A program made the translations under genes and the position numbers. Positions 1-64,000 of a stretch of DNA of 64,000 nucleotides are shown piece by piece. Numbering within the stretch: position 1 is the first letter of the stretch; the number at the start of each line of letters is the position of its first letter. Source of the DNA: Escherichia coli (GTDB taxonomy: Bacteria; Pseudomonadota; Gammaproteobacteria; Enterobacterales; Enterobacteriaceae); assembly GCF_009931435.1 (NCBI RefSeq), contig NZ_CP043414.1; one strand, given 5' to 3'. The notes beneath the pieces are model-generated. The model saw nothing but the letters and a program-made list of their open reading frames with translations. It had not been told where the DNA came from and ran no database searches.

Positions 1-305
1 AGTACGGCGAGTGGCGCACCGGCGTTCGTTCGGAAGGTACGGTCTACACCGGCTTCACCTTCTTTCGCAAAGTATCTCAGGCGCTGGCAGGTTTCTTCCC
101 AGGCTGGATGCTGACGCAAATCGGCTATGTGCCAAACGTGGCGCAGGCTGACCATACCATCGAAGGTTTACGCCAGCTGATCTTCATCTACCCAAGCGCA
201 CTGGCGGTAGTCACCATTGTGGCGATGGGTTGCTTCTACAGTCTGAACGAGAAAATGTACGTCCGCATTGTTGAAGAAATAGAAGCCCGTAAACGCACGG
301 CATAA
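1..305 (+). CDS. yihP: GPH-family sugar:cation symporter, 3' fragment (gene begins upstream of window)
   Basis: Frame open from position 1 to stop at 305; C-terminus is paralogous to the downstream YihO C-terminus (EG.VYTG.TFFRK...GYVPN); position matches K-12 synteny. Confidence 0.75.
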   Translation, partial: YGEWRTGVRSEGTVYTGFTFFRKVSQALAGFFPGWMLTQIGYVPNVAQADHTIEGLRQLIFIYPSALAVVTIVAMGCFYSLNEKMYVRIVEEIEARKRTA

Positions 306-339
306 ATAATAAACAACGCCCTGCGGGGCGTTATAAGGA

Positions 340-1749
340 GTGATTATGTCTGACCATAATCCACTGACATTAAAACTGAATCTGCGGGAAAAAATCGCTT
401 ATGGCATGGGCGACGTCGGTTCGAATTTAATGCTTAGCATCGGCACTCTGTATCTCCTCAAATTTTATACCGATGAATTAGGGATGCCTGCTTACTATGG
501 CGGGATTATCTTTCTGGTGGCGAAATTCTTTACCGCGTTTACCGATATGCTCACCGGATTTTTACTCGACTCGCGGAAAAATATTGGGCCTAAAGGCAAA
601 TTTCGTCCCTTTATTTTATATGCAGCGGTTCCGGCGGCGTTAATTGCAACGCTCCAGTTTATCGCCACCACCTTTAGTTTGCCGGTTAAAACGACGATTG
701 CCACCGCGCTGTTTATGATGTTTGGACTTTCATACAGTCTGATGAACTGCTCGTATGGCGCGATGATCCCGGCCATTACCAAAAACCCCAATGAGCGCGC
801 GCAGCTCGCAGCTTATCGACAAGGAGGAGCCACCATAGGGCTATTGATTTGTACCGTGGCGTTTATTCCGTTGCAGTCGCTATTTTCTGACCCCACCGTC
901 GGTTACGCCTGCGCGGCACTGATGTTCTCCATTGGCGGCTTTATTTTTATGATGCTGTGCTACAGAGGCGTCAAAGAGCATTATGTGGACGCAACGCCAA
1001 CCGGACATAAAGCCAGTATTCTCAAATCATTTTGCGCGATATTTCGTAATCCGCCATTGCTGGTTTTATGCATTGCTAACCTGTGTACCCTGGCGGCATT
1101 TAATATCAAACTGGCAATTCAGGTCTATTACACCCAGTATGTGCTGAATGATATTAATTTATTGTCGTGGATGGGATTCTTCAGTATGGGATGCATCCTC
1201 ATCGGCGTATTGCTGGTGCCATTAACTGTAAAATGTTTTGGTAAAAAACAGGTTTATTTAGCTGGCATGGTGCTGTGGGCGGTGGGGGATATCCTGAATT
1301 ATTTCTGGGGCAGTAACTCTTTCACTTTCGTCATGTTCTCTTGTGTCGCCTTTTTTGGTACGGCCTTTGTAAACAGCCTGAACTGGGCGCTGGTACCGGA
1401 TACCGTAGATTATGGTGAATGGAAAACCGGTATTCGTGCCGAAGGTTCTGTTTATACCGGTTATACCTTCTTTCGTAAAATTTCAGCCGCACTTGCTGGC
1501 TTCTTGCCAGGCATTATGCTGACGCAAATCGGTTATGTTCCCAACATCGCGCAAAGCGATGCAACATTACAGGGTTTGCGTCAGCTCATTTTTATTTGGC
1601 CTTGTGCGCTGGCGATAATTGCTGCATTGACGATGGGATTCTTTTACACGCTCAATGAAAAACGTTTTGCGTTAATTATTGAGGACATCAACCAACGTAA
1701 AAATAAAGAGATTGAGACAAAAGAAAAAACTGCTTCCGTAACGTTATAA
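340..1749 (+). CDS. yihO: GPH-family transporter (putative sulfoquinovose importer)
   Basis: 469-aa ORF with multi-TM hydrophobic profile; true start may be the ATG at 346 (MSDHNPL); synteny with ompL and yihN. Confidence 0.85.
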   Translation: MIMSDHNPLTLKLNLREKIAYGMGDVGSNLMLSIGTLYLLKFYTDELGMPAYYGGIIFLVAKFFTAFTDMLTGFLLDSRKNIGPKGKFRPFILYAAVPAALIATLQFIATTFSLPVKTTIATALFMMFGLSYSLMNCSYGAMIPAITKNPNERAQLAAYRQGGATIGLLICTVAFIPLQSLFSDPTVGYACAALMFSIGGFIFMMLCYRGVKEHYVDATPTGHKASILKSFCAIFRNPPLLVLCIANLCTLAAFNIKLAIQVYYTQYVLNDINLLSWMGFFSMGCILIGVLLVPLTVKCFGKKQVYLAGMVLWAVGDILNYFWGSNSFTFVMFSCVAFFGTAFVNSLNWALVPDTVDYGEWKTGIRAEGSVYTGYTFFRKISAALAGFLPGIMLTQIGYVPNIAQSDATLQGLRQLIFIWPCALAIIAALTMGFFYTLNEKRFALIIEDINQRKNKEIETKEKTASVTL

Positions 1750-1816
1750 ATGTCAATAGCCGCTATTTCCATCCTGATGGGTGGCGGCCCCCCTACGTTA
1801 AAAAAATGGACTTATT

Positions 1817-2509
1817 ATGAAAAAGATTAATGCAATAATTTTATTATCTTCTCTGACCTCTGCCTCGGTATTTGCTGGCGCATACGTCGAAAACAGGGAG
1901 GCATATAATCTCGCCTCCGATCAGGCAGAAATTATGCTACGTGTAGGTTATAACTTCGATATGGGCGCGGGTATCATGTTAACCAATACCTATAATTTTC
2001 AGAGAGAAGATGAGCTTAAACATGGCTACAATGAAATTGAAGGTTGGTATCCTTTATTCAAACCAACCGATAAATTAACCATCCAACCCGGTGGCTTAAT
2101 TAATGATAAAAGCACCGGTTCCGGTGGTGCAGTATATCTGGACGTCAACTATAAATTTGTACCATGGTTTAATCTGACAGTGCGAAATCGCTATAACCAT
2201 AATAACTATAGTTCAACAGATTTGAACGGGGAGCTGGATAATAATGACACCTATGAAATTGGTACCTACTGGAATTTTAAAATCACCGAGAAATTCTCCT
2301 ATACATTTGAGCCACATTATTTCATACGCGTAAATGACTTTAATAGCAGCAATGGAAAAGATCATCATTGGGAAATCACTAATACCTTCCGTTACCGTAT
2401 TAATGAACACTGGCTGCCTTATTTCGAATTACGCTGGTTAGATCGTAATATAGAACCATACCACCGCGAGCAAAACCAGATTCGTATCGGGACGAAGTAT
2501 TTCTTCTGA
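1817..2509 (+). CDS. ompL: outer membrane porin OmpL
   Basis: 230-aa ORF with N-terminal signal peptide (MKKINAIILLSSLTSASVFA) and aromatic-rich beta-barrel-like sequence ending in F; synteny. Confidence 0.85.
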   Translation: MKKINAIILLSSLTSASVFAGAYVENREAYNLASDQAEIMLRVGYNFDMGAGIMLTNTYNFQREDELKHGYNEIEGWYPLFKPTDKLTIQPGGLINDKSTGSGGAVYLDVNYKFVPWFNLTVRNRYNHNNYSSTDLNGELDNNDTYEIGTYWNFKITEKFSYTFEPHYFIRVNDFNSSNGKDHHWEITNTFRYRINEHWLPYFELRWLDRNIEPYHREQNQIRIGTKYFF

Positions 2510-2599
<90 letters not shown>

Positions 2600-2600
<1 letters not shown>

Positions 2601-3865
2601 CAAGCTTCAGCCGCCAGCATCTCTTTCTTACGTTGGCTAATACGCTTAACCAGCATTACGGAAACCACCGCACCACAGAATGCGAAGCAGGCCATAATGC
2701 CAAACACGATTTTGTAGCCAATAATCCCCGGATTTAAATCCAGAATGTAACCATACAGACTGAAGCAGAACATCGCCGGGGCGTAACCGATAAAGCTACC
2801 CAACGCCATCGCCGCGCCTGTTTTATTTTCAGCAATTTTTGCTTCGCCGATAGGTGCAAAAAATACGGCTCGCTGTGTAAAGACTATCGCGCCAAAGCCT
2901 AATGTACAGGCCATCCCTAAATAGACCGGCATACTTTCGTGCGGCAGCATAATCAACAGTACGAGCGCAGCGGTACTGATGATAAAGGTGTAGCATAGAT
3001 ATTTACTCGGCGATTTCAGGATCTTATCTGAAATCATGCCACCAATCGGTCCACCGATCATTTTCAGACAGTATTGGTTAATGATGCCGTAAGCACCCAC
3101 CAGCGCAACGGGCAGCAGATAGATGTTTTTCAGGAATGGAATGAAGAATGTCAGGCCACAGTAAACCGCGTAAACGAAGAAGACGTTGAAAGCGATAAGC
3201 CAGATGGTTTTATCTCTCAGCACCGAAGTCATACTGGTGTTTTGCGATGCTTCGTCTTCTTTTTTCACCTCCACGGACGGTGCCTCTTCTTTGTCATTGA
3301 GTACAAAGAAAATGATAACGCCCACGGCAATCACAATAAGGGAATAGAACCAGATACCCGCTTTAAAGCCCAACAAGCCACTGCCAAACCAGGTAAATAC
3401 TGCCAACGCAGAAAATGCCACCACAGTATCGACAATTCCACGCCCTGTTTCGAAGAAGCCAAACAAACGACCTTGTTGTTCGCTATTGCCCAGTCGACTT
3501 ACCGACTTGAGCAAGACAGGCCAGTTCATCATGTCGCAGGTAACGCCAAATAGCGCCCAGACAAAGAGGATGCCCCAATACCCCGGCATTGTCGTCAAAT
3601 AAACACCCAGTAATCCCGTCGCAATGAGGGAGAATGACATGGTGTATCTGCGCGGTAGTTTATCGGCAAAATAAATAGACAGAAAAAAGCCCACTGTGGT
3701 GACAAATGAGTTTACCGACATAGCATTACCAATTTGACCATTGGTCAAATGGAAATATTCCTGCATCGGGATATAAAACGCATCTTTCAACGACGGTAAT
3801 TTATAAATTGTACCGCCACACAGTGTTAATAGACTAAATAACGCCCATTTCTTTTTCGTGAGCAT
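2600..3865 (-). CDS. yihN: MFS transporter
   Basis: 421-aa hydrophobic ORF; synteny. Confidence 0.85.
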
Positions 3866-3964
3866 AACATCCCCTAAGCGATTTTGAAAATCACTGTTCT
3901 AAAGGCAATAAGATACCGGCCATTCTTATGGAATGGTTTTTATTAACAGCGGATGAGTTAAAGC

Positions 3965-4948
3965 TTATGAGTGGTTCAGAAGATGGCTTGCCTCTTGTTT
4001 GATTTGTTGTAGTACGTTACGCACATGATTTATCTGATTAATTGCATCTTCTTTTTCTTTACGTAACCGCGCATCCAGTAAATGATTTTCTGGCAGTGGT
4101 GTTTCACTCATCTGGCGATAAGGGATCCACGGATTATCATCTTCGTCTTCAAAGCGGAACGCCGGAGCATAATAATCAACCTCTTCTTCCAGGCCATACG
4201 CTGTCACCTGCGGTTCTTCATCGCCAAGGCAGATAAGGTGTGTTAATAACTCTTTGAATGGCATATCACCCTGACCTGAAATACAGGCTTTATGGCCCAG
4301 GCCACCTTGTTCTTTAACAATCAAGGCATCTTTGATATGGACCTGGGTAATATGTGGTGCCATCGTTTTTAAAGCGTCTATGGGATGCTCATTCGCATTG
4401 ATCATATTCGCAAAATCAAACAGTAAGGAAAGTGATTTCATCTCACTGTCTTTGACCAGCGACACCAGTTCATGGCTTTTTAAATCTTCATGCTGTTCGA
4501 TCGTAAAGGTCAGGCCGCTGTCCTGATACGTTTCCCGAACATAGGCAATATCGTTAGCAATGATCGATAATACGTCGCGTAAATTACCTTCATAACGCGG
4601 ATAAAAACGCACGGACGATGCCCCGGTTTTCAACGCAATGGCGACGGCTTCGTCAATAGATGCCTTATCTGAAGCGCTGGTTTCAATATGAATATCAAGG
4701 TTCAGATGGCGGGCTTTATCGCCAAAGGCAGAGAGTTCTTTATCTGCCATATTGCCCAAAGAAAAACGTTCGCCATCCAGAACATGAATTTTTACGCCTC
4801 GCAGATTATTTTCACTCGCAATATCAAGTAAATCAGCTGGCAATACTCTTTCCAGCCGCATATTTAAATGAAAAGCGTAGGCATGCAAATAAAGAGGAAG
4901 AGTATCGACACGTTGTAGAATCTTTCTTGCGTTATTTATTGTCACCAT
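3965..4948 (-). CDS. yihM: sugar-phosphate isomerase/epimerase (TIM-barrel) family protein
   Basis: ORF track gives 345 aa from 5002; start at MVTINNARK (4948) gives 327 aa and avoids overlap with yihL. Confidence 0.8.
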   Translation of the reverse strand: MVTINNARKILQRVDTLPLYLHAYAFHLNMRLERVLPADLLDIASENNLRGVKIHVLDGERFSLGNMADKELSAFGDKARHLNLDIHIETSASDKASIDEAVAIALKTGASSVRFYPRYEGNLRDVLSIIANDIAYVRETYQDSGLTFTIEQHEDLKSHELVSLVKDSEMKSLSLLFDFANMINANEHPIDALKTMAPHITQVHIKDALIVKEQGGLGHKACISGQGDMPFKELLTHLICLGDEEPQVTAYGLEEEVDYYAPAFRFEDEDDNPWIPYRQMSETPLPENHLLDARLRKEKEDAINQINHVRNVLQQIKQEASHLLNHS

Positions 4949-4955
4949 AAAACAC

Positions 4956-5666
4956 CTACAGATTAATGATGAGATCCACGGCCTCAAATCGCCAATATTC
5001 AATATCTATCTGGACAATATTGCCTTGCTGGTCAGCGCGATGTTTTTCAATTAAGATCGCAGGCATGCCCGCTGAACCGCCAAGAAATTTACTGATATCA
5101 CCCGGCATTCTTACGGGTTTGAAAACCAGTTTTTTTACTACCGTCTCTTTTTGGTAGCATTTTTCCCAGACTGAAGAAAATGAGTGGTTTTCAAGTTGCT
5201 CTATAAAACCTGGGGCAACTTCAGGATTAATATATGTTTCGTGATAGAAAACTTTATGTCCTTCCAGCGCCCCCCAGCCGGTAATGCGATAGAGTTCAGT
5301 TGATGGCGTCACTGCAACCAGTGGCGCGAGCGTCTCGGGAATGTCGCTGGTACGGCTTTTCTCAGTAAAGCCCCAGGAAGGTTCCCGCCCTTGCTCAATT
5401 GCGGCCCGCTGAAAGCTCGCCGACAGCTCCGGACTGTAATTAAATCGCGGCTGAGTCACGAACCACCCTTTACGATCCTTACGGAAAATTTTGGATTCTG
5501 CCTCAAGGTTCAGCAACGCCTGGCGTAACGTCATACGTTTAATGCCCAGCAACTCTCCCAGCTCTCTTTCTGAAGGGAGTTTTCCACCCGGCGTGGTGAT
5601 GCCATCTTTCAACCACCGATCCAGTTTCTCTTTTGCATTTTCTACGGTGGATTGATTCTCCGCCAT
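4956..5666 (-). CDS. yihL: GntR-family transcriptional regulator
   Basis: 236-aa ORF with N-terminal wHTH (ERELGELLGIKRMTLRQAL); synteny. Confidence 0.85.
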   Translation of the reverse strand: MAENQSTVENAKEKLDRWLKDGITTPGGKLPSERELGELLGIKRMTLRQALLNLEAESKIFRKDRKGWFVTQPRFNYSPELSASFQRAAIEQGREPSWGFTEKSRTSDIPETLAPLVAVTPSTELYRITGWGALEGHKVFYHETYINPEVAPGFIEQLENHSFSSVWEKCYQKETVVKKLVFKPVRMPGDISKFLGGSAGMPAILIEKHRADQQGNIVQIDIEYWRFEAVDLIINL

Positions 5667-5832
5667 TGTTTAATCCTTTTGGTTTAAACCAGATGAGGCA
5701 TCTTACGCTTACGCCAAAAAAGAAAGCAATTAACAGCGTATGACTTTGCAGATAATTGTGACAAAGCTCTCTATTGACGTAACCACAAACTTATAAGGGA
5801 GATACTCGCACTGGTGAGAACTTACGACAGGC

Positions 5833-5865
5833 AAAAAAAAACCTGCCATCACTGGCAGGTTTTTT
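5833..5865 (-). terminator. rho-independent terminator downstream of typA (palindromic, potentially bidirectional)
   Basis: Hairpin cctgccatcactggcagg flanked by an A9 run and a T6 run. Confidence 0.6.
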
Positions 5866-5882
5866 ATGACTAAAAAACGAAA

Positions 5883-7706
5883 TTAATCGTCTTTCGGTGC
5901 GCGGTTGGCGCGACGACGATCGTTTTCCGTCAGGTGACGTTTACGAATACGGATAGAGGTCGGAGTCACTTCTACCAGTTCGTCATCATCGATGAACTCC
6001 AGAGCTTGTTCCAGAGTCATGCGGATAGGCGGAACCAGAACAACGGCTTCGTCAGTACCGGAAGCACGCATGTTGGTCAGTTTCTTACCGGTCAGACAGT
6101 TTACAGTCAGGTCGTTAGAACGGCTGTGAATACCGATAATCTGACCTTCGTAAACTTCTGCACCGTGACCGAGGAACAGCTTACCGCGATCCTGCAGACC
6201 GAACAGCGCGAACGCGACCGCTTTACCCTGACCGTTAGAGATCAGTACGCCATTCTGACGCTGACCCACTTCGCCCGGACGTACGTCGTCGTAGTGGCTG
6301 AAGGTGGAGTACAGCAGACCAGTACCGGAAGTCATGGTCATGAACTCAGAACGGAAGCCAATCAGACCACGGCTTGGGATCACGTAGTCGAGACGTACGC
6401 GGCCTTTACCGTCTGGATTCATGTTTTTCAGGTCGCCTTTACGTTCGCCCAGCGCCTGCATTACAGAACCCTGATGCTGTTCTTCAACGTCCAGAGTCAC
6501 GTTTTCATACGGCTCTTGTTTACGACCGTCAATTTCACGGAAGATAACTTTCGGACGGGATACCGCCAGTTCGAAACCTTCACGACGCATGTTTTCGATC
6601 AGAACAGACAAGTGCAGTTCGCCACGGCCAGAAACGCGGAACGCATCGGCATCTTCGGTTTCTTCTACGCGCAGCGCAACGTTGTGTACCAGTTCTTTGT
6701 TCAGACGATCCAGGATCTGACGAGACGTTACGAACTTACCTTCTTTACCGCAGAACGGTGAGGTGTTAACGCAGAAGAACATAGAAACGGTCGGCTCATC
6801 AACGGAGAGTGCCGGCAGCGCTTCAACGTTTTGCGTGTCGCAAACGGTGTCAGAAATGTTCAGTTCGCCCAGGCCCGTGATCGCCACGATATCGCCAGCT
6901 TCCGCCAGATCGGTTTCGATACGTTCCAGACCGAGGTGGCCCAGCACTTTACCGACTTTCGCGTTGCGGGTTTTGCCTTCGCTATCGATGATAGTAACTT
7001 GCTGGTTCGGCTTCACTTTACCGCGCTTGATGCGGCCAATGCCGATAACGCCAACATAGCTGTTGTAATCGAGCTGAGAAATCTGCATCTGGAACGGACC
7101 GTCAAGGTCAACGTCCGGCGCAGGAACGTGGTCAACAATTGCCTGATACAGCGGGGTCATGTCTTCTGCCATATCTTCGTGGTCCAGACCCGCGATACCG
7201 TTCAGCGCAGAAGCGTAAACGATCGGGAAGTCCAGCTGCTCGTCAGTCGCGTCGAGGTTAACGAACAGGTCGAATACCTGATCCACAACCCAGTCAGGAC
7301 GCGCGCCAGGGCGGTCAACTTTGTTGATAACAACAATTGGCTTCAGGCCGTAAGCAAACGCTTTTTTGGTTACGAAGCGCGTTTGCGGCATCGGGCCGTC
7401 AAATGCGTCAACCACCAGCAGCACTGAGTCTACCATGGACATTACACGTTCAACTTCACCACCGAAGTCGGCGTGCCCCGGGGTATCAACGATGTTGATA
7501 CGGTAATCATTCCATTTGATAGCGGTGTTTTTCGCGAGGATGGTAATCCCACGCTCTTTCTCCAAATCGTTGGAGTCCATCACGCGCTCTTGGGTTTCGG
7601 CACGAGAGTCGAACGTACCGGATTGTTGGAGCAGCTTGTCTACCAGGGTGGTTTTACCATGGTCTACGTGCGCGATGATGGCGATATTACGCAATTTTTC
7701 GATCAC
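5883..7706 (-). CDS. typA: ribosome-dependent translational GTPase BipA/TypA
   Basis: 607 aa; G1 motif [13 protein letters not shown]-like domains. Confidence 0.97.
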
Positions 7707-7854
7707 AACTTTGCCTCAGGCATTAGAAATAGCGCGTTATTGTACACGGATTAATCGCACTACAAAACAGGATCACAAACATCCTCCGCAAACAAGTATT
7801 GCAGAGTCCCTTTGTGATCGCTTTCACGGAGCATAAAAAGGGTTATCCAAAGGT

Positions 7855-7995
7855 CATTGCACCAATATGGTGCTTAATGTTTCCATTGAAGCACTATATT
7901 GGTGCAACATTAACATCGTGGTGCAGCCCTTTTGCACGATGGTGCGCATGATAACGCCTTTTAGGGGCAATTTAAAAGTTGGCACAGATTTCGCT
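7855..7995 (+). promoter_or_regulatory. glnA control region: NtrC enhancer sites and sigma-54 promoter glnAp2
   Basis: TGCACCAatatGGTGC-type NtrC half-site pairs at about 7858-7960; TGGCACagatTTCGCT (-24/-12) at about 7980-7995. Confidence 0.8.
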
Positions 7996-8078
7996 TTATC
8001 TTTTTTACGGCGACACGGCCAAAATAATTGCAGATTTCGTTACCACGACGACCATGACCAATCCAGGAGAGTTAAAGT

Positions 8079-9488
8079 ATGTCCGCTGAACACGTACTGA
8101 CGATGCTGAACGAGCACGAAGTGAAGTTTGTTGATTTGCGCTTCACCGACACCAAAGGTAAAGAACAGCACGTCACTATCCCTGCTCATCAGGTGAATGC
8201 TGAATTCTTCGAAGAAGGCAAAATGTTTGACGGCTCCTCGATTGGCGGCTGGAAAGGCATTAACGAATCCGACATGGTGCTGATGCCAGACGCATCCACC
8301 GCAGTGATTGACCCGTTCTTCGCGGACTCTACCCTGATTATCCGTTGCGATATCCTTGAACCAGGCACCCTGCAAGGCTATGACCGTGACCCGCGTTCCA
8401 TCGCGAAGCGCGCTGAAGATTACCTGCGTTCTACTGGCATTGCCGACACCGTACTGTTCGGGCCAGAACCTGAATTCTTCCTGTTCGATGACATCCGTTT
8501 CGGCGCGTCTATCTCCGGTTCTCATGTTGCCATCGACGATATCGAAGGTGCATGGAACTCCTCCACCAAATATGAAGGTGGTAACAAAGGTCACCGTCCG
8601 GCAGTGAAAGGCGGTTACTTCCCGGTTCCGCCGGTAGACTCTGCTCAGGATATCCGTTCTGAAATGTGTCTGGTGATGGAACAGATGGGTCTGGTTGTTG
8701 AAGCCCATCACCACGAAGTAGCGACTGCTGGTCAGAACGAAGTGGCTACCCGCTTCAATACCATGACCAAAAAAGCTGACGAAATTCAGATCTACAAATA
8801 TGTTGTGCACAACGTTGCACACCGCTTCGGTAAAACCGCGACCTTTATGCCAAAACCGATGTTCGGTGATAACGGCTCCGGTATGCACTGCCACATGTCA
8901 CTGTCTAAAAACGGCGTCAACCTGTTCGCTGGCGACAAATATGCAGGTCTGTCTGAGCAGGCGTTGTACTACATTGGCGGCGTAATCAAACACGCTAAAG
9001 CAATTAACGCCCTGGCAAACCCGACCACCAACTCTTACAAGCGTCTGGTCCCGGGCTACGAAGCACCGGTAATGCTGGCTTACTCTGCACGCAACCGTTC
9101 TGCGTCTATCCGTATTCCAGTGGTTTCTTCTCCGAAAGCACGTCGTATCGAAGTCCGTTTCCCGGACCCAGCGGCTAACCCGTACCTGTGCTTTGCTGCC
9201 CTGCTGATGGCCGGTCTTGATGGTATCAAGAACAAGATCCACCCAGGCGAAGCCATGGACAAAAACCTGTATGACCTGCCGCCAGAAGAAGCGAAAGAGA
9301 TCCCACAGGTTGCAGGCTCTCTGGAAGAAGCACTGAACGAACTGGATCTGGACCGCGAGTTCCTGAAAGCCGGTGGCGTGTTCACTGACGAAGCCATTGA
9401 TGCGTACATCGCTCTGCGTCGCGAAGAAAATGACCGCGTGCGTATGACTCCGCATCCGGTAGAGTTTGAGCTGTACTACAGCGTCTAA
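8079..9488 (+). CDS. glnA: glutamine synthetase
   Basis: 469 aa, [31 protein letters not shown]...; immediately upstream of ntrBC. Confidence 0.98.
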
Positions 9489-9549
9489 TAGTTGAAGTTG
9501 TACTACCCGGTGCAAAGAAGGCCGGGATTTAGTTGCCGTGGAAACTTTC

Positions 9550-9580
9550 AGCCCATCTCTGCATGGGCTTTTTTCTCCGT
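9550..9580 (+). terminator. rho-independent terminator after glnA
   Basis: agcccatctctgcatgggct hairpin followed by a T6 run. Confidence 0.7.
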
Positions 9581-9619
9581 AACTTCTTTGATGCTTCGCG
9601 CTTTTTATCCGTAAAAAGC

Positions 9620-9650
9620 TATAATGCACTAAAATGGTGCAACCTGTTCA
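9620..9650 (+). promoter_or_regulatory. glnL promoter with overlapping NtrC operator
   Basis: tataat immediately followed by TGCACTaaaaTGGTGCAa. Confidence 0.6.
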
Positions 9651-9662
9651 GGAGACTGCTTT

Positions 9663-10712
9663 ATGGCAACAGGCACGCAGCCCGATGCTGGGCAGATCCT
9701 CAACTCACTGATTAACAGTATTTTGTTAATTGATGACAACCTGGCAATCCATTACGCCAACCCCGCCGCGCAACAACTACTCGCCCAAAGCTCCCGCAAA
9801 TTGTTTGGTACGCCGTTACCGGAACTGTTGAGCTACTTCTCATTAAATATCGAGCTGATGCAAGAAAGTCTGGAGGCGGGGCAAGGTTTTACCGATAACG
9901 AAGTGACGCTGGTGATCGACGGTCGCTCGCATATCCTTTCTGTGACGGCCCAGCGTATGCCGGACGGCATGATCCTGCTGGAGATGGCACCGATGGATAA
10001 CCAGCGCCGCTTAAGTCAGGAACAGCTACAGCACGCCCAGCAGGTTGCTGCCCGTGATTTAGTGCGCGGCCTGGCGCATGAGATTAAAAATCCGCTTGGC
10101 GGTTTACGTGGCGCGGCCCAGTTGCTCAGCAAAGCATTACCTGACCCGTCACTGCTGGAATATACCAAAGTGATTATTGAACAGGCGGATCGGTTGCGAA
10201 ATCTGGTCGACCGTCTGTTGGGGCCGCAACTGCCCGGTACGCGCGTTACCGAAAGTATTCACAAAGTGGCTGAACGCGTGGTGACGCTGGTGTCGATGGA
10301 ACTGCCGGACAACGTGCGGTTGATTCGTGATTACGACCCCAGCCTGCCGGAACTGGCGCACGACCCGGATCAAATTGAACAGGTATTGCTGAATATTGTG
10401 CGCAATGCGCTACAGGCACTGGGGCCGGAAGGTGGTGAAATCATTCTGCGTACCCGCACCGCGTTTCAACTGACCTTACACGGCGAGCGCTATCGGCTGG
10501 CGGCGCGGATTGATGTGGAAGATAACGGGCCAGGCATTCCGCCTCATTTGCAGGATACGCTGTTTTACCCGATGGTCAGCGGCCGCGAAGGTGGCACCGG
10601 GCTTGGCTTATCCATCGCCCGTAATTTGATTGATCAGCATTCAGGCAAAATTGAATTTACCAGTTGGCCAGGTCATACCGAGTTCTCGGTTTACCTGCCT
10701 ATCAGGAAATAA
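9663..10712 (+). CDS. glnL: nitrogen regulation sensor histidine kinase NtrB
   Basis: 349 aa; H-box HEIKNPLGG; HATPase motifs. Confidence 0.97.
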
Positions 10713-10723
10713 AGGTGACGTTT

Positions 10724-12133
10724 ATGCAACGAGGGATAGTCTGGGTAGTCGATGACGATAGTTCCATCCGTTGGGTGCTTGAACGTGCGCTCGCTGGAGC
10801 AGGTTTAACCTGTACGACGTTTGAGAACGGCGCGGAAGTGCTGGAGGCGCTGGCGAGCAAAACACCGGATGTACTGCTTTCAGATATCCGTATGCCGGGA
10901 ATGGACGGGCTTGCGCTGCTCAAGCAGATTAAACAGCGCCATCCGATGCTTCCGGTCATCATTATGACCGCACATTCCGATCTGGATGCTGCCGTCAGCG
11001 CCTATCAACAAGGGGCGTTTGATTATCTGCCCAAACCGTTTGATATCGACGAAGCCGTGGCGCTGGTTGAGCGCGCCATCAGCCATTATCAGGAACAGCA
11101 GCAACCGCGTAATGTTCAGCTTAACGGCCCGACGACCGATATCATCGGCGAAGCGCCAGCCATGCAGGACGTGTTCCGGATTATCGGTCGGCTTTCACGT
11201 TCTTCTATTAGCGTGCTGATTAACGGCGAATCCGGCACCGGTAAAGAACTGGTCGCTCATGCCCTGCATCGCCACAGTCCTCGAGCCAAAGCGCCGTTTA
11301 TCGCGCTGAATATGGCGGCTATCCCGAAGGATTTGATCGAATCAGAACTGTTCGGTCACGAGAAAGGCGCGTTTACCGGCGCGAATACCATTCGTCAGGG
11401 GCGTTTTGAACAGGCCGATGGCGGCACGTTATTCCTCGATGAAATTGGCGATATGCCGCTCGATGTACAGACGCGTTTGCTGCGCGTGCTGGCAGACGGT
11501 CAGTTTTATCGCGTTGGCGGCTATGCGCCGGTGAAAGTGGATGTGCGGATTATCGCTGCGACCCATCAGAATCTCGAACAGCGGGTACAGGAAGGCAAGT
11601 TCCGTGAGGATTTGTTCCACCGCCTGAACGTTATCCGCGTTCATCTGCCGCCGCTGCGTGAGCGTCGGGAAGATATTCCCCGTCTGGCACGCCATTTTTT
11701 ACAGGTTGCCGCGCGCGAACTGGGCGTAGAAGCGAAGTTGCTGCATCCGGAAACCGAAGCCGCGCTGACGCGTCTGGCATGGCCGGGTAACGTGCGCCAG
11801 CTGGAAAACACCTGCCGTTGGTTAACGGTGATGGCCGCCGGGCAGGAAGTGTTGATTCAGGATTTGCCTGGCGAACTGTTTGAATCAACGGTTGCGGAGA
11901 GTACTCCGCAAATGCAACCGGACAGTTGGGCAACGCTGTTAGCGCAGTGGGCAGACAGAGCGCTGCGTTCCGGTCATCAAAATTTGCTTTCCGAAGCGCA
12001 GCCTGAGCTTGAGCGGACGTTACTGACGACCGCGTTGCGACATACGCAGGGGCATAAACAGGAAGCTGCGCGGCTACTTGGCTGGGGGCGTAACACCCTG
12101 ACGCGGAAGTTAAAAGAGCTGGGGATGGAGTGA
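10724..12133 (+). CDS. glnG: sigma-54-dependent response regulator NtrC
   Basis: Start chosen at the ATG giving [12 protein letters not shown] (the ORF-track start at 10664 overlaps glnL); receiver domain, [11 protein letters not shown]+ motif, C-terminal HTH. Confidence 0.97.
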
Positions 12134-12244
12134 TTCACAGCTTGTGTGTAAAGATTGATTATTGAGCGCAAATTGCTGGTATTTTGCGCTTTACTGTTCC
12201 GATAAGTTCAGTATGATCTTGCCCGGAAAACGGGGAGAGTCATT

Positions 12245-12355
12245 ATGCTGGAATCAATAATTAATCTGGTATCGAGTGGCGCAGTTGACAGCCACACACC
12301 GCAAACTGCCGTTGCTGCCGTGCTGTGTGCTGCGATGATTGGGCTGTTTAGCTGA
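12245..12355 (+). CDS. yshB: small membrane protein, 36 aa (below the ORF-track length cutoff)
   Basis: ATG at 12245 preceded by ggggagag RBS; translation MLESIINLVSSGAVDSHTPQTAVAAVLCAAMIGLFS; position between glnG and hemN as in K-12. Confidence 0.7.
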   Translation: MLESIINLVSSGAVDSHTPQTAVAAVLCAAMIGLFS

Positions 12356-12361
12356 AGCTCG

Positions 12362-12520
12362 TTGTTTATGCCGGATGCGGAGAAAGTCGTAGGCCTGATA
12401 AGACGCGACCAGCGTCGCATCAGGCATCATGCTCAGATGCCGGATGCCGGATGCCGGATGCCGGATGCCGGATGCCGGATGCAGCGTAAACGCCTTATCC
12501 GGCCTACAAAAGCAATAATT
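12362..12520. repeat. REP/BIME cluster containing a 6-copy tandem heptamer (atgccgg)
   Basis: REP consensus units plus atgccgg x6 at 12437-12478. Confidence 0.75.
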
Positions 12521-12618
12521 TCAACAGGTTTTCTTAACCAGCGCATCAGGCAATCTTGTTCTCAGCACATTGATGGCGCTTTCGTTTTCTACTTTGTAAA
12601 CGAAGCGCCATTCACCAT

Positions 12619-13992
12619 TTAAATCACTCGTGAGAACTGCTGCATCCGCGCTTTCTGGCGCAGATAGGTATCAAAGCACATGCAAATGTTGCGGATCAGC
12701 AGGCGACCTTTCGCCGTTACCTGAATCCCCTTCTCATCCACATCCACCAGCCCATCTTTTGCTAACGGGGCAAGCAGCTTGAGATCTTCTGCAAAGTAGT
12801 CAGCGAAGTGCAAATCCCACTGTTGCTCAATGGGGGCATAATCCAGACGGAAGTTGCAGATGAGCGACTTAATCACATCGCGACGAATACAGTCATCACG
12901 CGTTAGCGCAATACCACGCCACAGCGCATTGCCTTGTTCATCCACTTGCTGATAGTACTGCTTCAACTCTTTCTGATTCTGCGCGTAGCAGTCGCCAATC
13001 ATGCTAATGGCTGAAACGCCCATCCCCAGCAGATCGGTATCGCCCTGAGTGGTGTAGCCCTGGAAGTTACGATGAAGCACGCCTTCACGTTGGGCCACCG
13101 CCAGCTCATCATCCGGGCGAGCAAAGTGATCCATACCGATAAACTGATAGCCCGATTGTGTCAGGAAGGCGATGGTTTCCTGCAGGATATCGAGTTTTTG
13201 CTGCGGACTCGGCAGGTCAGCATCTTTGATTTTACGCTGAGCAGCAAAAATGGTCGGCAAATGCGCGTAGTTAAAGACACTCAGGCGATCGGGGTTAAGT
13301 TCCGCCACGCGTTTCAGGGTAAAGGCGAAACTCTCCGGCGTCTGTTTCGGCAGGCCGTAAATCAGGTCGATGTTGGTGGAAGTAAAGCCAATCTCACGCG
13401 CATGGTTAAGCAGTGCAAAGATGAACTCTTCATCCTGCTCGCGGTTAACCAGACGTTGCACTTCTTTGTTGAAGTCCTGCACGCCCATGCTCAGGCGATT
13501 AAAGCCTTCGGCGCGTAAATGATCGAGTACATCCAGTTCGATTTCCCGCGGATCGACTTCGATCGAAATCTCCGCATCGGCATTGAACTGGAAGTTTTCG
13601 CGCAGCAACTTCATCAGTCGGCTGATTTGCGCTTTGTTCAGATACGTCGGCGTACCACCGCCCCAGTGCAATTGGCTGACGTGACGCCCGGCGAACAGCG
13701 GTGCACGATGGACGATTTCTTGCTCCAGCGCGTCCAGATACTGATCGGCCTTGTGCTGCTGGCGAGTAACAATCTTATTGCAACCGCAGAAGTAACAAAG
13801 CTTATGGCAGAACGGGATATGTACGTAGAGAGATAATGGACGCTCAGGATAGCGCGCCACGGCTTGTAAAAACGCCTGTTCGCCGAAGTCTTCTGAAAAC
13901 TCCAGCGCGGTCGGGTACGAGGTGTATCGTGGCCCGGAATAGTTATATTTCTGGATCAGGGCCAGATCCCAGTCGATTTGCTGTACAGACAT
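12619..13992 (-). CDS. hemN: oxygen-independent coproporphyrinogen III oxidase (radical SAM)
   Basis: CxxxCxxC radical-SAM motif (HIPFCHKLCYFCGCN); start taken at MSVQQIDW (457 aa). Confidence 0.95.
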   Translation of the reverse strand: MSVQQIDWDLALIQKYNYSGPRYTSYPTALEFSEDFGEQAFLQAVARYPERPLSLYVHIPFCHKLCYFCGCNKIVTRQQHKADQYLDALEQEIVHRAPLFAGRHVSQLHWGGGTPTYLNKAQISRLMKLLRENFQFNADAEISIEVDPREIELDVLDHLRAEGFNRLSMGVQDFNKEVQRLVNREQDEEFIFALLNHAREIGFTSTNIDLIYGLPKQTPESFAFTLKRVAELNPDRLSVFNYAHLPTIFAAQRKIKDADLPSPQQKLDILQETIAFLTQSGYQFIGMDHFARPDDELAVAQREGVLHRNFQGYTTQGDTDLLGMGVSAISMIGDCYAQNQKELKQYYQQVDEQGNALWRGIALTRDDCIRRDVIKSLICNFRLDYAPIEQQWDLHFADYFAEDLKLLAPLAKDGLVDVDEKGIQVTAKGRLLIRNICMCFDTYLRQKARMQQFSRVI

Positions 13993-14180
13993 GCTCACTC
14001 CTTCCGATGGCGTCTCTGGCGGCTACGGCGTACCGGCGAATGCCCGTTTCGGGTCATCAGCCGGTTGCGCAGCCACTTTTGTCGCCGCGACAACCGCTGT
14101 AGTTTAACGAATAACCACACCAGATAACATATAACCGGAAGGGTTATCAGCAGAACGGGAAGGCCCACGGCGGCAATCCG

Positions 14181-14690
14181 TTAGTTGCCCCGCAGCAGAC
14201 GCATCATGTCTTCTTGCTTCTCGTCTTCTTCCTCTTCTTCGTCATCGTCATAAGAGAGGCCGAGTTTCTGCATCAACTCATCAATACGATCCAGTTTGGC
14301 ATCCACCCAGGATTGCTCTTCGGCGCTCAGGGTTTCGCCTGCCTCCAGACGTTCCAGCAGCGCATCCAGACGCTCATCCGTTTCCAGTAACTCCAACTCC
14401 GCCTGCGGTGAAAGCATAGGTTTCTCACTCTTCGGTTTGTGCTGTTTGGTGACTTTTTCAGTCACGCCCAATGGAATAGGGGTTTTACTGCCAATACGTG
14501 GATCTTTCGGTGCGTTCTGGCCTTTGCTGCCTGACGTGGTGTTACCGCCCGCTGCGCGGCTGCCCGGCGCATGACCACGACGTTTTTTCTGACGCTTACG
14601 GTCACGAGCTTCCTGATCCAGCTCCTCGCGTGTTTTTCGACGCGCTTTTGCATGACCTTTGCTGCGTGAGTTTGAAGATGATGGTTTCAT
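14181..14690 (-). CDS. yihI: Der GTPase-activating protein YihI
   Basis: Highly basic N-terminus and acidic C-terminus; start chosen at [11 protein letters not shown] (169 aa); the ORF-track start at 14753 is a 5' extension. Confidence 0.85.
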
Positions 14691-14759
14691 AATGGTTCGT
14701 CTTTTAGCCGTTTTATTCAGTATAGATTTGCGGCGGAATCTAACAGAAAGCAAGCAAAG

Positions 14760-15001
14760 AAAAAAGGCGACAGATTACTCTGTCGCCTTTTTTCCTGACT
14801 CATAACCCTTAACGGGTCTTACAATCCCTGCAGGCCGCCAACACACCCTGTTTTTCCATTAGCCGGAACAATCCGTGTTGATTCCATTTCCGTTTAATTA
14901 CGTCTCCGGACGTTTGTCTTCCTGACAATCCTCTGTCTTCGCCTCCTGGCGCTCCTGACCCTCATCCTGAGTCATTGTTCCTGTTAGCGTCCTCGCTCTA
15001 T
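14760..15001 (-). ncRNA. csrC: CsrC small RNA (CsrA-sequestering)
   Basis: Minus-strand sequence begins ATAGAGCGAGGACGCTAACAGGAACAATGACTCAGGATGAGGG, has multiple GGA motifs, and ends with a GGCGACAGAGTAATCTGTCGCC hairpin plus U-run; 3' end approximate. Confidence 0.8.
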
Positions 15002-15271
15002 GGGTGCTACTTTACGCCTTTGCTTTAAACAAACAATCAACCGCCATCAGTATTTGCACATTTTCAGAGTTTTATATAAAAGCAATTAACTGATTTATAT
15101 AGCTTATTTGACATGCATCGCAGAATTTTCTCTGCTATTTCGCATAAAGACTATCGGCAATGTCTCACAAAGCGTATGGCTTTTACTTACAACGCTCACG
15201 CCGAAAAATCCGCCTTTTATTATGGTTCAGGTATAATCGCCGCAAAGCTTTGACTGACGGAGACGACCGCT

Positions 15272-15904
15272 TTGACTAATTTGAATTATCAACAGACGCA
15301 TTTTGTGATGAGTGCGCCTGATATTCGCCACCTACCTTCCGATACCGGAATTGAAGTGGCTTTTGCAGGCCGTTCCAACGCAGGTAAATCCAGCGCGCTG
15401 AACACGCTGACTAACCAGAAAAGCCTGGCGCGGACCTCAAAAACCCCAGGGCGCACCCAGCTTATCAACCTGTTTGAAGTGGCTGACGGCAAGCGTCTGG
15501 TTGACCTGCCCGGCTATGGCTACGCGGAAGTCCCGGAAGAGATGAAGCGCAAATGGCAGCGCGCGCTCGGCGAGTACCTCGAAAAACGTCAGAGCCTGCA
15601 AGGCCTGGTGGTACTCATGGATATTCGCCATCCGCTGAAAGATTTGGATCAGCAGATGATTGAGTGGGCGGTAGACAGCAATATCGCCGTGCTGGTGCTG
15701 CTGACCAAAGCGGACAAACTGGCAAGCGGCGCACGTAAAGCGCAATTGAATATGGTGCGTGAAGCGGTGCTGGCGTTTAACGGTGATGTGCAGGTTGAAA
15801 CGTTCTCTTCGCTGAAGAAGCAAGGCGTGGACAAGCTGCGGCAGAAACTGGATACCTGGTTTAGCGAGATGCAGCCTGTAGAAGAAACGCAGGACGGCGA
15901 ATAA
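15272..15904 (+). CDS. engB: ribosome biogenesis GTP-binding protein EngB/YihA
   Basis: 210 aa; [10 protein letters not shown]-loop. Confidence 0.95.
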
Positions 15905-15998
15905 TTTTCTTGCCTTAATGCTTGTGCCGGATGTGGCGTATCCGGCTCTGGCATAGGCCTGAGAAGCATCAGGCATTACGATCTTTTCTTTCGCCCAA

Positions 15999-16107
15999 TA
16001 AAAAACGCCCCAGTCATTACTGACTGGGGCGGCTAAAATATTCAGCCAAATCCGATTACGTGAAGTAAAAGGTCTGAAAGATAGAACATCTTACCTCTGT
16101 ACCCTAC
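15999..16107 (-). ncRNA. spf: Spot 42 small RNA
   Basis: Minus strand reads GTAGGGTACAGAGGTAAGATGTTCTATCTTTCAGACCTTTTACTTCACGTAATCGGATTTGGCTGAATATTTTAGCCGCCCCAGTCAGTAATGACTGGGGCGTTTTTTA, including the terminator hairpin. Confidence 0.92.
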
Positions 16108-16254
16108 GCGACTAACTTTACTCTTTTTTGTTCAGTTCAGAAAGCATTTTTTGTAATTTTTTTTCAGTTGTTGCATAGGAATTTCTAATAGCCATCACAA
16201 AACGTGACAGCTTATGTTGCTTACTTACGAAAAAAGGGCATGTTCAGGCGAATC

Positions 16255-19041
16255 TTAGTGCGCCTGATCCCAGTTTTCGCCACTCCCCACTTCCACCAGC
16301 AGCGGCACATCCAGACGGGTACAGTTTTCCATCAGTTGATGAATCTGTTTCGCGACGGCATCGACATCATCTTTATGAACTTCAAATACCAGTTCATCGT
16401 GTACCTGCATAATCATACGCACACGCGGTTGCTCAGCTTGTAACCACGCATCAACGGCAATCATCGCTCGTTTGATAATGTCGGCGGCGGTTCCCTGCAT
16501 TGGCGCGTTAATGGCTGCACGTTCAGCCGCTGCACGACGAGCACCATTGCTGGATTTGATATCCGGCAGATACAGACGGCGTCCGTCCAGCGTTTCAACG
16601 TAGCCCTGTTCTTTCGCCTGCGCACGGGTGCGCTCCATATACTCCAGCACGCCTGGGTAGCGTTCGAAGTAAAGGTCCATGTACTTCTGCGCTTCTTTAC
16701 GTGGAATGTTCAATTGTCGCGCCAGACCGAAAGCACTCATGCCATAAATCAGACCAAAGTTGATCGCTTTCGCGCTACGACGTTGCTCGCTGGTGACGGT
16801 TTCCAGTGGCAAACCAAACACTTCTGCCGCCGTAGCCCGGTGGATATCTTTTCCTTCCGCGAATGCGGTCAGCAAGCCTTTGTCACGCGAGAGATGCGCC
16901 ATAATGCGCAGTTCAATCTGCGAGTAGTCCGCCGAGACAATCACATAATCCTCTGGCGCAATAAACGCCTGGCGGATACGACGACCTTCTTCGTTACGCA
17001 CCGGAATGTTTTGCAGGTTAGGATCGGTTGACGATAAACGTCCCGTAGCGGTTACTGCCTGGTGATAAGAGGTATGTACACGCCCGGTTTTCGGGTTGAT
17101 CATCAGCGGCAGCTTGTCGGTGTAGGTCGATTTCAGCTTCGCCAGACCACGATACTCCAGAATCACTTTTGGCAACGGATAGTCCAGCGCCAGTTCTTCC
17201 AGTACCTCTTCCGACGTTGACGGCGCACCACCCGGCGTTTTCTTCAGCGGTTTAATGCCCTGTTTTTCAAACAGAATGGTTTGTAACTGCTTGGTGGAAG
17301 AAAGGTTAAATTCTTCACCTGCAATTTCATGCGCTTTCTTTTCCAGCTCAGCCAGACGTAGAGTGAGCTCTTCAGAATGATTATGAAGCACTTTCGGATC
17401 GATCTTCACACCGTTACGTTCAATGCGTGAAAGCACCGGCACCAGCGGCATTTCGATGTTCTCGAAGACGTTCAACGGCCCTTTGTGTTTTTGCAGATCC
17501 GGCCACATTTTCAGATGCAACTGCAAGGTGACATCTGCATCTTCGGCGGCGTAACGTCCGGCCTCTTCGAGGGCAATCTGGTTAAAGGTCAGTTGATTTT
17601 TGCCTTTACCCGCAATCTCTTCAAAAGTGATGGTTTTGTGCTTCAACCAACGTTCCGCGAGGCTGTCCATATCGTGACGCCCGGCAACGCTATTGAGAAT
17701 GTAGGACTCCAGCATGGTATCAAACGCAATCCCACGCAGCTCAATGCCGTAGTTCGCCAGAATACCGCGATCGTATTTCAGGTTTTGCCCGACCTTCAGC
17801 GCCTTTTCATCTTCCAGCAGCGGTTTTAGCAACTCGAGTGCACGCTCGCGAGAGATTTGATCGGGCGCATCAAGATAATCATGAGCAACCGGAATATATG
17901 CCGCTACGCCTGGCTCGATAGCAAAAGAAAGCCCGACCAGGTTAGCAGAGATGTTATCAAGGCTGTCGGTTTCGGTATCAAATGCAAATACCGGCGATTT
18001 TTCCAGCTTCGCAATCCACGCTTTCAGTGTTTCTTCATCAAGGATGGTGACGTAGTTGTCATAAGAAATCACCGTTGCCGTCACTTCTGGCGCTTCGTCT
18101 GCAACACTGGTTTCCTGCGGCTTCGCGGCTGGTTTTGCCCCTTTGGCCTGTAACCATTTGCCCGCTTCGACATCAGCAGTCCAGCGTTTGAACTCATACT
18201 TTTTGAACAGCCCCAACAACTCTTCCGCCGCCGGTTGCTGCACTTCTAGTTGTTCACAGGTAAGCTCCAGTTCAACGTCGGTTTTAATCGTCGCCAGCTG
18301 GTAAGAGAGATAAGCCACTTCTTTGTTTTGCTCGAGCTTCGCCGCCATTGTTTTCGCGCCACGGAAGCTCAACCCAGCAATTTTTTCTGGCTCGGCATAC
18401 AGCGTATCCAGTCCGCCAAGACCTTGTAGCAATGCTTGCGCGGTTTTTTCACCGACGCCCGGTACGCCAGGGATGTTATCAGAGGAGTCACCCATCAGCG
18501 CCAGGAAGTCGATGATCAGTTCTGGCGGCACGCCGTACTTATTCACCACCTCTTCCGGTCCGAGGATGGTATTCGTCATGGTATTGATAAGCGTAATATT
18601 TGGCGTCACCAGCTGCGCCATATCTTTATCGCCTGTGCTTATCAGCACCGGACGCCCGGCTTTTTCGGCTTCGCGCGCCAGAGTACCGATAACGTCGTCC
18701 GCTTCTACGCCAGAAACCGCCAGCAGCGGCAGTCCCATCGCTTTAACCATCGCGTGCAGAGGTTCGATTTGTGCTCGCAGATCGTCCGGCATTGGCGGAC
18801 GATGTGATTTGTAATGTTCAAACAGTTCATCACGAAAGGTTTTTCCCTTGGCGTCAAAGACCACCGCTGCATGCGTCGGTTTATATTGCATGATTAGACT
18901 GCGCAGCATGTTGAGGACACCATACATCGCACCGGTCGGCTCGCCTGCGCTGTTAGTCAGCGGGGGAAACGCGTGATAGGCGCGATAAAGATAAGATGAA
19001 CCATCTACAAGGATAAGTGGATTTTGGGGGATCTGAACCAT
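16255..19041 (-). CDS. polA: DNA polymerase I
   Basis: 928 aa; 5'-3' exonuclease, 3'-5' exonuclease and polymerase domains recognisable. Confidence 0.98.
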
Positions 19042-19404
19042 AATGTCCGTGCCTGTTTATCAGATTATGGGTAAAGGATGCCACAGACAGGATGAAAACA
19101 TGAGTTTTTCACCGCTTTTCGTGAAAATCTTTTGTAGATCTTCTGGATCGCTCGCAAATCGTCATGTGGATAACTTTGTGCATAAATTATTTACATCGCT
19201 TTTAATTTATTATCATGCTTTTTACAGCATGATGTTTGTCTTTGCTTTTCATACAGTTAAATATAAAGCCATCCCTAATAATTGTGATAATGGGATTTTT
19301 TCTAATGTGGATAGATATGAATTATTTTTCTCCTTAAGGATCATCCGTTATTTGGGGCGTTTTCTGCTAAAATCGGCGCCTTGCGCTTCTTTAGCGCACT
19401 GTCT

Positions 19405-20337
19405 ATGGCTAACCTTTTGAATAAATTCATTATGACGAGAATACTCGCTGCGATAACCCTTTTGCTGAGTATCGTATTGACCATTTTGGTCACTATTTTT
19501 TGCTCCGTCCCGATCATCATTGCCGGGATTGTAAAACTATTGCTACCTGTGCCAGTCATTTGGCGAAAGGTTTCGCGTTTTTGTGATTTTATGATGTATT
19601 GCTGGTGTGAAAGTCTGGCGGTATTACTGCATCTGAACCCACACCTGCAATGGGAAGTTCACGGGCTGGAAGGGTTAAGTAAGAAGAACTGGTATCTGCT
19701 TATTTGTAACCACCGTAGTTGGGCAGATATTGTCGTACTGTGCGTGCTGTTTCGTAAGCACATTCCGATGAATAAATATTTCCTCAAGCAGCAGCTTGCC
19801 TGGGTGCCATTTCTTGGCCTGGCATGCTGGGCGCTGGATATGCCGTTTATGAAGCGTTATTCCCGCGCTTATTTATTACGTCATCCGGAGAGACGTGGTA
19901 AAGATGTTGAAACCACACGGCGTTCTTGTGAAAAGTTTCGCCTGCACCCCACCACCATTGTCAATTTCGTTGAAGGCTCCCGTTTCACGCAAGAAAAACA
20001 TCAGCAAACCCACTCCACTTTTCAAAACTTGTTGCCACCAAAGGCGGCAGGCATTGCGATGGCGCTAAATGTACTGGGTAAACAATTCGATAAACTGCTT
20101 AATGTTACGCTGTGTTATCCCGACAATAACCGTCAGCCGTTCTTCGATATGTTAAGCGGTAAACTGACGCGAATTGTCGTACATGTGGATTTACAGCCTA
20201 TTGCCGATGAGTTACATGGCGACTACATCAATGACAAAAGCTTTAAGCGCCATTTTCAGCAATGGCTGAACTCACTGTGGCAGGAAAAAGACCGACTTCT
20301 GACGTCGTTGATGTCATCACAGCGTCAGAATAAGTAA
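19405..20337 (+). CDS. yihG: acyltransferase (PlsC-like lysophospholipid acyltransferase family)
   Basis: HxxxxD acyltransferase motif (NHRSWAD); start chosen at MANLLNKF (310 aa) rather than the ORF-track 19381. Confidence 0.85.
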
Positions 20338-20377
20338 GTTTTACTCGCCTCTGAATGAGCAGAGGCGAGTGAGTATT

Positions 20378-21808
20378 TTAATGAACAAAACGTCCGGCAC
20401 GAGACATAAATTCTTCTTCGCTCATTTCCTGTCCGTTAAAAACAACTTTACCCGGTGTATAACGCAGTTGCAGCGAGGCGGTATTGTTGTCAATCGTGAT
20501 TAACTGAAACATCTGACCTAATGTCATCATCCCGCTGATTTGTTTATCAGCCTGCTTTTGCGCTTTTTCAGCATCCATTCCTTCAGATAAATTAAGCTGT
20601 TTTGCGGTTTCTGTGACGACATTAAGCGGTAACTTCACATCAAAAATGAGCGATTTAATATCTTTGTTTGTGGATGATGAGGATTTGGCTGGGTCGGCAA
20701 TACTGATATCCAGATTGGCATTTAGTTCGCCGAGTGCGTTCTTCCATCTTACCGGTTGTTTAATGGTCGGCTCACTTTTTTGTAATAACGGTAAATACTC
20801 TTTGAACAATGCAGCATTCACTTCTTGCAGAGCAACTTCATCGTTTGCTAACTCAGGGTGTGCAGCAAGCTGCTTCTGCATCGCAATGTTATACTGAATG
20901 ATAAATTGGCGCACCGCTGAGGGATCAATAGATTCCGCAATCAAGGACCACTCACCACTACCGAGTTGCTGATTTCCTTTTGTTAACTTATCAAGTTCGT
21001 AGGTCAGATTGACATTGATATAATCTTTGTCTTTAACGCGATCCAGCCTGGTTTTTGCAACGAAAGCATCGATTTGGGCAACGTCTTCTCCCTGATTGAT
21101 AATGTTAATCTGATTGAATTTCGACTCGCTTTCGCCAACCGGAAATTTCTTTTCTTCTAATCGCGTTAGAGAATCAATGGTAAAACTTTTCGCCGTTACT
21201 TTATTCAATGGCGATAATTCCAGAACAAGATCTTCGACTTTGCCTTCAATATCCAGATTAGACAATGAACTACCATCACCATTAAAAGTAAACTGGCCCT
21301 CACCAAAAGAAAACTTTCCATATTTTGCAGGGGCAACATCTAATGTCGTGGAGAATGAGCCACCAAACGCGAATCGCAATGTCGCTTCCACGGGCGATTT
21401 ATTTTTTGCGGCGATAAATAGCGGTTGTGTCAGTTCATTATTCACTAAGTTCACTTTTGCCGCTGCCAGTGCGGGGATGACATTACCACGCATTAACATT
21501 GTGATGGGCAACGGACCGTGCTCAACATCCACATCAAATGCAACTTTCTGGCCTGGCTTGATATTGAGATCGGGTGCACCGTTATCAAATGTCATTTGCA
21601 TTTGAAAATGAGAATTAAAAAAGCCTTTGTCAAAGTTTTTATAACTTAACGTCATATCGTAGGCATGTTCACCTTTCTCTTTAGCATCGTTAAAATCTTT
21701 AATGAACTTTTCGACACCAGGCTGAATTTGCGTACCTGTGTACCATGTGCCACCACCCCAGATTACGGCTAACGCAACAATAACACCTGTAGCTGACTTA
21801 CGTATCAT
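20378..21808 (-). CDS. yihF: DUF945-family protein, signal-anchored
   Basis: Start chosen at MIRKSATGVIVALAV (476 aa); N-terminal hydrophobic segment. Confidence 0.85.
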   Translation of the reverse strand: MIRKSATGVIVALAVIWGGGTWYTGTQIQPGVEKFIKDFNDAKEKGEHAYDMTLSYKNFDKGFFNSHFQMQMTFDNGAPDLNIKPGQKVAFDVDVEHGPLPITMLMRGNVIPALAAAKVNLVNNELTQPLFIAAKNKSPVEATLRFAFGGSFSTTLDVAPAKYGKFSFGEGQFTFNGDGSSLSNLDIEGKVEDLVLELSPLNKVTAKSFTIDSLTRLEEKKFPVGESESKFNQINIINQGEDVAQIDAFVAKTRLDRVKDKDYINVNLTYELDKLTKGNQQLGSGEWSLIAESIDPSAVRQFIIQYNIAMQKQLAAHPELANDEVALQEVNAALFKEYLPLLQKSEPTIKQPVRWKNALGELNANLDISIADPAKSSSSTNKDIKSLIFDVKLPLNVVTETAKQLNLSEGMDAEKAQKQADKQISGMMTLGQMFQLITIDNNTASLQLRYTPGKVVFNGQEMSEEEFMSRAGRFVH

Positions 21809-21913
21809 ATAAATATTCCCTGATAAAACAGCAAAACTTTGAATATCCACTTATGCTGAAATAATGTCCAGCGGCAGGACGCATTATCAGAATGTATTTA
21901 TATTTATTAAATA

Positions 21914-21943
21914 ATAAAAAAAGCCCGTGAATATTCACGGGCT
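21914..21943 (-). terminator. rho-independent terminator between dsbA and yihF
   Basis: gcccgtgaatattcacgggc hairpin followed on the minus strand by a U7 run. Confidence 0.65.
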
Positions 21944-21962
21944 TTATGTAATTTACATTGAA

Positions 21963-22589
21963 TTATTTTTTCTCGGACAGATATTTCACAGTATCAGCAT
22001 ACTGCTGAACAAAAACATCCATATTGCTGGTATCCATACCCTGCGGATTCAGCTGATATTTACCGTTAACAAACATCGCCGGAACGCCACGCAATTGCAC
22101 GTCGGCTGCGGCTTTTTCCTGCTGAGCCACCAGAGATTTCACCACGAAGCTGTTCCAGGCCGCGTCGTACTCTTCACCTTTAATACCTGCGTTGATAAAT
22201 ACATCGCGGATATCAGATGCAGAACGAATGGTCTGGGTTTTCTGTACGCCTTCAAACAGCGGAACAGTCACTTTGTCTTCCACGCCCAGCGCCATCGCCA
22301 CTGCCCATGCCTGAGTCAGTTCTTTGCCCAGATCCCCACCCATGAAGTTGACGTGGTATTTAGTCATTTTCACGCCTTCCGGCAGTTTTTTCTTCACGTT
22401 CTCAGAAATATGCAGAACTTCTTCAAACTGATAGCAGTGCGGGCAGAAGAAAGAGAAAAACTCCAGCACTTGCGGCGCGCCAGCAACCGGTTTTTCCAGG
22501 GTGGTGTACTGTTTACCATCTTCATACTGCGCCGCCGATGCGCTAAACGCTAAAACTAAACCAGCCAGCGCCAGCCAAATCTTTTTCAT
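21963..22589 (-). CDS. dsbA: periplasmic thiol:disulfide oxidoreductase DsbA
   Basis: 208 aa, signal peptide, CPHC active site ([13 protein letters not shown]). Confidence 0.97.
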
Positions 22590-22605
22590 GATCTACTCTC
22601 TCCGA

Positions 22606-23592
22606 TTAATACATAGGTGTTAATTGCAAAGGGGGTTCTTGTAGAACTTTTGCCTGTTCTATAAAAGTCGCCGTCTGTCGCAGCCAGTAATCTTCCCCGG
22701 TTAACCACGGGAAATTTTTCGGGAACGCGGGATCAGCCCAACGCCGCATTAGCCAGGCAAGATAATAAACCAAACGCATGGCGCGTAAAGGTTCAATCAG
22801 TCCGATTTCAGCGATATCGAACTCGCTAAATTCTTCATAAGCCTCAATAATAGTTTCCAGTTGCATCCGCTGCTCAGCTTTATCGCCATTGAGCAACATC
22901 CACAAATCCTGAATAGCCGGACCATTACGTGCATCATCCAGATCAACAAACATTGGACCATCGCGCCAGAGGATATTCCCGGCGTGGCAGTCTCCATGTA
23001 GCCGCAGAACGGTGAAATCTTCCCGCCAGTGTGCTGTAACGGCGGCGATCAGCTCATCTGTCGCTTTCAGGAATGCCGCTTTCAACCCGGAAGGTATCAG
23101 TGTGGCGTCCTCAAACAGCTTGCGTGGCTCAATGAGATATTCATTCAGACCGATGGTCGGGCGATGGATAAAAAGCTGTTTGCGCCCCGTCTGGTGCATA
23201 CGCCCTAAATAACGCCCAACAGCTTCCATCTGATCGATATTATCAGCTTCGAACTGGCGACCACCGACGCTTGGAAAAACAGCGAAATAAAATCCCTGAT
23301 GATTCAATAAAGTCTGACCGTTAAAGGCCACAGGCGCTGCGACCGGAACTTCATCGTTAACCAGCTGCAACGCAAATTGATGTTCTTCGAAGATTTGATC
23401 GGCTGTCCAACGTTCAGGGCGATAAAATTTGACGACAAAACGTCGACGATCTTCGTCCTGAAATTGATAGACACGGTTTTCATAGCTGTTAAGCGGGGTA
23501 AGACCGGAATCCACCCGGATCCCATGCTCAAACAGAGCGTCCATGATGGTATCCGGGTGTAGTGTCTGGAAAGTAAAAGCGCTGTTGTTCAT
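22606..23592 (-). CDS. srkA: stress response Ser/Thr kinase SrkA (YihE/RdoA)
   Basis: 328 aa; kinase-like HGDCHAGNILW and DLDDA motifs. Confidence 0.9.
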   Translation of the reverse strand: MNNSAFTFQTLHPDTIMDALFEHGIRVDSGLTPLNSYENRVYQFQDEDRRRFVVKFYRPERWTADQIFEEHQFALQLVNDEVPVAAPVAFNGQTLLNHQGFYFAVFPSVGGRQFEADNIDQMEAVGRYLGRMHQTGRKQLFIHRPTIGLNEYLIEPRKLFEDATLIPSGLKAAFLKATDELIAAVTAHWREDFTVLRLHGDCHAGNILWRDGPMFVDLDDARNGPAIQDLWMLLNGDKAEQRMQLETIIEAYEEFSEFDIAEIGLIEPLRAMRLVYYLAWLMRRWADPAFPKNFPWLTGEDYWLRQTATFIEQAKVLQEPPLQLTPMY

Positions 23593-23668
23593 CCCATCAT
23601 CCGGAAAACATTACGAATGATGAAGGATATCATTTCACGATGATTTTGGTTGCGCCGCTTACAAGCTT

Positions 23669-23938
23669 TTACTCTTTAATTACGCCACGTGCGCGTAATA
23701 GCGCCGTTTTGAAATCTTCTTCATAATCTTTCTGCAAACCCGGGATCACCGCATCTTTCGCGGAATCACGCATTTTCAGGTGATAGATCAGAATGTCATC
23801 CGTCAAATCCGCCAGTTCGCCGTCAAAACCTGACTCTTTCGCCAGTTTCTGCAAAAATTGCAGCAGGTTAAGGTCTGGTTCTTTTTGCCAGGCTGGCTGG
23901 AGGAGTTCAATAACTTCATTCAGACGTTTACATTTCAT
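23669..23938 (-). CDS. yihD: DUF1040 protein YihD
   Basis: Start chosen at MKCKRLNEV (89 aa); synteny. Confidence 0.8.
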
Positions 23939-24007
23939 AGTGATGCTCCTTACTCTTGAGACAGACACGTTAGCAGGGTCAATCCCACAATAAAAGAGGC
24001 GATATCG

Positions 24008-24592
24008 GTGAATCTGATGACGACGATAACAGGCGTTGTGCTGGCGGGCGGTAAAGCCAGACGAATGGGCGGCGTAGATAAAGGATTGCTTGAATTAAAC
24101 GGCAAACCATTATGGCAACATGTCGCTGACGCGCTTATGACGCAGCTCTCTCACGTCGTGGTTAATGCTAATCGTCATCAGGAAATCTATCAGGCAAGCG
24201 GTCTGAAAGTGATTGAAGATACACTGGCGGATTACCCAGGCCCTCTGGCAGGAATGCTTTCAGTAATGCAGCAGGAAGCGGGGGAGTGGTTTTTGTTTTG
24301 CCCATGCGATACGCCTTACATTCCCCCTGATTTAGCTGCCCGGCTTAATCATCAGCGCAAAGATGCGCCTGTCGTGTGGGTCCACGACGGTGAACGCGAT
24401 CACCCGACTATTGCTCTGGTAAACCGCGCAATTGAGCCTTTATTACTGGAATATCTGCAAGCAGGAGAACGCCGGGTAATGGCATTTATGCGTCTGGCTG
24501 GCGGTCATGCGGTTGATTTCAGCGATAATAAAAATGCATTTATTAACGTGAATACGCCAGAGGAGCTTGCCCGATGGCAGGAAAAACGATGA
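24008..24592 (+). CDS. mobA: molybdenum cofactor guanylyltransferase
   Basis: 194 aa, [28 protein letters not shown]. Confidence 0.95.
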
Positions 24593-25092
24593 TACCGTTA
24601 CTCGCCTTTGCCGCGTGGAGTGGCACTGGAAAAACTACGCTGCTGAAAAAACTGATCCCGGCATTATGCGCCAGAGGGATCCGTCCAGGGCTGATTAAGC
24701 ATACGCACCATGATATGGATGTTGATAAACCGGGCAAAGATAGCTATGAGCTGCGCAAGGCTGGCGCGGCACAAACCATCGTTGCCAGCCAGCAGCGATG
24801 GGCCTTGATGACGGAAACACCAGACGAAGAAGAGCTGGATCTACATTTTCTCGCAAGTCGAATGGATACCTCAAAGCTGGATTTGATTCTGGTCGAAGGG
24901 TTTAAGCATGAAGAGATCGCAAAGATTGTGCTGTTTCGCGATGGAGCCGGACATCGACCGGAAGAATTAGTGATAGACAGACATGTTATTGCTGTAGCCA
25001 GTGATGTGCCGCTTAATCTTGATGTCGCGTTACTGGATATTAATGATGTTGAGGGGCTGGCTGATTTTGTGGTGGAGTGGATGCAAAAGTAG
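24574..25092 (+). CDS. mobB: molybdopterin-guanine dinucleotide biosynthesis adapter protein MobB
   Basis: P-loop GTGKTTLL; overlaps the mobA stop; start could be the ATG at 24574 or 24589. Confidence 0.9.
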
Positions 25093-25145
25093 GCTGGATA
25101 AGATGCGCCAGCGTCGCATCCGGCATGATTTTCTGCACCAATGCA

Positions 25146-25174
25146 AAAAGGCCATCCGTCAGGATGGCCTTTCG
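25146..25174 (-). terminator. rRNA operon terminator (T1-like)
   Basis: Minus strand aaaggccatcctgacggatggcctttttg hairpin and U-run just downstream of 5S. Confidence 0.65.
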
Positions 25175-25183
25175 CTTAATTTG

Positions 25184-25303
25184 ATGCCTGGCAGTTCCCT
25201 ACTCTCGCATGGGGAGACCCCACACTACCATCGGCGCTACGGCGTTTCACTTCTGAGTTCGGCATGGGGTCAGGTGGGACCACCGCGCTAAGGCCGCCAG
25301 GCA
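25184..25303 (-). rRNA. rrfA: 5S ribosomal RNA
   Basis: 120-nt match to E. coli 5S (TGCCTGGCGGC...CTGCCAGGCAT on the minus strand). Confidence 0.96.
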
Positions 25304-25396
25304 AATTCTGTTTCATCAGACCGCTTCTGCGTTCTGATTTAATCTGTATCAGGCTGAAAATCTTCTCTCAATCCGCCAAAACATCTTCGGCGTTGT

Positions 25397-28300
<2,904 letters not shown>

Positions 28301-28484
28301 CTCACAACCCGAAGATGTTTCTTGCGATTCATCATCGTGTTGCGAAAATTTGAGAGACTCACGAACAACTTTCGTTGTTCAGTGTTTCAATTTTCAGCTT
28401 GATCCAGATTTTTAAAGAGCAAAACTTCGCAGTGAACCTTTGCAGGTACACTCTGAAGTATTTTTTATTTAATCACTACAGAGA

Positions 28485-28560
28485 TGGTGGAGCTATGCGG
28501 GATCGAACCGCAGACCTCCTGCGTGCAAAGCAGGCGCTCTCCCAGCTGAGCTATAGCCCC
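28485..28560 (-). tRNA. alaT: tRNA-Ala (UGC), rRNA spacer tRNA
   Basis: Minus strand GGGGCTATAGCTCAGCTGGGAGAGCGCCTGCTTTGCACGCAGGAGGTCTGCGGTTCGATCCCGCATAGCTCCACCA. Confidence 0.97.
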
Positions 28561-28602
28561 ATAACATGTAGTTAAAACCTCTTCAAATTTGCGGTGCAAA
28601 TT

Positions 28603-28679
<77 letters not shown>

Positions 28680-28747
28680 GTAGAGGTTTTACTGCTCATT
28701 TTCATCAGACAATCTGTGTGAGCACTGCAAAGTACGCTTCTTTAAGG

Positions 28748-30289
<1,542 letters not shown>

Positions 30290-30464
30290 AAAAGTTTGAT
30301 GCTCAAAGAATTAAACTTCGTAATGAATTACGTGTTCACTCTTGAGACTTGGTATTCATTTTTCGTCTTGCGACGTTAAGAATCCGTATCTTCGAGTGCC
30401 CACACAGATTGTCTGATAAATTGTTAAAGAGCAGTGCCGCTTCGCTTTTTCTCAGCGGCGCGGG

Positions 30465-30645
30465 GTGTGCATAATACACTTTCCCGCTACAGAGTCAAGC
30501 ATTTTTTTGCTTTTCTCTGTCGAGATTCTCAGGAGAACCTCGCTGACCCGGCGGCGTGTTTGCCGTTGTTCCGTGTCAGTGGTGGCGCATTATAGGGAGT
30601 TATTCCGGCCTGACAAGAGGAAATTTAAAATAATTTTCCGACCGC
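30465..30645 (-). promoter_or_regulatory. rrn tandem promoters P1 and P2 with AT-rich UP element
   Basis: P1: TTGTCA (30611-30616) / TATAAT (30589-30594), 16-bp spacer, AT-rich UP element upstream. P2: TTGACT (30493-30498) / TATTAT (30471-30476). Confidence 0.8.
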
Positions 30646-30665
30646 GCATTTTTTACTCTTTATGC

Positions 30666-31211
30666 TTATTTCAGCGTCGGTTTGTCGGTTAAATGGGCGA
30701 TTTCTCGGGCGAAATTCGCCACCTGCTGCCAATCGGTATAGACAACTTCTTTGCGCGTATCCGTTTCACCGCCTGACATCTTCATAATCAGCTTGATCAT
30801 AAAGCGGTCGTACCAGCGGTAACGTGGATAACGTAGCGCCCCGGCAATGACGGCACAGCGATCGGGACGCCATTGTGAACTCATCAGAAACTTGCGCGCG
30901 TAGCTGTTGGTCTGTGGAGTACGCTTCTCCGGTTTACGCGCCACCAGGTTTACGGAGTAAAAGGCGCTCGGCATCGAATTCAGCCGCGTCGCATGCTTTT
31001 TGACAAATTCCTGGAACGCAGAGTGGTAGTGACCATAGCGAATAGAAGCACCAATGACCACACGGTCGTAGTTTTCCCACTGGGGTTCTTCAATGCGGTG
31101 CACATTGGCGACATCCGCCTGGATCCCCAGTTCTTTCAGTTCCGAAGCCAGGTAGGAGGCAATCTCGCGCGTTTGTCCGTCCCTTGTTGAGAAAAGAATT
31201 AATGTTTTCAC
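30666..31211 (-). CDS. hemG: protoporphyrinogen oxidase (flavodoxin-like, menaquinone-dependent)
   Basis: 181 aa, [22 protein letters not shown] flavodoxin fold. Confidence 0.95.
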
Positions 31212-31222
31212 GTATTACTCCA

Positions 31223-32674
31223 TCATTCACGCCAGAAAGTCGGGGTAAAGAGCACCAGCAATGTAAAGACCTCGAGACGACCAAACAGCATGTTGGCAAT
31301 CAGGATCCATTTAGCCACCGGGTTCATACTGGTAAAGTTATCAGCAACCACGCCAAGCCCTGGTCCCAGGTTATTCAATGTCGCAACAACCGAGGCAAAG
31401 GCAGAAAAGTCATCCACACCCGTGGCGATAATCGCCAGCATACTGACAATAAACACCAATGCATAGGCGGAGAAAAATCCCCAAACGGCTTCGAGGATAC
31501 GTTCCGGCAGTGCGCGATTCCCCAGCTTAATGCTATACACGGCGTTCGGGTGCACCAGTCGTTTCAGCTCACGGTTCCCCTGCTTAAACAGCAGCAGAAT
31601 GCGGATCACTTTCAGGCCACCGCCCGTAGACCCGGCGCAACCGCCAATAAATGCTGAACATAAAAGCAGTACCGGCAAAAAGAGCGGCCAGCGGGCAATG
31701 CTATCTGTCGTAAATCCGGCGGTCGTCGCCATCGACACCACCTGAAAAAACGCCTGGTTAATTGTCATCAGCGCCGAACTGTAGACATTATGAAACCACA
31801 GCACGAGGGTACAAATAACCACCAGCGTAAACTGTACGCCGATAAACATGCGAAATTCCGGATCGCGCCAATAAACCTTCAGACTACGCCCACTTAACAG
31901 CGAAAAGTGCAGACCGTAGTTACAGCCGGAGATCAGCAGGAAGATAGCAATGATGGTGTTAATAGTCGGGCTGTCGAAATAACCGATACTGGCATCATGT
32001 GTCGAGAAGCCGCCAATAGCGATAGTCGCAAAGCTATGGCCGATGGCATCAAAGGCATCCATTCCGGCAAACCACAACGCCAGCGCACAGGCGACGGTCA
32101 GCAAGACATAAATCAACCACAGGGTTTTCGCCGTTTCCGCAATTCGCGGGCGCATTTTGTTATCTTTCAGCGGGCCGGGCATTTCCGCGCGATAGAGCTG
32201 CATCCCACCCACGCCGAGGATAGGCAGTATCGCAACCGCCAAAACGATGATCCCCATCCCGCCAAACCATTGCAGCATCTGGCGATAAAAGAGGATTGCG
32301 TGAGGAAGTGTATCCAGTCCCACCAGCGTAGTGGCCCCCGTGGTAGTCAGACCGGAGAAAGATTCAAAAAACGCATCGGTAATCGTGAGGTTTGGGCTTT
32401 CCGAAAAGATAAAAGGGAGCGCACCGACGCTACCCAACACGGTCCAGAACAGCACCACTATCAGAAACCCTTCACGGGATTTCAGTTCGCCCTTTTCTTT
32501 ACGGTTCGGCCACCACAGCATAGAACCAATGGCAAGGGCGACAAAAAAGGTCTGGGTAAAAGCGCGGCCCGCTCCATCCCGGTAGATGAGTGCTACCAGC
32601 CCAGGGATAATCATGGTCCCTGAAAATAAGATGACCAGTAGTCCAACGATTCGGGTAATGGCGCGAAAATGCAT
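31223..32674 (-). CDS. trkH: Trk-system potassium uptake protein
   Basis: 483-aa polytopic membrane protein; synteny. Confidence 0.95.
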   Translation of the reverse strand: MHFRAITRIVGLLVILFSGTMIIPGLVALIYRDGAGRAFTQTFFVALAIGSMLWWPNRKEKGELKSREGFLIVVLFWTVLGSVGALPFIFSESPNLTITDAFFESFSGLTTTGATTLVGLDTLPHAILFYRQMLQWFGGMGIIVLAVAILPILGVGGMQLYRAEMPGPLKDNKMRPRIAETAKTLWLIYVLLTVACALALWFAGMDAFDAIGHSFATIAIGGFSTHDASIGYFDSPTINTIIAIFLLISGCNYGLHFSLLSGRSLKVYWRDPEFRMFIGVQFTLVVICTLVLWFHNVYSSALMTINQAFFQVVSMATTAGFTTDSIARWPLFLPVLLLCSAFIGGCAGSTGGGLKVIRILLLFKQGNRELKRLVHPNAVYSIKLGNRALPERILEAVWGFFSAYALVFIVSMLAIIATGVDDFSAFASVVATLNNLGPGLGVVADNFTSMNPVAKWILIANMLFGRLEVFTLLVLFTPTFWRE

Positions 32675-32712
32675 CTCTGCCGCTTCCTTAGTTCTGCAAA
32701 ACGAAGTGGGGA

Positions 32713-33330
32713 TTATTCTTCAATCGCTAACAATTGCAATGAACCACGGCTAAAATCCGCCAGCTTTGCGGAAAATTCAGCCACTTTCGCCGCCGGAAGC
32801 GCCACCCGCAGCAGAACGAATGCCTGATAATCACTGTTGATAATTTTGCCGCCACACTGCCCCAGCAACGCTTCAATGCCGGTTAACTGACTATATTCAC
32901 ATTGCAAAGTATATTCGGTTAATGGCGTCTTGCGTTGGGTCGTTAGCTGGCGCAGTGCCTGATTCACGCCGCCGCCATACGCTTTCACTAACCCACCGGT
33001 GCCCAGCAATATGCCGCCGTAGTAGCGCACCACCACGGCGGTAATTTCCCCGACGCCGCTGCCCATAAGTTGGGCGAGCATCGGTTTACCTGCCGTTCCC
33101 GCCGGTTCCCCGTCATCAGAGAAACCCAGTTGTTGAGAATCATCCGGTGCGCCAGCTACCCACGCCACGCAATGGTGGCGGGCATCAGGGTGTTCTGCCC
33201 GCACCGATTCAACAAACGCTTTCGCCGCCTCGACGCCATCGGTATGCGCCAACAGCGTAATGAAGCGGCTTTTTTTGATCTCTTCAACAACCGTGACCGG
33301 TGCCGCAGGAATTAACCAGCTTTCCATCAC
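32713..33330 (-). CDS. yigZ: IMPACT-family protein
   Basis: 205 aa; overlaps the pepQ start by 4 bp. Confidence 0.9.
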
Positions 33331-34658
33331 GCCAGTTTCAGATCCCGGGTCATGTTTTCCACGTTGTTTTCGTGGATCACCACGTTGTCTTCGATACGAA
33401 TACCGCCGAACGGTTTCAGTGCTTCAATTTTCTGCCAGTTGAAGTGTTTGCTGAACTGCCCTTCACGCCACGGTGCCAGCAGCGATTCGATGAAGTAGAT
33501 ACCCGGTTCGATGGTTAAGACCATGCCCGGCTGGAGAATACGGGTGCAGCGCAGGTACGGATATTTTGCCGGTGCCGCGAGGTGCGTACCGCTATCATCC
33601 TGCATAAAACCGGCCACGTCATGCACCTGCAGGCCCAGCGGATGGCCGATACCGTGCGGCATAAACGGTCCGGTAAGATCATTTTCGACCATCGCCTCTT
33701 CACTCATATCGGTGATGATTTGATGTTTACGCAGCAGTTTGGCGATACGCTGATGGAACTGGATGTGGTAATCCACATAGCTGACGCCTGCTTTCATGGT
33801 GGCGATCAGCGCCAGTTGTTCATCATTTACGTCTTTCACCAGCTGTGCATAGTCGTTGTCGCTTTTTGCCGACCAGGTACGAGTCAGGTCAGCCGCATAG
33901 CCGTTATATTCGGCCCCGGCATCCAGCAGGAAGCTGCGCATCTCTTCCGGTGCCTGATGGTCGAGTTTGGTGTAATGCAGTACCGCAGCGTGTTCGTTGA
34001 GCGCCACAATGTTGCTGTAAGGCACGTCGGTATCACGATGACCGGTCGCGGTCAGATAGGCAATGTTGATATCGAACTCGCTCATGCCAGAACGGAACGC
34101 TTCTTCTGCCGCGCGATGACCGTTGACCGCCATTTTCTGCGCTTCTCGCATACAGGCCAGTTCGTACTCGGTTTTGAAGGAGCGGTAGTAATGCAGGTAG
34201 TCGATCACCCCTTTCGGGTTGATATTGCTGGCCTCAATACCCAGTTGCAGCGCACGTTCTGGCACCGGACCGATATAACCGATATTGCCGCGCGCAGCAG
34301 GCAACAGACTACCAATGCCATCGGCTTTCGGCAGCGCGATCACTTCTACATCTTCAGTCCAGAAGGAGTTCGGCAGCGGTTCGACGTTGTGCCAGTAATC
34401 AACCGGCAGATAGAACCACAGTTTCGGCTTATTCACGCCATCCACCAGCAGCCAGCAGTTTGGCACCTGAGTTACCGGCACCCACGCTTTGAATTGCGGG
34501 TTCACTTTAAACGGATAGGGATGATCGTCGAGAAAAACGTTGAACAGTTCGCCGGAGTGAATAAGTAACGCATCCAGCTTGAAGCGCGCCAACGCATCGC
34601 GAGTCCGTTCCTGTAAGGTAGCTATATGATTTTTATAGAGCGAGGCCAGTGATTCCAT
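33327..34658 (-). CDS. pepQ: Xaa-Pro dipeptidase (prolidase)
   Basis: 443 aa, M24 metallopeptidase motifs ([13 protein letters not shown]). Confidence 0.95.
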
Positions 34659-34804
34659 TTTTTACCCTTCTGTTTTTTGACCTTAAGTCTCCGCATCTTA
34701 GCACAACGTTAATACAGAGCGTGATTTCTGCCGAGCGTGATCAGATTGGCATTTCTTTAATCTTTTATTTGCATATTTTTAACACAAAATACACACTTCG
34801 TCTC

Positions 34805-34821
34805 ATCTGGTACGACCAGAT
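34805..34821 (+). promoter_or_regulatory. FadR operator in the fadBA promoter
   Basis: ATCTGGTACGACCAGAT palindrome about 26 bp upstream of the fadB start. Confidence 0.75.
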
Positions 34822-34846
34822 CACCTTGCGGATTCAGGAGACTGAC

Positions 34847-37036
34847 ATGCTTTACAAAGGCGACACCCTGTACCTTGACTGGCTGGAAGATGGCATTGCC
34901 GAACTGGTATTTGATGCCCCAGGTTCAGTTAATAAACTCGACACTGCGACCGTCGCCAGCCTCGGCGAGGCCATCGGCGTGCTGGAACAGCAATCAGATT
35001 TAAAAGGGCTGCTGCTGCGTTCGAATAAAGCAGCCTTTATCGTCGGTGCTGATATCACCGAATTCTTGTCCCTGTTCCTCGTTCCTGAAGAACAGTTAAG
35101 CCAGTGGCTGCATTTTGCCAATAGCGTGTTTAATCGCCTGGAAGATCTGCCGGTGCCGACCATTGCTGCCGTCAACGGCTATGCGCTGGGCGGTGGCTGC
35201 GAATGTGTGCTGGCGACCGATTATCGTCTGGCGACGCCAGATCTGCGCATCGGTCTGCCGGAAACCAAACTGGGCATTATGCCGGGCTTTGGCGGTTCTG
35301 TACGTATGCCACGTATGCTCGGTGCTGATAGTGCGCTGGAAATCATTGCCGCCGGTAAAGATGTCGGCGCGGATCAGGCGCTGAAAATCGGTCTGGTGGA
35401 TGGCGTAGTCAAAGCAGAAAAACTGGTTGAAGGCGCGAAGGCGATTTTACGTCAGGCTATTAACGGCGACCTCGACTGGAAAGCGAAACGTCAGCCGAAG
35501 CTGGAACCGCTAAAACTGAGCAAGATTGAAGCCACCATGAGCTTCACCATCGCTAAAGGAATGGTCGCACAAACAGCAGGGAAACATTACCCCGCACCCA
35601 TCACCGCAGTAAAAACCATTGAAGCGGCTGCCCGTTTTGGTCGTGAAGAAGCATTAAATCTGGAAAACAAAAGTTTTGTCCCGCTGGCGCATACCAACGA
35701 AGCTCGCGCACTGGTCGGCATTTTCCTTAACGATCAATATGTAAAAGGTAAAGCGAAGAAACTCACCAAAGATGTTGAAACCCCGAAACAGGCCGCTGTG
35801 CTGGGCGCAGGCATTATGGGCGGCGGCATCGCTTACCAGTCTGCGTGGAAAGGCGTGCCGGTTGTCATGAAAGATATCAACGACAAGTCGTTAACCCTCG
35901 GCATGACCGAAGCCGCGAAACTGCTGAACAAGCAGCTTGAGCGCGGCAAGATCGACGGTCTGAAACTGGCTGGCGTGATCTCCACGATTCATCCAACGCT
36001 CGACTACACCGGGTTTGATCGCGTGGACGTTGTGGTAGAAGCGGTTGTCGAAAACCCGAAAGTGAAAAAAGCCGTGCTGGCAGAAACCGAGCAGAAAGTA
36101 CGCCCGGATACCGTGCTGGCTTCCAATACTTCAACCATTCCTATCAGCGAACTGGCCAACGCGCTGGAACGCCCGGAAAACTTCTGCGGGATGCATTTCT
36201 TTAACCCAGTGCACCGGATGCCGTTGGTGGAAATTATTCGCGGTGAGAAAAGCTCCGACGAAACCATCGCGAAAGTTGTCGCATGGGCGAGCAAGATGGG
36301 TAAAACGCCAATTGTGGTTAATGACTGCCCCGGCTTCTTTGTTAACCGCGTGCTGTTCCCCTATTTCGCCGGTTTCAGCCAGCTGCTGCGCGACGGCGCG
36401 GATTTTCGCAAGATCGACAAAGTGATGGAAAAACAGTTCGGCTGGCCGATGGGTCCGGCATACTTGCTGGATGTCGTGGGCATTGATACCGCGCATCACG
36501 CCCAGGCAGTGATGGCAGCAGGTTTCCCGCAGCGGATGCAGAAAGATTATCGCGATGCCATCGACGCTCTGTTTGATGCCAACCGTTTTGGTCAGAAGAA
36601 CGGCCTTGGTTTCTGGCGTTATAAAGAAGACAGCAAAGGTAAGCCGAAGAAAGAAGAAGATGCCGCCGTTGACGACCTGCTGGCAGAAGTCAGCCAGCCG
36701 AAGCGAGATTTCAGCGAAGAAGAGATTATCGCCCGCATGATGATCCCGATGGTCAACGAAGTGGTGCGTTGTCTGGAGGAAGGCATTATCGCCACTCCGG
36801 CAGAAGTCGATATGGCACTGGTCTACGGCCTGGGCTTCCCTCCGTTCCACGGCGGCGCGTTCCGCTGGCTGGACACCCTCGGTAGCGCAAAATATCTCGA
36901 TATGGCACAACAATATCAGCACCTCGGCCCGCTGTATGAAGTGCCGGAAGGTCTGCGTAATAAAGCGCGTCATAATGAACCGTACTATCCCCCGGTTGAG
37001 CCAGCCCGTCCGGTTGGCGACCTGAAAACGGCTTAA
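34847..37036 (+). CDS. fadB: fatty acid oxidation complex alpha subunit (enoyl-CoA hydratase / 3-hydroxyacyl-CoA dehydrogenase)
   Basis: Start taken at [16 protein letters not shown] (729 aa); the ORF-track start at 34649 is an upstream in-frame extension. Confidence 0.97.
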
Positions 37037-38209
<1,173 letters not shown>

Positions 38210-38214
38210 CCACT

Positions 38215-38335
38215 TGCCGGATGCGGCGTGAATGCCTTATCCGGTCTACCGACCCGGCACTAATGTAGGCCTGATAAGACGCGCCAGCGTCGCATCAGGC
38301 ATCGATTGCCGGATGCGACATAGATCTAAATGCCA
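38215..38335. repeat. REP/BIME elements
   Basis: gccggatgcggcgtgaatgccttatccggtctac and gcctgataagacgcgccagcgtcgcatcaggc units. Confidence 0.7.
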
Positions 38336-38362
38336 CTGTATAAAGTTTTAGTTGCCGTTCTT

Positions 38363-38388
38363 CCCGCCTGTCAGGGGCGGGTTTTTTA
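38363..38388 (+). terminator. rho-independent terminator after fadA
   Basis: cccgcctgtcaggggcggg hairpin followed by a T6 run. Confidence 0.65.
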
Positions 38389-38392
38389 TATC

Positions 38393-39094
38393 TCAGATAA
38401 ACGCAAACGCATCGCCAAACAGGCGGTCTTCCCGCGCATTACGCTCACTGCAAAACAGGTCACGGGCGATTTTCGCCATCTCAAAACGCCCGGCAATGTA
38501 GATATCATGCTCTGCCAGCGTGCCGTGATCCTGCAATACCGCCGTTAACACGGTGCCAGTACGCCCACGCCAACCCGCTTCCGGTTGTTCAACCACCGGC
38601 ACCACTTGCAGACCAGGATGCTTCAGCGAAAGCGCCTCAAGCTCGCAGAGATCATAAAGATGCTGCTCTTCACGCCCCCCCCAGTAAATGGTGATATCAC
38701 GGTTTGGGTTACGCGCCAGCGCCGTCAGCAAAATCGAGCGCGCATAAGAGAACCCGGTGCCACCCGCAATCAAAATCATCGGACGTTCTTCATCATCGCG
38801 CAGCCACGCTTCTCCGTGGGGAATATCGACCACGATTTGATGATCTTTGAGGATACGGTCCATGACTGCTTTCGCGTAAAGGTTGATTTCAGAAGCGCCA
38901 ATATGCAGCTCGATAAACTCTTTTTCATCCGGCGTCGAAGCCATTGAGAATGGACGTTTATCGCGCTCATCCATCACCACCATCAAATACTGACCAGCAC
39001 GAAAAGAAAAGGCCGCGTCTGGCACGATTCGAACACGATATACGGTATCGGTGATAGCTTCTACCGAGGTCACTTTACAGCTTAAGGTTGTCAT
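38393..39094 (-). CDS. fre: NAD(P)H-flavin reductase
   Basis: Start chosen at [14 protein letters not shown] (233 aa); ferredoxin-reductase fold motifs. Confidence 0.93.
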
Positions 39095-39139
39095 GCGCTT
39101 TCTCTGTCGGATCGATAAATAGGGCAAAACAAACGCGCA

Positions 39140-40633
39140 TCAGGCGCTTTTACCGTTGTTAAAGATGGCCAGTTCATCCCAGATGGCGTCAATATGCGCG
39201 ACAACATCCGGATCTTTTTTGATGGGACGTCCCCATTCACGCTGGGTTTCCCCTGGCCATTTATTCGTGGCATCCAGCCCCATTTTTGAACCCAGCCCGG
39301 AGACAGGCGAGGCAAAATCCAGATAATCAATAGGCGTATTTTCTACCAGAACAGTATCCCGCGCCGGGTCCATACGGGTGGTAATCGCCCAAATCACATC
39401 GTTCCAGTCGCGTGCGTTGACGTCATCATCGCAAACGATCACAAATTTAGTGTACATAAACTGGCGTAAGAACGACCAGACGCCCATCATGACGCGCTTC
39501 GCGTGTCCGGCGTACTGTTTTTTGATCGTCACTACCGCCAGGCGATAAGAGCAGCCTTCCGGCGGCAGGTAAAAATCGACAATTTCCGGGAACTGTTTTT
39601 GCAGAATCGGCACAAACACTTCGTTCAGTGCGACACCCAGCACAGCAGGTTCATCCGGCGGACGCCCGGTATAGGTGGAATGATAAATCGCATCTTCACG
39701 CTGGGTAATATGCGTCACAGTAAATACCGGGAAACTATCGACTTCGTTATAGTAACCGGTGTGGTCGCCATACGGCCCTTCCGGCGCCGTTTCACCTTGT
39801 TCGATATACCCTTCCAGCACAATCTCCGCACTGGCGGGCACTTCAAGGTCATTGGAGATACACTTCACCACTTCGGTCTTGGTGCCGCGCAGCAATCCGG
39901 CAAACGCATATTCTGAAAGTGTATCCGGAACGGGCGTTACCGCACCGAGAATCGTAGCGGGATCAGCACCCAGCGCCACAGAAACCGGGAAACGTTCGCC
40001 CGGATGCGCCGCGCACCACTCCTGATAATCCAGCGCGCCGCCGCGATGCGACAGCCAACGCATAATCAGTTTGTTTTTACCAATCAGCTGCTGGCGATAA
40101 ATACCCAGATTCTGCCGTTCTTTATTCGGGCCGCGCGTTACGGTCAGCCCCCAGGTAATCAGCGGCGCGGCATCTTCCGGCCAGCAGGTCATAATGGGAA
40201 TGCGGTTAAGATCGACGTCATCGCCAGAGACGATTTTTTGTTGGCAGGGCGCACCACGCAGTCGCTTTGTCGGCATGTTCAATACTTGTTTAAACTGCGG
40301 CAGTTTATCAAACAGGTCGCGGAAACCTTTTGGCGGCTCCGGCTCTTTCAGAAACGCCAATAATTTACCCACTTCACGCAGCGCCGAAACATCTTCCTGC
40401 CCCATGCCCATCGCCACGCGCTTTGGCGTACCGAACAGGTTGCACAGCACCGGCATTGAGTAGCCTTTAGGGTTTTCGAACAACAACGCAGGCCCACCGG
40501 CACGCAAAGTGCGGTCAGCAATTTCAGTGATTTCCAGATGCGGATCCACCGGGAGCGTGATACGTTTTAGCTCACCCTGCTGTTCAAGCAGCGTCAGGAA
40601 GTCGCGTAAATCGTTATATTTCATGGCATCCAT
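39140..40633 (-). CDS. ubiD: 3-octaprenyl-4-hydroxybenzoate decarboxylase
   Basis: 497 aa, [25 protein letters not shown]. Confidence 0.96.
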
Positions 40634-40754
40634 TGTAGCCTCTTAATCTGCGCCCATTATACGGCGTTCATCTTTGCGATGCTGTAAATTTGTTAAATTA
40701 GCGTGAACTCTGACGGTATAACGCAAACCGGGGAATATAATTAACTTAGCGTAA

Positions 40755-42079
<1,325 letters not shown>

Positions 42080-42108
42080 ATGACAACCGCCCTGACGGGC
42101 GGTTGAAT

Positions 42109-42885
42109 TTATTCTTCAGTTTTTTCGCTTTCTGCTTCAGCGTCGTTTTCCTCTTCCCGGTTTCGACCCTTACCAACGTAAAAGCGTGAGAAGAAGACAC
42201 CGATTTCAAACAGGCAGTACATCGGGATCGCCAGCAGCGTTTGCGAGAAGACATCCGGCGGCGTCAGCAGCATCCCGACAACAAATGCGCCAACCAGCAC
42301 ATACGGACGTTTTTTGCGTAAGTCTTCTGGCGAGGTAATTCCCATCCAGCACAGCAGCACAATTGCCACCGGCACTTCAAAGGAGACACCAAACGCCATA
42401 AACAGCGCCATAACGAAGCTTAAATAGCTGGCGATGTCGGTGGATACCTGTACCCCTTCCGGCGCGGTATTGGCAAGGAAGCCAAATGCCAGCGGAAAGA
42501 CCACAAAGTAGGCGAACGCCATGCCGATATAAAACAACAGAGAGCTGGAAACCAGCAGCGGCACCACCAGACGACGTTCATGCTTATACAGCGCTGGGGC
42601 GATAAACGCCCACACCTGATAGAGAATCACCGGCGCTGACAGAATCAGCGACACCATAAAGGTCAGCTTGATCGGCGTAAAGAACGGTGAGGCCACGTCG
42701 GTGGCGATCATCGTTGAACCTTGCGGCAACTGCTTGATCAATGGCGCGGATACCAGGTGATAGATGTCATTGGCGAAATAGACCAGACACAGGAATATCA
42801 CGATCACCGCGATAATGCAGTTCAGCAGACGCTTACGCAGCTCAATCAGATGCGTGATAAGCGGTTGAGTATCTTCTACAGACAT
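42109..42885 (-). CDS. tatC: twin-arginine translocase subunit TatC
   Basis: 258-aa six-TM protein. Confidence 0.96.
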
Positions 42886-42887
42886 GT

Positions 42888-43403
42888 TTACGGTTTATCA
42901 CTCGACGAAGGGGAAGGTGCAGCGGTTTTCGGTTCAGCGTCCGCAGCAGGTTTTACCACCGGCTCTGGCGTGGTTTCTGGCTTCTGTTCCGGCGAACTGG
43001 CCTGCGTTTGTGCAGCGGCAGGCGTTACGCCTTCATGCGCAGCTTCATTATCTTTCACCACCGGATTATGGATGGTGTGCGCTTCATCGCTCGCCTTTTC
43101 AGGATCGTTTGCAACGTAGGAACGCTTCATCGACTCCGCGGCCTGGCGTAGTTCATCCATCGACGCTTTCAGTTCGGGCGTCAGGTTAGTGAGGCTCGCC
43201 TTTTCAACCTTTTTCAGGCTGTCCTGAAACTCCTGGAGTTTTAACTCCTGGGTCAGTTCGTTCTGCACCGTTGTCGCCAGTGAACGCAACGCGCGAATCC
43301 AGCCCGCTACCGTTTTTACCGCCACAGGCAGTCGTTGCGGCCCCAGAACGACGAGGCCGATGATGAACACCAATAGCAGTTCGCTAAAACCGATATCAAA
43401 CAC
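42888..43403 (-). CDS. tatB: twin-arginine translocase subunit TatB
   Basis: 171 aa, [26 protein letters not shown]. Confidence 0.95.
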
Positions 43404-43406
43404 GGA

Positions 43407-43676
43407 TTACACCTGCTCTTTATCGTGGCGCTTCGCGTCTTCTGTTTTAGCCTGTTCCTGATTCGTATCCGCCTGCTTATCGGCGATAGTTTTCGCAGTA
43501 AAATCAGCATCCTGACTGGTTTTATCCTGCTTTGGTTCATCATCGCTCATTGCTTTTTTAAAGCCTTTGATCGACGCACCAAGATCGGAACCGATGGAGC
43601 CGAGCTTTTTGGTGCCAAAAAGCAGTACAACGATGACGGCAATAATCAATAACTGCCAAATACTGATACCACCCAT
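43407..43676 (-). CDS. tatA: twin-arginine translocase subunit TatA
   Basis: Start chosen at [25 protein letters not shown] (89 aa); the ORF-track start at 43718 is an extension. Confidence 0.93.
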
Positions 43677-43754
43677 ACATGTTCCTCTGTGGTAGATGAT
43701 GATTAAACAAGGCCGCATTATACGTTACACGGCCCGCCTTGAGCGATGAAAAAA

Positions 43755-45997
<2,243 letters not shown>

Positions 45998-46010
45998 TTC
46001 CGGTCTCCTG

Positions 46011-46766
46011 TCAGAACTTATAACCACGATGCAGCGCCACAACCCCTGCCGTCAGGTTGTAATAGTCGACACTTTCGAATCCAGCATCCTGCATCATAGC
46101 TTTCAGGGTGTCCTGATCGGGATGCATGCGGATAGATTCAGCAAGATAACGGTAGCTGTCAGCGTCGTTCGCGACCAGTGAGCCAATACGCGGCAGCACA
46201 TGGAAGGAGTAAGCGTCATAGGCCTTACTTAACGGCTCGATAATCGGCTTCGAGAACTCAAGCACCAGCAGTCGGCCGCCAGGTTTCAGAACGCGATACA
46301 TTGAACGCAGAGCTTTATCTTTGTCAGTGACGTTACGCAGACCAAACGAAATGGTGATGCAATCAAAGGTGTTATCCGGGAACGGCAGCGCCTCAGCGTT
46401 CGCCTGAACATACTCAACGTTGCCAATCACACCAATATTACGCAGCTTCTCGCGGCCCATTTTGAGCATGGATTCATTGATATCAGCAAGGACCACTTTG
46501 CCAGTTTCACCCACCAGGCGGGAGAATTTCGCTGTCAGGTCGCCAGTACCGCCTGCCAGATCCAGCACGGTCTGCCCGCGGCGTACGCCACTGCAATCAA
46601 TCGTGAAGCGTTTCCACAAACGATGTATGCCAAAAGACATCAAATCATTCATGACATCGTATTTCGATGCCACGGAATGGAAAACGTGGGCGACCATATC
46701 CGCTTTTTGTTCCTTCGCGACGGTCTGAAAACCAAAGTGCGTCGTTTCTTGTGACTTATCCACCAT
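46011..46766 (-). CDS. ubiE: ubiquinone/menaquinone C-methyltransferase
   Basis: 251 aa; SAM-binding motif [10 protein letters not shown]. Confidence 0.96.
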
Positions 46767-46860
46767 CTCAATGCCTGCTCATCAAAAAATTGTTCCAGAA
46801 GTGTAACAGATTGGGCGTCGATGCCCTAGATTTCTACCCGGCTTAACTACCCCCAATGGG

Positions 46861-48288
46861 CTAGCGCGACTGCTGATTATATTCATCATCGCGTTGATAA
46901 GCTTCATCATTCGGCTGCTCCGGTACCGACCGCAGTCGATACTCTTCATCCTGGCTCACCGCTTGTTCAGCCAAATCCGGATTAATCTCGCGTTTAATTT
47001 CTACTCCTAAACCGCGAAACGCTTCTGCTTGCGCCAGCACATTTCCGCGACCTGAAGAGAGTTTTTTCATTGCCTGACGATAGTTGTCCTGTGCTTTGTC
47101 CAGACTTTGACCAATCGCGGACATATCATCGACAAACAAGCGCATTTTGTCGTACAACTTGCTGGCACGATCGGCTATTTTCTGAGCGTTGCGGCTTTGA
47201 TGCTCATAGCGCCAGAGGTTGGCGATAGTGCGCAGCGCCACCAGCAGCGTGGTCGGGCTAACCAGCATGATATTGTTTTTCAACGCTTCGGTGATCAGCT
47301 CCGGCTGGCGGTCAAGCGCCAGTAAAAAAGCGGGTTCAACGGGAATAAACATCAGCACGTAATCCAGGGTTCGCAGCCCCGGCAGCTGTTGATAATCTTT
47401 GCGTCCCAGCAAACGGATATGGTTACGCACCGACGCGATATGTTCCTGTAGCGCGCTTTCGCGGGTGTAGTCGTCTTCTGCGTTGAAATAGCGTTCATAG
47501 GCGACCAGTGTCATTTTTGCGTCGATCACCACATCTTTTCCCTGCGGCAACCGCACGATGACATCCGGCTGCATCCGCGAGCGGGCGTCATTTTCGATGC
47601 TGACCTGGGTTTCATATTCATACCCTTCACGCAGACCGGAAGCCTCCAGCACACGCGTCAATACTACCTCGCCCCAGTTGCCCTGGGTTTTATTGTCGCC
47701 TTTCAGCGCACGCGTCAGGTTGATCGCTTCCTGGGCCATTTGCGCGTTGAGCTGCTGGAGATTGCGTATTTCGTGAGTCAGGGTATGGCGTTCTTGTGCT
47801 TCTTTACCGAAACTGTCCTGAACCTGACGACGAAAACCGTCCAGTTGTTCACGTAGTGGCGACAACAGGCTGTTCAGACTCTGACGGTTTTGCTCATCAA
47901 CCCGGCGATTGCTGTGCTCGAAAATACGGTTGGCGAGGTTTTCAAACTGCTCACTGAGGCGCTGTTCGCTGTTGATCATTTGGCGAATTTTATCGTCAGC
48001 ATGTTGCTGTACGGCCTCCATTCGCGTGGTGACTTCACGCAGATCCGCCTCCAGCGAGGTGTTAATGCTTTGCAGACTGCGCACTTCATTATTGAGTAAC
48101 TCGCACTCAGCACGCCAATGTTCGCTTTGGGTAATTTGTTGTTTTGCCGCACTTAACTCCGCGACCATCTCTTCACGTTCAGCGAATTGCTCGGCTTTTT
48201 GCTGCGCATGCTGATAACTGGCAATCAGCCAGCCAATCGCCACGCTCACCAACGCAATAACTGCGTAAACCATGATTGAGATATCCAC
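46861..48288 (-). CDS. rmuC: DNA recombination protein RmuC
   Basis: Start assigned to GTG at 48288 (VDISIMVYAVIAL, preceded by ggagg RBS) giving 475 aa; the ORF-track ATG at 48381 adds 31 aa. Confidence 0.88.
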   Translation of the reverse strand: MDISIMVYAVIALVSVAIGWLIASYQHAQQKAEQFAEREEMVAELSAAKQQITQSEHWRAECELLNNEVRSLQSINTSLEADLREVTTRMEAVQQHADDKIRQMINSEQRLSEQFENLANRIFEHSNRRVDEQNRQSLNSLLSPLREQLDGFRRQVQDSFGKEAQERHTLTHEIRNLQQLNAQMAQEAINLTRALKGDNKTQGNWGEVVLTRVLEASGLREGYEYETQVSIENDARSRMQPDVIVRLPQGKDVVIDAKMTLVAYERYFNAEDDYTRESALQEHIASVRNHIRLLGRKDYQQLPGLRTLDYVLMFIPVEPAFLLALDRQPELITEALKNNIMLVSPTTLLVALRTIANLWRYEHQSRNAQKIADRASKLYDKMRLFVDDMSAIGQSLDKAQDNYRQAMKKLSSGRGNVLAQAEAFRGLGVEIKREINPDLAEQAVSQDEEYRLRSVPEQPNDEAYQRDDEYNQQSR

Positions 48289-48404
48289 AACGCCTCCAGC
48301 CTCATTACTTACCCGCACAAAATAGAATTGTGCTGTACAAACGTCCAGTTTGAAAGAAGTTTCCTGCGAGGCGCTACGCAAAACGATCCTTAATTTTTAT
48401 TATT

Positions 48405-48444
48405 TTATCCCACAATATGAGACCTAGTTTATATTGTGGGATAA
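48405..48444. promoter_or_regulatory. perfect 14-bp inverted repeat, candidate operator
   Basis: ttatcccacaatat-N12-atattgtgggataa, 60-100 bp upstream of the IclR-family gene and about 120 bp upstream of divergent rmuC; no flanking U-run on either strand. Confidence 0.45.
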
Positions 48445-48503
48445 ATCACCTTTTCCCCACGTCATTATGTGGAACACTTCAGCAATATCATCAGGAGAAA
48501 CGT

Positions 48504-49271
48504 ATGGCAGATACCTCTTCAACCACCGCTGGCGCACAAACGTTATTACGCGGGCTCGCGGTTCTTAATGCTGTTTATAACGGCTGCCATGACCTGAAAA
48601 GTATCGGCGAGTTCACCGGCACGACCCGGAGCACAACCCATCGTTTAGTCACCGTTCTGGTGGAACAACGCTACCTGCGCCACGTCCCAACGCAGGGCTA
48701 CCAACTGGGCGCCAAACTGATCGAATTCGGTGCCAGAGCGCTGGAAAGCACCTCGCTGTACGAAGTTGCGCTGCCCGTTTTGCAACGCCTTGCCCGTTAC
48801 ACCCTGGACACCGTGCATCTGGGGATCGTTGAAGGCGACGAAGTGCTGTATCTGGAGAAGATCAACAGCCAGCGCGGGCTGGAAATGCGCTCACGCCCAG
48901 GCCATCGCATGCCACTGGCAATCACCGGCATCGGCAAGGCATTGATCCTCAACCGAACAGAAGAAGAGTGGCGCACGCTGTTTAAGACCTGTGGTGATGA
49001 AACAAAACTGGGCGCATTTATTCAGAACATGCGTCGTTATGCCGCGAGTGGTTTTGCTTTTGATCTGGAAGAGAACGAGCCGACTATCCGTTGCGTTGCA
49101 GCGCCGGTTTACAACGCCCGGGATGAAATTGTGGCGGCTATTTCTGTCGCCAGTACCACTACGTATATGTCACTGGCGCGTCTGGAAGAACTGGCACCTT
49201 ACGTCAAATCCTGTGCAGAAGAGATATCCGCTGAACTGGGCTGGGGTAAGCACGTCCGCAAAAATAAATAA
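48504..49271 (+). CDS. IclR-family transcriptional regulator
   Basis: Start chosen at MADTSSTTAGAQTLLRGLAVLNAV (aggag RBS); N-terminal wHTH plus C-terminal effector-domain pattern typical of IclR regulators. Confidence 0.8.
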   Translation: MADTSSTTAGAQTLLRGLAVLNAVYNGCHDLKSIGEFTGTTRSTTHRLVTVLVEQRYLRHVPTQGYQLGAKLIEFGARALESTSLYEVALPVLQRLARYTLDTVHLGIVEGDEVLYLEKINSQRGLEMRSRPGHRMPLAITGIGKALILNRTEEEWRTLFKTCGDETKLGAFIQNMRRYAASGFAFDLEENEPTIRCVAAPVYNARDEIVAAISVASTTTYMSLARLEELAPYVKSCAEEISAELGWGKHVRKNK

Positions 49272-49294
49272 ACCATGACTAAAGGAAACGGCTA

Positions 49295-50299
49295 ATGTCG
49301 GGAAACACCTCATTTATTGCCCTGGACTGGGGAACGTCATCGCTTCGGGCATGGCGTTTTGGCGATTCACCAAATCCACAAGAAAAACGTGAATTCCCGT
49401 GGGGGATCATGAAATTACCCTCCCAGGCAGCAACACGTGAGGACGCTTTCCACGATACGTTTTTACGTGTCTGCGGCGACTGGCTGGCACAATCCCCATG
49501 CCCGGTTCTGGCTTGCGGCATGATCGGCAGTGCGCAAGGGTGGCAACCCGCAGCTTATTTACCTTGCCCGGTCACTCTCGAGGGTCTGGCAAAGCAGTTG
49601 ACGCCTGTTATCCACCAGCAGCAGACAATGCTGCATATTATTCCTGGCGTGATTAAAGAAGGTGAAATGCCCGAAGTAATGCGTGGTGAAGAGACACAAA
49701 TCTTCGGTGCTATCTCGATGGAACCGGCCCTGCAAAACGCGATCCGCCAGGGTATGCCTGTGCTGATTGGCTTACCTGGCACACATGCGAAATGGGCGGT
49801 AGTTGAAAACAACACCATTACCGATTTCCGAACCTTTATGACTGGCGAGTTATTTGATGTTTTATCCCGCCATTCGATTCTCGGTGCCACCATGCGTTCG
49901 GGAGATGAACCGCACTGGGATGCCTTCACCCATGGGCTGACAGCAGCACAAGAGCATCATCAGACCGGATTATTATCGACGCTGTTTTCGACCCGTTCGC
50001 GCCTGCTGACCAGTAATCTTACGCCGTCCTCACAGGGGGATTACCTTTCAGGATTACTGATAGGCCATGAATTATGCGGTCTGGCATCCAGTTTGCTACG
50101 TGATTTACCCGCCACAACACCGATCGCCTTAATCGGTAGCGCCACTCTGAACAGCCGCTATTCACAAGCATTCAGCCACGTTTTTCCCGACAGACAGCTA
50201 CACGCCATTCCTAATGCCACTGAACAGGGGTTATGGCGAATCGCCCACGTTGCCGGGCTACTCTCCACCAACGCCAGGGAATGTACCCATGCCATTTAA
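49295..50299 (+). CDS. 2-dehydro-3-deoxygalactonokinase-like sugar-acid kinase (DgoK family)
   Basis: 334 aa; N-terminal IALDWGTSSLRAW and VMRGEETQIFGA / TGELFD..LS.HS.LGA / LSGLLIG motifs align with E. coli DgoK as I recall it. Confidence 0.8.
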   Translation: MSGNTSFIALDWGTSSLRAWRFGDSPNPQEKREFPWGIMKLPSQAATREDAFHDTFLRVCGDWLAQSPCPVLACGMIGSAQGWQPAAYLPCPVTLEGLAKQLTPVIHQQQTMLHIIPGVIKEGEMPEVMRGEETQIFGAISMEPALQNAIRQGMPVLIGLPGTHAKWAVVENNTITDFRTFMTGELFDVLSRHSILGATMRSGDEPHWDAFTHGLTAAQEHHQTGLLSTLFSTRSRLLTSNLTPSSQGDYLSGLLIGHELCGLASSLLRDLPATTPIALIGSATLNSRYSQAFSHVFPDRQLHAIPNATEQGLWRIAHVAGLLSTNARECTHAI

Positions 50300-50918
50300 T
50301 ACGCTTTTGCAAAAAACCGGGTTAGTCGCCATTTTACGCGGCGTGAAACCGGATGAGATTGTCGCCATCGGTGAAAAGCTGTATGCCGCTGGATTTCGCC
50401 TGATTGAGATTCCCATGAACTCGCCGGAGCCGTTGCAAAGTATCAGTTTACTGCGCGACGCCCTGCCTAAGGACTGCCTGGTCGGAGCCGGAACGGTGCT
50501 TTCGGTGGAGCAAGTCGTCGCGGTTAAAGAGGCTGGAGGCCAGATTATCGTGATGCCGCATTGCGATACTGCGGTGATCCGTCGTGCCCGTGCGCTGGGT
50601 ATGTATTGTGCGCCTGGCGTCGCTACGCCCACCGAAGCTTTTGCTGCCATTGAACATGGCGCCAATGCCATCAAGCTGTTCCCGGCTGAACAAATTACGC
50701 CTGAAGTCACCAAAGCCTGGCGTGCGGTTATTCCACAATCCGTTCCGATGTTACCGGTTGGCGGTATCACTCCAGACACAATGGCGCGTTATCTGAGCCA
50801 CGGCGCAAACGGCTTTGGCCTCGGTTCTGCGCTATATCGCCCCGGCATGACGCCAGAGCAAGTCTATGAAAATGCAGTACTGTTTATGAACGCATGGAAC
50901 AATTTAAATAGCAAATAA
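50289..50918 (+). CDS. 2-dehydro-3-deoxy-6-phosphogalactonate (KDPGal/KDPG) aldolase-like
   Basis: Start at MPFNTLLQKTGLVAILRG (209 aa), overlapping the kinase gene by 11 bp; AILRG...EIP.NSP...GAGTVL...GG(I/V)TP motifs of the Eda/DgoA family. Confidence 0.8.
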   Translation: MPFNTLLQKTGLVAILRGVKPDEIVAIGEKLYAAGFRLIEIPMNSPEPLQSISLLRDALPKDCLVGAGTVLSVEQVVAVKEAGGQIIVMPHCDTAVIRRARALGMYCAPGVATPTEAFAAIEHGANAIKLFPAEQITPEVTKAWRAVIPQSVPMLPVGGITPDTMARYLSHGANGFGLGSALYRPGMTPEQVYENAVLFMNAWNNLNSK

Positions 50919-50942
50919 CTGATAAATAAGGATATAAAAGCA

Positions 50943-51917
50943 ATGATAAAACATCTTACCTTACCGAAAAAAATGGCTGCAATGGTACTTCTTGCCGGCG
51001 CTGCCCTCAGCACTGCGCCTGTACAGGCGGCCTCCTGGCCAACCAAACAAATCGAGTTAGTCGTACCCTACGCGGCCGGAGGCGGTACGGACCTGGTTGC
51101 CCGAGCCTTTGCTGATGCCGCCAAAAACCATTTACCCGTCAGCATCGGGGTTATCAATAAACCTGGCGGTGGCGGCGCTATCGGCCTGAGTGAAATCGCC
51201 GCTGCCCGCCCTAACGGTTACAAAATGGGTTTAGGCACGGTTGAACTGACCACCCTTCCCAGCCTCGGAATGGTGCGTTTTAAAACCAGCGACTTTAAAC
51301 CCATTGCCCGTCTGAATGCGGATCCGGCGGCTATCACCGTCCGTGCCGATGCGCCGTGGAATAGCTATGAAGAATTTATGACTTACGCCAAAGCGAATCC
51401 CGGAAAAGTACGCATTGGTAACTCAGGCACCGGAGCAATCTGGCATCTGGCGGCAGCTGCACTGGAAGACAAAACGGGCGTGAAGTTTTCTCATGTCCCG
51501 TATGACGGCGCAGCCCCTGCCATTACAGGCCTGTTAGGCGGGCATATTGAAGCGGTTTCCGTAAGCCCAGGTGAAGTTATCAATCATGTGAAAGGCGGCA
51601 AGCTGAAGACACTGGTAGTGATGGCGGATGAACGTATGAAAACCATGCCTGACGTCCCGACGTTAAAAGAGAAAGGCGTTGATCTCTCCATCGGCACCTG
51701 GCGCGGCCTGATTGTGTCGCAAAAAACGCCGCAGGATGTGGTGGATGTGCTGGCAAAGGCAGCAAAAGAGACGGCTGAAGAGCCTGCATTCCAGGATGCA
51801 CTGCAAAAGTTGAATCTCAACTATGCATGGCTTGATGGTGCCAGCTTCCAGACCCAAATCAACGAGCAGGAAAAGTACTTTGACGAGCTTCTGACTCGCC
51901 TGGGCCTGAAAAAATAA
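50943..51917 (+). CDS. tctC: tripartite tricarboxylate transporter, periplasmic substrate-binding protein (TctC/Bug family)
   Basis: 324 aa; signal peptide then ASWPTKQIELVVPYAAGGGTDLVAR, typical Bug-family N-terminus. Confidence 0.8.
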   Translation: MIKHLTLPKKMAAMVLLAGAALSTAPVQAASWPTKQIELVVPYAAGGGTDLVARAFADAAKNHLPVSIGVINKPGGGGAIGLSEIAAARPNGYKMGLGTVELTTLPSLGMVRFKTSDFKPIARLNADPAAITVRADAPWNSYEEFMTYAKANPGKVRIGNSGTGAIWHLAAAALEDKTGVKFSHVPYDGAAPAITGLLGGHIEAVSVSPGEVINHVKGGKLKTLVVMADERMKTMPDVPTLKEKGVDLSIGTWRGLIVSQKTPQDVVDVLAKAAKETAEEPAFQDALQKLNLNYAWLDGASFQTQINEQEKYFDELLTRLGLKK

Positions 51918-51933
51918 TCCCGAGGTACGGTCG

Positions 51934-52440
51934 ATGAACACAAAACAGTCTGTTGCTCAACTCGCCGTACCGCACCGCAAGCGCCTTTCATCCACTGTGG
52001 TGGTGGCGCTGTTACTTTGTGTGGTTGCTGGCGCGGTGATAATTAATGCCGCTGATTTTCCAGCAACTGCCATTGAAACGGATCCCGGTGCAAGTGCCTT
52101 CCCTACTTTCTATGCCTGCGCTCTGATTGTGCTCGCTGTCTTACTGGTGATACGCGATCTTTTGCTGGCAAAACCAGTCCCTTGCGCCAACGCACAGGAA
52201 AAACCGGCATTAAGGAAAACGGCAACAGGAATTGCGGCAACCGCGTTTTATATTGTGGCGATGAGCTACTGCGGTTATCTCGTTACTACTCCTGTTTTCC
52301 TCATCGTCATTATGACGTTGATGGGCTACAGGCGATGGGTACTCACTCCGGGTATTGCGCTGCTGTTAACGGCAATCCTCTGGTTGCTGTTTGTCGAAGC
52401 GTTACAGGTGCCATTGCCTGTCGGCACATTTTTCGAATAA
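51934..52440 (+). CDS. tctB: tripartite tricarboxylate transporter small membrane subunit (TctB-like)
   Basis: 168-aa 4-TM protein between tctC-like and tctA-like genes. Confidence 0.7.
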   Translation: MNTKQSVAQLAVPHRKRLSSTVVVALLLCVVAGAVIINAADFPATAIETDPGASAFPTFYACALIVLAVLLVIRDLLLAKPVPCANAQEKPALRKTATGIAATAFYIVAMSYCGYLVTTPVFLIVIMTLMGYRRWVLTPGIALLLTAILWLLFVEALQVPLPVGTFFE

Positions 52441-52452
52441 CAGGGGCCTGCA

Positions 52453-53943
52453 ATGTTTGAAAGTGAACTTTTAACTCAGGGGTTTTCGACATTACTCAGT
52501 AATCCTCAGGCGCTGCTGTTTGCCACGTTTGGAGTGATGCTGGGTATTATGATTGGCGCTCTGCCTGGCCTGACAGCGACCATGGGTGTGGCGATTTTGC
52601 TGCCTTTCACCTACGGCATGGAGCCTGTTTCTGGCTTGTTGATGATTTGCGGTGTCTTTTTTGGTGGTGTGTATGGTGGTTCTATCACCGCAATTTTGCT
52701 CAAAATTCCCGGTACACCTGCCGCCGCTGCCACCGCCATTGACGGTTATGAGTTAACGAAGCAGGGAAAAGCCGGGCTGGCATTAAGTGCCGCCACGTTC
52801 TCTTCTTTTAGCGGTGGAACGCTCAGCATTATCGTATTGATGTTTCTCTCTCCGGTCCTTGCTAGTTGGGCGTTGAAATTTAGTGCCTCGGAGTCCTTCG
52901 CCCTGGCAACCTTCGGACTGAGCATTATTGCCAGTATTTCCGGTGAGTCGCTGATTAAAGGGCTGATCGCCGGGATTGGCGGATTAATGATCGCAACGAT
53001 AGGCCTCGATCCGATGGGCGGTTTTCCACGCTTTACGGGCGGGTTTGTGGAACTGATGAATGTGCCATTTATCCCGGTGATGATTGGTCTGTTTGCTGCT
53101 TCAGAAGCGTTCCGTTCTATGGAACAAAATCAGCATATTCGTCAGAGCGCGAACGTGGCTATCGGCAGTCTGTTACTGCCCTGGCAAACGCTACGCCGCA
53201 TCGCATTAACCATTTTGCGCTCATCAGGATTAGGGGTTTTTATCGGCATGATCCCCGGTGCGGGGGCAGATATTGCAGCTTTTGTTGCCTATAACGAAAC
53301 TCGTCGTTTCAGTAAGACGCCTGAAAACTTTGGTAAGGGTGAGATTAAGGCGGTGGCCTCCTGTGAGGCAGGCGCGAATGGCTGCACCGGTGGCGCATTG
53401 TTACCTATGCTGACGTTGGGGATCCCAGGCGATGCGGTAACTGCCATCATGCTGGGCGCGTTAACGTTACAAGGGATGCAGCCAGGCCCACTGATGTTTA
53501 CCGACCACGGCGATATGGTTTATACGTTATTTGTCGGCATGATCTTCTGTTACTTCATGCTGCTAGTTCTTGGACTGCTCTCTTTGAAAGTCATCGGTAA
53601 CGTGGTGAAAATTCCCGGCAATATTCTCACACCGATGATCCTCGCACTTTGTGTGGTCGGGACTTATGCGTTGAACAATAGCCTGTTTGATGTTGGCATT
53701 ATGCTGATTGCAGGCGTGGTGGGCTATTTCATGCAAAAAGGGGGATATCCGGCATCACCCGTAGTGCTGGCATTGATTATGGGGCCAATGGCGGAAAGTA
53801 ATTTTCGCCGTGCGCTGTCGCTTTCAGGGGGGTCACTCGACTTCCTGTATACCCGACCGATAACCCTGGCATTGCTGACACTGGCAGCCTTTACGCTACT
53901 GACGCCAATAATACGCAAAATTATGCGCTTACGGCGTCAGTAA
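52453..53943 (+). CDS. tctA: tripartite tricarboxylate transporter large permease subunit (TctA-like)
   Basis: 496-aa polytopic membrane protein with duplicated GxPGxxA / IPGxPA-type motifs. Confidence 0.85.
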   Translation: MFESELLTQGFSTLLSNPQALLFATFGVMLGIMIGALPGLTATMGVAILLPFTYGMEPVSGLLMICGVFFGGVYGGSITAILLKIPGTPAAAATAIDGYELTKQGKAGLALSAATFSSFSGGTLSIIVLMFLSPVLASWALKFSASESFALATFGLSIIASISGESLIKGLIAGIGGLMIATIGLDPMGGFPRFTGGFVELMNVPFIPVMIGLFAASEAFRSMEQNQHIRQSANVAIGSLLLPWQTLRRIALTILRSSGLGVFIGMIPGAGADIAAFVAYNETRRFSKTPENFGKGEIKAVASCEAGANGCTGGALLPMLTLGIPGDAVTAIMLGALTLQGMQPGPLMFTDHGDMVYTLFVGMIFCYFMLLVLGLLSLKVIGNVVKIPGNILTPMILALCVVGTYALNNSLFDVGIMLIAGVVGYFMQKGGYPASPVVLALIMGPMAESNFRRALSLSGGSLDFLYTRPITLALLTLAAFTLLTPIIRKIMRLRRQ

Positions 53944-53964
53944 TTGATATCGCTCCCCGACGTT

Positions 53965-54110
53965 GGGGAGTATGAGACTGATGACAAACGCTAAATTGCC
54001 TGATGCGCTGCGCTTATCAGGCCTACCACAGAAATGCAATATATTGAATTTGCATGCTTTTGTAGGCCGGATAAGGCGATCACGCCGCATCCGGTATGAA
54101 CAAAGGACAC
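53965..54110. repeat. REP/BIME elements at the island 1 / udp junction
   Basis: gcctgatgcgctgcgcttatcaggcctac and gtaggccggataaggcgatcacgccgcatccggtatg units. Confidence 0.65.
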
Positions 54111-54127
54111 GTTAACAACAATCGGAA

Positions 54128-54153
54128 TGCTCCCCTAAGCCAGGGAGCGTTTT
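54128..54153 (+). terminator. rho-independent terminator (plus-strand, ends tct operon transcription)
   Basis: ctcccctaagccagggag hairpin followed by a T6 run. Confidence 0.55.
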
Positions 54154-54918
54154 TTATTTCAGCAGACGACGCGCCGCTTCCACCACGATTTTCACCGCCT
54201 GGCTTTCGGTTTGTTTCATCGTCTCAGCATTCGGGATCTCTTGCTGGGTACGATTGACGATAACGCCCGCCACCATACCCGCACGCAGGCCCTGGCTTGC
54301 ACACATGGTCAGCAGGGTTGCAGATTCCATTTCATAGTTCATTACGCCCATCGCCTGCCACTCTTCCATAGAACCTTTAAAGTGACGGACTACACGACCA
54401 GAGTAAGTATCGTAACGTTCCTGACCCGGGTAGAAGGTATCAGAAGAAGCCGTCACACCAACGTGAGTGGTGGCACCAATTGACTTCGCCGCTTCAACCA
54501 GCGCGGTCGTACATTCGAAATCTGCGACAGCCGGGAACTCCAGCGGAGCGAAGTGCAGGCTCGCGCCATCCAGACGAACAGACGCCGTGGTCACCAGCAC
54601 ATCGCCGACATTGATATGCGGCTGGATAGCGCCCGTTGTACCGATACGCAGGAAGGTGCGAATGCCCAGCTGTGCCAGCTCTTCAACCGCAATAGAGGTA
54701 GACGGGCCGCCGATACCGGTAGAGCAGACGATAACAGGTTTACCATCCAGCTCTGCACGCCAGGTGGTGAATTCGCGGTGAGATGCCAGCTTAACCGGCT
54801 TATCCATCAGCGCGGCGATCTTTTCCACACGATCCGGGTCGCCAGGGACGATGGCAAGCGTAGCCCCTTGTAAATCGTTTTTAGTGAGGCCGAGATGAAA
54901 AACATCAGACTTGGACAT
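54154..54918 (-). CDS. udp: uridine phosphorylase
   Basis: [41 protein letters not shown]...; PNP/UDP family. Confidence 0.96.
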
Positions 54919-55179
54919 ATACAACTCCTCTGTGAATCGGTTTAGTCAGAAGAAGCAAAAAGACACTTTACCGAAGGGTTTAACATTTTTTCGTGACACT
55001 CATCACCTTGATGCAAATGCGTTGCATAAATTTACCCAGCAAAAGTGATGCGAATCACATAAATCACTCTTCATTCTGCATGACTGCATAAAAGATGAGC
55101 CGATTCAGGCAATGTGATTTGTTGCATGCTGACTATAGTTAACATTGCGCAACATTTTTATAAGGGTACGGAGAATACC

Positions 55180-55989
55180 ATGGCAACAACACAACAATCT
55201 GGATTTGCACCTGCTGCATCACCTCTCGCTTCGACCATCGTTCAGACCCCGGATGACGCGATTGTAGCAGGCATCACCTCTATCCCTTCACAAGGGGATA
55301 ACATGCCTGCTTACCATGCCAGACCAAAGCAGAGCGATGGCCTACTACCAGTGGTCATTGTAGTGCAGGAAATTTTTGGCGTGCATGAACATATCCGCGA
55401 TATTTGTCGCCGTCTGGCGCTGGAGGGGTATCTGGCTATCGCACCTGAACTTTACTTCCGCGAAGGCGATCCGAATGATTTTGCCGATATCCCTACGCTG
55501 CTTAGCGGTCTGGTAGCAAAAGTGCCTGACTCGCAGGTGCTGGCCGATCTCGATCATGTCGCCAGTTGGGCGTCACGCAACGGCGGCGATGTTCATCGCT
55601 TAATGATCACCGGATTTTGCTGGGGTGGGCGCATCACCTGGCTGTATGCTGCGCATAATCCACAACTGAAAGCAGCGGTGGCATGGTACGGCAAATTAAC
55701 CGGCGATAAGACGCTGAATTCACCGAAACAACCTGTTGATATCGCAACCGATCTTAACGCTCCGGTTCTCGGCTTATATGGCGGCCAGGATAACAGCATT
55801 CCGCAGGAGAGCGTTGAAACCATGCGCCAGGCGCTGCGGGCTGCTAATGCGAAAGCAGAGATTATCGTCTACCCGGATGCCGGGCATGCATTCAACGCCG
55901 ATTATCGCCCGAGCTATCATGCCGAATCTGCGAAAGATGGCTGGCAGCGAATGCTGGAGTGGTTTAAGCAGTATGGTGTTAAAAAGTAA
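55180..55989 (+). CDS. ysgA: dienelactone hydrolase family protein
   Basis: Start chosen at MATTQQSGFAPAAS (269 aa); alpha/beta hydrolase with nucleophile motif ITGFCWGG. Confidence 0.9.
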   Translation: MATTQQSGFAPAASPLASTIVQTPDDAIVAGITSIPSQGDNMPAYHARPKQSDGLLPVVIVVQEIFGVHEHIRDICRRLALEGYLAIAPELYFREGDPNDFADIPTLLSGLVAKVPDSQVLADLDHVASWASRNGGDVHRLMITGFCWGGRITWLYAAHNPQLKAAVAWYGKLTGDKTLNSPKQPVDIATDLNAPVLGLYGGQDNSIPQESVETMRQALRAANAKAEIIVYPDAGHAFNADYRPSYHAESAKDGWQRMLEWFKQYGVKK

Positions 55990-56245
55990 CGCCATAGCCG
56001 CTAAATCTGATGATTAAGCTCACACAATTTCAACGATTTTTTTAATCTCAAAACCATACAGCATCAAAAAATTTGTTGCTGTATGCCACTCTTTGACTCC
56101 CTTCACATTCGTCATCACACCACCTGTTGAATGCAAAAATTTCGTTGCTGTGCGGCAAACTTTTTTCCTGTTTTATGCCGCTTTTCTCCTGAATACTCGC
56201 TCTCAGAACAACTGGATCGTTTAAACATCAGACAGGAGATTTACC

Positions 56246-56914
56246 ATGACGCAATCCATTTTTCAGGCTCAACCCTTTGAATTACCTTTTGATCCGCGCA
56301 CAACTGCACTGGTCATGATCGACATGCAGCGTGACTTTGTCGAAGCAGGGGGCTTCGGTGAGGCACTGGGCAATGATGTTTCACTGGTACGCACGGCTAT
56401 CGCACCATGTACAGAGGTGCTGGCAGCCGCACGTCAAAAAGGAATTATGGTTATTCATACTCGTGAAGGCCATCGTGCAGACTTAAGCGACTGCCCGCCA
56501 GCCAAACTGACGCGCGGCGGAAAAACCTTTATTGGTGAACCAGGACCGATGGGACGCATTCTGGTCAGAGGTGAAGCGGGTCATGACATCATTCCTGAAC
56601 TGTACCCAGTGACAGGCGAACCGGTGATTGATAAGCCCGGTAAAGGCGCTTTTTATCAAACCGACTTACATCTGATTTTGCAAAACCACGGTATCAAGAC
56701 GCTGATAGTTTGTGGTGTAACAACCGAAGTTTGCGTAACCACCACCGTGCGCGAAGCAAATGACCGTGGCTATGAATGCATTATCCCGGAAGATTGTGTC
56801 GGCTCATATTTCCCGGAATTCCAGAAATATGCCCTCGAGATGATCAAAGCACAAGGTGCCATTTTCGGTTGGGTGAGTGATTCCAAAGCCATTATTGCAG
56901 GTCTGGAAGGCTAA
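56246..56914 (+). CDS. isochorismatase-family cysteine hydrolase (RutB/BiuH-like amidohydrolase)
   Basis: 222 aa; D-K-C triad context (ALVMIDMQRDF, DKPGKGAF, VCGVTTEVC) and a C-terminal FGWVSDS block resembling RutB as I recall it. Confidence 0.75.
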   Translation: MTQSIFQAQPFELPFDPRTTALVMIDMQRDFVEAGGFGEALGNDVSLVRTAIAPCTEVLAAARQKGIMVIHTREGHRADLSDCPPAKLTRGGKTFIGEPGPMGRILVRGEAGHDIIPELYPVTGEPVIDKPGKGAFYQTDLHLILQNHGIKTLIVCGVTTEVCVTTTVREANDRGYECIIPEDCVGSYFPEFQKYALEMIKAQGAIFGWVSDSKAIIAGLEG

Positions 56915-56919
56915 CGCCG

Positions 56920-57780
56920 ATGGTACAGGTGACGCTTTGCGCATCATCGTTGGGATATCTTTTCCCGCAAAATGAAACGCAAGATTTACGTCTGCATAGT
57001 GCTTTTAAACATGCGGTAAATCTGTATTCAGAAGCGGGAACATTCATCACTCTGTTGTGTGCGCAAACGTATCTGAATCTCCCTGATGCCGCCAGAGTCA
57101 ACCTGCCTGAGAATTGGGACTGGCGAAGAGAGATTGCCCATTCAGATCCCATTCAGTTAACCCCAGGCTTGTTACAAACACCTCGCTTTTGCGTGGTGCT
57201 TCATAACACAACACTTTGGCAACCGCCATTTGTGGGGGGAATGCTGACACTTGAGGCATTCCCTTTGGTTTTCCAGCACTACCCAACGATGGCATCGCAA
57301 CGGCTTTTATTTTGTCTGGAGCATAACGTTCAAAGCACATTGCACCTGCCGGATAGTCTCACGCACCAGGGATTAGCGATTATGGAACATCCAGATGCAC
57401 TGGAACGCCAGGTGCCACAACTGATCGGCTTTGGTAAAGGCTTAACGCCCGATGGAGATGACTATTTGTTGGGCTATCTGGCAGCGCTCTGGTTATGGCA
57501 ACTCCCTGCAACACTTGCCGATCATCAATACCGGTTGCAGCAGGCAATTGATCAACATGCGCACAACACCACGGATATCAGTCGTCATTATCTGGAGCGT
57601 GCGCTTCAGGGGCATTTTTCAGAACCGATTTGCCAGTTACTCGCACAACTGGTTGGGGGCGCATCGGAAATGACAATCGCATCCTGTGCAGAACAGGTCA
57701 TGCAATTTGGCGCAACGTCAGGAGTAGATTGCCTTGCAGGAATGCTGCATGGCTTTCGAACCCTGAACACCATGAATTGA
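56920..57780 (+). CDS. DUF2877-like protein (YlbF/YahE-like putative carbamoyltransferase subunit)
   Basis: 286 aa, 6 bp after the hydrolase gene; GFGKGLTPDGDDYLLG motif; assignment to DUF2877 is from memory of the LTPxGDD signature and the conserved position next to FdrA-like/DUF1116 genes. Confidence 0.55.
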   Translation: MVQVTLCASSLGYLFPQNETQDLRLHSAFKHAVNLYSEAGTFITLLCAQTYLNLPDAARVNLPENWDWRREIAHSDPIQLTPGLLQTPRFCVVLHNTTLWQPPFVGGMLTLEAFPLVFQHYPTMASQRLLFCLEHNVQSTLHLPDSLTHQGLAIMEHPDALERQVPQLIGFGKGLTPDGDDYLLGYLAALWLWQLPATLADHQYRLQQAIDQHAHNTTDISRHYLERALQGHFSEPICQLLAQLVGGASEMTIASCAEQVMQFGATSGVDCLAGMLHGFRTLNTMN

Positions 57781-57874
57781 TTTCAACCTTTTCTCCCGTA
57801 GCCCATTTATGGCGCTACACGGGGATGCTTTGCCCGAATTTTGCTATCGGGCGGAATAAAACAGGCGTAACAGC

Positions 57875-59434
57875 ATGAAAGTTAAATATAAAGTTTTCAG
57901 CAATCTTTATCAGGACTCGGTTTCTCTGATGCAGATTTCCGCGCAAATCAGTAAGTTGCCCGGTATTCAACAGGCCTCGGTCGTCATGGGAACACCCAAT
58001 AATCTCGAACAATTGCGCGATGCGGGTCTGGGTAACGAAATCAACGCCAGTCCCAATGATTTAGTGATTGCAGTCATGGGTGAAGAAGATATTTGCAATG
58101 AAGCACTGATACTGGCCCAGCAACGTCTGACCAGCAAACCCGATGATGAAACGGATAGTGGCATTAAAACACCGGAAAATGTCAGCCTGGAAATGGCACT
58201 GGAAGCCGACACCGAAGCCAACCTGGCACTCATTTCTGTACCGGGAGACTACGCCGCCGCCGAAGCAATTAAAGCGTTAAACCTCGGAATGAACGTGATG
58301 ATGTTCAGCGATAACGTCAGTATCGGGCAGGAAAAATCCATCAAAACACTTGCCCGAGAACGTCAGCGCATCGTAATGGGACCTGATTGTGGAACCGCCA
58401 TTGTTAACGGCATTCCGTTAGGCTTCGCTAATGTGGTGAAACGCGGAGCAATTGGTGTTATTGGCGCGTCAGGCACCGGGCTACAGGAAGTGACTTGCCG
58501 AATCGACCAGCTCGGAGCGGGTATTTCTCAGGCGTTGGGAACAGGCGGGCATGATCTCAGTGAAGAGATTGGTGGAATATCGATGCTCTTCGCTTTAGAT
58601 GCGCTGGCGCAAGACGATGAAACTCGCGTGATTGTGCTTATTTCAAAACCGCCTTCACCGATCGTTGCCCGGGCTATTCTGGAGCGCGCCGAGGCTTGTG
58701 GAAAACCCGTGGTGGTGAATTTCCTCGGTGCGAATCCGCATGATCTGGCACGTCCCAATATCACCGCTGCCGCCACACTTGCCAGCGCCGCAAATATCGC
58801 CGTGGCAGTACTGAATGATCAGCCACTTCCGACTGTCGAGACCGAGATTTCCTGCGACGATCTCACAATGTTACAAAACGCCTGCCAGCGTCTGCCAGCC
58901 CATCGCCAGGCGATACGCGGTGTTTTCGCCGGAGGAACCTTCTGTTACGAAGCGCAACTTATCTGCCAGCAAAAGGGATTCAGCGCCGCCTCCAATACGC
59001 CAGTTGCGGGTAATCGTACTCTGGCAAATATCTGGCAAAGCAAAGGTCACACGCTGATCGATATGGGCGACGATGATTTCACCCGTGGCAAACCGCATCC
59101 AATGATCGACCCGACTCTGCGCAATCAACGTCTGCTCAACGAACTCAACGACTCACACACTGCCGTCGTGTTATTCGACCTGGTACTTGGTTATGGCGCT
59201 TCCGCTACGCCTGCCAGCGAATTACTGGACCAACTTTCACACATCGACATGAATAACGCACCGTTGCTGATTGCGCACGTTTGCGGAACGGAAGCTGATC
59301 CGCAAATACGCAGTCAGCAGATAAGCGCACTACAAAATGCGGGCATCATCATTGCCAGCAGCAATGCACAGGCGGCGCTATGGGCCAGCGCCGTTGCGCA
59401 GACTCAGTTGCAGAAAAAGGGGCTAAACGCATGA
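57875..59434 (+). CDS. FdrA-like protein (CoA-binding/succinyl-CoA-synthetase-like fold)
   Basis: 519 aa; N-terminus YQDSVSLMQISAQISKLPGIQQASVVMGTPNN aligns with E. coli FdrA; internal NVMMFSDNV, MGPDCGT and VIGASGTG motifs. Confidence 0.8.
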   Translation: MKVKYKVFSNLYQDSVSLMQISAQISKLPGIQQASVVMGTPNNLEQLRDAGLGNEINASPNDLVIAVMGEEDICNEALILAQQRLTSKPDDETDSGIKTPENVSLEMALEADTEANLALISVPGDYAAAEAIKALNLGMNVMMFSDNVSIGQEKSIKTLARERQRIVMGPDCGTAIVNGIPLGFANVVKRGAIGVIGASGTGLQEVTCRIDQLGAGISQALGTGGHDLSEEIGGISMLFALDALAQDDETRVIVLISKPPSPIVARAILERAEACGKPVVVNFLGANPHDLARPNITAAATLASAANIAVAVLNDQPLPTVETEISCDDLTMLQNACQRLPAHRQAIRGVFAGGTFCYEAQLICQQKGFSAASNTPVAGNRTLANIWQSKGHTLIDMGDDDFTRGKPHPMIDPTLRNQRLLNELNDSHTAVVLFDLVLGYGASATPASELLDQLSHIDMNNAPLLIAHVCGTEADPQIRSQQISALQNAGIIIASSNAQAALWASAVAQTQLQKKGLNA

Positions 59435-60855
59435 ATACCTTATTTAATCAGCCTTTGAAGGTCGTGAACGCGGGACTACACAGTTTTGCTGACAATATTC
59501 AACATGCCGGGGGAAGCGCAATTGCACTCAACTGGCAGCCACCAGCACAAGGCGATATTGACGCTGGATTGGATCTGGCATCGTTGCTACGTCATCCACT
59601 AGTAGAAAATGCCAATCAAATCGCCATGACACGTTATCTCGAAGCACAACCCGTGCTGGTGGATGTCATGCTCGCTAAAGAGGCCATTCCAGCAATGGCT
59701 GAACAAAAACGTATTTTGCACTCTGGTCCGCCGATTGCCTGGGAAGAGATGTGTGGTCCGGTAAAAGGGGCGATTATTGGTGCCATGCTGTACGAAGGTT
59801 GGGCCACCAGCCAGCAAGACGCTGAAAACCAGATAAACACAGGCGAAATCGACCTTGCCCCTTGTCATCATTATCACGCGGTTGGACCAATGGCAGGCAT
59901 CATCAGCCCGTCGATGCCGTTATGGGTGGTAGAAAACAAAACCAACGGCCACCGTACTTTTAGCAATTTCAATGAAGGTCTGGGTAAGGTTCTCCGTTTT
60001 GGTGCCAATAACGATGAAGTTCTCAATCGTCTGGCCTGGATGCGCGATGAACTGGCACCGGCAATGAAAGCAGCAATCGCACAACACGGCGAGCTGGAAC
60101 TCAAGCCATTAATGGCGCAGGCGCTGCATATGGGGGATGAAGTTCATAACCGCAATGCTGCCGCTACCGGTTTGCTGATTAAGCGCCTGCTCCCGGCATT
60201 GCTGGCCTGCTCTATTCCACAGGAACATATCCAGCGCGTCGTGGCATTTATCACCAGTAACGATCACTTCTTCCTCAATCTGTCGATGGCTGCCTGTAAA
60301 GCGATGATGGATGCCGCCGCCAATGTACCGTTCAGTTCAATGGTTACGGTGATGGCGCGTAACGGGGTGAATTTTGGTATTCGGCTTTCCGGTACTGGCG
60401 ATCGCTGGTTCCAGGCTCCTGCCAATGCAGTTGAAGGTCTGTTCTTCCCCGGATTTGGCGTCGACGATGCCGCTGCTGACCTGGGTGATAGCGCAATTAC
60501 CGAAACCGCAGGTGTGGGTGGCTTCGCGATGGCGTCATCTCCAGCGATCGTCAAATTTGTGGGAGGCACCCCTGCCGATGCCACCAATAACAGCCGTAGG
60601 ATGCAAGCAATCACCCTCGGTGGTAACCCCGCATTTACACTTCCTGCCCTCAATTTTGCCCCCACCGCAGCAGGGATTGATGCGCGTAAAGTGACCGATC
60701 GCGGCATTTTACCGGTCATCAATACGGGTATCGCCCACAAACAAGCGGGGGTCGGGCAAATTGGTGCCGGGATCACCACTGCGCCGATGGCCTGTTTTGT
60801 CGCCGCTGTACGTGCACTGTCTGAGATCGTCGCAAAGGAGAACCATCATGGTTAA
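59431..60855 (+). CDS. DUF1116-family protein (YlbE/YahG-like)
   Basis: Start at MNTLFNQPLKV, overlapping the FdrA-like stop (ATGA); 474 aa; family call from memory. Confidence 0.7.
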   Translation: MNTLFNQPLKVVNAGLHSFADNIQHAGGSAIALNWQPPAQGDIDAGLDLASLLRHPLVENANQIAMTRYLEAQPVLVDVMLAKEAIPAMAEQKRILHSGPPIAWEEMCGPVKGAIIGAMLYEGWATSQQDAENQINTGEIDLAPCHHYHAVGPMAGIISPSMPLWVVENKTNGHRTFSNFNEGLGKVLRFGANNDEVLNRLAWMRDELAPAMKAAIAQHGELELKPLMAQALHMGDEVHNRNAAATGLLIKRLLPALLACSIPQEHIQRVVAFITSNDHFFLNLSMAACKAMMDAAANVPFSSMVTVMARNGVNFGIRLSGTGDRWFQAPANAVEGLFFPGFGVDDAAADLGDSAITETAGVGGFAMASSPAIVKFVGGTPADATNNSRRMQAITLGGNPAFTLPALNFAPTAAGIDARKVTDRGILPVINTGIAHKQAGVGQIGAGITTAPMACFVAAVRALSEIVAKENHHG

Positions 60856-61804
60856 GCCACTGGCTGTTGTCGCAGTTGGCGGCAATGCGCTCATTCAGGA
60901 CGAGCAACGCAATAGTATTCCCGATCAATATGTTGCAGTGATGGAAAGCGTGCAGCATATCGTTGATATGGTTGAAGCCGGATGGGACCTGGTGCTTACC
61001 CACGGTAATGGCCCGCAGGTGGGCTTTATTCTGCGCCGCTCTGAACTCGCCAGTAACGAAGTTTCTCCGGTTCCACTTGATTACGCCGTGGGTGATACAC
61101 AAGGTGCAATTGGCTACATGTTCCAGAAAGCGCTGCATAACGAATTGGCTCGCCGTGGCATAAACAAACCGGTAATTGCGCTGGTGACACAAACGCGAGT
61201 CTGCCCACATGACGATGCTTTCACCAGCCCCAGTAAACCGATTGGCGCGTTTCTCGATGAAGCAACGGCCCTACAACGCCAACAGCAACTCGGCTGGACG
61301 CTGATGGAGGACGCCGGGCGTGGTTGGCGGCGTACAGTTCCCTCTCCTGCGCCACTGGAAATTATTGAGCACGACACCATCGCTCACCTGGTGCGCCAGG
61401 GATATCTGGTTATTGCCTGCGGCGGTGGCGGTATTCCGGTGGTGCGAGACGGACAACAACTGAAAGGTGTGGAAGCCGTGATCGATAAAGATCTGGCCTC
61501 CGCGCTGCTCGCCAGTCAGTTAGGCGCAGATCTGCTGGTGATCCCCACCGGTGTAGAAAAAGTGGCGATTAACTTTGGTACACCACAACAACAGTGGCTC
61601 GACGCTATCAGCGTTGCCGAAGCGCAAACGCTGTTACGGGAAGGTCAGTTTGGTGTCGGCAGTATGCAGCCCAAAGTGGAAGCCATTGTTGATTTCATCA
61701 ATGCCAGCCAACAACAAGGCAAACAGGCCAGCGGCCTGATTACTTCACCGCAAACCATAAAAGCAGCCCTTTCGCATCAGAGCGGCACATGGATAACCCT
61801 TTAA
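60848..61804 (+). CDS. carbamate kinase
   Basis: 318 aa; VVAVGGNAL and THGNGPQVG amino-acid-kinase motifs; 8-bp overlap with the upstream gene. Confidence 0.85.
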   Translation: MVKPLAVVAVGGNALIQDEQRNSIPDQYVAVMESVQHIVDMVEAGWDLVLTHGNGPQVGFILRRSELASNEVSPVPLDYAVGDTQGAIGYMFQKALHNELARRGINKPVIALVTQTRVCPHDDAFTSPSKPIGAFLDEATALQRQQQLGWTLMEDAGRGWRRTVPSPAPLEIIEHDTIAHLVRQGYLVIACGGGGIPVVRDGQQLKGVEAVIDKDLASALLASQLGADLLVIPTGVEKVAINFGTPQQQWLDAISVAEAQTLLREGQFGVGSMQPKVEAIVDFINASQQQGKQASGLITSPQTIKAALSHQSGTWITL

Positions 61805-61820
61805 TTCTCTGGAGAACTCA

Positions 61821-62210
61821 ATGACTACAACACTTTTAGCCGTTAACGGAACGCTGATGCGTGGCCTGGAACTCAACCCAAATATGCAAAAAGCGGGCGG
61901 CATTTTTGTCCGTGAAGACCGAACTGACGCCCATTACAGGTTGTGGAGTATTAACGATCGTCATCCGGGAATGATTCGCGTGAATGAAGGAGGAACACAC
62001 GTCGACGTAGAAATTTGGCAATTACCACTGACCAGTTTTGCCGCTCTGTTAATGAGCGAACCCGCTGGGCTGGCAATTGGCAAAATCAAACTTGCCGATG
62101 GTAGCGAAGTGCTGGGCGTACTGGCAGAAAACTGGCTGACCGAAGGCCAACGGGAAATTACAGAACTGGGTAGCTGGCGCAAATACACCGGGCATTTTCA
62201 TACTGTGTAA
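61821..62210 (+). CDS. small cytoplasmic protein of unknown function (possibly GGCT/AIG2-like or allophanate-hydrolase C-terminal-domain-like)
   Basis: 129 aa, no TM segment; NGTLMRG near the N-terminus weakly resembles the YGSL(x)RG motif of gamma-glutamyl cyclotransferase-like folds. Confidence 0.45.
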   Translation: MTTTLLAVNGTLMRGLELNPNMQKAGGIFVREDRTDAHYRLWSINDRHPGMIRVNEGGTHVDVEIWQLPLTSFAALLMSEPAGLAIGKIKLADGSEVLGVLAENWLTEGQREITELGSWRKYTGHFHTV

Positions 62211-62235
62211 CGCGCATTTTTAAAGGGAACATACT

Positions 62236-63459
62236 ATGCGTAAAAAAGAAGAGAATCTGAATACAGCATCAGGATTGCGTATTGCCATGATTTTACTGGG
62301 TATTGCCGTCACACCTGTGCTGTTGTCATCCTCAAGCCTCGGCAATCAACTTTCCAGCGGCAGTTTAATTAGCGTCGTATTGTTAGGCGGCGTCATTCTG
62401 ACCTTACTTTCAGCCATCACCATTAGCGTGGGAGAAAAAGCCCGCCTGCCAACGTATGGCATTGTGAAATATTCGTTTGGCGAAAAAGGGGCCATCGCCA
62501 TTAACATTTTGATGGCGATAAGTCTGTTCGGCTGGATTGCCGTTACCGCCAATATGTTTGGTCATTCGGTACATGACTTACTGGCTCAACATGGACTGGA
62601 AGTTCCACTAGCACTGTTAGTGGCTGCTGGCTGTGTCATTTTTGTCGCCTCTACAGCATTTGGTTTTGCCGTTCTGGGAAAAATTGCCCAGGTTGCCGTG
62701 CCGGTTATCGCGCTGGTGCTGTGTTACATCCTCTATGTGGCAACCCATACCGAAGTGGCAGCACCAGCGGTGATTGTGGAGATGAATACGGGTGTCGCTG
62801 TTTCCACCGTTGTTGGCACCATTATTGTGCTGGTTGCCACACTGCCTGATTTCGGTAGTTTTGTGCATAACCGCAAACATGCGCTGATTGCCGCAGGCGT
62901 GACGTTTCTGGTTGCCTACCCTCTGCTCTACTGGGCGGGAGCAACGCCGAGCGCCATTAGTGGTCAGGGATCTTTACTGGGTGCGATGGCGGTATTCGGT
63001 GCGGTTCTGCCCGCGGCGCTGTTGTTGATTTTCGCCTGCGTCACCGGTAACGCGGGCAATATGTTCCAGGGCACGCTGGTGGTTTCCACACTGCTTACCC
63101 ACTTTCCCAAATGGCAGATTACCGTGGCGCTGGGTATCCTTTCCGCCATCGTAGGCAGTCTGGATATTATGGCGTGGTTTATTCCGTTTCTGCTGTTCCT
63201 GGGTATCGCCACGCCACCCGTTGCCGGAATTTATATCGCTGACTTTTTCCTTTATCGCCGTAATGGCTATCAAGAGTCAGTGTTAGCCCAGGAGTCACAG
63301 ATCAAAGTGCTGACATTCGCAGCATGGATCATAGGTGCAGCGGTTGGCTTTATGACCGTAAAAGGCTTATTCACCCTGACGACAATCCCTTCGGTAGACT
63401 CGATTCTGGTGGCATGTATCGCGTATGCGATTCTCAGTCGGGCAAGTCAACGCCGCTAA
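62236..63459 (+). CDS. NCS1-family nucleobase permease (CodB-like)
   Basis: 407-aa polytopic protein; C-terminal ATPPVAGIYIADFFLYRRNG resembles CodB AIPPVGGVIIADYLMNRR. Confidence 0.8.
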   Translation: MRKKEENLNTASGLRIAMILLGIAVTPVLLSSSSLGNQLSSGSLISVVLLGGVILTLLSAITISVGEKARLPTYGIVKYSFGEKGAIAINILMAISLFGWIAVTANMFGHSVHDLLAQHGLEVPLALLVAAGCVIFVASTAFGFAVLGKIAQVAVPVIALVLCYILYVATHTEVAAPAVIVEMNTGVAVSTVVGTIIVLVATLPDFGSFVHNRKHALIAAGVTFLVAYPLLYWAGATPSAISGQGSLLGAMAVFGAVLPAALLLIFACVTGNAGNMFQGTLVVSTLLTHFPKWQITVALGILSAIVGSLDIMAWFIPFLLFLGIATPPVAGIYIADFFLYRRNGYQESVLAQESQIKVLTFAAWIIGAAVGFMTVKGLFTLTTIPSVDSILVACIAYAILSRASQRR

Positions 63460-63536
63460 TTCCTGGGTATACTCAGGCAATGATTACGGCTGAATCTGGA
63501 GAGATTCAGCCACTTTACCACTGACCAGGGAGCCTT

Positions 63537-64000
63537 ATGTTCATCTCAGACGAAACGCTTCGTGTTATTCATCTGGTCGCCAGACACCAGAGCATTACCA
63601 CCGCAGCCGAACAGTTAAATAAAGTCCCTTCCGCCATCAGTTACACCATCAAGAAAGTGGAAGAGAGCCTGGGCGTTGAACTGTTCATTCGTAAGGGACG
63701 CTATATTGAATTATCTCCGGCGGGGAGTTACTTCATCGAACATAGCAAAACTATTCTGGGCGACCTGGAAGCATTAAAGCGCAACACAGTGCTGATTCAC
63801 GATGGTATTGAACGTGAACTGACAATTGCGGTGAACAATATTATTCCTGGTGATTTGCTGGTGGCATTTATTCGAGATTTTGAACGGCAATTCACATCAA
63901 CAACACTGACGGTAGATCTTGAGGTATACAACGGCTGCTGGGATGCGCTGTACAGTAAGCGTGCTGATCTGGTCTACGGTGCTCCTCATGCAGTGCCAAG
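63537..64000 (+). CDS. LysR-family transcriptional regulator, 5' part (continues beyond window)
   Basis: N-terminal HTH (LRVIHLVARHQSITTAAEQLNKVPSAISYTIKKVEESLGVELF); not MetR by sequence. Confidence 0.8.
   Translation, partial: MFISDETLRVIHLVARHQSITTAAEQLNKVPSAISYTIKKVEESLGVELFIRKGRYIELSPAGSYFIEHSKTILGDLEALKRNTVLIHDGIERELTIAVNNIIPGDLLVAFIRDFERQFTSTTLTVDLEVYNGCWDALYSKRADLVYGAPHAVP

What the first reader, a model, noticed from the sequence alone, without database searches (positions are those of the whole stretch)
313..330. Stem-loop in the 34-bp yihP-yihO spacer
aacgccctgcggggcgtt forms a stable hairpin with no following U-run, directly ahead of the yihO RBS. It may be an mRNA processing or stabilising element, or a translational-coupling structure, within the transporter operon.
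Basis: seen in the sequence. Interest (0 to 1): 0.2.

Follow-up and report, generated by a model that had tools for sequence, protein, structure and literature searches.

The report
Conserved mRNA hairpin before yihO
A small GC-rich RNA hairpin between two sulfoquinovose-transporter genes (yihP and yihO) is real and has been kept by compensatory mutations across many enterobacteria, so it is a functional part of the operon's mRNA (most likely a decay barrier or RBS-flanking insulator, not a terminator), but it belongs to an already familiar class of element.

Summary
The hairpin exists: AACGCCC-UGCG-GGGCGUU, 7 bp, -12.2 kcal/mol. It lies at window 315-332, not 313-330. The spacer is 40 bp (yihP stop 303-305, yihO ATG 346), not 34. 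Taken alone it is only modestly unusual. Comparative data make the case. A stem-loop sits at the same place in 46 sequences from Enterobacterales, with 13 stem haplotypes, compensatory changes at 4 of 7 core pairs, and 15 G·U against 0 A·C cells. That pattern means the sense-strand RNA is what folds. Thirty of 43 loops are UNCG. The stem ends 12-14 nt before the yihO ATG in every case, including two loci where the upstream gene is tauE rather than yihP. There is no U-tract. Published RNA-seq on sulfoquinovose gives a yihO/yihP read density of about 0.75, so it is not an efficient terminator. It is single-copy, not a REP element, and matches no Rfam family. The neighbouring yihQ-yihP and yihO-ompL spacers carry their own conserved hairpins. 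My best reading is an intercistronic mRNA stem-loop acting as a 3'→5' exonuclease barrier that also frames the yihO RBS. The mechanism is inferred, not shown. It is a new member of a known kind, of low to moderate interest.

The parts
1..305 (+). 3' end of yihP (MFS_2 transporter), stop codon TAA at 303-305
   Evidence: RefSeq annotation of matching E. coli DNA; Pfam MFS_2 hit on the translated window 3-302
306..314 (+). A-rich single-stranded linker (AUAAUAAAC) between the yihP stop and the stem. Its length varies among species (5-15 nt to the core stem)
   Evidence: predicted unpaired
315..321 (+). 5' arm of the hairpin (AACGCCC)
   Evidence: pairs kept across species
322..325 (+). UGCG tetraloop (UNCG class; 30 of 43 orthologous loops are UNCG)
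326..332 (+). 3' arm of the hairpin (GGGCGUU)
335..340 (+). Shine-Dalgarno sequence AAGGAG of yihO, 2 nt after the stem, predicted unpaired (P = 0.88)
346..1749 (+). yihO CDS (467 aa, putative sulfoquinovose MFS transporter), ATG at 346-348
342..361 (+). Weak AU-rich second hairpin GAUUAUG-UCUGAC-CAUAAUC that contains the yihO AUG (-5.7 kcal/mol). Predicted only in the Escherichia/Citrobacter/Salmonella-type sequences. Its membership in the element is uncertain
1759..1788 (+). Separate conserved stem-loop in the yihO-ompL spacer, part of the same series of intercistronic hairpins (-15.8 kcal/mol)

Best explanation
The hairpin is a selected secondary structure of the sense-strand yihQ-yihP-yihO-ompL mRNA. 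It is one of three conserved intercistronic stem-loops in this part of the sulfoquinovose operon.

Most likely mechanism (inferred): RNA polymerase reads through it because there is no U-tract. After endonucleolytic cleavage somewhere in the downstream message, the very stable C(UNCG)G-capped stem blocks 3'→5' exonucleases (PNPase, RNase II). The yihP-containing upstream segment then outlives yihO-ompL, which contributes to the stepwise fall in mRNA level along the operon. This is the malE-malF / Dar & Sorek '3' protective structure' model.

The stem always ends 2-4 nt before the yihO SD. It therefore also fixes the structural context of the ribosome-binding site, leaving the SD single-stranded between two stems, and may in addition tune yihO translation.

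Shown: existence, conservation, covariation, strand, spacing, uniqueness, absence of a U-tract, co-induction of yihP and yihO. Inferred: the exonuclease-barrier role and any effect on translation.
For: **Structure under selection**
- In the 43-sequence alignment, 91% of cells are paired against 39-50% when partners are slid.
- 31 cells show double changes, a value reached by 0 of 500 shuffles.
- RNAalifold recovers the 7 core pairs, 4 of them with compensatory changes.
- There are 13 stem haplotypes, including A-U/G·U/G-C and C-G/U·G/U-A series.

**Strand**
- 15 G·U cells against 0 A·C cells, so the + strand RNA is the folding molecule.

**Stability-type loops**
- 30 of 43 loops are UNCG and 2 are GNRA.

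**Not a terminator**
- The tail is AUAAGGAG.
- In K-12 grown on sulfoquinovose, reads are yihP 204/212 and yihO 149/169, a per-bp ratio of about 0.75. Both genes are induced from about 1-3 reads (PMC12608037 supplement).

**Gradient consistent with upstream protection**
- Read density per bp is yihQ 0.34 > yihP 0.15 > yihO 0.11 > ompL 0.03. Every one of these junctions carries a conserved hairpin.
- All three hairpins start about 8-14 nt after the upstream stop codon.

**Known mechanism**
- The 3' protective structure model is described for malEFG and many E. coli operons, and such structures are conserved in Salmonella and Enterobacter (PMC5927463).

**Single copy**
- One match per genome in 3875 E. 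coli genomes and one covariance-model hit in the window.
Against: - No 3' end, half-life or nuclease data exist for this junction. Term-seq and TIER-seq tables contain nothing here, but they were made with the operon uninduced.
- The yihP-to-yihO drop is only about 1.3-fold, from low read counts, and ordinary 5'→3' polarity could explain it.
- A 7-bp stem of -12 kcal/mol is at the weak end for stopping PNPase (my own knowledge). Orthologues reach 9-10 bp and -15 to -20 kcal/mol.
- The stem's distance to the yihO ATG is nearly invariant (12-14 nt, sd 0.5), while its distance to the yihP stop varies (5-15 nt, sd 2.0).
- The hairpin stays next to the yihO SD in two loci where the upstream gene is tauE, 53-68 nt away. 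This pattern fits a yihO-linked role (translation or 5' protection) better than a yihP-linked one.
- The hairpin has been deleted in at least 11 species, which have 6-25-nt spacers, so it is dispensable.
Confidence: 0.4

Rival explanations
1. yihO-linked element. The hairpin belongs to the yihO translation-initiation region. In one version it tunes 30S binding by occupying the standby region immediately 5' of the SD and keeping the SD unpaired, setting a low, fixed output of a membrane transporter. In the other it becomes the 5'-terminal stem-loop of a processed yihO-ompL mRNA after cleavage in the A/U-rich linker and protects it from 5'-end-dependent RNase E attack (papBA-like).
For: - The gap from stem to ATG is 12-14 nt in all 43 sequences, while the gap from stop to stem is 5-15 nt.
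- The same hairpin lies 13 nt from the ATG in L047 and L067, where tauE is the upstream gene and the flanks have diverged.
- The paralogous yihP gene (65% identical) also has a conserved hairpin ending 12-18 nt (mostly 15) before its ATG.
- The SD is predicted unpaired between two stems.
- The papBA-type model is documented in the literature (PMC5927463).
Against: - yihO mRNA is not more abundant than yihP (ratio about 0.75), the opposite of papBA-like stabilisation.
- The canonical RNase E motif RN|WUU is absent upstream of the stem in the window and in all Escherichia, Citrobacter and Salmonella sequences. It is present in only 13 of 37 loci.
- The region from SD to ATG is constrained anyway and indels are rare in these spacers, so constant spacing is weak evidence.
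- The ompL junction hairpin is 28 nt from its ATG.
Confidence: 0.3
2. Weak, non-canonical intrinsic terminator or hairpin-stabilised RNA polymerase pause. This would give partial polarity after yihP, or hold the polymerase near the yihO start codon so that a ribosome can load before Rho acts.
For: - The GC-rich stem with an UNCG loop resembles a terminator hairpin.
- There is a modest drop of about 25% in read density.
- An Anaerobiospirillum orthologous junction carries a true hairpin followed by T8 (L066).
- The SD GG (337-338) and the UG of AUG (347-348) fit the G-11G-10/Y-1G+1 elemental pause consensus (my own knowledge of Larson et al. 2014, not tested here).
- A Rho termination region is reported inside yihP (Adams 2021, supplementary file 2).
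Against: - There is no U-tract on the + strand in any enterobacterial orthologue; the tail is the SD.
- The + strand scan does not call it a terminator.
- Spacing from the stem to the putative pause 3' end is 13-15 nt, longer than the 10-12 nt of class I pauses (my own knowledge).
- No Term-seq 3' end is listed for yihP or yihO, though that is uninformative because the operon was off.
Confidence: 0.1
3. The palindrome acts at the DNA level or on the other strand. It could be a protein operator (for example for CsqR) or a terminator for antisense transcripts. On the minus strand it reads as 9 pairs followed by TTATTATTTA.
For: The terminator scan flags it on the minus strand. It is a perfect 7+7 inverted repeat.
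Against: - 15 G·U against 0 A·C cells: every wobble is tolerated only on the + strand RNA.
- The stem sequence changes while pairing is kept (13 haplotypes), which argues against a sequence-specific operator.
- The A/T-rich flank that supplies the minus-strand T-run is missing in Enterobacter, Kosakonia, Rahnella and Pantoea.
- The minus-strand RNA fold is weaker (-10.4 against -12.2 kcal/mol).
- No minus-strand gene ends here.
Confidence: 0.04
4. Neutral or relic structure. The hairpin is conserved only because the spacer is short and little time has elapsed, and it has no function.
For: - It has been lost repeatedly without loss of the genes: 11 species have 6-25-nt spacers.
- Hairpins of this strength arise by chance about 5 times per 64 kb.
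Against: - Pairing is maintained through double substitutions across at least five families of Enterobacterales, while the adjacent linker is unalignable.
- The hairpin is identical in L047 and L067 although their flanks have diverged.
- The loops are enriched for extra-stable tetraloops.
Confidence: 0.1

Closest known systems
3' protective intercistronic stem-loops (malE-malF REP hairpins; 'protective RNA structures' of Dar & Sorek 2018, PMC5927463)
   Same: A stable stem-loop lies inside a polycistronic sugar-utilisation mRNA at a cistron boundary. It is read through by RNA polymerase and conserved among enterobacteria, and the upstream cistron is somewhat more abundant than the downstream one.
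   Different: It is not a REP: it is single-copy, has no Rfam naRNA4 hit at this site, and is only 18-24 nt. Most structures in the 2018 catalogue lie inside the downstream ORF, on average 107 nt in, whereas this one is in the spacer and abuts the SD. Differential decay has not been measured.
papBA-type 5' protective stem-loop created by RNase E cleavage
   Same: The hairpin lies in the intercistronic region immediately upstream of the downstream cistron's RBS and is preceded by an unstructured A/U-rich stretch.
   Different: There is no RN|WUU site upstream of the stem in Escherichia, and the downstream gene is not the more abundant one.
Rho-independent (intrinsic) terminators and attenuators
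   Same: Short GC-rich stem closed by a C(UNCG)G tetraloop.
   Different: There is no 3' U-tract. It sits inside an operon 2 nt before an SD, and read-through is about 75%.
SD-flanking 'standby site' hairpins that modulate 30S loading (Espah Borujeni et al. 2014, from my own knowledge)
   Same: A stable hairpin lies 2-4 nt 5' of an exposed SD, with a single-stranded A/U-rich distal segment.
   Different: No measurement of yihO translation exists. The effect could be positive, negative or nil.

Membership tests
Intrinsic (Rho-independent) terminator | GC-rich stem-loop | tested here: met
   7-bp stem with 5 G-C pairs, -12.2 kcal/mol
Intrinsic (Rho-independent) terminator | Run of U (at least 5 of 8) immediately 3' of the stem on the transcribed strand | tested here: not met
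   The tail is AUAAGGAG. The + strand scan does not list it. The tail is the SD in all orthologues.
Intrinsic (Rho-independent) terminator | Marked drop of downstream transcript level, or a mapped 3' end | tested here: not met
   The yihO/yihP read density is about 0.75 on sulfoquinovose. No Term-seq 3' end is listed, though the operon was uninduced.
REP/BIME repeated extragenic palindromes | Member of a dispersed repeat family with the REP consensus | tested here: not met
   One place per genome in 3875 E. coli genomes. Unique in the window at up to 3 mismatches. The Rfam naRNA4/REP signal is only at 2513-2549.
3' protective intercistronic structure (malEF type) | Stable, evolutionarily conserved stem-loop at a cistron boundary on the mRNA strand | tested here: met
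   Covariation and G·U asymmetry
3' protective intercistronic structure (malEF type) | Upstream segment has a longer half-life than the downstream one, with processed 3' ends at the stem | not testable with these tools
   Only steady-state counts are available (yihP/yihO about 1.3). No rifampicin decay or 3'-end data exist for induced cells.
papBA-type 5' protective stem-loop | RNase E cleavage site (RN|WUU) in unstructured RNA just upstream of the stem | tested here: not met
   The motif is absent in the window and in all Escherichia, Citrobacter and Salmonella sequences, and present in 13 of 37 loci. The Salmonella TIER-seq supplements have no yih entries. This is a motif test only; RNase E specificity is loose.
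papBA-type 5' protective stem-loop | Downstream cistron more abundant or more stable than the upstream one | tested here: not met
   yihO is about 0.75 of yihP in steady state, from low counts
Translational-coupling / SD-sequestering hairpin | SD or start codon of the downstream gene base-paired within the structure | tested here: not met
   The SD 335-340 lies outside the stem, with P(unpaired) 0.88. The AUG is paired only in a separate weak hairpin at 342-361. The stop-to-start outer helix is not conserved.
Any curated Rfam family | Covariance-model match | tested here: not met
   No hit at 300-350 even at E up to 10

The most novel reading that the evidence does not exclude
The hairpin plus SD, with its invariant 12-14-nt spacing to the start codon, may be a dedicated control module for the two paralogous sulfoquinovose MFS transporter genes; yihP has an analogous conserved hairpin about 15 nt from its ATG. 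Examples would be a structure that docks on the 30S platform, or one that stabilises an RNA polymerase pause at the start codon. Either would set or couple YihP and YihO synthesis independently of mRNA decay.
Probability: 0.12. Interest if true: 0.5.

Novelty: new member of a known kind. Interest (0 to 1): 0.25.

Why it matters
The finding shows that the transporter half of the sulfoquinovose operon (yihQ-yihP-yihO-ompL) is punctuated by three conserved, covarying mRNA stem-loops. None is annotated or present in Rfam, and the yih literature I could search does not mention them. They offer a concrete, testable explanation for unequal expression of the cistrons in a pathway of current interest (gut and plant sulfosugar catabolism), and a clean natural example of an SD-abutting UNCG hairpin. 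The principle itself, intercistronic hairpins shaping operon expression, is well established, so the gain is incremental.

Tried and rejected
- **Rfam** at a permissive threshold over 1-3000: nothing at the hairpin, only a sub-threshold REP/naRNA4 signal at 2513-2549.
- **Repeat-family idea:** rejected. The sequence is unique in the window and single-copy in E. coli genomes. The covariance model R1 hits only the orthologous junction. It never hits the yihQ-yihP hairpin, so the two hairpins are not detectably homologous.
- **Minus-strand terminator** suggested by the scan: rejected on G·U/A·C asymmetry and the non-conserved T-run.
- **Outer helix** pairing the yihP stop region (299-305) with the yihO start (344-350), seen in the 65-nt fold. 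This would be a classical coupling device, but it is not recovered by RNAalifold or in wider-context folds of 30 species.
- **Internal promoter** in the A/T-rich linker: no + strand promoter-like site was called, and scan hits are at chance level.
- **RNase E motif search:** not conserved.
- **Experimental 3'/5'-end data:** the Salmonella TIER-seq supplements have no yih entries. The E. coli Term-seq curated ends have none for yihO, yihP, ompL or yihQ; the only entries are a Rho region inside yihP and one antisense to ompL. The TERMITe supplements have none. All of these come from conditions where the operon is essentially silent (1-3 reads on glucose), so the absence is uninformative.
- **yih cassette paper** (PMC12608037): does not mention hairpins or terminators.

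Full report
**What is there**

The window starts inside yihP. The yihP stop codon TAA is at 303-305 and the spacer runs from 306 to 345. The yihO ATG is at 346, preceded by the SD AAGGAG at 335-340. RefSeq annotation of near-identical E. coli DNA confirms the order yihQ-yihP-yihO-ompL on this strand, with yihN convergent.

The spacer is 40 bp here and 42 bp in K-12.

The RNA folds as a perfect 7-bp stem, AACGCCC/GGGCGUU, with a UGCG loop. Its energy is -12.2 kcal/mol, z = -3.8, and none of 200 shuffles fold as well. In a 57-65-nt context the z-score is -2.5 to -3.4. The 3' flank is AUAAGGAG, so there is no U-run.

**Is it more than chance?**

On the single sequence, only modestly. Dinucleotide shuffles of the 64-kb window give about 5.5 perfect hairpins of this strength, against 14 distinct real ones. 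The decisive evidence is comparative.

**Comparative evidence**

I scanned one genome per species for YihO and obtained 69 loci from Enterobacterales and a few outgroups.

- In 41 species-level loci plus the window and K-12, a stem-loop occupies the same position in the yihP-yihO spacer.
- A covariance model built from these sequences found three further untrained instances, in Salmonella arizonae, a Citrobacter and Leclercia adecarboxylata. It found exactly one hit in the window.
- The taxa include Escherichia, Citrobacter, Salmonella, Klebsiella, Enterobacter, Kosakonia, Leclercia, Lelliottia, Franconibacter, Mangrovibacter, Pantoea, Rahnella, Pectobacterium, Budvicia and Limnobaculum.

The stem sequence differs between these taxa while pairing is kept.

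- There are 13 core haplotypes, for example AACGCCC/GGGCGTT, AGCGCCC/GGGCGCT, GACGCCC/GGGCGTC, AGCGCTC/GAGCGCT and TGCGCCG/CGGCGCT.
- For a 9-pair structure, 91.4% of cells are paired, against 39-50% when the 3' partners are slid by 1-3 columns.
- 31 cells carry changes on both sides, a value reached by 0 of 500 shuffles. The covariation score is 0.312 against 0.170 for shuffles.
- RNAalifold independently predicts the 7 core pairs, 4 of them with compensatory changes.
- The shuffle control does not correct for phylogeny. However, wobble intermediates of the A-U/G·U/G-C and C-G/U·G/U-A series are seen directly in different genera.

**Which molecule folds?**

Among the 40 sequences with 4-nt loops there are 263 Watson-Crick cells, 15 G·U cells, 0 A·C cells and 2 U·U cells. 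A G·U pair on the + strand would be an A·C mismatch on the minus strand or in a cruciform. This asymmetry therefore identifies the sense-strand RNA as the object of selection.

That disposes of two alternatives: the minus-strand 'terminator' flagged by the simple scan (9 pairs plus TTATTATTTA) and a DNA operator. The A/T-rich flank that would supply the minus-strand T-run is also not conserved outside the Escherichia/Citrobacter/Salmonella group.

Thirty of 43 loops are UNCG (UGCG, UACG, UUCG) and two are GNRA. This points to selection for a fast-folding, very stable stem rather than for a specific loop sequence.

**Anatomy relative to the genes**

- The core stem ends 12-14 nt before the yihO ATG in all 43 sequences (sd 0.5). 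Extended stems reach the base next to the SD.
- The distance from the yihP stop to the stem varies from 5 to 15 nt (sd 2.0).
- In two loci, Lelliottia nimipressuralis and an Enterobacter MAG, the upstream gene is a TauE-family exporter instead of yihP. The stem is 53-68 nt from that gene's stop, still 13 nt from the ATG, and identical in both loci although their flanks have diverged.
- Eleven species lack the hairpin altogether and have 6-25-nt spacers. About ten others (Serratia, Yersinia, Hafnia and similar) have spacers of about 50-190 nt with other structures.

**It is part of a series**

- The 45-nt yihQ-yihP spacer has its own conserved stem-loop, GCCCGYGGG-GAAAC-CYRCGGGC. It has 9 pairs, 8 with compensatory changes and many G·U, and ends about 15 nt before the yihP ATG.
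- The yihO-ompL spacer has a longer conserved stem-loop at window 1759-1788 (-15.8 kcal/mol). It begins about 9 nt after the stop and ends about 28 nt before the ompL ATG.
- The tightly packed junctions yihU-yihT (23 nt) and yihT-yihS (16 nt) have no hairpin. The 137-nt and 198-nt spacers before yihR and yihQ look like operon boundaries.
- YihP and YihO are 65% identical paralogues.

**Function: what can be excluded**

*Efficient terminator.* There is no U-tract. In published RNA-seq of K-12 grown on sulfoquinovose, yihP and yihO are co-induced from 1-3 reads to 204/212 and 149/169 reads. That gives a per-bp ratio of about 0.75 (PMC12608037 supplement).

*REP or other repeat.* The sequence is single-copy in 3875 of the 5426 E. 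coli genomes searched, unique in the window, and has no Rfam match.

*SD or AUG sequestration by this hairpin.* The SD is predicted unpaired (P = 0.88). The AUG is paired only in a separate weak AU hairpin at 342-361 (-5.7 kcal/mol), which is lineage-specific. A stop-to-start outer helix seen in one fold is not conserved.

**Function: what remains**

Two established mechanisms fit an intercistronic stem-loop that is read through (PMC5927463).

1. *A 3' barrier to exonucleases that preferentially preserves the upstream segment (malE-malF type).*
   - It fits the monotonic read-density gradient yihQ 0.34 > yihP 0.15 > yihO 0.11 > ompL 0.03 per bp.
   - All three junction hairpins start 8-14 nt after a stop codon.
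   - The literature gives this type a higher prior: about 70% of decay-regulated operons stabilise the upstream gene.

2. *A yihO-linked role, either a 5' protective stem after RNase E cleavage (papBA type) or tuning of 30S loading.*
   - It fits the invariant distance from stem to ATG, the tauE-context loci and the analogous hairpin before yihP.
   - Against the papBA version, yihO is not the more abundant cistron.
   - Also against it, the RN|WUU motif is absent upstream of the stem in Escherichia, Citrobacter and Salmonella, and present in only 13 of 37 loci.

I commit to the 3' barrier, with framing of the RBS as a secondary consequence, at about 0.4. The yihO-linked alternative gets about 0.3. 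A weak terminator or pause, and neutrality, get about 0.1 each. DNA-level or antisense roles get about 0.04. That a selected sense-strand RNA structure exists I hold at about 0.9.

**Experimental record**

- No transcript ends map to this junction in E. coli Term-seq. The curated 3' ends from LB and M63-glucose cultures have no yihO, yihP, ompL or yihQ entries.
- The TERMITe supplementary tables have none either.
- The Salmonella RNase E cleavage tables have no yih entries.
- The only nearby entries are a Rho-termination region inside yihP (MG1655 4066197, minus strand) and one antisense to ompL.

**Verdict**

The element is real and under selection as RNA. It is a new, unannotated member of a well-known class, intercistronic mRNA stem-loops, and of low to moderate interest.

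Noticed in passing
L001 1883-1904 (K-12 yihQ-yihP spacer; upstream of the window's left end): A second conserved stem-loop, GCCCGYGGG-GAAAC-CYRCGGGC, ends about 15 nt before the yihP ATG. In 36 species, 8 of its 9 pairs show compensatory changes and there are many G·U pairs.
   Followed up: partly
window 1759-1788: Conserved interrupted stem-loop in the yihO-ompL spacer (-15.8 kcal/mol). It starts about 9 nt after the yihO stop and ends 28 nt before the ompL ATG at 1817. Published read density falls about 4-fold across it.
   Followed up: partly
window 342-361: Weak AU-rich hairpin GAUUAUG-UCUGAC-CAUAAUC that contains the yihO start codon (-5.7 kcal/mol, z = -2.9; AUG P(unpaired) about 0.01). 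It leaves the SD exposed between two stems. It is seen only in the Escherichia/Citrobacter/Salmonella-type sequences and is confounded by coding constraint.
   Followed up: partly
window 2513-2549 and 2571-2595: A REP-like element (Rfam naRNA4, 40.6 bits, below the gathering score; it matches many places in E. coli genomes) and a 9-bp palindrome TGGCCGGAT...ATCCGGCCA lie between the convergent ompL and yihN genes.
   Followed up: no
yihP coding region (MG1655 coordinate 4066197, minus strand; by my estimate of the BW25113/MG1655 coordinate offset it lies about 430 nt upstream of the yihP stop, so probably left of the window's start): Adams et al. 2021 (eLife, supplementary file 2) list a bicyclomycin-sensitive Rho termination region inside yihP and another antisense to ompL (4063846, plus strand). 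No curated Term-seq 3' end is listed for yihO, yihP, ompL or yihQ.
   Followed up: no
L066 (Anaerobiospirillum MAG), yihQ-yihP and yihP-yihO spacers: In this distant relative both junctions carry canonical hairpin-plus-T-run terminator-like sites (for example AAACAGTACGATAG...CTATTGTACTGTTTTTTTT), unlike the U-less enterobacterial hairpins.
   Followed up: no
L047 and L067, about 1996-2992: An alternative gene context: GH31 sulfoquinovosidase-like gene, then a TauE sulfite-exporter gene, then a yihO-like transporter gene. The yihO-type hairpin is retained 13 nt before the ATG. This suggests a different sulfoquinovose pathway cluster that reuses the same transporter module.
   Followed up: partly
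L072 7235-7371 (K-12 yihS-yihR spacer, minus strand): The 137-nt spacer folds very stably (-55.6 kcal/mol) and contains CCCTCTCCC...GGGGCGAGGGG repeats. Together with the 198-nt AT-rich yihR-yihQ spacer it probably marks transcription-unit boundaries inside the 'operon'.
   Followed up: no
window 1-2600: This stretch is only about 95% identical to K-12, and the best full-length E. coli match is 98.6%. A 76-nt segment around the hairpin is 100% identical to E. coli strain N3. Only 3870-3875 of the 5426 genomes searched carry the long yih cassette, in line with the reported long and short cassette polymorphism.
   Followed up: no
window 5836-5865, 14759-14794, 16006-16031, 20343-20370, 21920-21945, 25147-25172, 42084-42105, 63488-63511: Perfect palindromic hairpins of 9-16 bp. 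Several have A-runs and T-runs on both sides and look like bidirectional intrinsic terminators.
   Followed up: no

What the first reader, a model, noticed from the sequence alone, without database searches (positions are those of the whole stretch)
12245..12355. 36-aa membrane protein gene missed by the ORF track
A short ORF with a good RBS encodes MLESIINLVSSGAVDSHTPQTAVAAVLCAAMIGLFS, consistent with the small protein YshB at this position in K-12. It shows that short coding genes in this window fall below the six-frame length cutoff.
Basis: partly seen in the sequence, partly recalled or inferred. Interest (0 to 1): 0.2.

Follow-up and report, generated by a model that had tools for sequence, protein, structure and literature searches.

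The report
Known small protein gene yshB
The short reading frame is real and is the already catalogued E. coli gene yshB, a 36-residue, probably membrane-embedded protein between glnG and hemN, so the finding is correct but ordinary.

Summary
The ORF at 12245-12355 (+) exists exactly as described. It has an ATG start, a TGA stop, the stated 36-aa peptide and a strong Shine-Dalgarno (GGGGAGAG, 7-nt spacing). The peptide is identical to K-12 YshB (b4686, UniProt YSHB_ECOLI); the DNA differs from K-12 by two synonymous changes. It lies in the same place, between glnG and convergent hemN. It passes the NCBIfam equivalog model NF033841 (72 bits against a cut-off of 34), and RefSeq annotates it as "YshB family small membrane protein".

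An ORF with a good SD is not decisive on its own: the window holds 322 ORFs of 36-59 aa, and 7 have an SD at least as strong. Comparison across genera (Enterobacter, Erwiniaceae, a fourth enterobacterial lineage) settles it:
- Synteny is kept.
- Only this frame is stop-free in all lineages.
- Substitutions concentrate at codon position 3, and dN/dS is 0.07-0.3.
- The promoter hexamers, SD and ATG are conserved.

The literature already reports translation (ribosome profiling), detection of the native peptide by top-down mass spectrometry, cleavage by the intramembrane protease RseP, and a virulence role in Salmonella.

Verdict: confirmed, already known, low interest. The molecular mechanism is still unknown. 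The "membrane" label is plausible but rests on a short, Lys/Arg-free hydrophobic helix.

The parts
12245..12355 (+). yshB coding sequence: 36 codons plus a TGA stop. Peptide MLESIINLVSSGAVDSHTPQTAVAAVLCAAMIGLFS.
   Evidence: sequence and ORF. (NF033841, 72.1 bits against cut-off 34). (identical peptide to K-12 b4686, 2 synonymous differences). (exact match to YSHB_ECOLI). (dN/dS 0.07-0.32, excess of third-position changes, the only frame open in all 6 lineages).
12232..12239 (+). Shine-Dalgarno sequence GGGGAGAG; the GGAG core ends 7 nt before the ATG.
   Evidence: (-8.1 kcal/mol with the anti-SD, top 1.4% of ATGs in the window). (a GGGG/GGGA core is conserved in the Enterobacter and Erwiniaceae loci).
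12190..12217 (+). yshB's own sigma-70-type promoter: -35 TTTACT (12190-12195), 16-nt spacer, -10 TATGAT (12212-12217). The predicted transcription start is near 12224.
   Evidence: 9 of 12 consensus matches. (TTTAC and GTATnAT are invariant across all seven aligned loci while the surrounding intergenic DNA diverges). [quoted passage not shown] The start site itself is inferred.
12164..12191 (+). Possible glnG terminator hairpin (GAGCGCAAA / UUUGCGCUU, 9 bp, 10-nt loop). Its U-rich 3' side overlaps the yshB -35. Weak and inferred.
   Evidence: the hairpin appears in both the MFE and centroid structures; the region's z-score of -0.31 is unremarkable. The terminator scan did not report it.
12392..12504 (.). 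REP/BIME palindromic elements between the convergent yshB and hemN. They probably form the 3' end or stabiliser of the yshB mRNA. They contain a GATGCCG heptamer array at 12436-12482.
   Evidence: REP-derived naRNA4 model, 56.4 bits, below the gathering score of 59.5. (fold z = -3.19). (heptamer array, 35 bp longer than in K-12). A role at the 3' end is inferred.
10724..12133 (+). glnG (ntrC), the upstream neighbour on the same strand. Context only.
   Evidence: ORF ending at 12133. The start at 10724 is set by the 469-aa length of the RefSeq and K-12 annotations.
12619..13992 (-). hemN, the convergent downstream neighbour. Context only; it means yshB has no co-directional downstream gene.
   Evidence: ORF 12619..13998. 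The length is set to the annotated 457 aa.

Best explanation
This is yshB, an independently transcribed and translated 36-codon gene between glnG and hemN. Shown: it has its own conserved sigma-70-type promoter, a strong SD and an ATG. The peptide is under purifying selection across Enterobacteriaceae and Erwiniaceae. It belongs to the curated YshB family. Inferred for the product: a helix-break-helix peptide with an amphipathic N-terminal helix (residues 2-15), an invariant H-T-P-Q hinge, and an Ala-rich hydrophobic C-terminal helix (about 19-35) that inserts into the inner membrane with the N-terminus in the cytoplasm. Inferred for the mechanism, at about 0.5 probability: like other enterobacterial small membrane proteins (MgrB, AcrZ, MgtS, CydX), it works by binding and modulating a larger membrane protein through the conserved hinge and the small-residue face of the helix. 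Its level would be set by synthesis in slow-growth or stationary conditions and by RseP-dependent intramembrane proteolysis. The partner is unknown. In Salmonella the homologue supports intracellular replication and virulence.
For: Identity: identical peptide and position to K-12 b4686; exact match to YSHB_ECOLI; NF033841 equivalog at 72.1 bits against 34; RefSeq annotation as yshB, and 5425 of 5426 complete E. coli genomes match a 541-bp query spanning the locus. Coding: the order glnA-glnL-glnG-yshB-hemN is kept in Enterobacter-like, Erwinia tracheiphila and other Erwiniaceae loci. Codon-position differences are 6/1/14 (p=0.002) and 4/2/18 (p=7.5e-5), and dN/dS is 0.07-0.32 with synonymous sites near saturation. 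It is the only one of six frames free of stops in all lineages. Expression signals: the SD is in the top 1.4%, and the -35, -10, SD and ATG are conserved. Literature: own promoter (PMC9731577); ribosome-profiling-based abundance estimate (PMC7549839 quoting Li et al. 2014); native peptide seen by top-down MS (PMC12529367); class I RseP substrate in vivo and in vitro (PMC10470546); Salmonella virulence role (Bomjan et al. 2019, as cited). Anatomy: AlphaFold2 gives helices 2-15 and 19-35 at pLDDT 72; helix 1 has muH 0.39, reached by 3.8% of shuffles; helix 2 is uniformly hydrophobic; M1, E3, H17, P19, Q20, A22, C28 and A29 are invariant.
Against: Nothing argues against the gene being real. Against the mechanistic part: the hydrophobic stretch is only about 14-17 residues and ends at the C-terminus, which is short for a membrane span. 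No family member has any Lys or Arg, so the positive-inside rule gives no topology. His-tagged YshB could not be detected after induction in one study (PMC7549839). The top-down MS paper lists it as a 'small protein' apart from its 'small membrane proteins'. RseP cleavage was shown only with N-terminally tagged fusions. No solved structure contains a YshB-like chain, so no partner is known. I could not read the two primary papers (Hemm 2008, Bomjan 2019).
Confidence: 0.9

Rival explanations
1. YshB is a real translated peptide but not a true transmembrane protein. It would be a soluble or peripherally membrane-bound helical hairpin that acts on a cytoplasmic or membrane-surface partner.
For: The hydrophobic segment is short, with the best 15-residue window at 21-35 and a 19-residue mean Kyte-Doolittle value of only 1.53. 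The N-terminal helix is amphipathic. There is no Lys or Arg anywhere in the family. The top-down MS paper separates it from the 'small membrane proteins'.
Against: TMHMM or TOPCONS predicts a single membrane span for every protein in the RseP screen set, which included YshB (PMC10470546). RseP, an intramembrane protease, cleaves tagged YshB in vivo at chromosomal enzyme level and in vitro. NCBI curators name the family a small membrane protein. Helix 2 has no polar face (muH 0.04).
Confidence: 0.2
2. The ORF is a chance reading frame within a non-coding transcript, such as a small RNA downstream of ntrBC like Pseudomonas NrsZ, or a glnG 3'UTR.
For: 322 ORFs of 36-59 aa occur in the window by chance, 7 with an equally strong SD. 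An sRNA occupies the corresponding position in Pseudomonas (PMC9731577).
Against: The substitution pattern is codon-periodic, with dN/dS 0.07-0.32 and a frame kept open across genera. The predicted fold of the transcript is no more stable than shuffles (z = +0.82). Rfam matches nothing over the ORF. The peptide has been detected by mass spectrometry.
Confidence: 0.01
3. The real gene is one of the longer antisense ORFs that overlap it: 12208..12420 (-), 70 aa, or 12254..12430 (-), 58 aa.
For: Both are longer than yshB and start with ATG.
Against: The antisense frames carry stops within the yshB span in the Erwiniaceae loci and the fourth lineage. The longest antisense open stretch drops to 22-35 aa in L007 and L012. 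Much of both ORFs runs through REP elements. No promoter-like site was found on the minus strand. Neither ORF is annotated in RefSeq.
Confidence: 0.01
4. yshB is a type I toxin or a regulatory leader peptide rather than a stand-alone functional small protein.
For: It is small and hydrophobic. It was recovered in the same RseP screen as the Hok toxins.
Against: No promoter-like site exists on the opposite strand for an antitoxin RNA. The next gene, hemN, is convergent, so there is nothing downstream to attenuate. It lacks the charged residues typical of pore-forming toxins. It is estimated to be abundant in normal cells, and in Salmonella it promotes fitness.
Confidence: 0.03

Closest known systems
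YshB of E. coli K-12 (b4686, UniProt YSHB_ECOLI; NCBIfam NF033841 small_YshB; Pfam PF28018)
   Same: The 36-aa peptide is identical, and the position between glnG and hemN is the same. The promoter and SD region are the same apart from one base change upstream of the -35. The window sequence scores 72.1 bits against the curated cut-off of 34.
   Different: There are two synonymous Ala codon changes. The window also has a 35-bp heptamer expansion in the REP element downstream of the stop, which is absent from K-12.
Salmonella enterica YshB (reported to promote intracellular replication and virulence; Bomjan et al. 2019)
   Same: It is 92% identical (P0018: V23L, M31L, I32V), with the same family and length.
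   Different: The virulence phenotype was shown in Salmonella only. No phenotype for E. coli yshB turned up in the papers I could read. The primary paper is not held, so the details come from citing papers.
Characterised enterobacterial small membrane proteins that modulate larger partners (MgrB-PhoQ, CydX-cytochrome bd, and, from my own knowledge, AcrZ-AcrB and MgtS-MgtA)
   Same: YshB shares their size class, single predicted hydrophobic helix, independent small transcription unit and identification by the same kind of screen. MgrB and CydX were tested alongside YshB as RseP substrates.
   Different: There is no sequence similarity and no known partner. No solved complex contains YshB. YshB has no basic residue at all, and its hydrophobic helix is at the extreme C-terminus. 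The resemblance concerns how it may work, not family membership.

Membership tests
NCBIfam NF033841 small_YshB (equivalog) | Whole-protein HMM score at or above the curated cut-off (34 bits), with a full-length match | tested here: met
   72.1 bits, E = 2.4e-20, residues 1-36 aligned to profile positions 1-40 of 40.
YshB family | Conserved core motif H-T-P-Q-T-A ... C-A, and a length of 36-37 aa | tested here: met
   H17, P19, Q20, A22, C28 and A29 are invariant in 16 members from Escherichia, Salmonella, Enterobacter and Erwiniaceae. The window peptide carries all of them.
YshB family | Genomic position immediately downstream of glnLG on the same strand, before convergent hemN | tested here: met
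   for the window, a RefSeq strain and K-12. for the divergent loci. In Erwinia tracheiphila an extra SBP_bac_5 gene lies between yshB and hemN, but yshB stays next to glnG.
Pfam PF28018 (YshB) | Match to the Pfam model | tested here: inconclusive
   The local Pfam copy returned no family for the window peptide or for any of 16 members, even at E up to 10. Precomputed annotations nevertheless list PF28018:YshB on the homologues. The model is most likely newer than the local copy.
Genuine protein-coding gene (general) | Purifying selection on the amino-acid sequence and a frame kept open across species | tested here: met
   dN/dS 0.07-0.32, third-position excess (p = 0.002 and 7.5e-5), and the only frame without stops in 6 lineages.
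Genuine protein-coding gene (general) | Direct evidence of translation or of the peptide | not testable with these tools
   Literature only: top-down MS detection (PMC12529367) and a ribosome-profiling-based copy estimate (PMC7549839 quoting Li et al. 2014).
Bacterial small membrane proteins (single-pass, 50 aa or fewer) | One hydrophobic helix long enough to span the bilayer | tested here: inconclusive
   The hydrophobic helix covers about residues 19/22-35, which is 14-17 residues. The best 15-residue Kyte-Doolittle mean is 2.37, but the 19-residue mean is only 1.53. TMHMM or TOPCONS predicts a single span for every protein in the screen set that included YshB.
Bacterial small membrane proteins (single-pass, 50 aa or fewer) | Experimental membrane localisation | not testable with these tools
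   Support is indirect: tagged YshB is cleaved by the intramembrane protease RseP in vivo and in vitro (PMC10470546). Fontaine et al. 2011 is not held.
Type I toxin-antitoxin toxins (Hok, Ldr, Ibs, TisB type) | An overlapping or adjacent antisense RNA gene with its own promoter | tested here: not met
   no promoter-like site on the minus strand in 11900-12800; no Rfam antitoxin RNA.
Regulatory leader peptides / upstream ORFs | A co-directional downstream gene whose expression the peptide's translation controls | tested here: not met
   the next gene, hemN, is convergent, and REP elements lie in between.

The most novel reading that the evidence does not exclude
The most novel reading still open is that YshB is not a conventional single-pass membrane protein. 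It would instead be a Lys/Arg-free, tail-anchored or dual-topology helical hairpin whose invariant His-Thr-Pro-Gln hinge and Cys28 form a specific binding site (metal, cofactor or protein) on an unidentified partner. That partner might be connected to its conserved neighbours, which act in nitrogen regulation (glnLG) or anaerobic haem synthesis (hemN). A smaller possibility is that the strain-specific heptamer expansion in the downstream REP hairpin changes yshB (or hemN) mRNA stability.
Probability: 0.1. Interest if true: 0.4.

Novelty: already known. Interest (0 to 1): 0.06.

Why it matters
The finding matters little as a discovery. yshB has been catalogued in K-12 since 2008, has curated NCBIfam and Pfam families, is called routinely by PGAP, and has published expression, proteolysis and Salmonella virulence data. 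Its value is as a positive control for the scan: a tool-less reader correctly recognised a 36-codon gene from sequence alone. It also shows that the six-frame ORF track needs a short-ORF layer, because spfP (15 aa) in the same window falls below the cut-off as well. The open biological question is what YshB binds and how it works. This window adds only the observations on its Lys/Arg-free composition and conserved hinge.

Tried and rejected
I used the exhaustive phmmer search instead. It returned only 15 representatives, many of them frameshifted or over-extended calls from assemblies. I kept only clean full-length members for the alignment.
- The local Pfam copy gave no match, even at E up to 10, although PF28018:YshB appears in precomputed annotations. 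I treated this as a library-version gap, not as evidence against membership.
- PADLOC and a PDB sequence search with the family profile found nothing.
- The primary papers are not held: Hemm 2008, Hemm 2010, Fontaine 2011 and Bomjan 2019. What I say about them comes from citing papers.
- I rejected the structured-sRNA idea because the fold z-score is +0.82.
- I rejected the antisense ORFs because they are not conserved.
- I rejected the type I toxin and leader-peptide readings on locus anatomy.
- The consensus scan found no intrinsic terminator after yshB. REP elements occupy that position in E. coli, whereas the Erwiniaceae loci show a GC-rich hairpin followed by T residues there (alignment).
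- I did not run the expensive genome contigs or metagenome scans. Cluster names already gave the taxonomic spread needed for a known gene.
- I did not run a fold search, because structural matches to a 36-residue two-helix model would be meaningless.

Full report
**Observation.** The sequence at 12245-12355 (+) reads ATG ... The ATG is the first start codon after the preceding in-frame stop, so the ORF cannot be extended upstream. GGGGAGAG lies at 12232-12239, with the GGAG core 7 nt from the ATG. Its predicted duplex with the 16S anti-SD is -8.1 kcal/mol, stronger than 98.6% of the 2169 ATGs in the window. A sigma-70-like promoter lies just upstream: TTTACT, 16 nt, TATGAT, at 12190-12217. The ORF alone is not remarkable. 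The window contains 538 ORFs of 36 aa or more, 322 of them 36-59 aa, and 7 of those have an SD at least as strong. Several of the 7 lie inside RNA genes, by comparison with the Rfam coordinates.

**Identity.** The window is an E. coli chromosome segment, about 96-98% identical to K-12 MG1655 and collinear with it from yihP through glnALG, hemN, polA and rrnA to udp. A 541-bp query spanning the locus matched 5425 of 5426 complete E. coli genomes. RefSeq annotates the ORF as "yshB: YshB family small membrane protein", between glnG and convergent hemN. K-12 carries it as b4686 / YP_002791260.1 at the same position. The window differs from K-12 within the ORF at two positions, both synonymous Ala codons, so the peptide is identical. 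An exact-sequence look-up returns UniProt YSHB_ECOLI, seen on more than 1000 contigs. The peptide scores 72.1 bits against the NCBIfam equivalog model NF033841 small_YshB, whose cut-off is 34, over its full length. The local Pfam copy has no matching model. Precomputed annotations nevertheless list PF28018:YshB on the homologues.

**Independent evidence that it is coding.** An exhaustive phmmer search of 1.84 billion representatives found 15 relatives. Cluster names place them in Escherichia, Shigella, Salmonella, Enterobacter, Erwinia tracheiphila and other Erwiniaceae. I fetched DNA for four divergent lineages. All keep the order glnA-glnL-glnG-yshB-hemN(-). In Erwinia tracheiphila an extra solute-binding-protein gene sits between yshB and hemN, and yshB stays next to glnG.

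In a nucleotide alignment of the locus, the surrounding intergenic DNA diverges. The -35 (TTTAC), the -10 (GTATnAT), a GGGG/GGGA SD core and the ATG stay conserved. Within the ORF, differences fall mainly on codon position 3:
- window versus the Enterobacter-type locus: 6/1/14 at positions 1/2/3 (p = 0.002);
- Enterobacter-type versus the fourth lineage: 4/2/18 (p = 7.5e-5).

Pairwise dN/dS is 0.07-0.32, with synonymous sites near or at saturation. The yshB frame is the only one of six without a stop in all six lineages. The two longer antisense ORFs in the window, 12208..12420 and 12254..12430, are interrupted elsewhere. The predicted RNA fold of the transcript is no more stable than shuffled controls (z = +0.82), and no Rfam family covers the ORF. 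The chance-ORF, sRNA and antisense-gene alternatives are therefore rejected.

**What the literature adds.**
- PMC9731577 states that yshB (Hemm et al. [quoted passage not shown] 2019).
- PMC7549839 quotes a ribosome-profiling-based estimate (Li et al. 2014) of more than 11,000 YshB copies. It also reports that His-tagged YshB could not be detected after induction.
- PMC12529367 detected native YshB by top-down proteomics and notes that it has no tryptic sites.
- PMC10470546 classifies YshB as a class I substrate of the intramembrane protease RseP. It was cleaved as HA-MBP and 3xFLAG fusions in vivo, including at chromosomal RseP level, and as a purified substrate in vitro, with additional periplasmic cleavage by unknown proteases.

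I could not read the primary Hemm 2008 and Bomjan 2019 papers because they are not held.

**Anatomy and likely mechanism.** A 16-member alignment shows that M1, E3, H17, P19, Q20, A22, C28 and A29 are invariant. AlphaFold2 on that alignment predicts two helices, 2-15 and 19-35, broken at S-H-T, with moderate confidence (pLDDT 72). Helix 1 is amphipathic (muH 0.39, reached by 3.8% of shuffles). Helix 2 is uniformly hydrophobic and Ala-rich. Two features are unusual for a single-pass membrane protein. The hydrophobic run is only about 14-17 residues and ends at the C-terminus. No member of the family has a single Lys or Arg, so the positive-inside rule gives no orientation.

My best account is as follows.
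- Shown: an independently transcribed, translated and conserved small protein.
- Inferred from RseP's usual N-in/C-out substrates and the hydrophobic helix: it is tail-anchored in the inner membrane with a cytoplasmic N-terminus.
- Inferred by analogy with MgrB, CydX, AcrZ and MgtS, at about 0.5 probability: it modulates a larger membrane protein through the conserved hinge and small-residue helix face, and is turned over by RseP.

A peripheral or soluble helical hairpin remains a live rival, at about 0.2. No solved structure contains a YshB-like chain, so the partner is unknown. Type I toxin and leader-peptide readings fail on locus anatomy: there is no antisense promoter-like site, and the downstream gene is convergent.

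**Transcript ends.** A 9-bp hairpin at 12164-12191 after the glnG stop may terminate glnG transcription, and it overlaps the yshB -35. This is weak: the consensus scan did not report it, and the region's fold z-score is unremarkable. No canonical intrinsic terminator follows yshB in E. coli. Strongly structured REP/BIME elements fill the gap to hemN instead (z = -3.19; sub-threshold naRNA4 match). The Erwiniaceae loci have a GC-rich hairpin followed by T residues at that position.

**Verdict.** The feature is the already known gene yshB, so novelty is nil and interest is low. It serves as a positive control for the first-stage reader and as a reminder that the ORF track misses annotated short genes. 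spfP (15 aa) at 16042-16089 (-), inside Spot 42, is a second example in this window.

Noticed in passing
window 12436-12482: There is a perfect tandem array of the heptamer GATGCCG, 6.7 copies, inside a REP hairpin arm just downstream of yshB. K-12 and the closest RefSeq strain have only about 1.7 copies, so the window is 35 bp longer. The best matches among 5426 complete E. coli genomes all span 170 nt for the 205-nt query, which means none of them carries the full array. It could be real slipped-strand expansion or an assembly artefact.
   Followed up: partly
window 12392-12504 (-): A REP/BIME element matches the Rfam naRNA4 (CssrE) model at 56.4 bits, just below the gathering score of 59.5. 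The heptamer array appears as a 39-nt insertion in the first hairpin. The region folds far better than shuffles (z = -3.19).
   Followed up: partly
window 16042-16089 (-), inside Spot 42 at 15999-16117 (-): The 15-codon gene spfP (K-12 b4837, the dual-function Spot 42 small protein) is present with 100% nucleotide identity. It is a second annotated coding gene in this window that falls below any usual ORF length cut-off.
   Followed up: yes
window 48417-53943 (+): This segment is absent from K-12 and lies between the rmuC and udp homologues. It holds an IclR-family regulator, 2-keto-3-deoxy-galactonate kinase, a KDPG/KHG aldolase and a TctC/TctB/TctA tripartite tricarboxylate transporter. It looks like an ordinary accessory sugar-acid catabolic island.
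   Followed up: partly
window 56246-63459 (+): In a second segment with no K-12 match, after the ysgA homologue, Pfam was run on four ORFs (56246-60855). They encode an isochorismatase-family protein, AllH-like and AllG-like oxamate carbamoyltransferase subunits and a CoA-ligase (FdrA-like) protein. Three further ORFs up to 63459 (60761-63459) were not scanned. The K-12 metE and metR homologues did not align within the window.
   Followed up: partly
YshB family alignment A2 (window 12245-12355 and homologues): None of the 16 aligned YshB proteins, from Escherichia to Erwiniaceae, contains any Lys or Arg. The only charged residues are 1-2 acidic ones, plus the invariant His17. This is unusual for a predicted single-pass membrane protein and leaves its topology undetermined.
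   Followed up: partly
L012 3001-3156; protein P0026 (Salmonella enterica serovar Uzaramo, WP_260796838.1): Stop-loss variants of yshB exist, at 51 aa and 43 aa. The L012 contig also has a fragmented glnG, so that one is probably an assembly error. The Salmonella variant appears on three contigs and may be real.
   Followed up: no
L007-L010 (Erwinia tracheiphila) 3795-5423 (-): An SBP_bac_5 solute-binding-protein gene is inserted between yshB and hemN, and yshB stays directly after glnG. The conserved linkage is therefore to glnLG rather than to hemN.
   Followed up: no
window 9500-9550 and 7788-7895 (-): The alignment to K-12 breaks for about 50 nt in the glnA 3'UTR / GlnZ sRNA region, which the GlnZ paper describes as variable between species. 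Rfam also reports an ES222 sRNA match (133 bits) at 7788-7895 on the minus strand, upstream of glnA.
   Followed up: no
window 12164-12191 (+): A 9-bp hairpin (GAGCGCAAA / UUUGCGCUU) follows the glnG stop, and its U-rich 3' side overlaps the yshB -35 hexamer. It may be a glnG terminator sharing sequence with the yshB promoter. The consensus terminator scan did not report it.
   Followed up: partly

What the first reader, a model, noticed from the sequence alone, without database searches (positions are those of the whole stretch)
12437..12478. Six-copy tandem heptamer inside a REP cluster between yshB and hemN
atgccgg is repeated six times in perfect tandem within REP-like DNA. Such short tandem repeats are prone to slipped-strand expansion and contraction and could be a strain-variable marker, or could modulate REP secondary structure at the hemN 3' end.
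Basis: seen in the sequence. Interest (0 to 1): 0.3.

Follow-up and report, generated by a model that had tools for sequence, protein, structure and literature searches.

The report
Hypervariable heptamer repeat on a REP element
A seven-base unit at the inner end of a common E. coli intergenic palindrome (REP) has expanded into a short tandem array whose copy number differs even between almost identical strains; it is a genuine, apparently uncatalogued strain marker of an ordinary kind, with no sign of a biological function.

Summary
Window 12436-12482 holds (GATGCCG)x6 plus a terminal GATGC, with no mismatches. It is the only such array in the 64 kb window, and none appeared in 100 shuffles.

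The array lies between the convergent genes yshB and hemN. It is fused to the untagged end of a Y-type REP, which forms a tail-to-tail pair with a second REP.

It grew from a 12-bp proto-repeat, GATGCCGGATGC, which most related E. coli carry unexpanded. None of 5,426 complete E. coli genomes has more than 2 units.

Four draft assemblies differ from the window by 0-3 SNPs over about 11 kb. They carry 4, 4, 5 and 5 units against 6 here, and that is their only indel at the locus. Other backgrounds expanded separately:
- 8 units, beside a near-identical relative with 1 unit.
- 3 units on another REP allele.
- 2 units in two complete genomes.

A different REP, between phrB and dtpD in another Escherichia species, shows the same kind of expansion.

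Best reading: a neutral, slippage-driven VNTR. It lies 3' of both genes, and predicted folding keeps the REP-pair stems intact. The same heptamer is the unit of the Salmonella MLVA locus SENTR6/SE-2. This is a new member of a known kind, of low to moderate interest.

The parts
12245..12355 (+). yshB, a 36-aa small membrane protein. Its stop codon lies 80 nt upstream of the array.
   Evidence: ORF list. Annotated as yshB in the homologous position of E. coli genomes. Pfam PF28018 YshB in related contigs.
12368..12380 (.). REP remnant ATGCCGGATGCGG, a truncated REP tail.
   Evidence: Complementary to the tail of REP-A (inverted repeat I5). Conserved in alleles with this architecture.
12389..12428 (+). 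REP-A: GTAGGCCTGATAAGACGCGACCAGCGTCGCATCAGGCATC. The GTAG tag is at 12389-12392. It looks Z1-like, a type assigned from memory.
   Evidence: Internal palindrome I3, and inverted with respect to REP-B (I1). Folds as a hairpin. Sequence read.
12429..12435 (.). 7-nt linker ATGCTCA between the two REP tails. It forms the apical loop of the REP-pair hairpin in the unexpanded allele.
   Evidence: Folds of the 1-unit allele.
12436..12482 (+). The tandem array: (GATGCCG)x6 plus terminal GATGC. Its last units are the 5' stem arm of REP-B.
   Evidence: Alignment A1 shows it equals the 2013C-4282 allele plus exactly 35 bp.
12474..12507 (-). REP-B, Y-type: on the + strand GCCGGATGCAGCGTAAACGCCTTATCCGGCCTAC. 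The GTAG tag is on the - strand at 12507-12504. Its untagged tail carries the array.
   Evidence: Exact match to the 34-nt REP pattern, which has 4 matches in the window against 0 expected. Palindrome I4.
12540..12552 (.). Truncated third REP, AGCGCATCAGGCA. It is complete (GTAGGCCTGATAAGCGTAGCGCATCAGGCA) in the Z247, 98192 and O157 alleles.
   Evidence: Alignment A1. Inverted repeat I12.
12575..12609 (-). Invariant hairpin immediately downstream of the hemN stop codon, with no U-tract. It lies between hemN and the REP cluster.
   Evidence: Invariant columns in alignment A1 across all 8 alleles. Paired in all folds. Not called as an intrinsic terminator.
12619..13992 (-). hemN, oxygen-independent coproporphyrinogen III oxidase. 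Its stop codon lies 136 nt from the array.
   Evidence: The exact protein is found in many E. coli assemblies with Pfam Radical_SAM and HemN_C.

Best explanation
The array is a lineage-restricted, hypermutable heptanucleotide microsatellite (VNTR).

Origin. It arose from a 12-bp proto-repeat, GATGCCGGATGC. That proto-repeat exists by accident where the linker (..CTCAGAT) meets the untagged tail (GCCGGATGC..) of a Y-type REP. This REP forms a tail-to-tail dimer (a BIME, REPIN-like) with a second REP in the intergenic region between the convergent genes yshB and hemN.

Mechanism. Replication slippage adds or removes whole 7-bp units. The 1-unit state is stable, and instability rises once a few units are present. 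Each unit is also complementary to the tail of the partner REP, so single-stranded DNA can pair in several registers. That probably helps misalignment.

Effect. The array most likely has no function. It sits 3' of both genes at the apex of the REP-pair hairpin, and it leaves the hairpin's stems intact.

What is shown: the anatomy, the ancestral state, whole-unit polymorphism, variation among near-identical genomes, and recurrence in separate backgrounds and at a second locus. What is inferred: slippage as the mechanism, hairpin assistance, and neutrality.
For: Ancestral state. Alignment A1 shows the window equals the closest complete-genome allele (2013C-4282) plus exactly 5 heptamers. K-12 has the imperfect form GATGCCTGATGC.

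Whole-unit variation. Units counted were: window 6; L138 and L139 5; L140 and L141 4; L145/L151 8; L149 3; MFDS1022581 2; 2013C-4282, L128, L131, L146-148 and L150 1; K-12, L129 and L144 0.

Speed relative to point mutation. L138-L141 share the window's exact PolA protein. They differ from the window by 0, 3, 1 and 1 substitutions over 10-11.8 kb. Their only indel at this locus is 7 or 14 bp in the array.

Recurrence.
- L151 (8 units) and L152 (1 unit) differ by 5 substitutions in 11.7 kb, so that expansion is recent and separate from the window's lineage, which is 98.66% identical.
- The 3-unit and 2-unit alleles sit on a different REP allele, GCGGCG.
- A metagenome contig from another Escherichia species carries 4 units fused to the tail of a different Y-REP, between phrB and dtpD. 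E. coli has about 1.7 imperfect copies there.

Threshold behaviour. In about 1,450 complete genomes with this architecture the maximum is 2 units, seen in only 2 records.

Seed specificity. The other 3 Y-REPs in the window lack the preceding GAT, have no proto-repeat, and carry no array.

Position and structure.
- The array is 80 nt past the yshB stop and 136 nt past the hemN stop, and no promoter-like or terminator-like site was called within it.
- The REP-pair stems are unchanged for 0-10 units, at about -3 kcal/mol per added unit.
- In the DNA fold, the frequency of the MFE structure in the ensemble falls from 0.31 to 0.02 on expansion, which indicates register ambiguity.
- Every unit is 92% complementary to the REP-A tail (I6-I11).

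Precedent. The same heptamer (GATGCCG / CCGGCAT) is the unit of a validated non-coding VNTR in Salmonella, SE-2 = SENTR6, with 11 alleles among 240 strains.
Against: - Slippage was not observed directly, and no rate was measured.
- Only 5 genomes of the window's lineage and 2 of the 8-unit lineage were available, because the look-up tool collapses similar contigs (20 were not shown).
- All alleles with 3 or more units other than the window itself come from draft or metagenome assemblies, not from finished genomes.
- Neutrality is inferred from position and predicted folds only. REP clusters are reported to affect mRNA stability and supercoiling, and the array changes the spacing between the two REPs by 35 bp.
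- The left flank shared by L145 and the window is identical for 870 bp. An old shared expanded allele moved by recombination is therefore not strictly excluded for that pair.
Confidence: 0.82

Rival explanations
1. The array is a functional tuner. Copy number would adjust the REP-pair (BIME) structure, and through it yshB or hemN mRNA 3'-end stability or read-through, or gyrase/IHF binding to the BIME. That would make it a contingency-like rheostat under selection.
For: The array lies inside a REP dimer that could be transcribed as the yshB 3' UTR. Each unit adds about -3 kcal/mol to the predicted fold. The spacing between the two REPs grows by 35 bp. REPs and BIMEs have been proposed to act in mRNA stabilisation, termination and supercoiling (PMC3733652). 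Expansion recurred in several backgrounds.
Against: - The outer stems, which would block exonucleases, are unchanged at every copy number.
- The array alone is no more structured than shuffles (z = +0.26).
- It is downstream of both stop codons, with no promoter-like site or ORF to switch.
- hemN has its own invariant hairpin between its stop codon and the REPs.
- Nearly all of about 1,450 complete genomes with this architecture appear to keep 0 or 1 unit, and whole REPs are gained or lost at this locus in other strains, such as SF-468. That argues for weak constraint.
Confidence: 0.1
2. The repeats are by-products of the REP-associated tyrosine transposase (RAYT/TnpA-REP) cutting and rejoining at the REP, rather than of replication slippage.
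For: The array is fused exactly to a REP end. REPs are RAYT substrates, and tail-to-tail dimers and complex REP arrays have been proposed as RAYT products (PMC3733652). A second case also sits on a Y-REP tail.
Against: - The repeated unit is 7 bp, not a REP.
- Changes are of 1-2 units among near-clonal genomes, the signature of slippage.
- RAYT is reported to cleave at the GTAG-tagged end, whereas the array is at the untagged tail.
- A perfect 12-bp proto-repeat is present in every background that expanded and absent from REPs that did not.
Confidence: 0.05
3. The array, or its copy-number differences, is an assembly or sequencing artefact.
For: All other alleles with 3 or more units come from draft assemblies or a metagenome. 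No finished RefSeq E. coli genome has more than 2 units.
Against: - The array is 26-61 bp long, shorter than typical short reads.
- It is perfect, and its flanks are identical, in at least 7 independent assemblies from different pipelines (NCBI, DDBJ, Logan).
- All differences are exact multiples of 7.
- Two finished genomes do show 2 units.
Confidence: 0.02
4. The array lies in a small phase-variable ORF, in which 7-bp steps would shift the reading frame.
For: Mechanical ORFs overlap the array: 12362-12622 (+, 86 aa, TTG start) and 12433-12546 (-, 37 aa).
Against: Their translations are REP-derived low-complexity strings such as MPDAGCRMPDAGCRM and RLIRPT. They are made of REP sequence, which is missing or rearranged in other E. 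coli alleles. Any unit change would destroy them.
Confidence: 0.01

Closest known systems
Salmonella Enteritidis/Dublin MLVA locus SE-2 = SENTR6 (ENTR20)
   Same: It has the identical 7-bp unit (GATGCCG, also written CCGGCAT). It is non-coding and highly polymorphic: 11 alleles among 240 strains, Nei diversity 0.64, and 5-9 repeats in another strain set. It belongs to the standard 5-locus S. Enteritidis MLVA scheme (PMC5326744; PMC2040188; PMC2430564; PMC5356433).
   Different: It is in a different genus and presumably at a different locus. Its primers have no match within 4 mismatches near the window's array or in L142. I could not retrieve its flanks, so whether it is also REP-derived is unknown. 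SENTR6 is variable across a whole serovar, whereas the E. coli locus is expanded only in rare lineages.
REP / BIME / REPIN elements of E. coli (GTAG-tagged repetitive extragenic palindromes)
   Same: The array is physically part of a Y-type REP in a tail-to-tail REP dimer between convergent genes, and that dimer folds as one long hairpin. The definitions come from PMC3733652 and PMC3116915 (listed).
   Different: REP and BIME variation is normally described as gain, loss or amplification of whole REP units. This locus shows that as well. Here, in addition, a 7-bp piece of one stem arm is amplified as a microsatellite.
Simple-sequence contingency loci (phase-variable SSRs of Neisseria, Haemophilus, Campylobacter)
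   Same: Both are short perfect tandem repeats that change by whole units through slipped-strand mispairing at rates far above point mutation.
   Different: Contingency loci sit in promoters or reading frames and switch genes on or off. This array is 3' of both neighbouring genes and has no identifiable target.
E. coli / Shigella MLVA loci (CVN, O157-n and similar schemes)
   Same: They are the same class of marker in the same species.
   Different: From my own recollection, those schemes use 6-, 15-, 18- and 39-bp units, with one 7-bp locus on pO157. None is at yshB-hemN. No open-access paper held the array sequence or linked hemN to a VNTR in E. coli. Their absence from closed-access literature was not checked.

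Membership tests
VNTR / microsatellite | Head-to-tail copies of a short unit | tested here: met
   TRF reports period 7, 6.7 copies, 100% matches.
VNTR / microsatellite | Copy number differs between strains, in whole units only | tested here: met
   0, 1, 2, 3, 4, 5, 6 and 8 units were found with identical immediate flanks.
VNTR / microsatellite | Changes faster than point substitutions (variation within near-clonal genomes) | tested here: met
   Genomes with 0-3 SNPs over 10-11.8 kb carry 4, 4, 5, 5 and 6 units. A pair with 5 SNPs over 11.7 kb carries 8 versus 1 unit.
VNTR / microsatellite | Generated by replication slippage | not testable with these tools
   This needs mutation-accumulation or reporter assays. 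It is inferred from the whole-unit steps and the proto-repeat.
REP (GTAG-tagged repetitive extragenic palindrome) | 20-40 bp imperfect palindrome | tested here: met
   Inverted repeats I3 (REP-A) and I4 (REP-B), and the folds.
REP (GTAG-tagged repetitive extragenic palindrome) | GTAG at one end | tested here: met
   GTAG at 12389-12392 (+), and CTAC at 12504-12507, which reads GTAG on the - strand.
REP (GTAG-tagged repetitive extragenic palindrome) | Many dispersed extragenic copies in the genome | tested here: met
   The consensus matches 4 times in 64 kb against 0 expected. The 181-bp query hits a median of 4 and up to 16 places per E. coli genome.
BIME / REPIN (REP dimer) | Two REPs in inverted orientation, close together, able to form one long hairpin | tested here: met
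   I1 arms 12389-12405 and 12491-12507. The REP-A x REP-B stem appears in the MFE on both strands, as RNA and as DNA (z = -4.2 to -7.3).
BIME / REPIN (REP dimer) | A cognate RAYT transposase in the genome | not testable with these tools
   Only a 64 kb window of this genome is available.
Phase-variation (contingency) locus | The repeat lies in a promoter or coding sequence of the gene it controls | tested here: not met
   The array is 80 nt past the yshB stop and 136 nt past the hemN stop. No promoter-like site falls in 12360-12620. The overlapping ORFs are REP translations.
Phase-variation (contingency) locus | Copy number switches expression | not testable with these tools
   This needs expression measurements in isogenic strains.
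Salmonella SENTR6/SE-2 locus | Same repeat unit | tested here: met
   The unit is given as GATGCCG (PMC5326744) and as CCGGCAT (PMC2040188).
Salmonella SENTR6/SE-2 locus | Orthologous genomic position, or REP-derived flanks | tested here: inconclusive
   The primers were not found near the array in the window or in L142. No Salmonella sequence could be fetched: the viral scan gave 0 hits, Boxrud 2007 is not held, and no paper describes the flanks.

The most novel reading that the evidence does not exclude
REP-tail heptamer arrays may be a recurrent, so far unnamed class of hypermutable site in Enterobacteriaceae. Wherever a Y-REP tail (GCCGGATGC) happens to be preceded by GAT or CGGAT, a proto-repeat exists that can expand. 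Members would include this locus, the phrB-dtpD case, and possibly the standard Salmonella marker SENTR6. Slippage would be assisted by alternative pairing registers with the partner REP. Copy number might then tune REPIN hairpin geometry, and with it RAYT or gyrase recognition or 3'-UTR stability.
Probability: 0.12. Interest if true: 0.5.

Novelty: new member of a known kind. Interest (0 to 1): 0.28.

Why it matters
In practice it is a very fast-changing marker. It separates isolates that are otherwise identical over more than 10 kb, but only within the few E. coli lineages that carry 3 or more units. It is also a place where short-read assemblies or reference-based variant callers may disagree.

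Conceptually it documents how a microsatellite is born. A chance 12-bp proto-repeat at a REP tail stays quiet in well over a thousand genomes. It has then expanded separately several times, at this REP and at another one. This links two classes of bacterial repeat, REPs and VNTRs, that are usually treated apart. It also suggests an origin worth checking for the same-unit Salmonella typing locus SENTR6. No effect on yshB or hemN is indicated.

Tried and rejected
- **Generic genome scan.** I scanned 100,044 species genomes for (GATGCCG)x4. Their flanks are not REP-like.
- **Exact-HemN look-up.** The protein is too common (2,466 blocks) to pick out the lineage. The PolA and GlnG alleles worked instead.
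- **Identifying the strain.**
  - No complete RefSeq E. coli genome is closer than 99.0% over 12 kb.
  - The IS1 end is absent.
  - Synteny with K-12 shows no IS, only two accessory islands.
  - Accession searches in papers found nothing.
  - CP078576 is not in the collection.
  - The lineage therefore remains unnamed. A Shigella origin was considered but is not supported.
- **Literature.**
  - The array sequence gave no hits.
  - All 14 rotations of the heptamer returned only the two Salmonella MLVA papers.
  - hemN + VNTR returned nothing relevant.
  - REP + tandem repeat + slipped-strand returned background papers only.
  - SENTR6 + intergenic returned nothing.
  - One badly designed search was wasted.
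- **SENTR6 flanks.** Primer matching against the window and L142 failed. The viral-contig scan with the primer gave 0 hits. Boxrud 2007 is not held.
- **Rfam.** No known RNA family overlaps the locus. The nearest are CsrC at 14748-15001 and Spot 42 at 15999-16117.
- **Intrinsic terminator or promoter at the array.** None was found.

Full report
**Observation.**
The window reads ...CATCAGGCATC ATGCTCA (GATGCCG)x6 GATGC AGCGTAAACGCCTTATCCGGCCTAC.... Tandem Repeats Finder reports one perfect period-7 array at 12436-12482 with 6.7 copies, 100% matches and score 94. It is the only array of this kind in the 64 kb window. A 2.7-unit probe matches five overlapping times here and never in 100 dinucleotide-preserving shuffles.

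**Context.**
- glnG ends at 12133, yshB is at 12245-12355 (+), and hemN is at 12619-13992 (-).
- The homologous stretch in E. coli genomes is annotated glnG, yshB and hemN.
- The window is syntenic with K-12 from typA through glnALG, hemN, CsrC, Spot 42, polA and an rrn operon.

The 263-bp gap between the convergent yshB and hemN genes is built from REP sequences:
- a REP remnant at 12368-12380;
- REP-A at 12389-12428 on the + strand, with GTAG at 12389;
- a 7-nt linker;
- the array;
- REP-B at 12474-12507, whose GTAG tag is on the - strand;
- a truncated third REP at 12540-12552;
- an invariant hairpin at 12575-12609 just after the hemN stop.

REP-B matches a 34-nt Y-REP pattern exactly. That pattern occurs 4 times in the window against 0 expected. 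The two REPs face each other tail to tail, and the array is fused to the untagged tail of REP-B.

**Where the array came from.**
I aligned the window with seven E. coli alleles (A1). The window equals the allele of strain 2013C-4282 plus exactly 35 bp, which is five heptamers.
- That allele carries GATGCCGGATGC, one full unit plus GATGC. This 12-bp proto-repeat is created where the linker ..CTCAGAT meets the REP tail GCCGGATGC.
- K-12 has the imperfect form GATGCCTGATGC.
- The other three Y-REPs in the window are not preceded by GAT. They have no proto-repeat and no array.
- The locus is also polymorphic for whole REPs. There are at least four architectures, including loss of both REPs in SF-468 and an intact third REP in O157, 98192 and Z247.

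**Copy number across genomes.**
Among 5,426 complete E. coli genomes none carries the expanded array.
- The spans of the best-ranked matches imply 1 unit.
- Two records (MFDS1022581 and MFDS1019527) have 2 units, confirmed by sequence for the first.
- Any record with 3 or more units would have covered 100% of the query and ranked first. None did.
- About 1,450 genomes share this REP architecture.
- No complete genome is closer than 99.0% to the window over 12 kb, so the window's lineage is not represented there.

I then looked up the window's exact PolA protein, a rare allele listed in 34 index blocks. This gave four contigs from independent assemblies.

| Locus | Substitutions vs window | Span compared | Units |
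|---|---|---|---|
| window | - | - | 6 |
| L138 | 0 | 11.8 kb | 5 |
| L139 | 3 | 11.8 kb | 5 |
| L140 | 1 | 11.8 kb | 4 |
| L141 | 1 | 10.3 kb | 4 |

In each of the four, the only indel at this locus is 7 or 14 bp inside the array.

The window's GlnG allele led to a second lineage, 98.66% identical to the window, with 8 units (L145/L151). Its close relative CP078576.1 (L152) differs by 5 substitutions in 11.7 kb and has 1 unit. A further assembly (L149) has 3 units on a different REP allele, GCGGCG...ACGTC.

The array has therefore expanded several times in separate backgrounds. It changes on a time scale at which flanking DNA accumulates essentially no substitutions.

**A second locus.**
I scanned metagenome contigs for 3.7 or more units followed by a REP right arm. 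This returned one contig, L142.
- It is not the yshB-hemN locus. It lies between phrB and dtpD, in DNA about 88% identical to E. coli, so it comes from another Escherichia species.
- Four units are fused to the tail of a Y-REP.
- E. coli has CCGGATGCCGGATAC at that place, again a 1.7-copy proto-repeat.

**Structure.**
On both strands, as RNA or as DNA, REP-A and REP-B pair with each other into one long hairpin with the array at its apex.
- For 0 to 10 units the outer stems are unchanged, and each unit adds about -3 kcal/mol through weak CCGG:CCGG pairs.
- As DNA, the 1-unit allele folds into one well-defined structure (MFE frequency 0.31, z = -7.3).
- The 6-unit allele has many near-equivalent registers (MFE frequency 0.02). 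Its centroid leaves the array unpaired.
- The array alone is no more stable than shuffled sequence (z = +0.26).
- Each unit is 92% complementary to the REP-A tail (I6-I11). This gives a plausible route to misaligned pairing in single-stranded DNA.
- No promoter-like or terminator-like site lies in or next to the array, and no Rfam family overlaps it.
- ORFs that run across it are translations of REP sequence.

**Interpretation.**
The best-supported reading is a neutral heptanucleotide VNTR. It was seeded by a chance proto-repeat at a REP tail and is driven by replication slippage. Instability appears once a few units are present.
- Shown: the anatomy, the ancestral state, whole-unit polymorphism, variation among near-identical genomes, and recurrence.
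- Inferred: slippage, hairpin assistance, and lack of function.

Rivals:
- A functional tuner of REP structure or mRNA stability is not excluded. It is disfavoured by position, by the unchanged stems and by weak constraint on the whole REP cluster.
- RAYT-mediated duplication is disfavoured by the 7-bp unit, by 1-2-unit steps among near-clonal genomes, and by the array's position at the untagged end. RAYT cleavage is reported at GTAG (PMC3733652).
- An assembly artefact is disfavoured because the array is shorter than a read and is consistent across independent pipelines.
- A phase-variable ORF is disfavoured by the nature of the overlapping ORFs.

**Comparison with what is known.**
The kind of element is well known: a bacterial VNTR. 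The identical heptamer (GATGCCG / CCGGCAT) is the unit of the non-coding Salmonella locus SE-2 = SENTR6. That locus had 11 alleles among 240 S. Enteritidis strains, and it is one of the five loci of the standard MLVA scheme. I could not obtain its flanks, so whether it too sits on a REP is untested.

No open-access paper contains the array sequence or links hemN or yshB to a VNTR in E. coli. From my own recollection, the published E. coli MLVA schemes do not include it.

I therefore file it as a new member of a known kind. It is real, hypervariable and apparently uncatalogued, but mechanistically ordinary. It is useful as a marker only inside the rare lineages that carry an expanded array.

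Noticed in passing
window 48384-54155: A 5.8 kb accessory island absent from K-12, between rmuC and udp. It encodes an IclR-family regulator, a 2-keto-3-deoxy-galactonokinase-like kinase and a TctCBA tripartite tricarboxylate transporter.
   Followed up: partly
window 55988-64000: After ysgA the window departs from K-12, which has metE there. It carries an isochorismatase, AllH-like, FdrA-like CoA-ligase and AllG-like proteins, and a cytosine/purine-family permease.
   Followed up: partly
window 12340-12560 versus L002-L007: The yshB-hemN spacer has at least four REP architectures among E. coli. SF-468 lacks both REPs. O157, 98192 and Z247 have an intact third REP that is truncated in the window and in K-12. 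98192 and O157 also replace REP-A with unrelated sequence.
   Followed up: partly
L140 (Logan ERR3469340), corresponding to window 22538-22666: This near-identical relative lacks 129 bp at the srkA 3' end / dsbA start, giving a fused 497-aa gene call. It could be a real deletion or an assembly artefact.
   Followed up: no
L136 (CP137855.1, 4.39 Mb genome): hemN is followed by a glycosyltransferase and a polysaccharide deacetylase instead of yshB-glnG, which indicates a rearrangement at this junction in that genome.
   Followed up: no
L147 (GCA_015332025.1) 1-5069: Upstream of typA, the yihLMN-ompL genes are replaced by a different set: ATP-grasp, sulfatase, radical SAM and HAD hydrolase.
   Followed up: no
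L018-L034, L082-L092, L110-L127 (genome-contig hits): A few MAGs carry (GATGCCG)n arrays on many contigs, often at contig ends, with up to 19 units: Acidobacteriota CSMAG_2587, Planctomycetaceae bin-253, Verrucomicrobiales, and Thermoanaerobaculales GMC8. These are genome-wide heptamer satellites unrelated to REPs.
   Followed up: partly
L142 2623-2700 (metagenome contig OAXB01000016.1): In a non-coli Escherichia, a different Y-REP between phrB and dtpD has the same heptamer expanded to 4 units. E. coli has about 1.7 imperfect copies there.
   Followed up: yes
window 12575-12609: A 35-nt hairpin directly after the hemN stop codon is invariant in all eight aligned alleles, while the REP cluster beside it varies freely. 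It has no U-tract and is not called as an intrinsic terminator.
   Followed up: no

What the first reader, a model, noticed from the sequence alone, without database searches (positions are those of the whole stretch)
48270..48381. rmuC probably initiates at GTG, 31 codons inside the ORF-track start
The conserved N-terminus (V)DISIMVYAVIAL begins at a GTG preceded by ggaggcg, whereas the ATG-initiated extension (MRSASQETSFKLD...) has no obvious RBS and runs into the divergent promoter region.
Basis: partly seen in the sequence, partly recalled or inferred. Interest (0 to 1): 0.15.

Follow-up and report, generated by a model that had tools for sequence, protein, structure and literature searches.

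The report
rmuC starts at the annotated GTG

Summary
rmuC (minus strand) starts at GTG 48288..48286, giving a 475-aa protein. GGAGG lies 4 nt upstream.

RefSeq already annotates this start in the nearest E. coli genome, in strain B and in K-12 MG1655 (b3832).

It is an accident of one allele:
- K-12 and most E. coli carry one more base there, which puts a TAA in frame 9 codons upstream of the GTG.
- In 78 Enterobacteriaceae species the homologous start is GTG in 70, ATG in 5 and TTG in 3.
- 57 of 78 have an in-frame stop within 7 codons upstream.
- A GG[A/G]GG motif sits 4-5 nt upstream almost everywhere.
- Codon-type variation begins at codon 2 and is absent upstream.

The extension holds rmuC's own control region. 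A conserved CTG-N10-CAG LexA-type box lies 44 nt before the GTG, between candidate -35 and -10 hexamers. rmuC (yigN) is a published LexA-regulon gene.

Some GenBank records do carry the 506-aa model, so the correction has practical value. Biologically it is already known. I could retrieve no start-site mapping, initiation profiling or N-terminal peptide data.

The parts
46861..48288 (-). rmuC (yigN) coding sequence as supported here: 475 codons plus stop, starting at GTG
   Evidence: ORF. Same start and length as RefSeq rmuC. Pfam RmuC PF02646 at E 2.8e-109, 365 bits. The exact 475-aa protein is in public collections as 'DNA recombination protein RmuC'.
48286..48288 (-). GTG initiation codon of rmuC
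   Evidence: Read directly. The homologous codon is GTG in 70, ATG in 5 and TTG in 3 of 78 species. It is the annotated start in MG1655.
48293..48297 (-). Shine-Dalgarno GGAGG, with a 4-nt spacer (CGTT) to the GTG
   Evidence: Anti-SD duplex of -9.3 kcal/mol, matched by fewer than 1% of random 20-mers from the window. GG[A/G]GG or a near variant lies 4-5 nt upstream of the start in about 74 of 78 species, and per-site entropy there is close to zero.
48289..48381 (-). Spurious 31-codon 'extension' (TTG 48381..48379 to GTT 48291..48289). It is non-coding: 5' UTR, promoter and operator of rmuC.
   Evidence: K-12 and B have a 1-nt insertion and an in-frame TAA here. There is no codon periodicity of variation upstream of the GTG. 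The distance from the LexA-type box to the start varies by non-multiples of three between species: 44, 45, 46, 47.
48299..48308 (-). Polymorphic patch with the 1-nt indel: window GTAAG-TAATGAGGCT versus K-12 GTAAGTTGTTGCGTCA. The shorter allele removes the in-frame TAA, whose window equivalent at 48311..48309 is out of frame here.
   Evidence: Alignments. The shorter allele occurs in 17 genomes at 100% identity and in a roughly 335-genome band at about 97%, of 5419 E. coli genomes. One member of that band was inspected.
48331..48350 (-). LexA (SOS) box-like 20-mer AACTGGACGTTTGTACAGCA. The core CTG-N10-CAG is 48348..48333, with 44 nt between the core and the GTG.
   Evidence: Sequence. Nearly invariant across Enterobacteriaceae. 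A CTG-N10-CAG lies 38-48 nt upstream of the start in 73 of 78 species. rmuC (yigN) is listed in the E. coli LexA regulon (PMC6590174). The Salmonella yigN SOS box is reported 44 bp from the start with heterology index 8.71, 19-fold induction and LexA dependence (PMC8072944).
48327..48355 (-). Candidate sigma-70 promoter A: -35 TTTCAA (48355..48350), 17-nt spacer that is the LexA box core, -10 CACAAT (48332..48327). Inferred transcription start near 48320.
   Evidence: Read from the sequence and from conservation. It falls below the threshold of the consensus scan. Inferred, not shown.
48319..48347 (-). Candidate sigma-70 promoter B, overlapping A: -35 TGGACG (48347..48342), 17-nt spacer, -10 TATTTT (48324..48319). 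Inferred transcription start near 48312.
   Evidence: Read from the sequence. Conservation is mixed: Superficieibacter keeps TATTTT while CACAAT is lost, and Kosakonia keeps CACAAT while TATTTT is lost. Below the scan threshold. Inferred.
48271..48273 (-). In-frame ATG at codon 6 (rejected alternative start)
   Evidence: Codon 6 is ATG in only 12 of 78 species and otherwise Ile, Leu or Val. Residues 2-5 are conserved with codon-type variation; D2 is present in 75 of 78. Anti-SD duplex of only -3.1 kcal/mol.

Best explanation
rmuC is translated from GTG 48288..48286, directed by the GGAGG Shine-Dalgarno sequence 4 nt upstream, to give the standard 475-aa RmuC. Its first ~25 residues form a hydrophobic N-terminal segment. 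The 93 nt upstream that the ORF track adds are not coding. They hold the short 5' UTR, the promoter and a LexA-type operator lying between or over the promoter hexamers, so LexA would repress the gene and DNA damage would induce it. The frame stays open back to a TTG only because this allele lacks one base that most E. coli have; in those genomes a TAA sits in frame. Shown here: the start-codon position, the SD, the stop or indel in relatives, conservation, and coding periodicity. Inferred: the exact promoter hexamers, the transcription start, and LexA binding at this particular site.
For: 1. RefSeq starts rmuC at this GTG (1428 bp, 475 aa) in the nearest genome, in E. coli B, in a K-12-like strain and in MG1655 b3832.

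2. K-12 and B carry a 1-nt insertion in the 'extension', giving an in-frame TAA 9 codons upstream of the GTG.

3. In 78 species loci the start is GTG 70, ATG 5, TTG 3. An in-frame stop lies within 7 codons upstream in 57 and within 14 in 62.

4. Mean per-site entropy by codon position is 0.75/0.14/1.25 for codons 2-6 and 1.20/1.13/1.27 for the 30 nt upstream.

5. Anti-SD duplex energies are -9.3 kcal/mol for the GTG, -5.9 for the TTG and -3.1 for the ATG at codon 6.

6. The LexA-type box and flanking hexamers inside the extension are almost invariant across genera. They sit 44-46 nt from the start in 61 of 78 species, matching the published Salmonella yigN box at 44 bp and E. coli LexA-regulon membership. 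RmuC transcript and protein rise during SOS induction.
Against: - I could retrieve no direct experimental evidence for the N-terminus or for the transcription start. Cappable-seq, dRNA-seq, operon RNA-seq, Ribo-RET and N-terminomics sources gave nothing for rmuC.
- The SD-to-start spacer of 4 nt is short.
- In this window an AAGGA lies 5 nt upstream of the TTG.
- Some gene callers and GenBank submitters do call the 506-aa form: BDI53309.1, BEC39322.1, BED46868.1, 168 contigs.
- Neither candidate promoter passes the consensus scan.
Confidence: 0.94

Rival explanations
1. Translation starts at TTG 48381 and yields a 506-aa RmuC with a 31-residue N-terminal extension (the ORF-track model, also present in some GenBank records).
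For: - The frame is open in this allele.
- AAGGA lies 5 nt upstream of the TTG, at -5.9 kcal/mol.
- The exact 506-aa protein is deposited as RmuC in GenBank/DDBJ records and is called on 168 contigs.
Against: - The frame is closed by TAA in K-12, B and most E. coli through a 1-nt indel.
- It is closed within 7 codons in 57 of 78 species.
- There is no coding-type variation upstream of the GTG.
- The TTG lies upstream of the conserved LexA-type box and both candidate promoters, so the SOS-induced transcript should not contain it (inference).
- TTG is a weak initiator (general knowledge).
- The AAGGA is absent from related alleles.
- RefSeq rejects this start even in genomes with the open allele.
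Confidence: 0.02
2. Translation starts at the in-frame ATG 48273..48271 (codon 6 of the 475-aa form), giving a 470-aa protein, as RefSeq has it for some E. fergusonii and Escherichia proteins.
For: - ATG is a stronger initiator than GTG (general knowledge).
- 470-aa RmuC entries exist: WP_220469050.1 and WP_194313540.1.
Against: - Codon 6 is ATG in only 12 of 78 species.
- Residues 2-5 (D-I-S-I) are conserved with low second-position and high third-position variation, as in translated sequence.
- No SD lies at a usable distance: -3.1 kcal/mol, within the commonest 41% of random 20-mers.
- The conserved GGAGG would be 19 nt from this ATG.
Confidence: 0.03
3. Both starts are used in strains with the shorter allele, so a minor extended isoform exists besides the 475-aa protein.
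For: - The frame is open in about 350 of 5419 E. coli genomes.
- There is an SD-like AAGGA in this window.
Against: As for the TTG model. It also needs a transcript that starts upstream of the SOS promoter, and no co-directional gene lies upstream here because the neighbour is divergent.
Confidence: 0.01

Closest known systems
E. coli K-12 rmuC (yigN, b3832), 475 aa, GTG start at NC_000913.3:4017333
   Same: - Homologous GTG start, identical GGAGGCGTT upstream and the same protein length.
- The same LexA-type box and upstream block.
- The coding sequence is 95.6% identical.
   Different: - The window has one base fewer and several substitutions in the 5' UTR patch (48299..48308). This removes K-12's in-frame TAA and opens the frame back to a TTG.
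- Upstream of about 48383 the window carries an IclR/sugar-acid island where K-12 has the udp terminator.
Salmonella enterica yigN (STM14_4775), a LexA-dependent SOS gene
   Same: - SOS box reported 44 bp from the start codon, heterology index 8.71, 19-fold induction by nalidixic acid (PMC8072944). The window has the same 44-nt distance from the box core to the GTG.
- The homologous start in S. enterica subsp. diarizonae is also GTG.
   Different: The protein is about 87% identical. LexA regulation was not tested for the window's organism.
Over-extended ORF models from longest-ORF or gene-caller rules (generic annotation artefact)
   Same: The longest ORF runs into the promoter region. The same 506-aa model appears in submitter-annotated GenBank records.
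   Different: Nothing unusual. The neighbouring IclR gene shows the same effect: ORF-track start 48417 versus annotated start 48504.

Membership tests
RmuC family (Pfam PF02646) | Significant match to the RmuC domain profile above the curated cut-off | tested here: met
   E 2.8e-109, 365.2 bits against a cut-off of 26, covering residues 167-463 of the 506-aa ORF and profile positions 1-289 of 291. The match says nothing about the N-terminus.
RmuC family (Pfam PF02646) | Orthology and synteny with E. coli rmuC (upstream of ubiE, downstream of udp) | tested here: met
   ubiE lies immediately downstream. The udp-rmuC junction is interrupted by an island, as in 1456 of 5425 E. coli genomes. RefSeq names the homologous gene rmuC.
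Canonical SD-led bacterial initiation site | Initiator codon (ATG/GTG/TTG) conserved in position among orthologues | tested here: met
   GTG 70, ATG 5, TTG 3 of 78 species at the homologous codon.
Canonical SD-led bacterial initiation site | Anti-SD-complementary motif a few nucleotides upstream | tested here: met
   GGAGG with a 4-nt spacer and a -9.3 kcal/mol duplex, matched by fewer than 1% of random 20-mers. The motif is conserved in about 74 of 78 species at 4-5 nt. The spacer is short, but it is conserved.
Canonical SD-led bacterial initiation site | Direct evidence of initiation (N-terminal peptide, initiation-arrested ribosome footprint) | not testable with these tools
   No data for rmuC in the supplements that could be read. 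Other sources are not held.
LexA (SOS) regulon operator | CTG-N10-CAG palindromic core resembling TACTG(TA)5CAGTA | tested here: met
   AACTGGACGTTTGTACAGCA at 48350..48331. By my own count it matches the 20-mer consensus, recalled from memory, at 13 of 20 positions. The bare core is frequent in the window (35 matches against 13.8 expected), so it is not diagnostic on its own.
LexA (SOS) regulon operator | Position overlapping the promoter, conserved among orthologous genes | tested here: met
   The box block is nearly invariant across 78 species. It lies 38-48 nt upstream of the start in 73 of 78.
LexA (SOS) regulon operator | LexA binding and DNA-damage induction | not testable with these tools
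   Literature covers orthologues only: the E. coli LexA-regulon list (PMC6590174), Salmonella yigN with its lexA(Ind-) control (PMC8072944), and RmuC mRNA and protein rising during SOS induction (PMC11002266).

The most novel reading that the evidence does not exclude
In the minority of Escherichia genomes with the one-base-shorter 5' UTR allele (about 350 of 5419 complete E. coli genomes, including this window), a low-abundance 506-aa RmuC isoform could be made from TTG 48381. It would need a transcript that starts upstream of the SOS promoter, and it would carry a 31-residue charged extension ahead of the N-terminal hydrophobic segment.
Probability: 0.02. Interest if true: 0.2.

Novelty: already known. 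Interest (0 to 1): 0.05.

Why it matters
It matters only for annotation hygiene. The longest-ORF model of rmuC in this allele adds 31 residues that are really promoter, operator and 5' UTR. That 506-aa model has been deposited in some GenBank records. Taking it at face value would hide the gene's LexA-type operator inside 'coding' sequence and would misplace the N-terminal hydrophobic segment. No new biology is revealed. The GTG start, the 475-aa length and the SOS regulation of rmuC/yigN are all established.

Tried and rejected
- **Transcription start and initiation data.** I looked for experimental transcription start sites or initiation sites for rmuC.
  - The Cappable-seq supplements (PMC4782308) have no entry for the gene or its coordinates.
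  - The id I tried for the Thomason 2015 dRNA-seq paper is not held.
  - The operon RNA-seq paper (PMC4161252) and the Ribo-RET preprint (10.1101/520783) have no supplements held.
  - The TRAINSPOTTER N-terminomics supplements do not mention rmuC.
- **Consensus promoter scan.** It found nothing on the rmuC strand inside the extension. Its only promoter-like hit is at 48491..48464, far upstream. The two promoter candidates I give therefore rest on conservation and on position relative to the LexA-type box.
- **Terminator-like hairpin.** The scan flagged one at 48383..48362. I did not treat it as functional: it is weak (three G-C pairs), and in K-12 the clear udp terminator lies just upstream of it.
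- **Rfam.** A scan of 48100..48600 gave only chance microRNA hits on the palindrome.
- **ATG at codon 6.** Considered as the start and rejected.
- **In-frame GTG at codon 22 (48318).** Considered and rejected: it has no SD (+0.9 kcal/mol) and lies inside the candidate promoter hexamers.
- **The bare CTG-N10-CAG motif.** It is too common in the window to count as evidence by itself.

Full report
**What is in the sequence**

On the minus strand an ORF runs from 48381 to 46861 (506 codons). Its first codon, at 48381..48379, is TTG.

Codon 32 is GTG at 48288..48286. Upstream of it lies GGAGGCGTT, with GGAGG at 48297..48293 and a 4-nt spacer. Downstream it reads D-I-S-I-M-V-Y-A-V-I-A-L. The coordinates, the '31 codons' and the 'ggaggcg' are therefore correct.

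The claim of 'no obvious RBS' for the extension is only partly right. AAGGA (48391..48387) lies 5 nt upstream of the TTG. Its duplex with the 16S rRNA 3' end is -5.9 kcal/mol, about the top 7% of random 20-mers from the window. The GTG scores -9.3 kcal/mol (top 1%) and the in-frame ATG at codon 6 scores -3.1 kcal/mol.

**Existing annotation**

The 421-nt region matches 5425 of 5426 complete E. coli genomes. RefSeq annotates rmuC as 1428 bp (475 aa) starting at the homologous GTG in four genomes:
- strain Z0117EC0005, the nearest genome: 99.5% identical over the query stretch and 99.3% over the coding sequence
- E. coli B
- a K-12-like strain
- MG1655, b3832, at 4017333, read directly as GTG

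Exact-sequence look-up shows that both forms are in public collections. The 475-aa form is a RefSeq 'MULTISPECIES' RmuC. The 506-aa form is in submitter-annotated GenBank/DDBJ records (BDI53309.1, BEC39322.1, BED46868.1) and in automated calls on 168 contigs. A 470-aa form that starts at the codon-6 ATG exists for E. fergusonii.

**Why the extension is not coding**

- **Indel within E. coli.** Alignment with K-12 and B shows that the window has one base fewer in a small polymorphic patch: GTAAG-TAATGAGGCT versus GTAAGTTGTTGCGTCA. With the extra base, K-12 reads ...GGG TAA GTT GTT GCG TCA GGA GGC GTT GTG, an in-frame TAA 9 codons upstream of the start.
- **Frequency of the open allele.** The shorter allele is identical in 17 of 5419 E. 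coli genomes. A band of about 335 more matches at about 97%. I inspected one of these (CFSAN061769): it has the same deletion yet encodes a RmuC identical to K-12's, and PGAP still starts it at the GTG.
- **Other species.** One scan of species-representative genomes returned 80 loci, of which 78 could be anchored on the homologous start.
  - The start codon is GTG in 70, ATG in 5 and TTG in 3.
  - The frame is closed by a stop within 7 codons upstream in 57 and within 14 in 62.
  - It is open for 31 or more codons in only 13, with no shared upstream start.
- **Pattern of variation.** Mean per-site entropy by codon position is 0.75/0.14/1.25 for codons 2-6 and 0.93/0.56/1.39 for codons 2-25. 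That is the coding signature. For the 30 nt upstream it is 1.20/1.13/1.27, with no periodicity apart from the nearly invariant SD.
- **Codon-6 ATG.** Residue 2 is Asp in 75 of 78 species, while codon 6 is ATG in only 12 of 78. This rules out the downstream ATG as the conserved start.

**What the extension really is**

The stretch 48319..48383 is more conserved across genera than the wobble positions of the gene. It contains AACTGGACGTTTGTACAGCA (48350..48331), a CTG-N10-CAG LexA-type box whose core ends 44 nt before the GTG.

The same arrangement, with the box 38-48 nt from the start, occurs in 73 of 78 species. The spacing is mostly 44, 45 or 46 nt. These differences are not multiples of three, which again argues against coding.

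The literature agrees:
- rmuC (yigN) is on the E. coli LexA-regulon list (PMC6590174).
- Salmonella yigN has one SOS box 44 bp from the start, heterology index 8.71, is induced 19-fold by nalidixic acid, and its record note describes LexA-dependent induction (PMC8072944).
- RmuC mRNA and protein rise during SOS induction (PMC11002266).

The bare core motif is common in the window (35 matches against 13.8 expected). The case for the operator therefore rests on conservation, position and literature, not on the motif alone.

Two overlapping promoter candidates flank the box:
- TTTCAA-N17-CACAAT (48355..48327)
- TGGACG-N17-TATTTT (48347..48319)

Neither reaches the consensus-scan threshold, and different genera retain one or the other. 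Either would place the transcription start near 48312-48320. That gives a 5' UTR of about 24-32 nt and leaves the TTG at 48381 outside the SOS-induced mRNA. This step is inferred, because no transcription start data could be retrieved.

**Mechanism, as far as it is supported**

LexA would occupy the box within the promoter. DNA damage would relieve repression. The short leader carries a conserved GG[A/G]GG 4-5 nt from a GTG start. Translation then yields a 475-aa RmuC. Its N-terminus is a hydrophobic segment: the 19-residue Kyte-Doolittle mean peaks at 2.5 over residues 31-49 of the 506-aa ORF, which are residues 1-18 of the real protein. The RmuC domain lies in the C-terminal two-thirds.

**Comparison and novelty**

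This is the known E. coli rmuC start with the known SOS operator. The only local peculiarity is a one-base-shorter 5' UTR allele that leaves the frame open and misleads longest-ORF rules and some gene callers. The verdict is 'already known', of low interest, and useful only as an annotation correction.

**Residual uncertainty**

No N-terminal peptide, initiation-profiling or transcription start evidence was available. A minor extended isoform in strains with the open allele cannot be formally excluded, but I put it at about 2%.

Noticed in passing
window 48417-48506 (+ strand): The divergent IclR-family regulator shows the same ORF-track over-extension. The ORF track starts it at ATG 48417 (284 aa), but RefSeq homologues are 255 aa and start at ATG 48504 (MADTSS...), which is preceded by AGGAG. 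The extended start lies inside a palindrome.
   Followed up: partly
window 48404-48418 and 48431-48445: A perfect 15-nt inverted repeat (TTTATCCCACAATAT / ATATTGTGGGATAAA, 12 nt apart) lies in the divergent intergenic region, upstream of the IclR-family gene. It may be the operator of that regulator. Rfam gives only chance microRNA hits here.
   Followed up: partly
window ~48383 upward (IclR gene from 48504 and the genes listed up to 51917): An accessory island lies between the udp terminator and the rmuC promoter. It encodes an IclR regulator, a 2-dehydro-3-deoxygalactonokinase, an ORF that by my reading of its sequence resembles a KDPGal-type aldolase, and one that resembles a TctC-type periplasmic binding protein. 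It is present in 1456 of 5425 complete E. coli genomes. In the others homology to the window begins at about 48383, right after the udp terminator.
   Followed up: partly
window 48365-48380 (- strand): A conserved imperfect inverted repeat TGCG-N8-CGCA sits within the block TTTTTGCGTAGCGCCTCGCAGGAA, just upstream of the candidate -35 of rmuC. It is nearly invariant across Enterobacteriaceae although it is non-coding. The scan tool flags it as a weak terminator-like hairpin. Its role is unknown; it could be a regulator site or an upstream promoter element.
   Followed up: no
window 46861-48288 versus L004, L005, L010: The rmuC coding sequence is 95.6% identical to K-12 but only 92.9% to Escherichia sp. 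MOD1-EC7003 and 91.7% to strain SCPM-O-B-8794. Yet the 5' UTR allele with the 1-nt deletion is shared with those two and with a subset of ordinary E. coli. This suggests the short upstream patch has been exchanged by recombination.
   Followed up: no
L011, L013, L014 (Citrobacter spp.), upstream of rmuC: These loci carry a ~21-nt insertion between the promoter block and the SD, so the LexA-type box is 66 nt from the start instead of about 45 nt. This is further evidence that the segment is a non-coding leader.
   Followed up: no

What the first reader, a model, noticed from the sequence alone, without database searches (positions are those of the whole stretch)
48405..53943. Island 1: IclR regulator, DgoK-like kinase, DgoA-like aldolase and TctCBA transporter inserted between rmuC and udp
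A six-gene co-directional operon separates rmuC from udp, which are adjacent in the K-12 order I recall. It couples a tripartite tricarboxylate-type transporter, uncommon in E. coli, to the kinase and aldolase steps of a De Ley-Doudoroff-type pathway under an IclR regulator. This suggests a dedicated uptake and catabolic module for a 2-keto-3-deoxy sugar acid.
Basis: partly seen in the sequence, partly recalled or inferred. Interest (0 to 1): 0.65.

Follow-up and report, generated by a model that had tools for sequence, protein, structure and literature searches.

The report
Accessory sugar-acid uptake and breakdown operon
Between rmuC and udp this Escherichia strain carries a real, intact six-gene operon (regulator, kinase, aldolase, three-part transporter) that most likely imports and splits a galactose-derived sugar acid; about a quarter of E. 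coli genomes, including BL21(DE3), carry it, it was already noted in the literature, and its function is untested.

Summary
Window 48504-53943 carries six tightly packed + strand genes: IclR regulator, DGOK-family kinase, KDPGal-type aldolase, TctC, TctB and TctA. They lie between rmuC and udp, which are adjacent in K-12. All six family calls were confirmed.

It is not rare. The islet is in about 1,450 of 5,426 complete E. coli genomes, including ST131, NU14, the type strain ATCC 11775 and BL21(DE3). A 2012 paper on APEC O1 noted it as a 5 kb islet of six ORFs of unknown function.

"Inserted" is not established. There is no tRNA, integrase, IS element, flanking repeat or GC anomaly. Silent-site divergence is in the range of the flanks. 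The same block sits at the same locus in E. whittamii, Buttiauxella, two Klebsiella species and Phytobacter.

The cassette recurs across alpha-, beta- and gammaproteobacteria, almost always without a dehydratase. A palindrome upstream of iclR, with TCCCA and TGGGA half-sites, is conserved among them.

[quoted passage not shown] The main rival is D-galactonate uptake using the core DgoD. The ligand is untested. This is a new member of a known kind, of moderate-to-low interest.

The parts
48384..54159 (.). Strain-variable segment (5,776 bp) that replaces 47 bp of the K-12 udp-rmuC spacer. The right junction lies at the udp stop codon.
   Evidence: Alignments with K-12, NU14 and 2013C-4282; sequence read directly.
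48404..48445 (.). Perfect 15-nt inverted repeat TTTATCCCACAATAT-N12-ATATTGTGGGATAAA, about 60-100 bp upstream of iclR. Candidate IclR operator overlapping the promoter region.
   Evidence: The arms are kept while the spacer varies among three E. coli alleles. Related palindromes with TCCCA and TGGGA half-sites lie upstream of iclR in most of the cassettes read (13 of 16 outside Brevibacillus). Binding was not tested.
48504..49271 (+). IclR-family transcriptional regulator (255 aa).
   Evidence: Pfam HTH_IclR plus IclR_C. NCBIfam best hits are BhcR, KdgR and PcaR, all below cut-off. Annotated as such in relatives.
49295..50299 (+). DGOK-family sugar-acid kinase (334 aa), predicted 2-keto-3-deoxygalactonate kinase. 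Paralogue of core DgoK.
   Evidence: Pfam DGOK 1.7e-89. PDB 3r1x and 3t69, E about 3e-36. 34% identical to K-12 DgoK. No NCBIfam model matched.
50289..50918 (+). KDPGal-type class I aldolase (209 aa). Paralogue of core DgoA.
   Evidence: NCBIfam NF006600 scores 322.9 bits against a cut-off of 207. PDB 2v81, E 1e-49. Glu37, Lys126, Ala11-Ile12 and Val154 equivalents are conserved. The role of these residues is from PMC4915726.
50943..51917 (+). TctC/Bug-family periplasmic solute-binding protein (324 aa) with an N-terminal signal peptide ending ...APVQA|AS.
   Evidence: Pfam TctC 2.5e-55. PDB 4x9t, E 6e-100, about 52% identity. N-terminal sequence.
51934..52440 (+). TctB small membrane subunit (168 aa, 4 hydrophobic segments).
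   Evidence: Pfam TctB 1.9e-20; hydropathy.
52453..53943 (+). TctA large membrane subunit (496 aa, at least 10 strong hydrophobic segments).
   Evidence: Pfam TctA 2.8e-151; hydropathy.
53953..53970 (+). GC-rich hairpin CTCCCCGAC/GTTGGGGAG just after the tctA stop. No T-run follows it here.
   Evidence: In NU14 the equivalent hairpin abuts udp and carries the T-run.
53975..54125 (.). REP/BIME-type repeated extragenic palindromes between tctA and udp. Present in the window and in strain 2013C-4282, absent from NU14.
   Evidence: Multi-copy in E. coli genomes, median 5 places per genome. Inverted REP-like arms. Sub-threshold Rfam hits to the naRNA4 and ES036 sRNA families. Absence in NU14.
54124..54153 (.). 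Terminator-like hairpin with a T-run next to the udp stop, placed between the convergent tctA and udp genes.

Best explanation
This is a self-contained, IclR-controlled catabolic operon: iclR, a dgoK-like kinase, a dgoA-like aldolase, and tctCBA.

Proposed mechanism:
1. The periplasmic TctC protein captures a six-carbon sugar acid of the galacto series, most likely 2-keto-3-deoxy-D-galactonate (KDGal) itself.
2. The TctB/TctA membrane subunits import it.
3. The DGOK-family kinase phosphorylates it at C6.
4. The KDPGal-type aldolase cleaves the product to pyruvate and D-glyceraldehyde-3-phosphate.
5. The IclR protein represses its own operon through the palindrome upstream of iclR until the sugar acid or a pathway intermediate is present.

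Shown here: gene content, family membership, catalytic and stereochemical residues of the aldolase, operon packing, purifying selection, and conservation of the cassette and its upstream palindrome across phyla.

Inferred: the ligand, the direction of regulation, and every activity.
For: - All six family assignments are strong.
- The aldolase passes NCBI's curated KDPGal-aldolase cut-off. It keeps the catalytic Glu37 and Lys126, and the Ala11-Ile12 and Val154 positions that set galacto-type stereochemistry (PMC4915726).
- The same six genes in the same order occur in at least 15 taxa of alpha-, beta- and gammaproteobacteria. No D-galactonate dehydratase lies within the 9-10 kb of flanking DNA read, wherever that much was available, in all but the Martelella/Marinicella pair.
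- In Brevibacillus, an orthologous TctCBA (TctC 66% identical) is joined to a PfkB kinase resembling KDG/KDGal kinases and an aldolase with the gluco-type Thr. So kinase type and aldolase stereotype co-vary around one transporter clade, again without a dehydratase. This matches the logic of B. subtilis kdgRKAT, where the transporter takes up the keto-deoxy acid itself (my knowledge).
- The host NU14 keeps an intact dgoRKADT operon. dgoD is in 5,014 of 5,426 genomes. Even so, the islet kinase and aldolase stay intact under purifying selection: dN/dS against NU14 is 0.19 and 0.04, at dS of 0.11-0.16. That fits a substrate that does not induce the core dgo operon.
- A palindrome with TCCCA and TGGGA half-sites is conserved upstream of iclR in most cassettes.
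Against: - No binding, transport or enzyme data exist. Ten literature searches found no functional study.
- In Martelella and Marinicella, the related TTT system sits next to dgoD and dgoA.
- In Rhodoferax, three of the Azospirillum genomes examined (a fourth has only the SDR nearby), Skermanella and Pseudoroseomonas, the cassette comes with a sugar-1-dehydrogenase-like SDR and a lactonase. Those genes imply a galactose to galactonate route whose dehydratase must be encoded elsewhere. So the lack of a dehydratase in the cassette does not prove that none is needed.
- A published genomic reconstruction assigned D-galactonate to an IclR-dgoK-TTT cluster (PMC5507952).
- A natural source of free KDGal in the gut or urine is not established.
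- A rough neighbour-joining tree does not separate cassette kinases from canonical DgoK.
Confidence: 0.47

Rival explanations
1. High-affinity D-galactonate uptake. TctCBA imports D-galactonate, the core-genome DgoD (or another dehydratase encoded elsewhere) converts it to KDGal, and the islet kinase and aldolase add lower-pathway capacity under separate IclR control.
For: - Martelella and Marinicella place the related IclR-kinase-TctCBA unit directly beside dgoK-dgoD-dgoA; the DgoD there scores 662 bits against a cut-off of 311.
- Alpha- and betaproteobacterial cassettes carry an orthologous SDR and lactonase, typical of galactose to galactonate conversion, with no dehydratase nearby.
- Leyn et al. 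2017 predicted D-galactonate for an IclR-dgoK-TTT cluster.
- E. coli hosts do carry dgoD.
Against: - In E. coli, imported D-galactonate would presumably induce dgoRKADT through DgoR (my knowledge). That would make the islet kinase and aldolase redundant, yet both are intact and under purifying selection in three deep lineages and in BL21.
- The enteric, Brenneria and Uliginosibacterium cassettes have no dehydratase, SDR or lactonase nearby.
- The Brevibacillus variant pairs the transporter with a KdgK-like kinase, not a gluconate route.
Confidence: 0.33
2. The same architecture acting on a different acid. Candidates are 2-keto-3-deoxy-D-gluconate, another keto-deoxy or keto-aldonate, or an unsaturated uronate product. 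In that case the kinase and aldolase have specificities not predicted by their family names.
For: - Apart from the ligand-free 4x9t, the closest solved relative of TctC is the Vibrio TTT-C (PDB 25hk, E 2e-64). It binds unsaturated alginate oligosaccharides.
- A GhrB-like 2-hydroxyacid dehydrogenase recurs beside the transporter in Martelella and Brevibacillus.
- Enterobacter adds an Fe-ADH and a second DGOK paralogue.
- The kinase matches no curated NCBIfam model.
Against: - The aldolase carries both galacto-type stereochemical determinants and passes the KDPGal-aldolase cut-off.
- Cassette kinases intermix with DgoD-linked DgoK in a rough tree.
- No lyase, isomerase or reductase is present in the E. 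coli islet.
Confidence: 0.15
3. A cryptic or decaying remnant with no current function in E. coli.
For: No phenotype has been reported. An RNA-seq table lists tctA only as mildly down-regulated in one EPEC isolate.
Against: All six ORFs are full length and of equal length in the window, NU14 and E. whittamii, with dN/dS of 0.02-0.34. They are also intact in BL21(DE3) and annotated intact in the other relatives examined.
Confidence: 0.03

Closest known systems
E. coli dgoRKADT operon (D-galactonate catabolism, lower De Ley-Doudoroff pathway)
   Same: A regulator, a DGOK-family kinase, a KDPGal aldolase and a transporter in one operon. The kinase and aldolase overlap in both. The islet aldolase is 46% identical to K-12 DgoA and the islet kinase is 34% identical to K-12 DgoK.
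   Different: The islet has no DgoD dehydratase. It has an IclR regulator instead of the GntR-type DgoR, and a binding-protein-dependent TctCBA instead of the MFS symporter DgoT. It coexists with dgoRKADT in the same genomes.
kdgRKAT of Bacillus subtilis and the KdgR-KdgT-KdgK-KdgA system of Dickeya (2-keto-3-deoxygluconate uptake and catabolism; from my knowledge)
   Same: The logic is the same: a regulator, a kinase, an aldolase and a transporter for the keto-deoxy acid itself, with no dehydratase. KdgR of the enterobacteria is also an IclR-family protein, and it is the second-best NCBIfam hit of the islet regulator.
   Different: That system is gluco-series: a PfkB kinase and an Eda-type aldolase with Thr161. 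The islet has a DGOK kinase and a Val154-type aldolase. Its transporter is KdgT, not a TTT system. The Brevibacillus variant of this cassette is the intermediate form.
IclR (GalR)-dgoK-TTT cluster of Salinivirga fredricksonii HL-109 (Leyn et al. 2017, PMC5507952)
   Same: An IclR regulator, dgoK and a TTT transporter are clustered. That prediction rests on genome context only.
   Different: There the predicted ligand is D-galactonate, and the cluster belongs to a De Ley-Doudoroff locus. I did not retrieve that locus, so orthology is untested. The Martelella locus resembles that description.
Characterised TTT systems: Salmonella TctCBA (citrate); BugD, BugE and Bug27; AdpC; TphC; Vibrio C42 TTT-C
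   Same: The three-component architecture and Pfam families are the same. PDB relatives include 25hk, 2f5x, 2dvz and 8hkb.
   Different: Per the 2018 review, nearly all characterised ligands are di- or tricarboxylates (PMC5812351). A monocarboxylic keto-deoxy hexonate would widen that range. The closest solved structure, 4x9t (about 52% identity), has no known ligand.

Membership tests
Tripartite tricarboxylate transporter (TTT, TctCBA) | Periplasmic TctC/Bug-family binding protein with an export signal | tested here: met
   Pfam PF03401 2.5e-55. PDB Bug/TctC relatives. N-terminal hydrophobic signal ending AQA|AS, read from the sequence.
Tripartite tricarboxylate transporter (TTT, TctCBA) | Adjacent small 4-TM TctB and large roughly 12-TM TctA subunits | tested here: met
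   PF07331 1.9e-20 and PF01970 2.8e-151. Four and at least ten strong hydrophobic windows respectively. Genes are contiguous.
Tripartite tricarboxylate transporter (TTT, TctCBA) | Binding-protein-dependent uptake of a carboxylate | not testable with these tools
   Needs binding and transport assays.
2-keto-3-deoxygalactonate kinase (DgoK, Pfam DGOK) | Full-length match to the DGOK family and to solved DgoK structures | tested here: met
   PF05035 1.7e-89. 3r1x and 3t69, E about 3e-36, over nearly the whole length.
2-keto-3-deoxygalactonate kinase (DgoK, Pfam DGOK) | Match to a curated equivalog model, or orthology to E. coli DgoK | tested here: not met
   No NCBIfam model matched. It is 34% identical to K-12 DgoK and coexists with it, so it is a paralogue. 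The rough tree does not resolve a separate clade.
2-keto-3-deoxygalactonate kinase (DgoK, Pfam DGOK) | ATP-dependent phosphorylation of KDGal | not testable with these tools
   Needs an enzyme assay.
KDPGal aldolase (DgoA) | Score above the curated family cut-off | tested here: met
   NF006600 scores 322.9 bits against a cut-off of 207.
KDPGal aldolase (DgoA) | Schiff-base Lys126 and proton-shuttle Glu37 | tested here: met
   Both are conserved in the alignment with K-12 DgoA. Their roles are from PMC4915726.
KDPGal aldolase (DgoA) | Galacto-type stereochemical determinants (Ala11-Ile12 in strand 1, Val154 in strand 7) rather than Pro19-Val20 and Thr161 of KDPG aldolase | tested here: met
   The window has LVAIL and PVGG; Eda has VVPVI and PTGG.
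IclR-family regulator | N-terminal HTH_IclR domain plus C-terminal IclR effector domain | tested here: met
   PF09339 9e-08 and PF01614 2.3e-37.
IclR-family regulator | Palindromic operator in its own promoter region | tested here: inconclusive
   A perfect 15-nt inverted repeat lies at 48404-48445. Related palindromes lie upstream of iclR in most of the cassettes read. No binding data exist.
dgoRKADT-type D-galactonate operon | D-galactonate dehydratase DgoD encoded in the cluster | tested here: not met
   There is no DgoD-like ORF in the islet, or within 10 kb, in E. coli and most other cassettes.
Horizontally acquired genomic island | tRNA or integrase at the border, IS elements, bracketing direct repeats | tested here: not met
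   No tRNA. Only short chance repeats. The six ORFs account for the whole interval.
Horizontally acquired genomic island | Composition or divergence that differs from the flanking core genes | tested here: not met
   GC is 0.49-0.57, like the flanks. dS against NU14 is 0.06-0.27 in the islet and 0.17-0.29 in the flanks.
Horizontally acquired genomic island | Presence/absence polymorphism among strains | tested here: met
   Present in 1,452-1,456 of 5,426 complete genomes. BL21(DE3) carries a B2-like copy in a K-12-like background.

The most novel reading that the evidence does not exclude
The islet is a dedicated high-affinity scavenging system for free 2-keto-3-deoxy-hexonates, meaning KDGal or a close epimer. 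These could be released by other microbes, or formed in the host from 3-deoxyosones and excreted in urine. On this reading the islet gives B2/ExPEC lineages a private carbon source, and it would be the first TTT system shown to carry a monocarboxylic keto-deoxy sugar acid.
Probability: 0.12. Interest if true: 0.6.

Novelty: new member of a known kind. Interest (0 to 1): 0.33.

Why it matters
If confirmed, this would assign a function to six genes carried by about a quarter of sequenced E. coli. Carriers include ST131 and NU14 (and, per the literature, APEC O1), the species type strain, and the workhorse BL21(DE3). Those genes have stood as "unknown function" since 2012.

It would also extend the known ligand range of TTT transporters to a monocarboxylic keto-deoxy sugar acid. 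And it would add a strain-specific nutrient to models of E. coli niche partitioning.

Because BL21(DE3) carries an intact copy and K-12 lacks it, the tests are simple. The finding does not bear on a long-standing open question.

Tried and rejected
They turned up only the 2012 note on the islet, one RNA-seq table line and context-based predictions for other bacteria. Apparent tctA/tctC hits in an ST405 paper were DNA strings. A paper comparing B and K-12 strains says nothing about these genes.
- PDB 4x9t as a guide to the ligand: it has no known ligand and is only about 52% identical. It is an outgroup to the cassette TctC clade.
- NCBIfam: no model for the kinase or the three transporter subunits.
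- Kinase neighbour-joining tree: it does not separate cassette kinases from DgoD-linked DgoK, so it cannot decide between KDGal and other substrates.
- Mobility signatures: no tRNA, no bracketing direct repeats, no composition shift.
- Rfam: no riboswitch or leader. Only sub-threshold hits to the naRNA4 and ES036 sRNA families, which I read as REP-derived.
- Sigma-70 consensus scan: no convincing promoter upstream of iclR, and fewer sites than in shuffles.
- Cross-tabulating islet presence against dgoD presence per genome was not possible with the summary outputs. Arithmetic gives only a lower bound: at least 1,040 genomes carry both.
- The genome-contig scan used exact E. coli TctA peptides, so absence from other species cannot be concluded. 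For example, Enterobacter hormaechei, known, was missed.

Full report
**1. What is there**

The interval holds six co-directional ORFs on the + strand:
- iclR. The ORF opens at 48417. The start used in related annotated genomes corresponds to 48504 and is preceded by AGGAG. It ends at 49271.
- A DGOK-family kinase, 49295-50299.
- An aldolase, 50289-50918, overlapping the kinase by 11 nt.
- tctC, 50943-51917.
- tctB, 51934-52440.
- tctA, 52453-53943.

Gaps of 23, -11, 24, 16 and 12 bp indicate a single transcription unit. rmuC (46861-48288) and udp (54154-54918) flank it on the minus strand. In K-12 MG1655, udp and rmuC are neighbours 140 bp apart.

Junction alignments show that 5,776 bp (48384-54159) stand where K-12 has 47 bp. 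The right junction falls on the udp stop codon. As a result, islet-bearing strains encode a Udp protein one lysine longer: 254 aa against 253.

**2. Family checks**

Pfam gave:

| Gene | Pfam family | E-value |
|---|---|---|
| iclR | HTH_IclR + IclR_C | 9e-08 / 2e-37 |
| kinase | DGOK | 1.7e-89 |
| aldolase | Aldolase | 1.2e-29 |
| tctC | TctC | 2.5e-55 |
| tctB | TctB | 1.9e-20 |
| tctA | TctA | 2.8e-151 |

- The aldolase passes NCBI's curated cut-off for KDPGal aldolase, 322.9 bits against 207. It aligns with E. coli DgoA (PDB 2v81, E 1e-49).
- The kinase matches the solved DgoK structures 3r1x and 3t69 at E about 3e-36, but no NCBIfam model.
- TctC has a signal peptide. TctB has four hydrophobic segments and TctA at least ten.
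- In an alignment with K-12 DgoA and Eda, the islet aldolase keeps Glu37 and Lys126. It has Ala-Ile in strand 1 and Val before the GG of strand 7, as DgoA does. Eda has Pro-Val and Thr there. A published mutational study shows that these two sites set KDPGal versus KDPG stereoselectivity (PMC4915726).

**3. How common, and already noticed**

- The whole block is in 1,452 of 5,426 complete E. coli genomes. The kinase-aldolase pair is in 1,456, of which 1,432 are at least 99% identical to the NU14 allele.
- Carriers include ST131, NU14, the type strain ATCC 11775, BL21(DE3) and T7 Express.
- Li et al. [quoted passage not shown] 6 ORFs with unknown functions" in APEC O1 (PMC3349570).
- RefSeq already names the products.
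- I found no functional study in ten full-text searches.

**4. Inserted, or lost elsewhere?**

Evidence against a recent insertion:
- Nothing marks a mobile element. There is no tRNA, no integrase or IS ORF and no bracketing repeat. GC is like the flanks.
- The window belongs to a divergent lineage. Its rmuC is about 95% identical to most E. coli and at least 99% identical in only 14 genomes.
- Between the window and NU14, islet genes differ by dS 0.06-0.27 and the flanks by 0.17-0.29. Against E. whittamii the figures are 0.04-0.34 and 0.24-0.56. So the islet has been diverging alongside its flanks in three deep Escherichia lineages.
- The same block lies at the same place in E. whittamii, Buttiauxella warmboldiae, Klebsiella indica, K. 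spallanzanii and Phytobacter massiliensis (where rmuC itself is missing). The rmuC-iclR spacer is 215-216 bp where measured: in the window, Buttiauxella and the K. indica-like contig.

Evidence for some exchange:
- Between genera, the islet proteins are more diverged than the flanking proteins: the kinase is 48-59% identical, against 79-96% for the flanks. Buttiauxella is the closest in the islet but the most distant in several flanks.
- BL21(DE3) has K-12-like ubiB, ubiJ and rmuC, but a B2-like islet, udp and ysgA. This shows that the block moves between E. coli lineages by homologous recombination of its flanks.

The direction of the original event is unresolved. "Old polymorphism maintained by loss and recombination" describes the data better than "island inserted into the K-12 order".

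**5. The cassette elsewhere**

- TctC relatives of 60-88% identity are found in many Proteobacteria and some Bacillota.
- The same six genes in the same order stand alone in Brenneria and Uliginosibacterium.
- In Enterobacter hormaechei, a divergent Fe-ADH and a second DGOK paralogue are added.
- In Rhodoferax, Skermanella and Pseudoroseomonas, the cassette is accompanied by an orthologous sugar-1-dehydrogenase-like SDR and an SGL-family lactonase. Both are also present in Azospirillum halopraeferens and A. soli; A. thermophilum has only the SDR nearby.
- In Martelella and Marinicella, IclR-kinase-TctCBA follows dgoK, an unknown gene, dgoD, dgoA and a GhrB-like dehydrogenase.
- In Brevibacillus, the order is IclR-TctCBA, a PfkB kinase (best matches are KDG/KDGal kinases), an aldolase with the gluco-type Thr, and a GhrB-like dehydrogenase.
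- Every aldolase linked to a DGOK kinase has the galacto-type Val.
- Apart from Martelella and Marinicella, no D-galactonate dehydratase lies within the DNA fetched, about 9-10 kb on each side where the contig allowed.

**6. Regulation**

A perfect 15-nt inverted repeat, TTTATCCCACAATAT-N12-ATATTGTGGGATAAA, lies 60-100 bp upstream of iclR. Among three E. coli alleles the arms are kept while the spacer varies.

Reading the upstream regions of 17 cassettes shows related palindromes built on TCCCA and TGGGA half-sites in most of them. Examples:
- Buttiauxella: AATCCCATATATAGGGAT
- Skermanella: TGTCCCACTATGTGGACA
- Uliginosibacterium: AATCCCATTATTTGGGAC

In the alpha- and betaproteobacterial cassettes, a conserved TTGACA box follows. 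I take this as the operator of the IclR protein, and autoregulation as the likely mode. Neither was tested.

**7. Mechanism and rivals**

[quoted passage not shown] The open point is the transported ligand.

I favour KDGal itself, for three reasons:
- The cassette is conserved as a unit without a dehydratase.
- The Brevibacillus variant mirrors the kdgRKAT design for direct KDG uptake.
- In E. coli, the islet kinase and aldolase persist under purifying selection beside an intact dgoRKADT. That is hard to explain if the imported compound were D-galactonate, which as far as I know induces the core operon through DgoR.

D-galactonate remains a strong rival:
- dgoD is linked in Martelella.
- The SDR and lactonase in the alpha- and betaproteobacterial cassettes imply a dehydratase encoded elsewhere.
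- An earlier genomic reconstruction made that prediction.

**8. Verdict**

The feature is real and the family calls are right. It is a widespread accessory operon that has already been annotated and noted, not a new kind of system. Its value is a cheap, well-posed experiment in BL21(DE3) versus K-12, and a possible extension of TTT ligand range.

Noticed in passing
window 53975-54125: A REP/BIME-type palindromic repeat lies between tctA and udp. It is present here and in strain 2013C-4282 but absent from NU14. It matches several places per E. coli genome (median 5) and gives sub-threshold Rfam hits to the naRNA4 and ES036 sRNA families. Similar GC-rich hairpins lie on either side of it (53953-53970 and 54124-54153).
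   Followed up: partly
window 54154-54159: The right junction of the variable segment coincides with the udp stop codon. Islet-bearing strains end Udp with ...RRLLK (254 aa), while K-12 ends with ...RRLL (253 aa).
   Followed up: yes
window 48334-48349: CTGTACAAACGTCCAG lies in the rmuC upstream region and is shared with K-12. It resembles a LexA box (CTGT-N8-ACAG) with one mismatch. From memory, rmuC/yigN has been listed among SOS genes. K. indica has a 10-nt perfect inverted repeat (TACAGCACAA/TTGTGCTGTA) in the corresponding rmuC-iclR spacer.
   Followed up: no
window 56246-56914 and beyond: Downstream of ysgA, the window has a cysteine-hydrolase gene, as NU14 and BL21(DE3) do (followed there by DUF2877 and fdrA). 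This is presumably the tkt1 island of Li et al. 2012. The window's closest relatives on rmuC (2013C-4282 and 2017-02-2CC) instead have tssD there, so the region is mosaic.
   Followed up: partly
window 46000-56000: The window comes from a divergent Escherichia lineage. Its flanking core genes are about 94-96% identical in nucleotides (dS 0.17-0.29) to both K-12 and B2. Its rmuC is at least 99% identical in only 14 of 5,426 complete genomes.
   Followed up: partly
window 50943-53943: Silent divergence is uneven inside the islet. tctC and tctB have dS of 0.04-0.11 against both NU14 and E. whittamii, while tctA has 0.27-0.34. This suggests an internal recombination mosaic.
   Followed up: no
L102 (BL21(DE3)) 4566-13518: BL21(DE3) carries an intact copy of the islet. 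Its ubiB, ubiJ and rmuC are K-12-like, but the islet, udp and ysgA are B2-like, which places a recombination breakpoint in or near rmuC.
   Followed up: yes
L004/L021 (Phytobacter massiliensis) 5546-7358: At the orthologous locus, Phytobacter has the six-gene cassette directly after ubiE. rmuC is absent.
   Followed up: no
L006 (Enterobacter hormaechei) 4079-6258: A second DGOK-family paralogue and an iron-type alcohol dehydrogenase are transcribed divergently from the cassette, and a second IclR gene follows tctA. This suggests an extended or different pathway in that variant.
   Followed up: partly
L036 (Selenomonadales MAG) 385-1656: A nickel-pincer-cofactor (LarA-type) isomerase, group 22, lies next to a TctCBA-aldolase-DGOK cluster. 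This hints at sugar-acid epimerisation upstream of the kinase in that organism.
   Followed up: no
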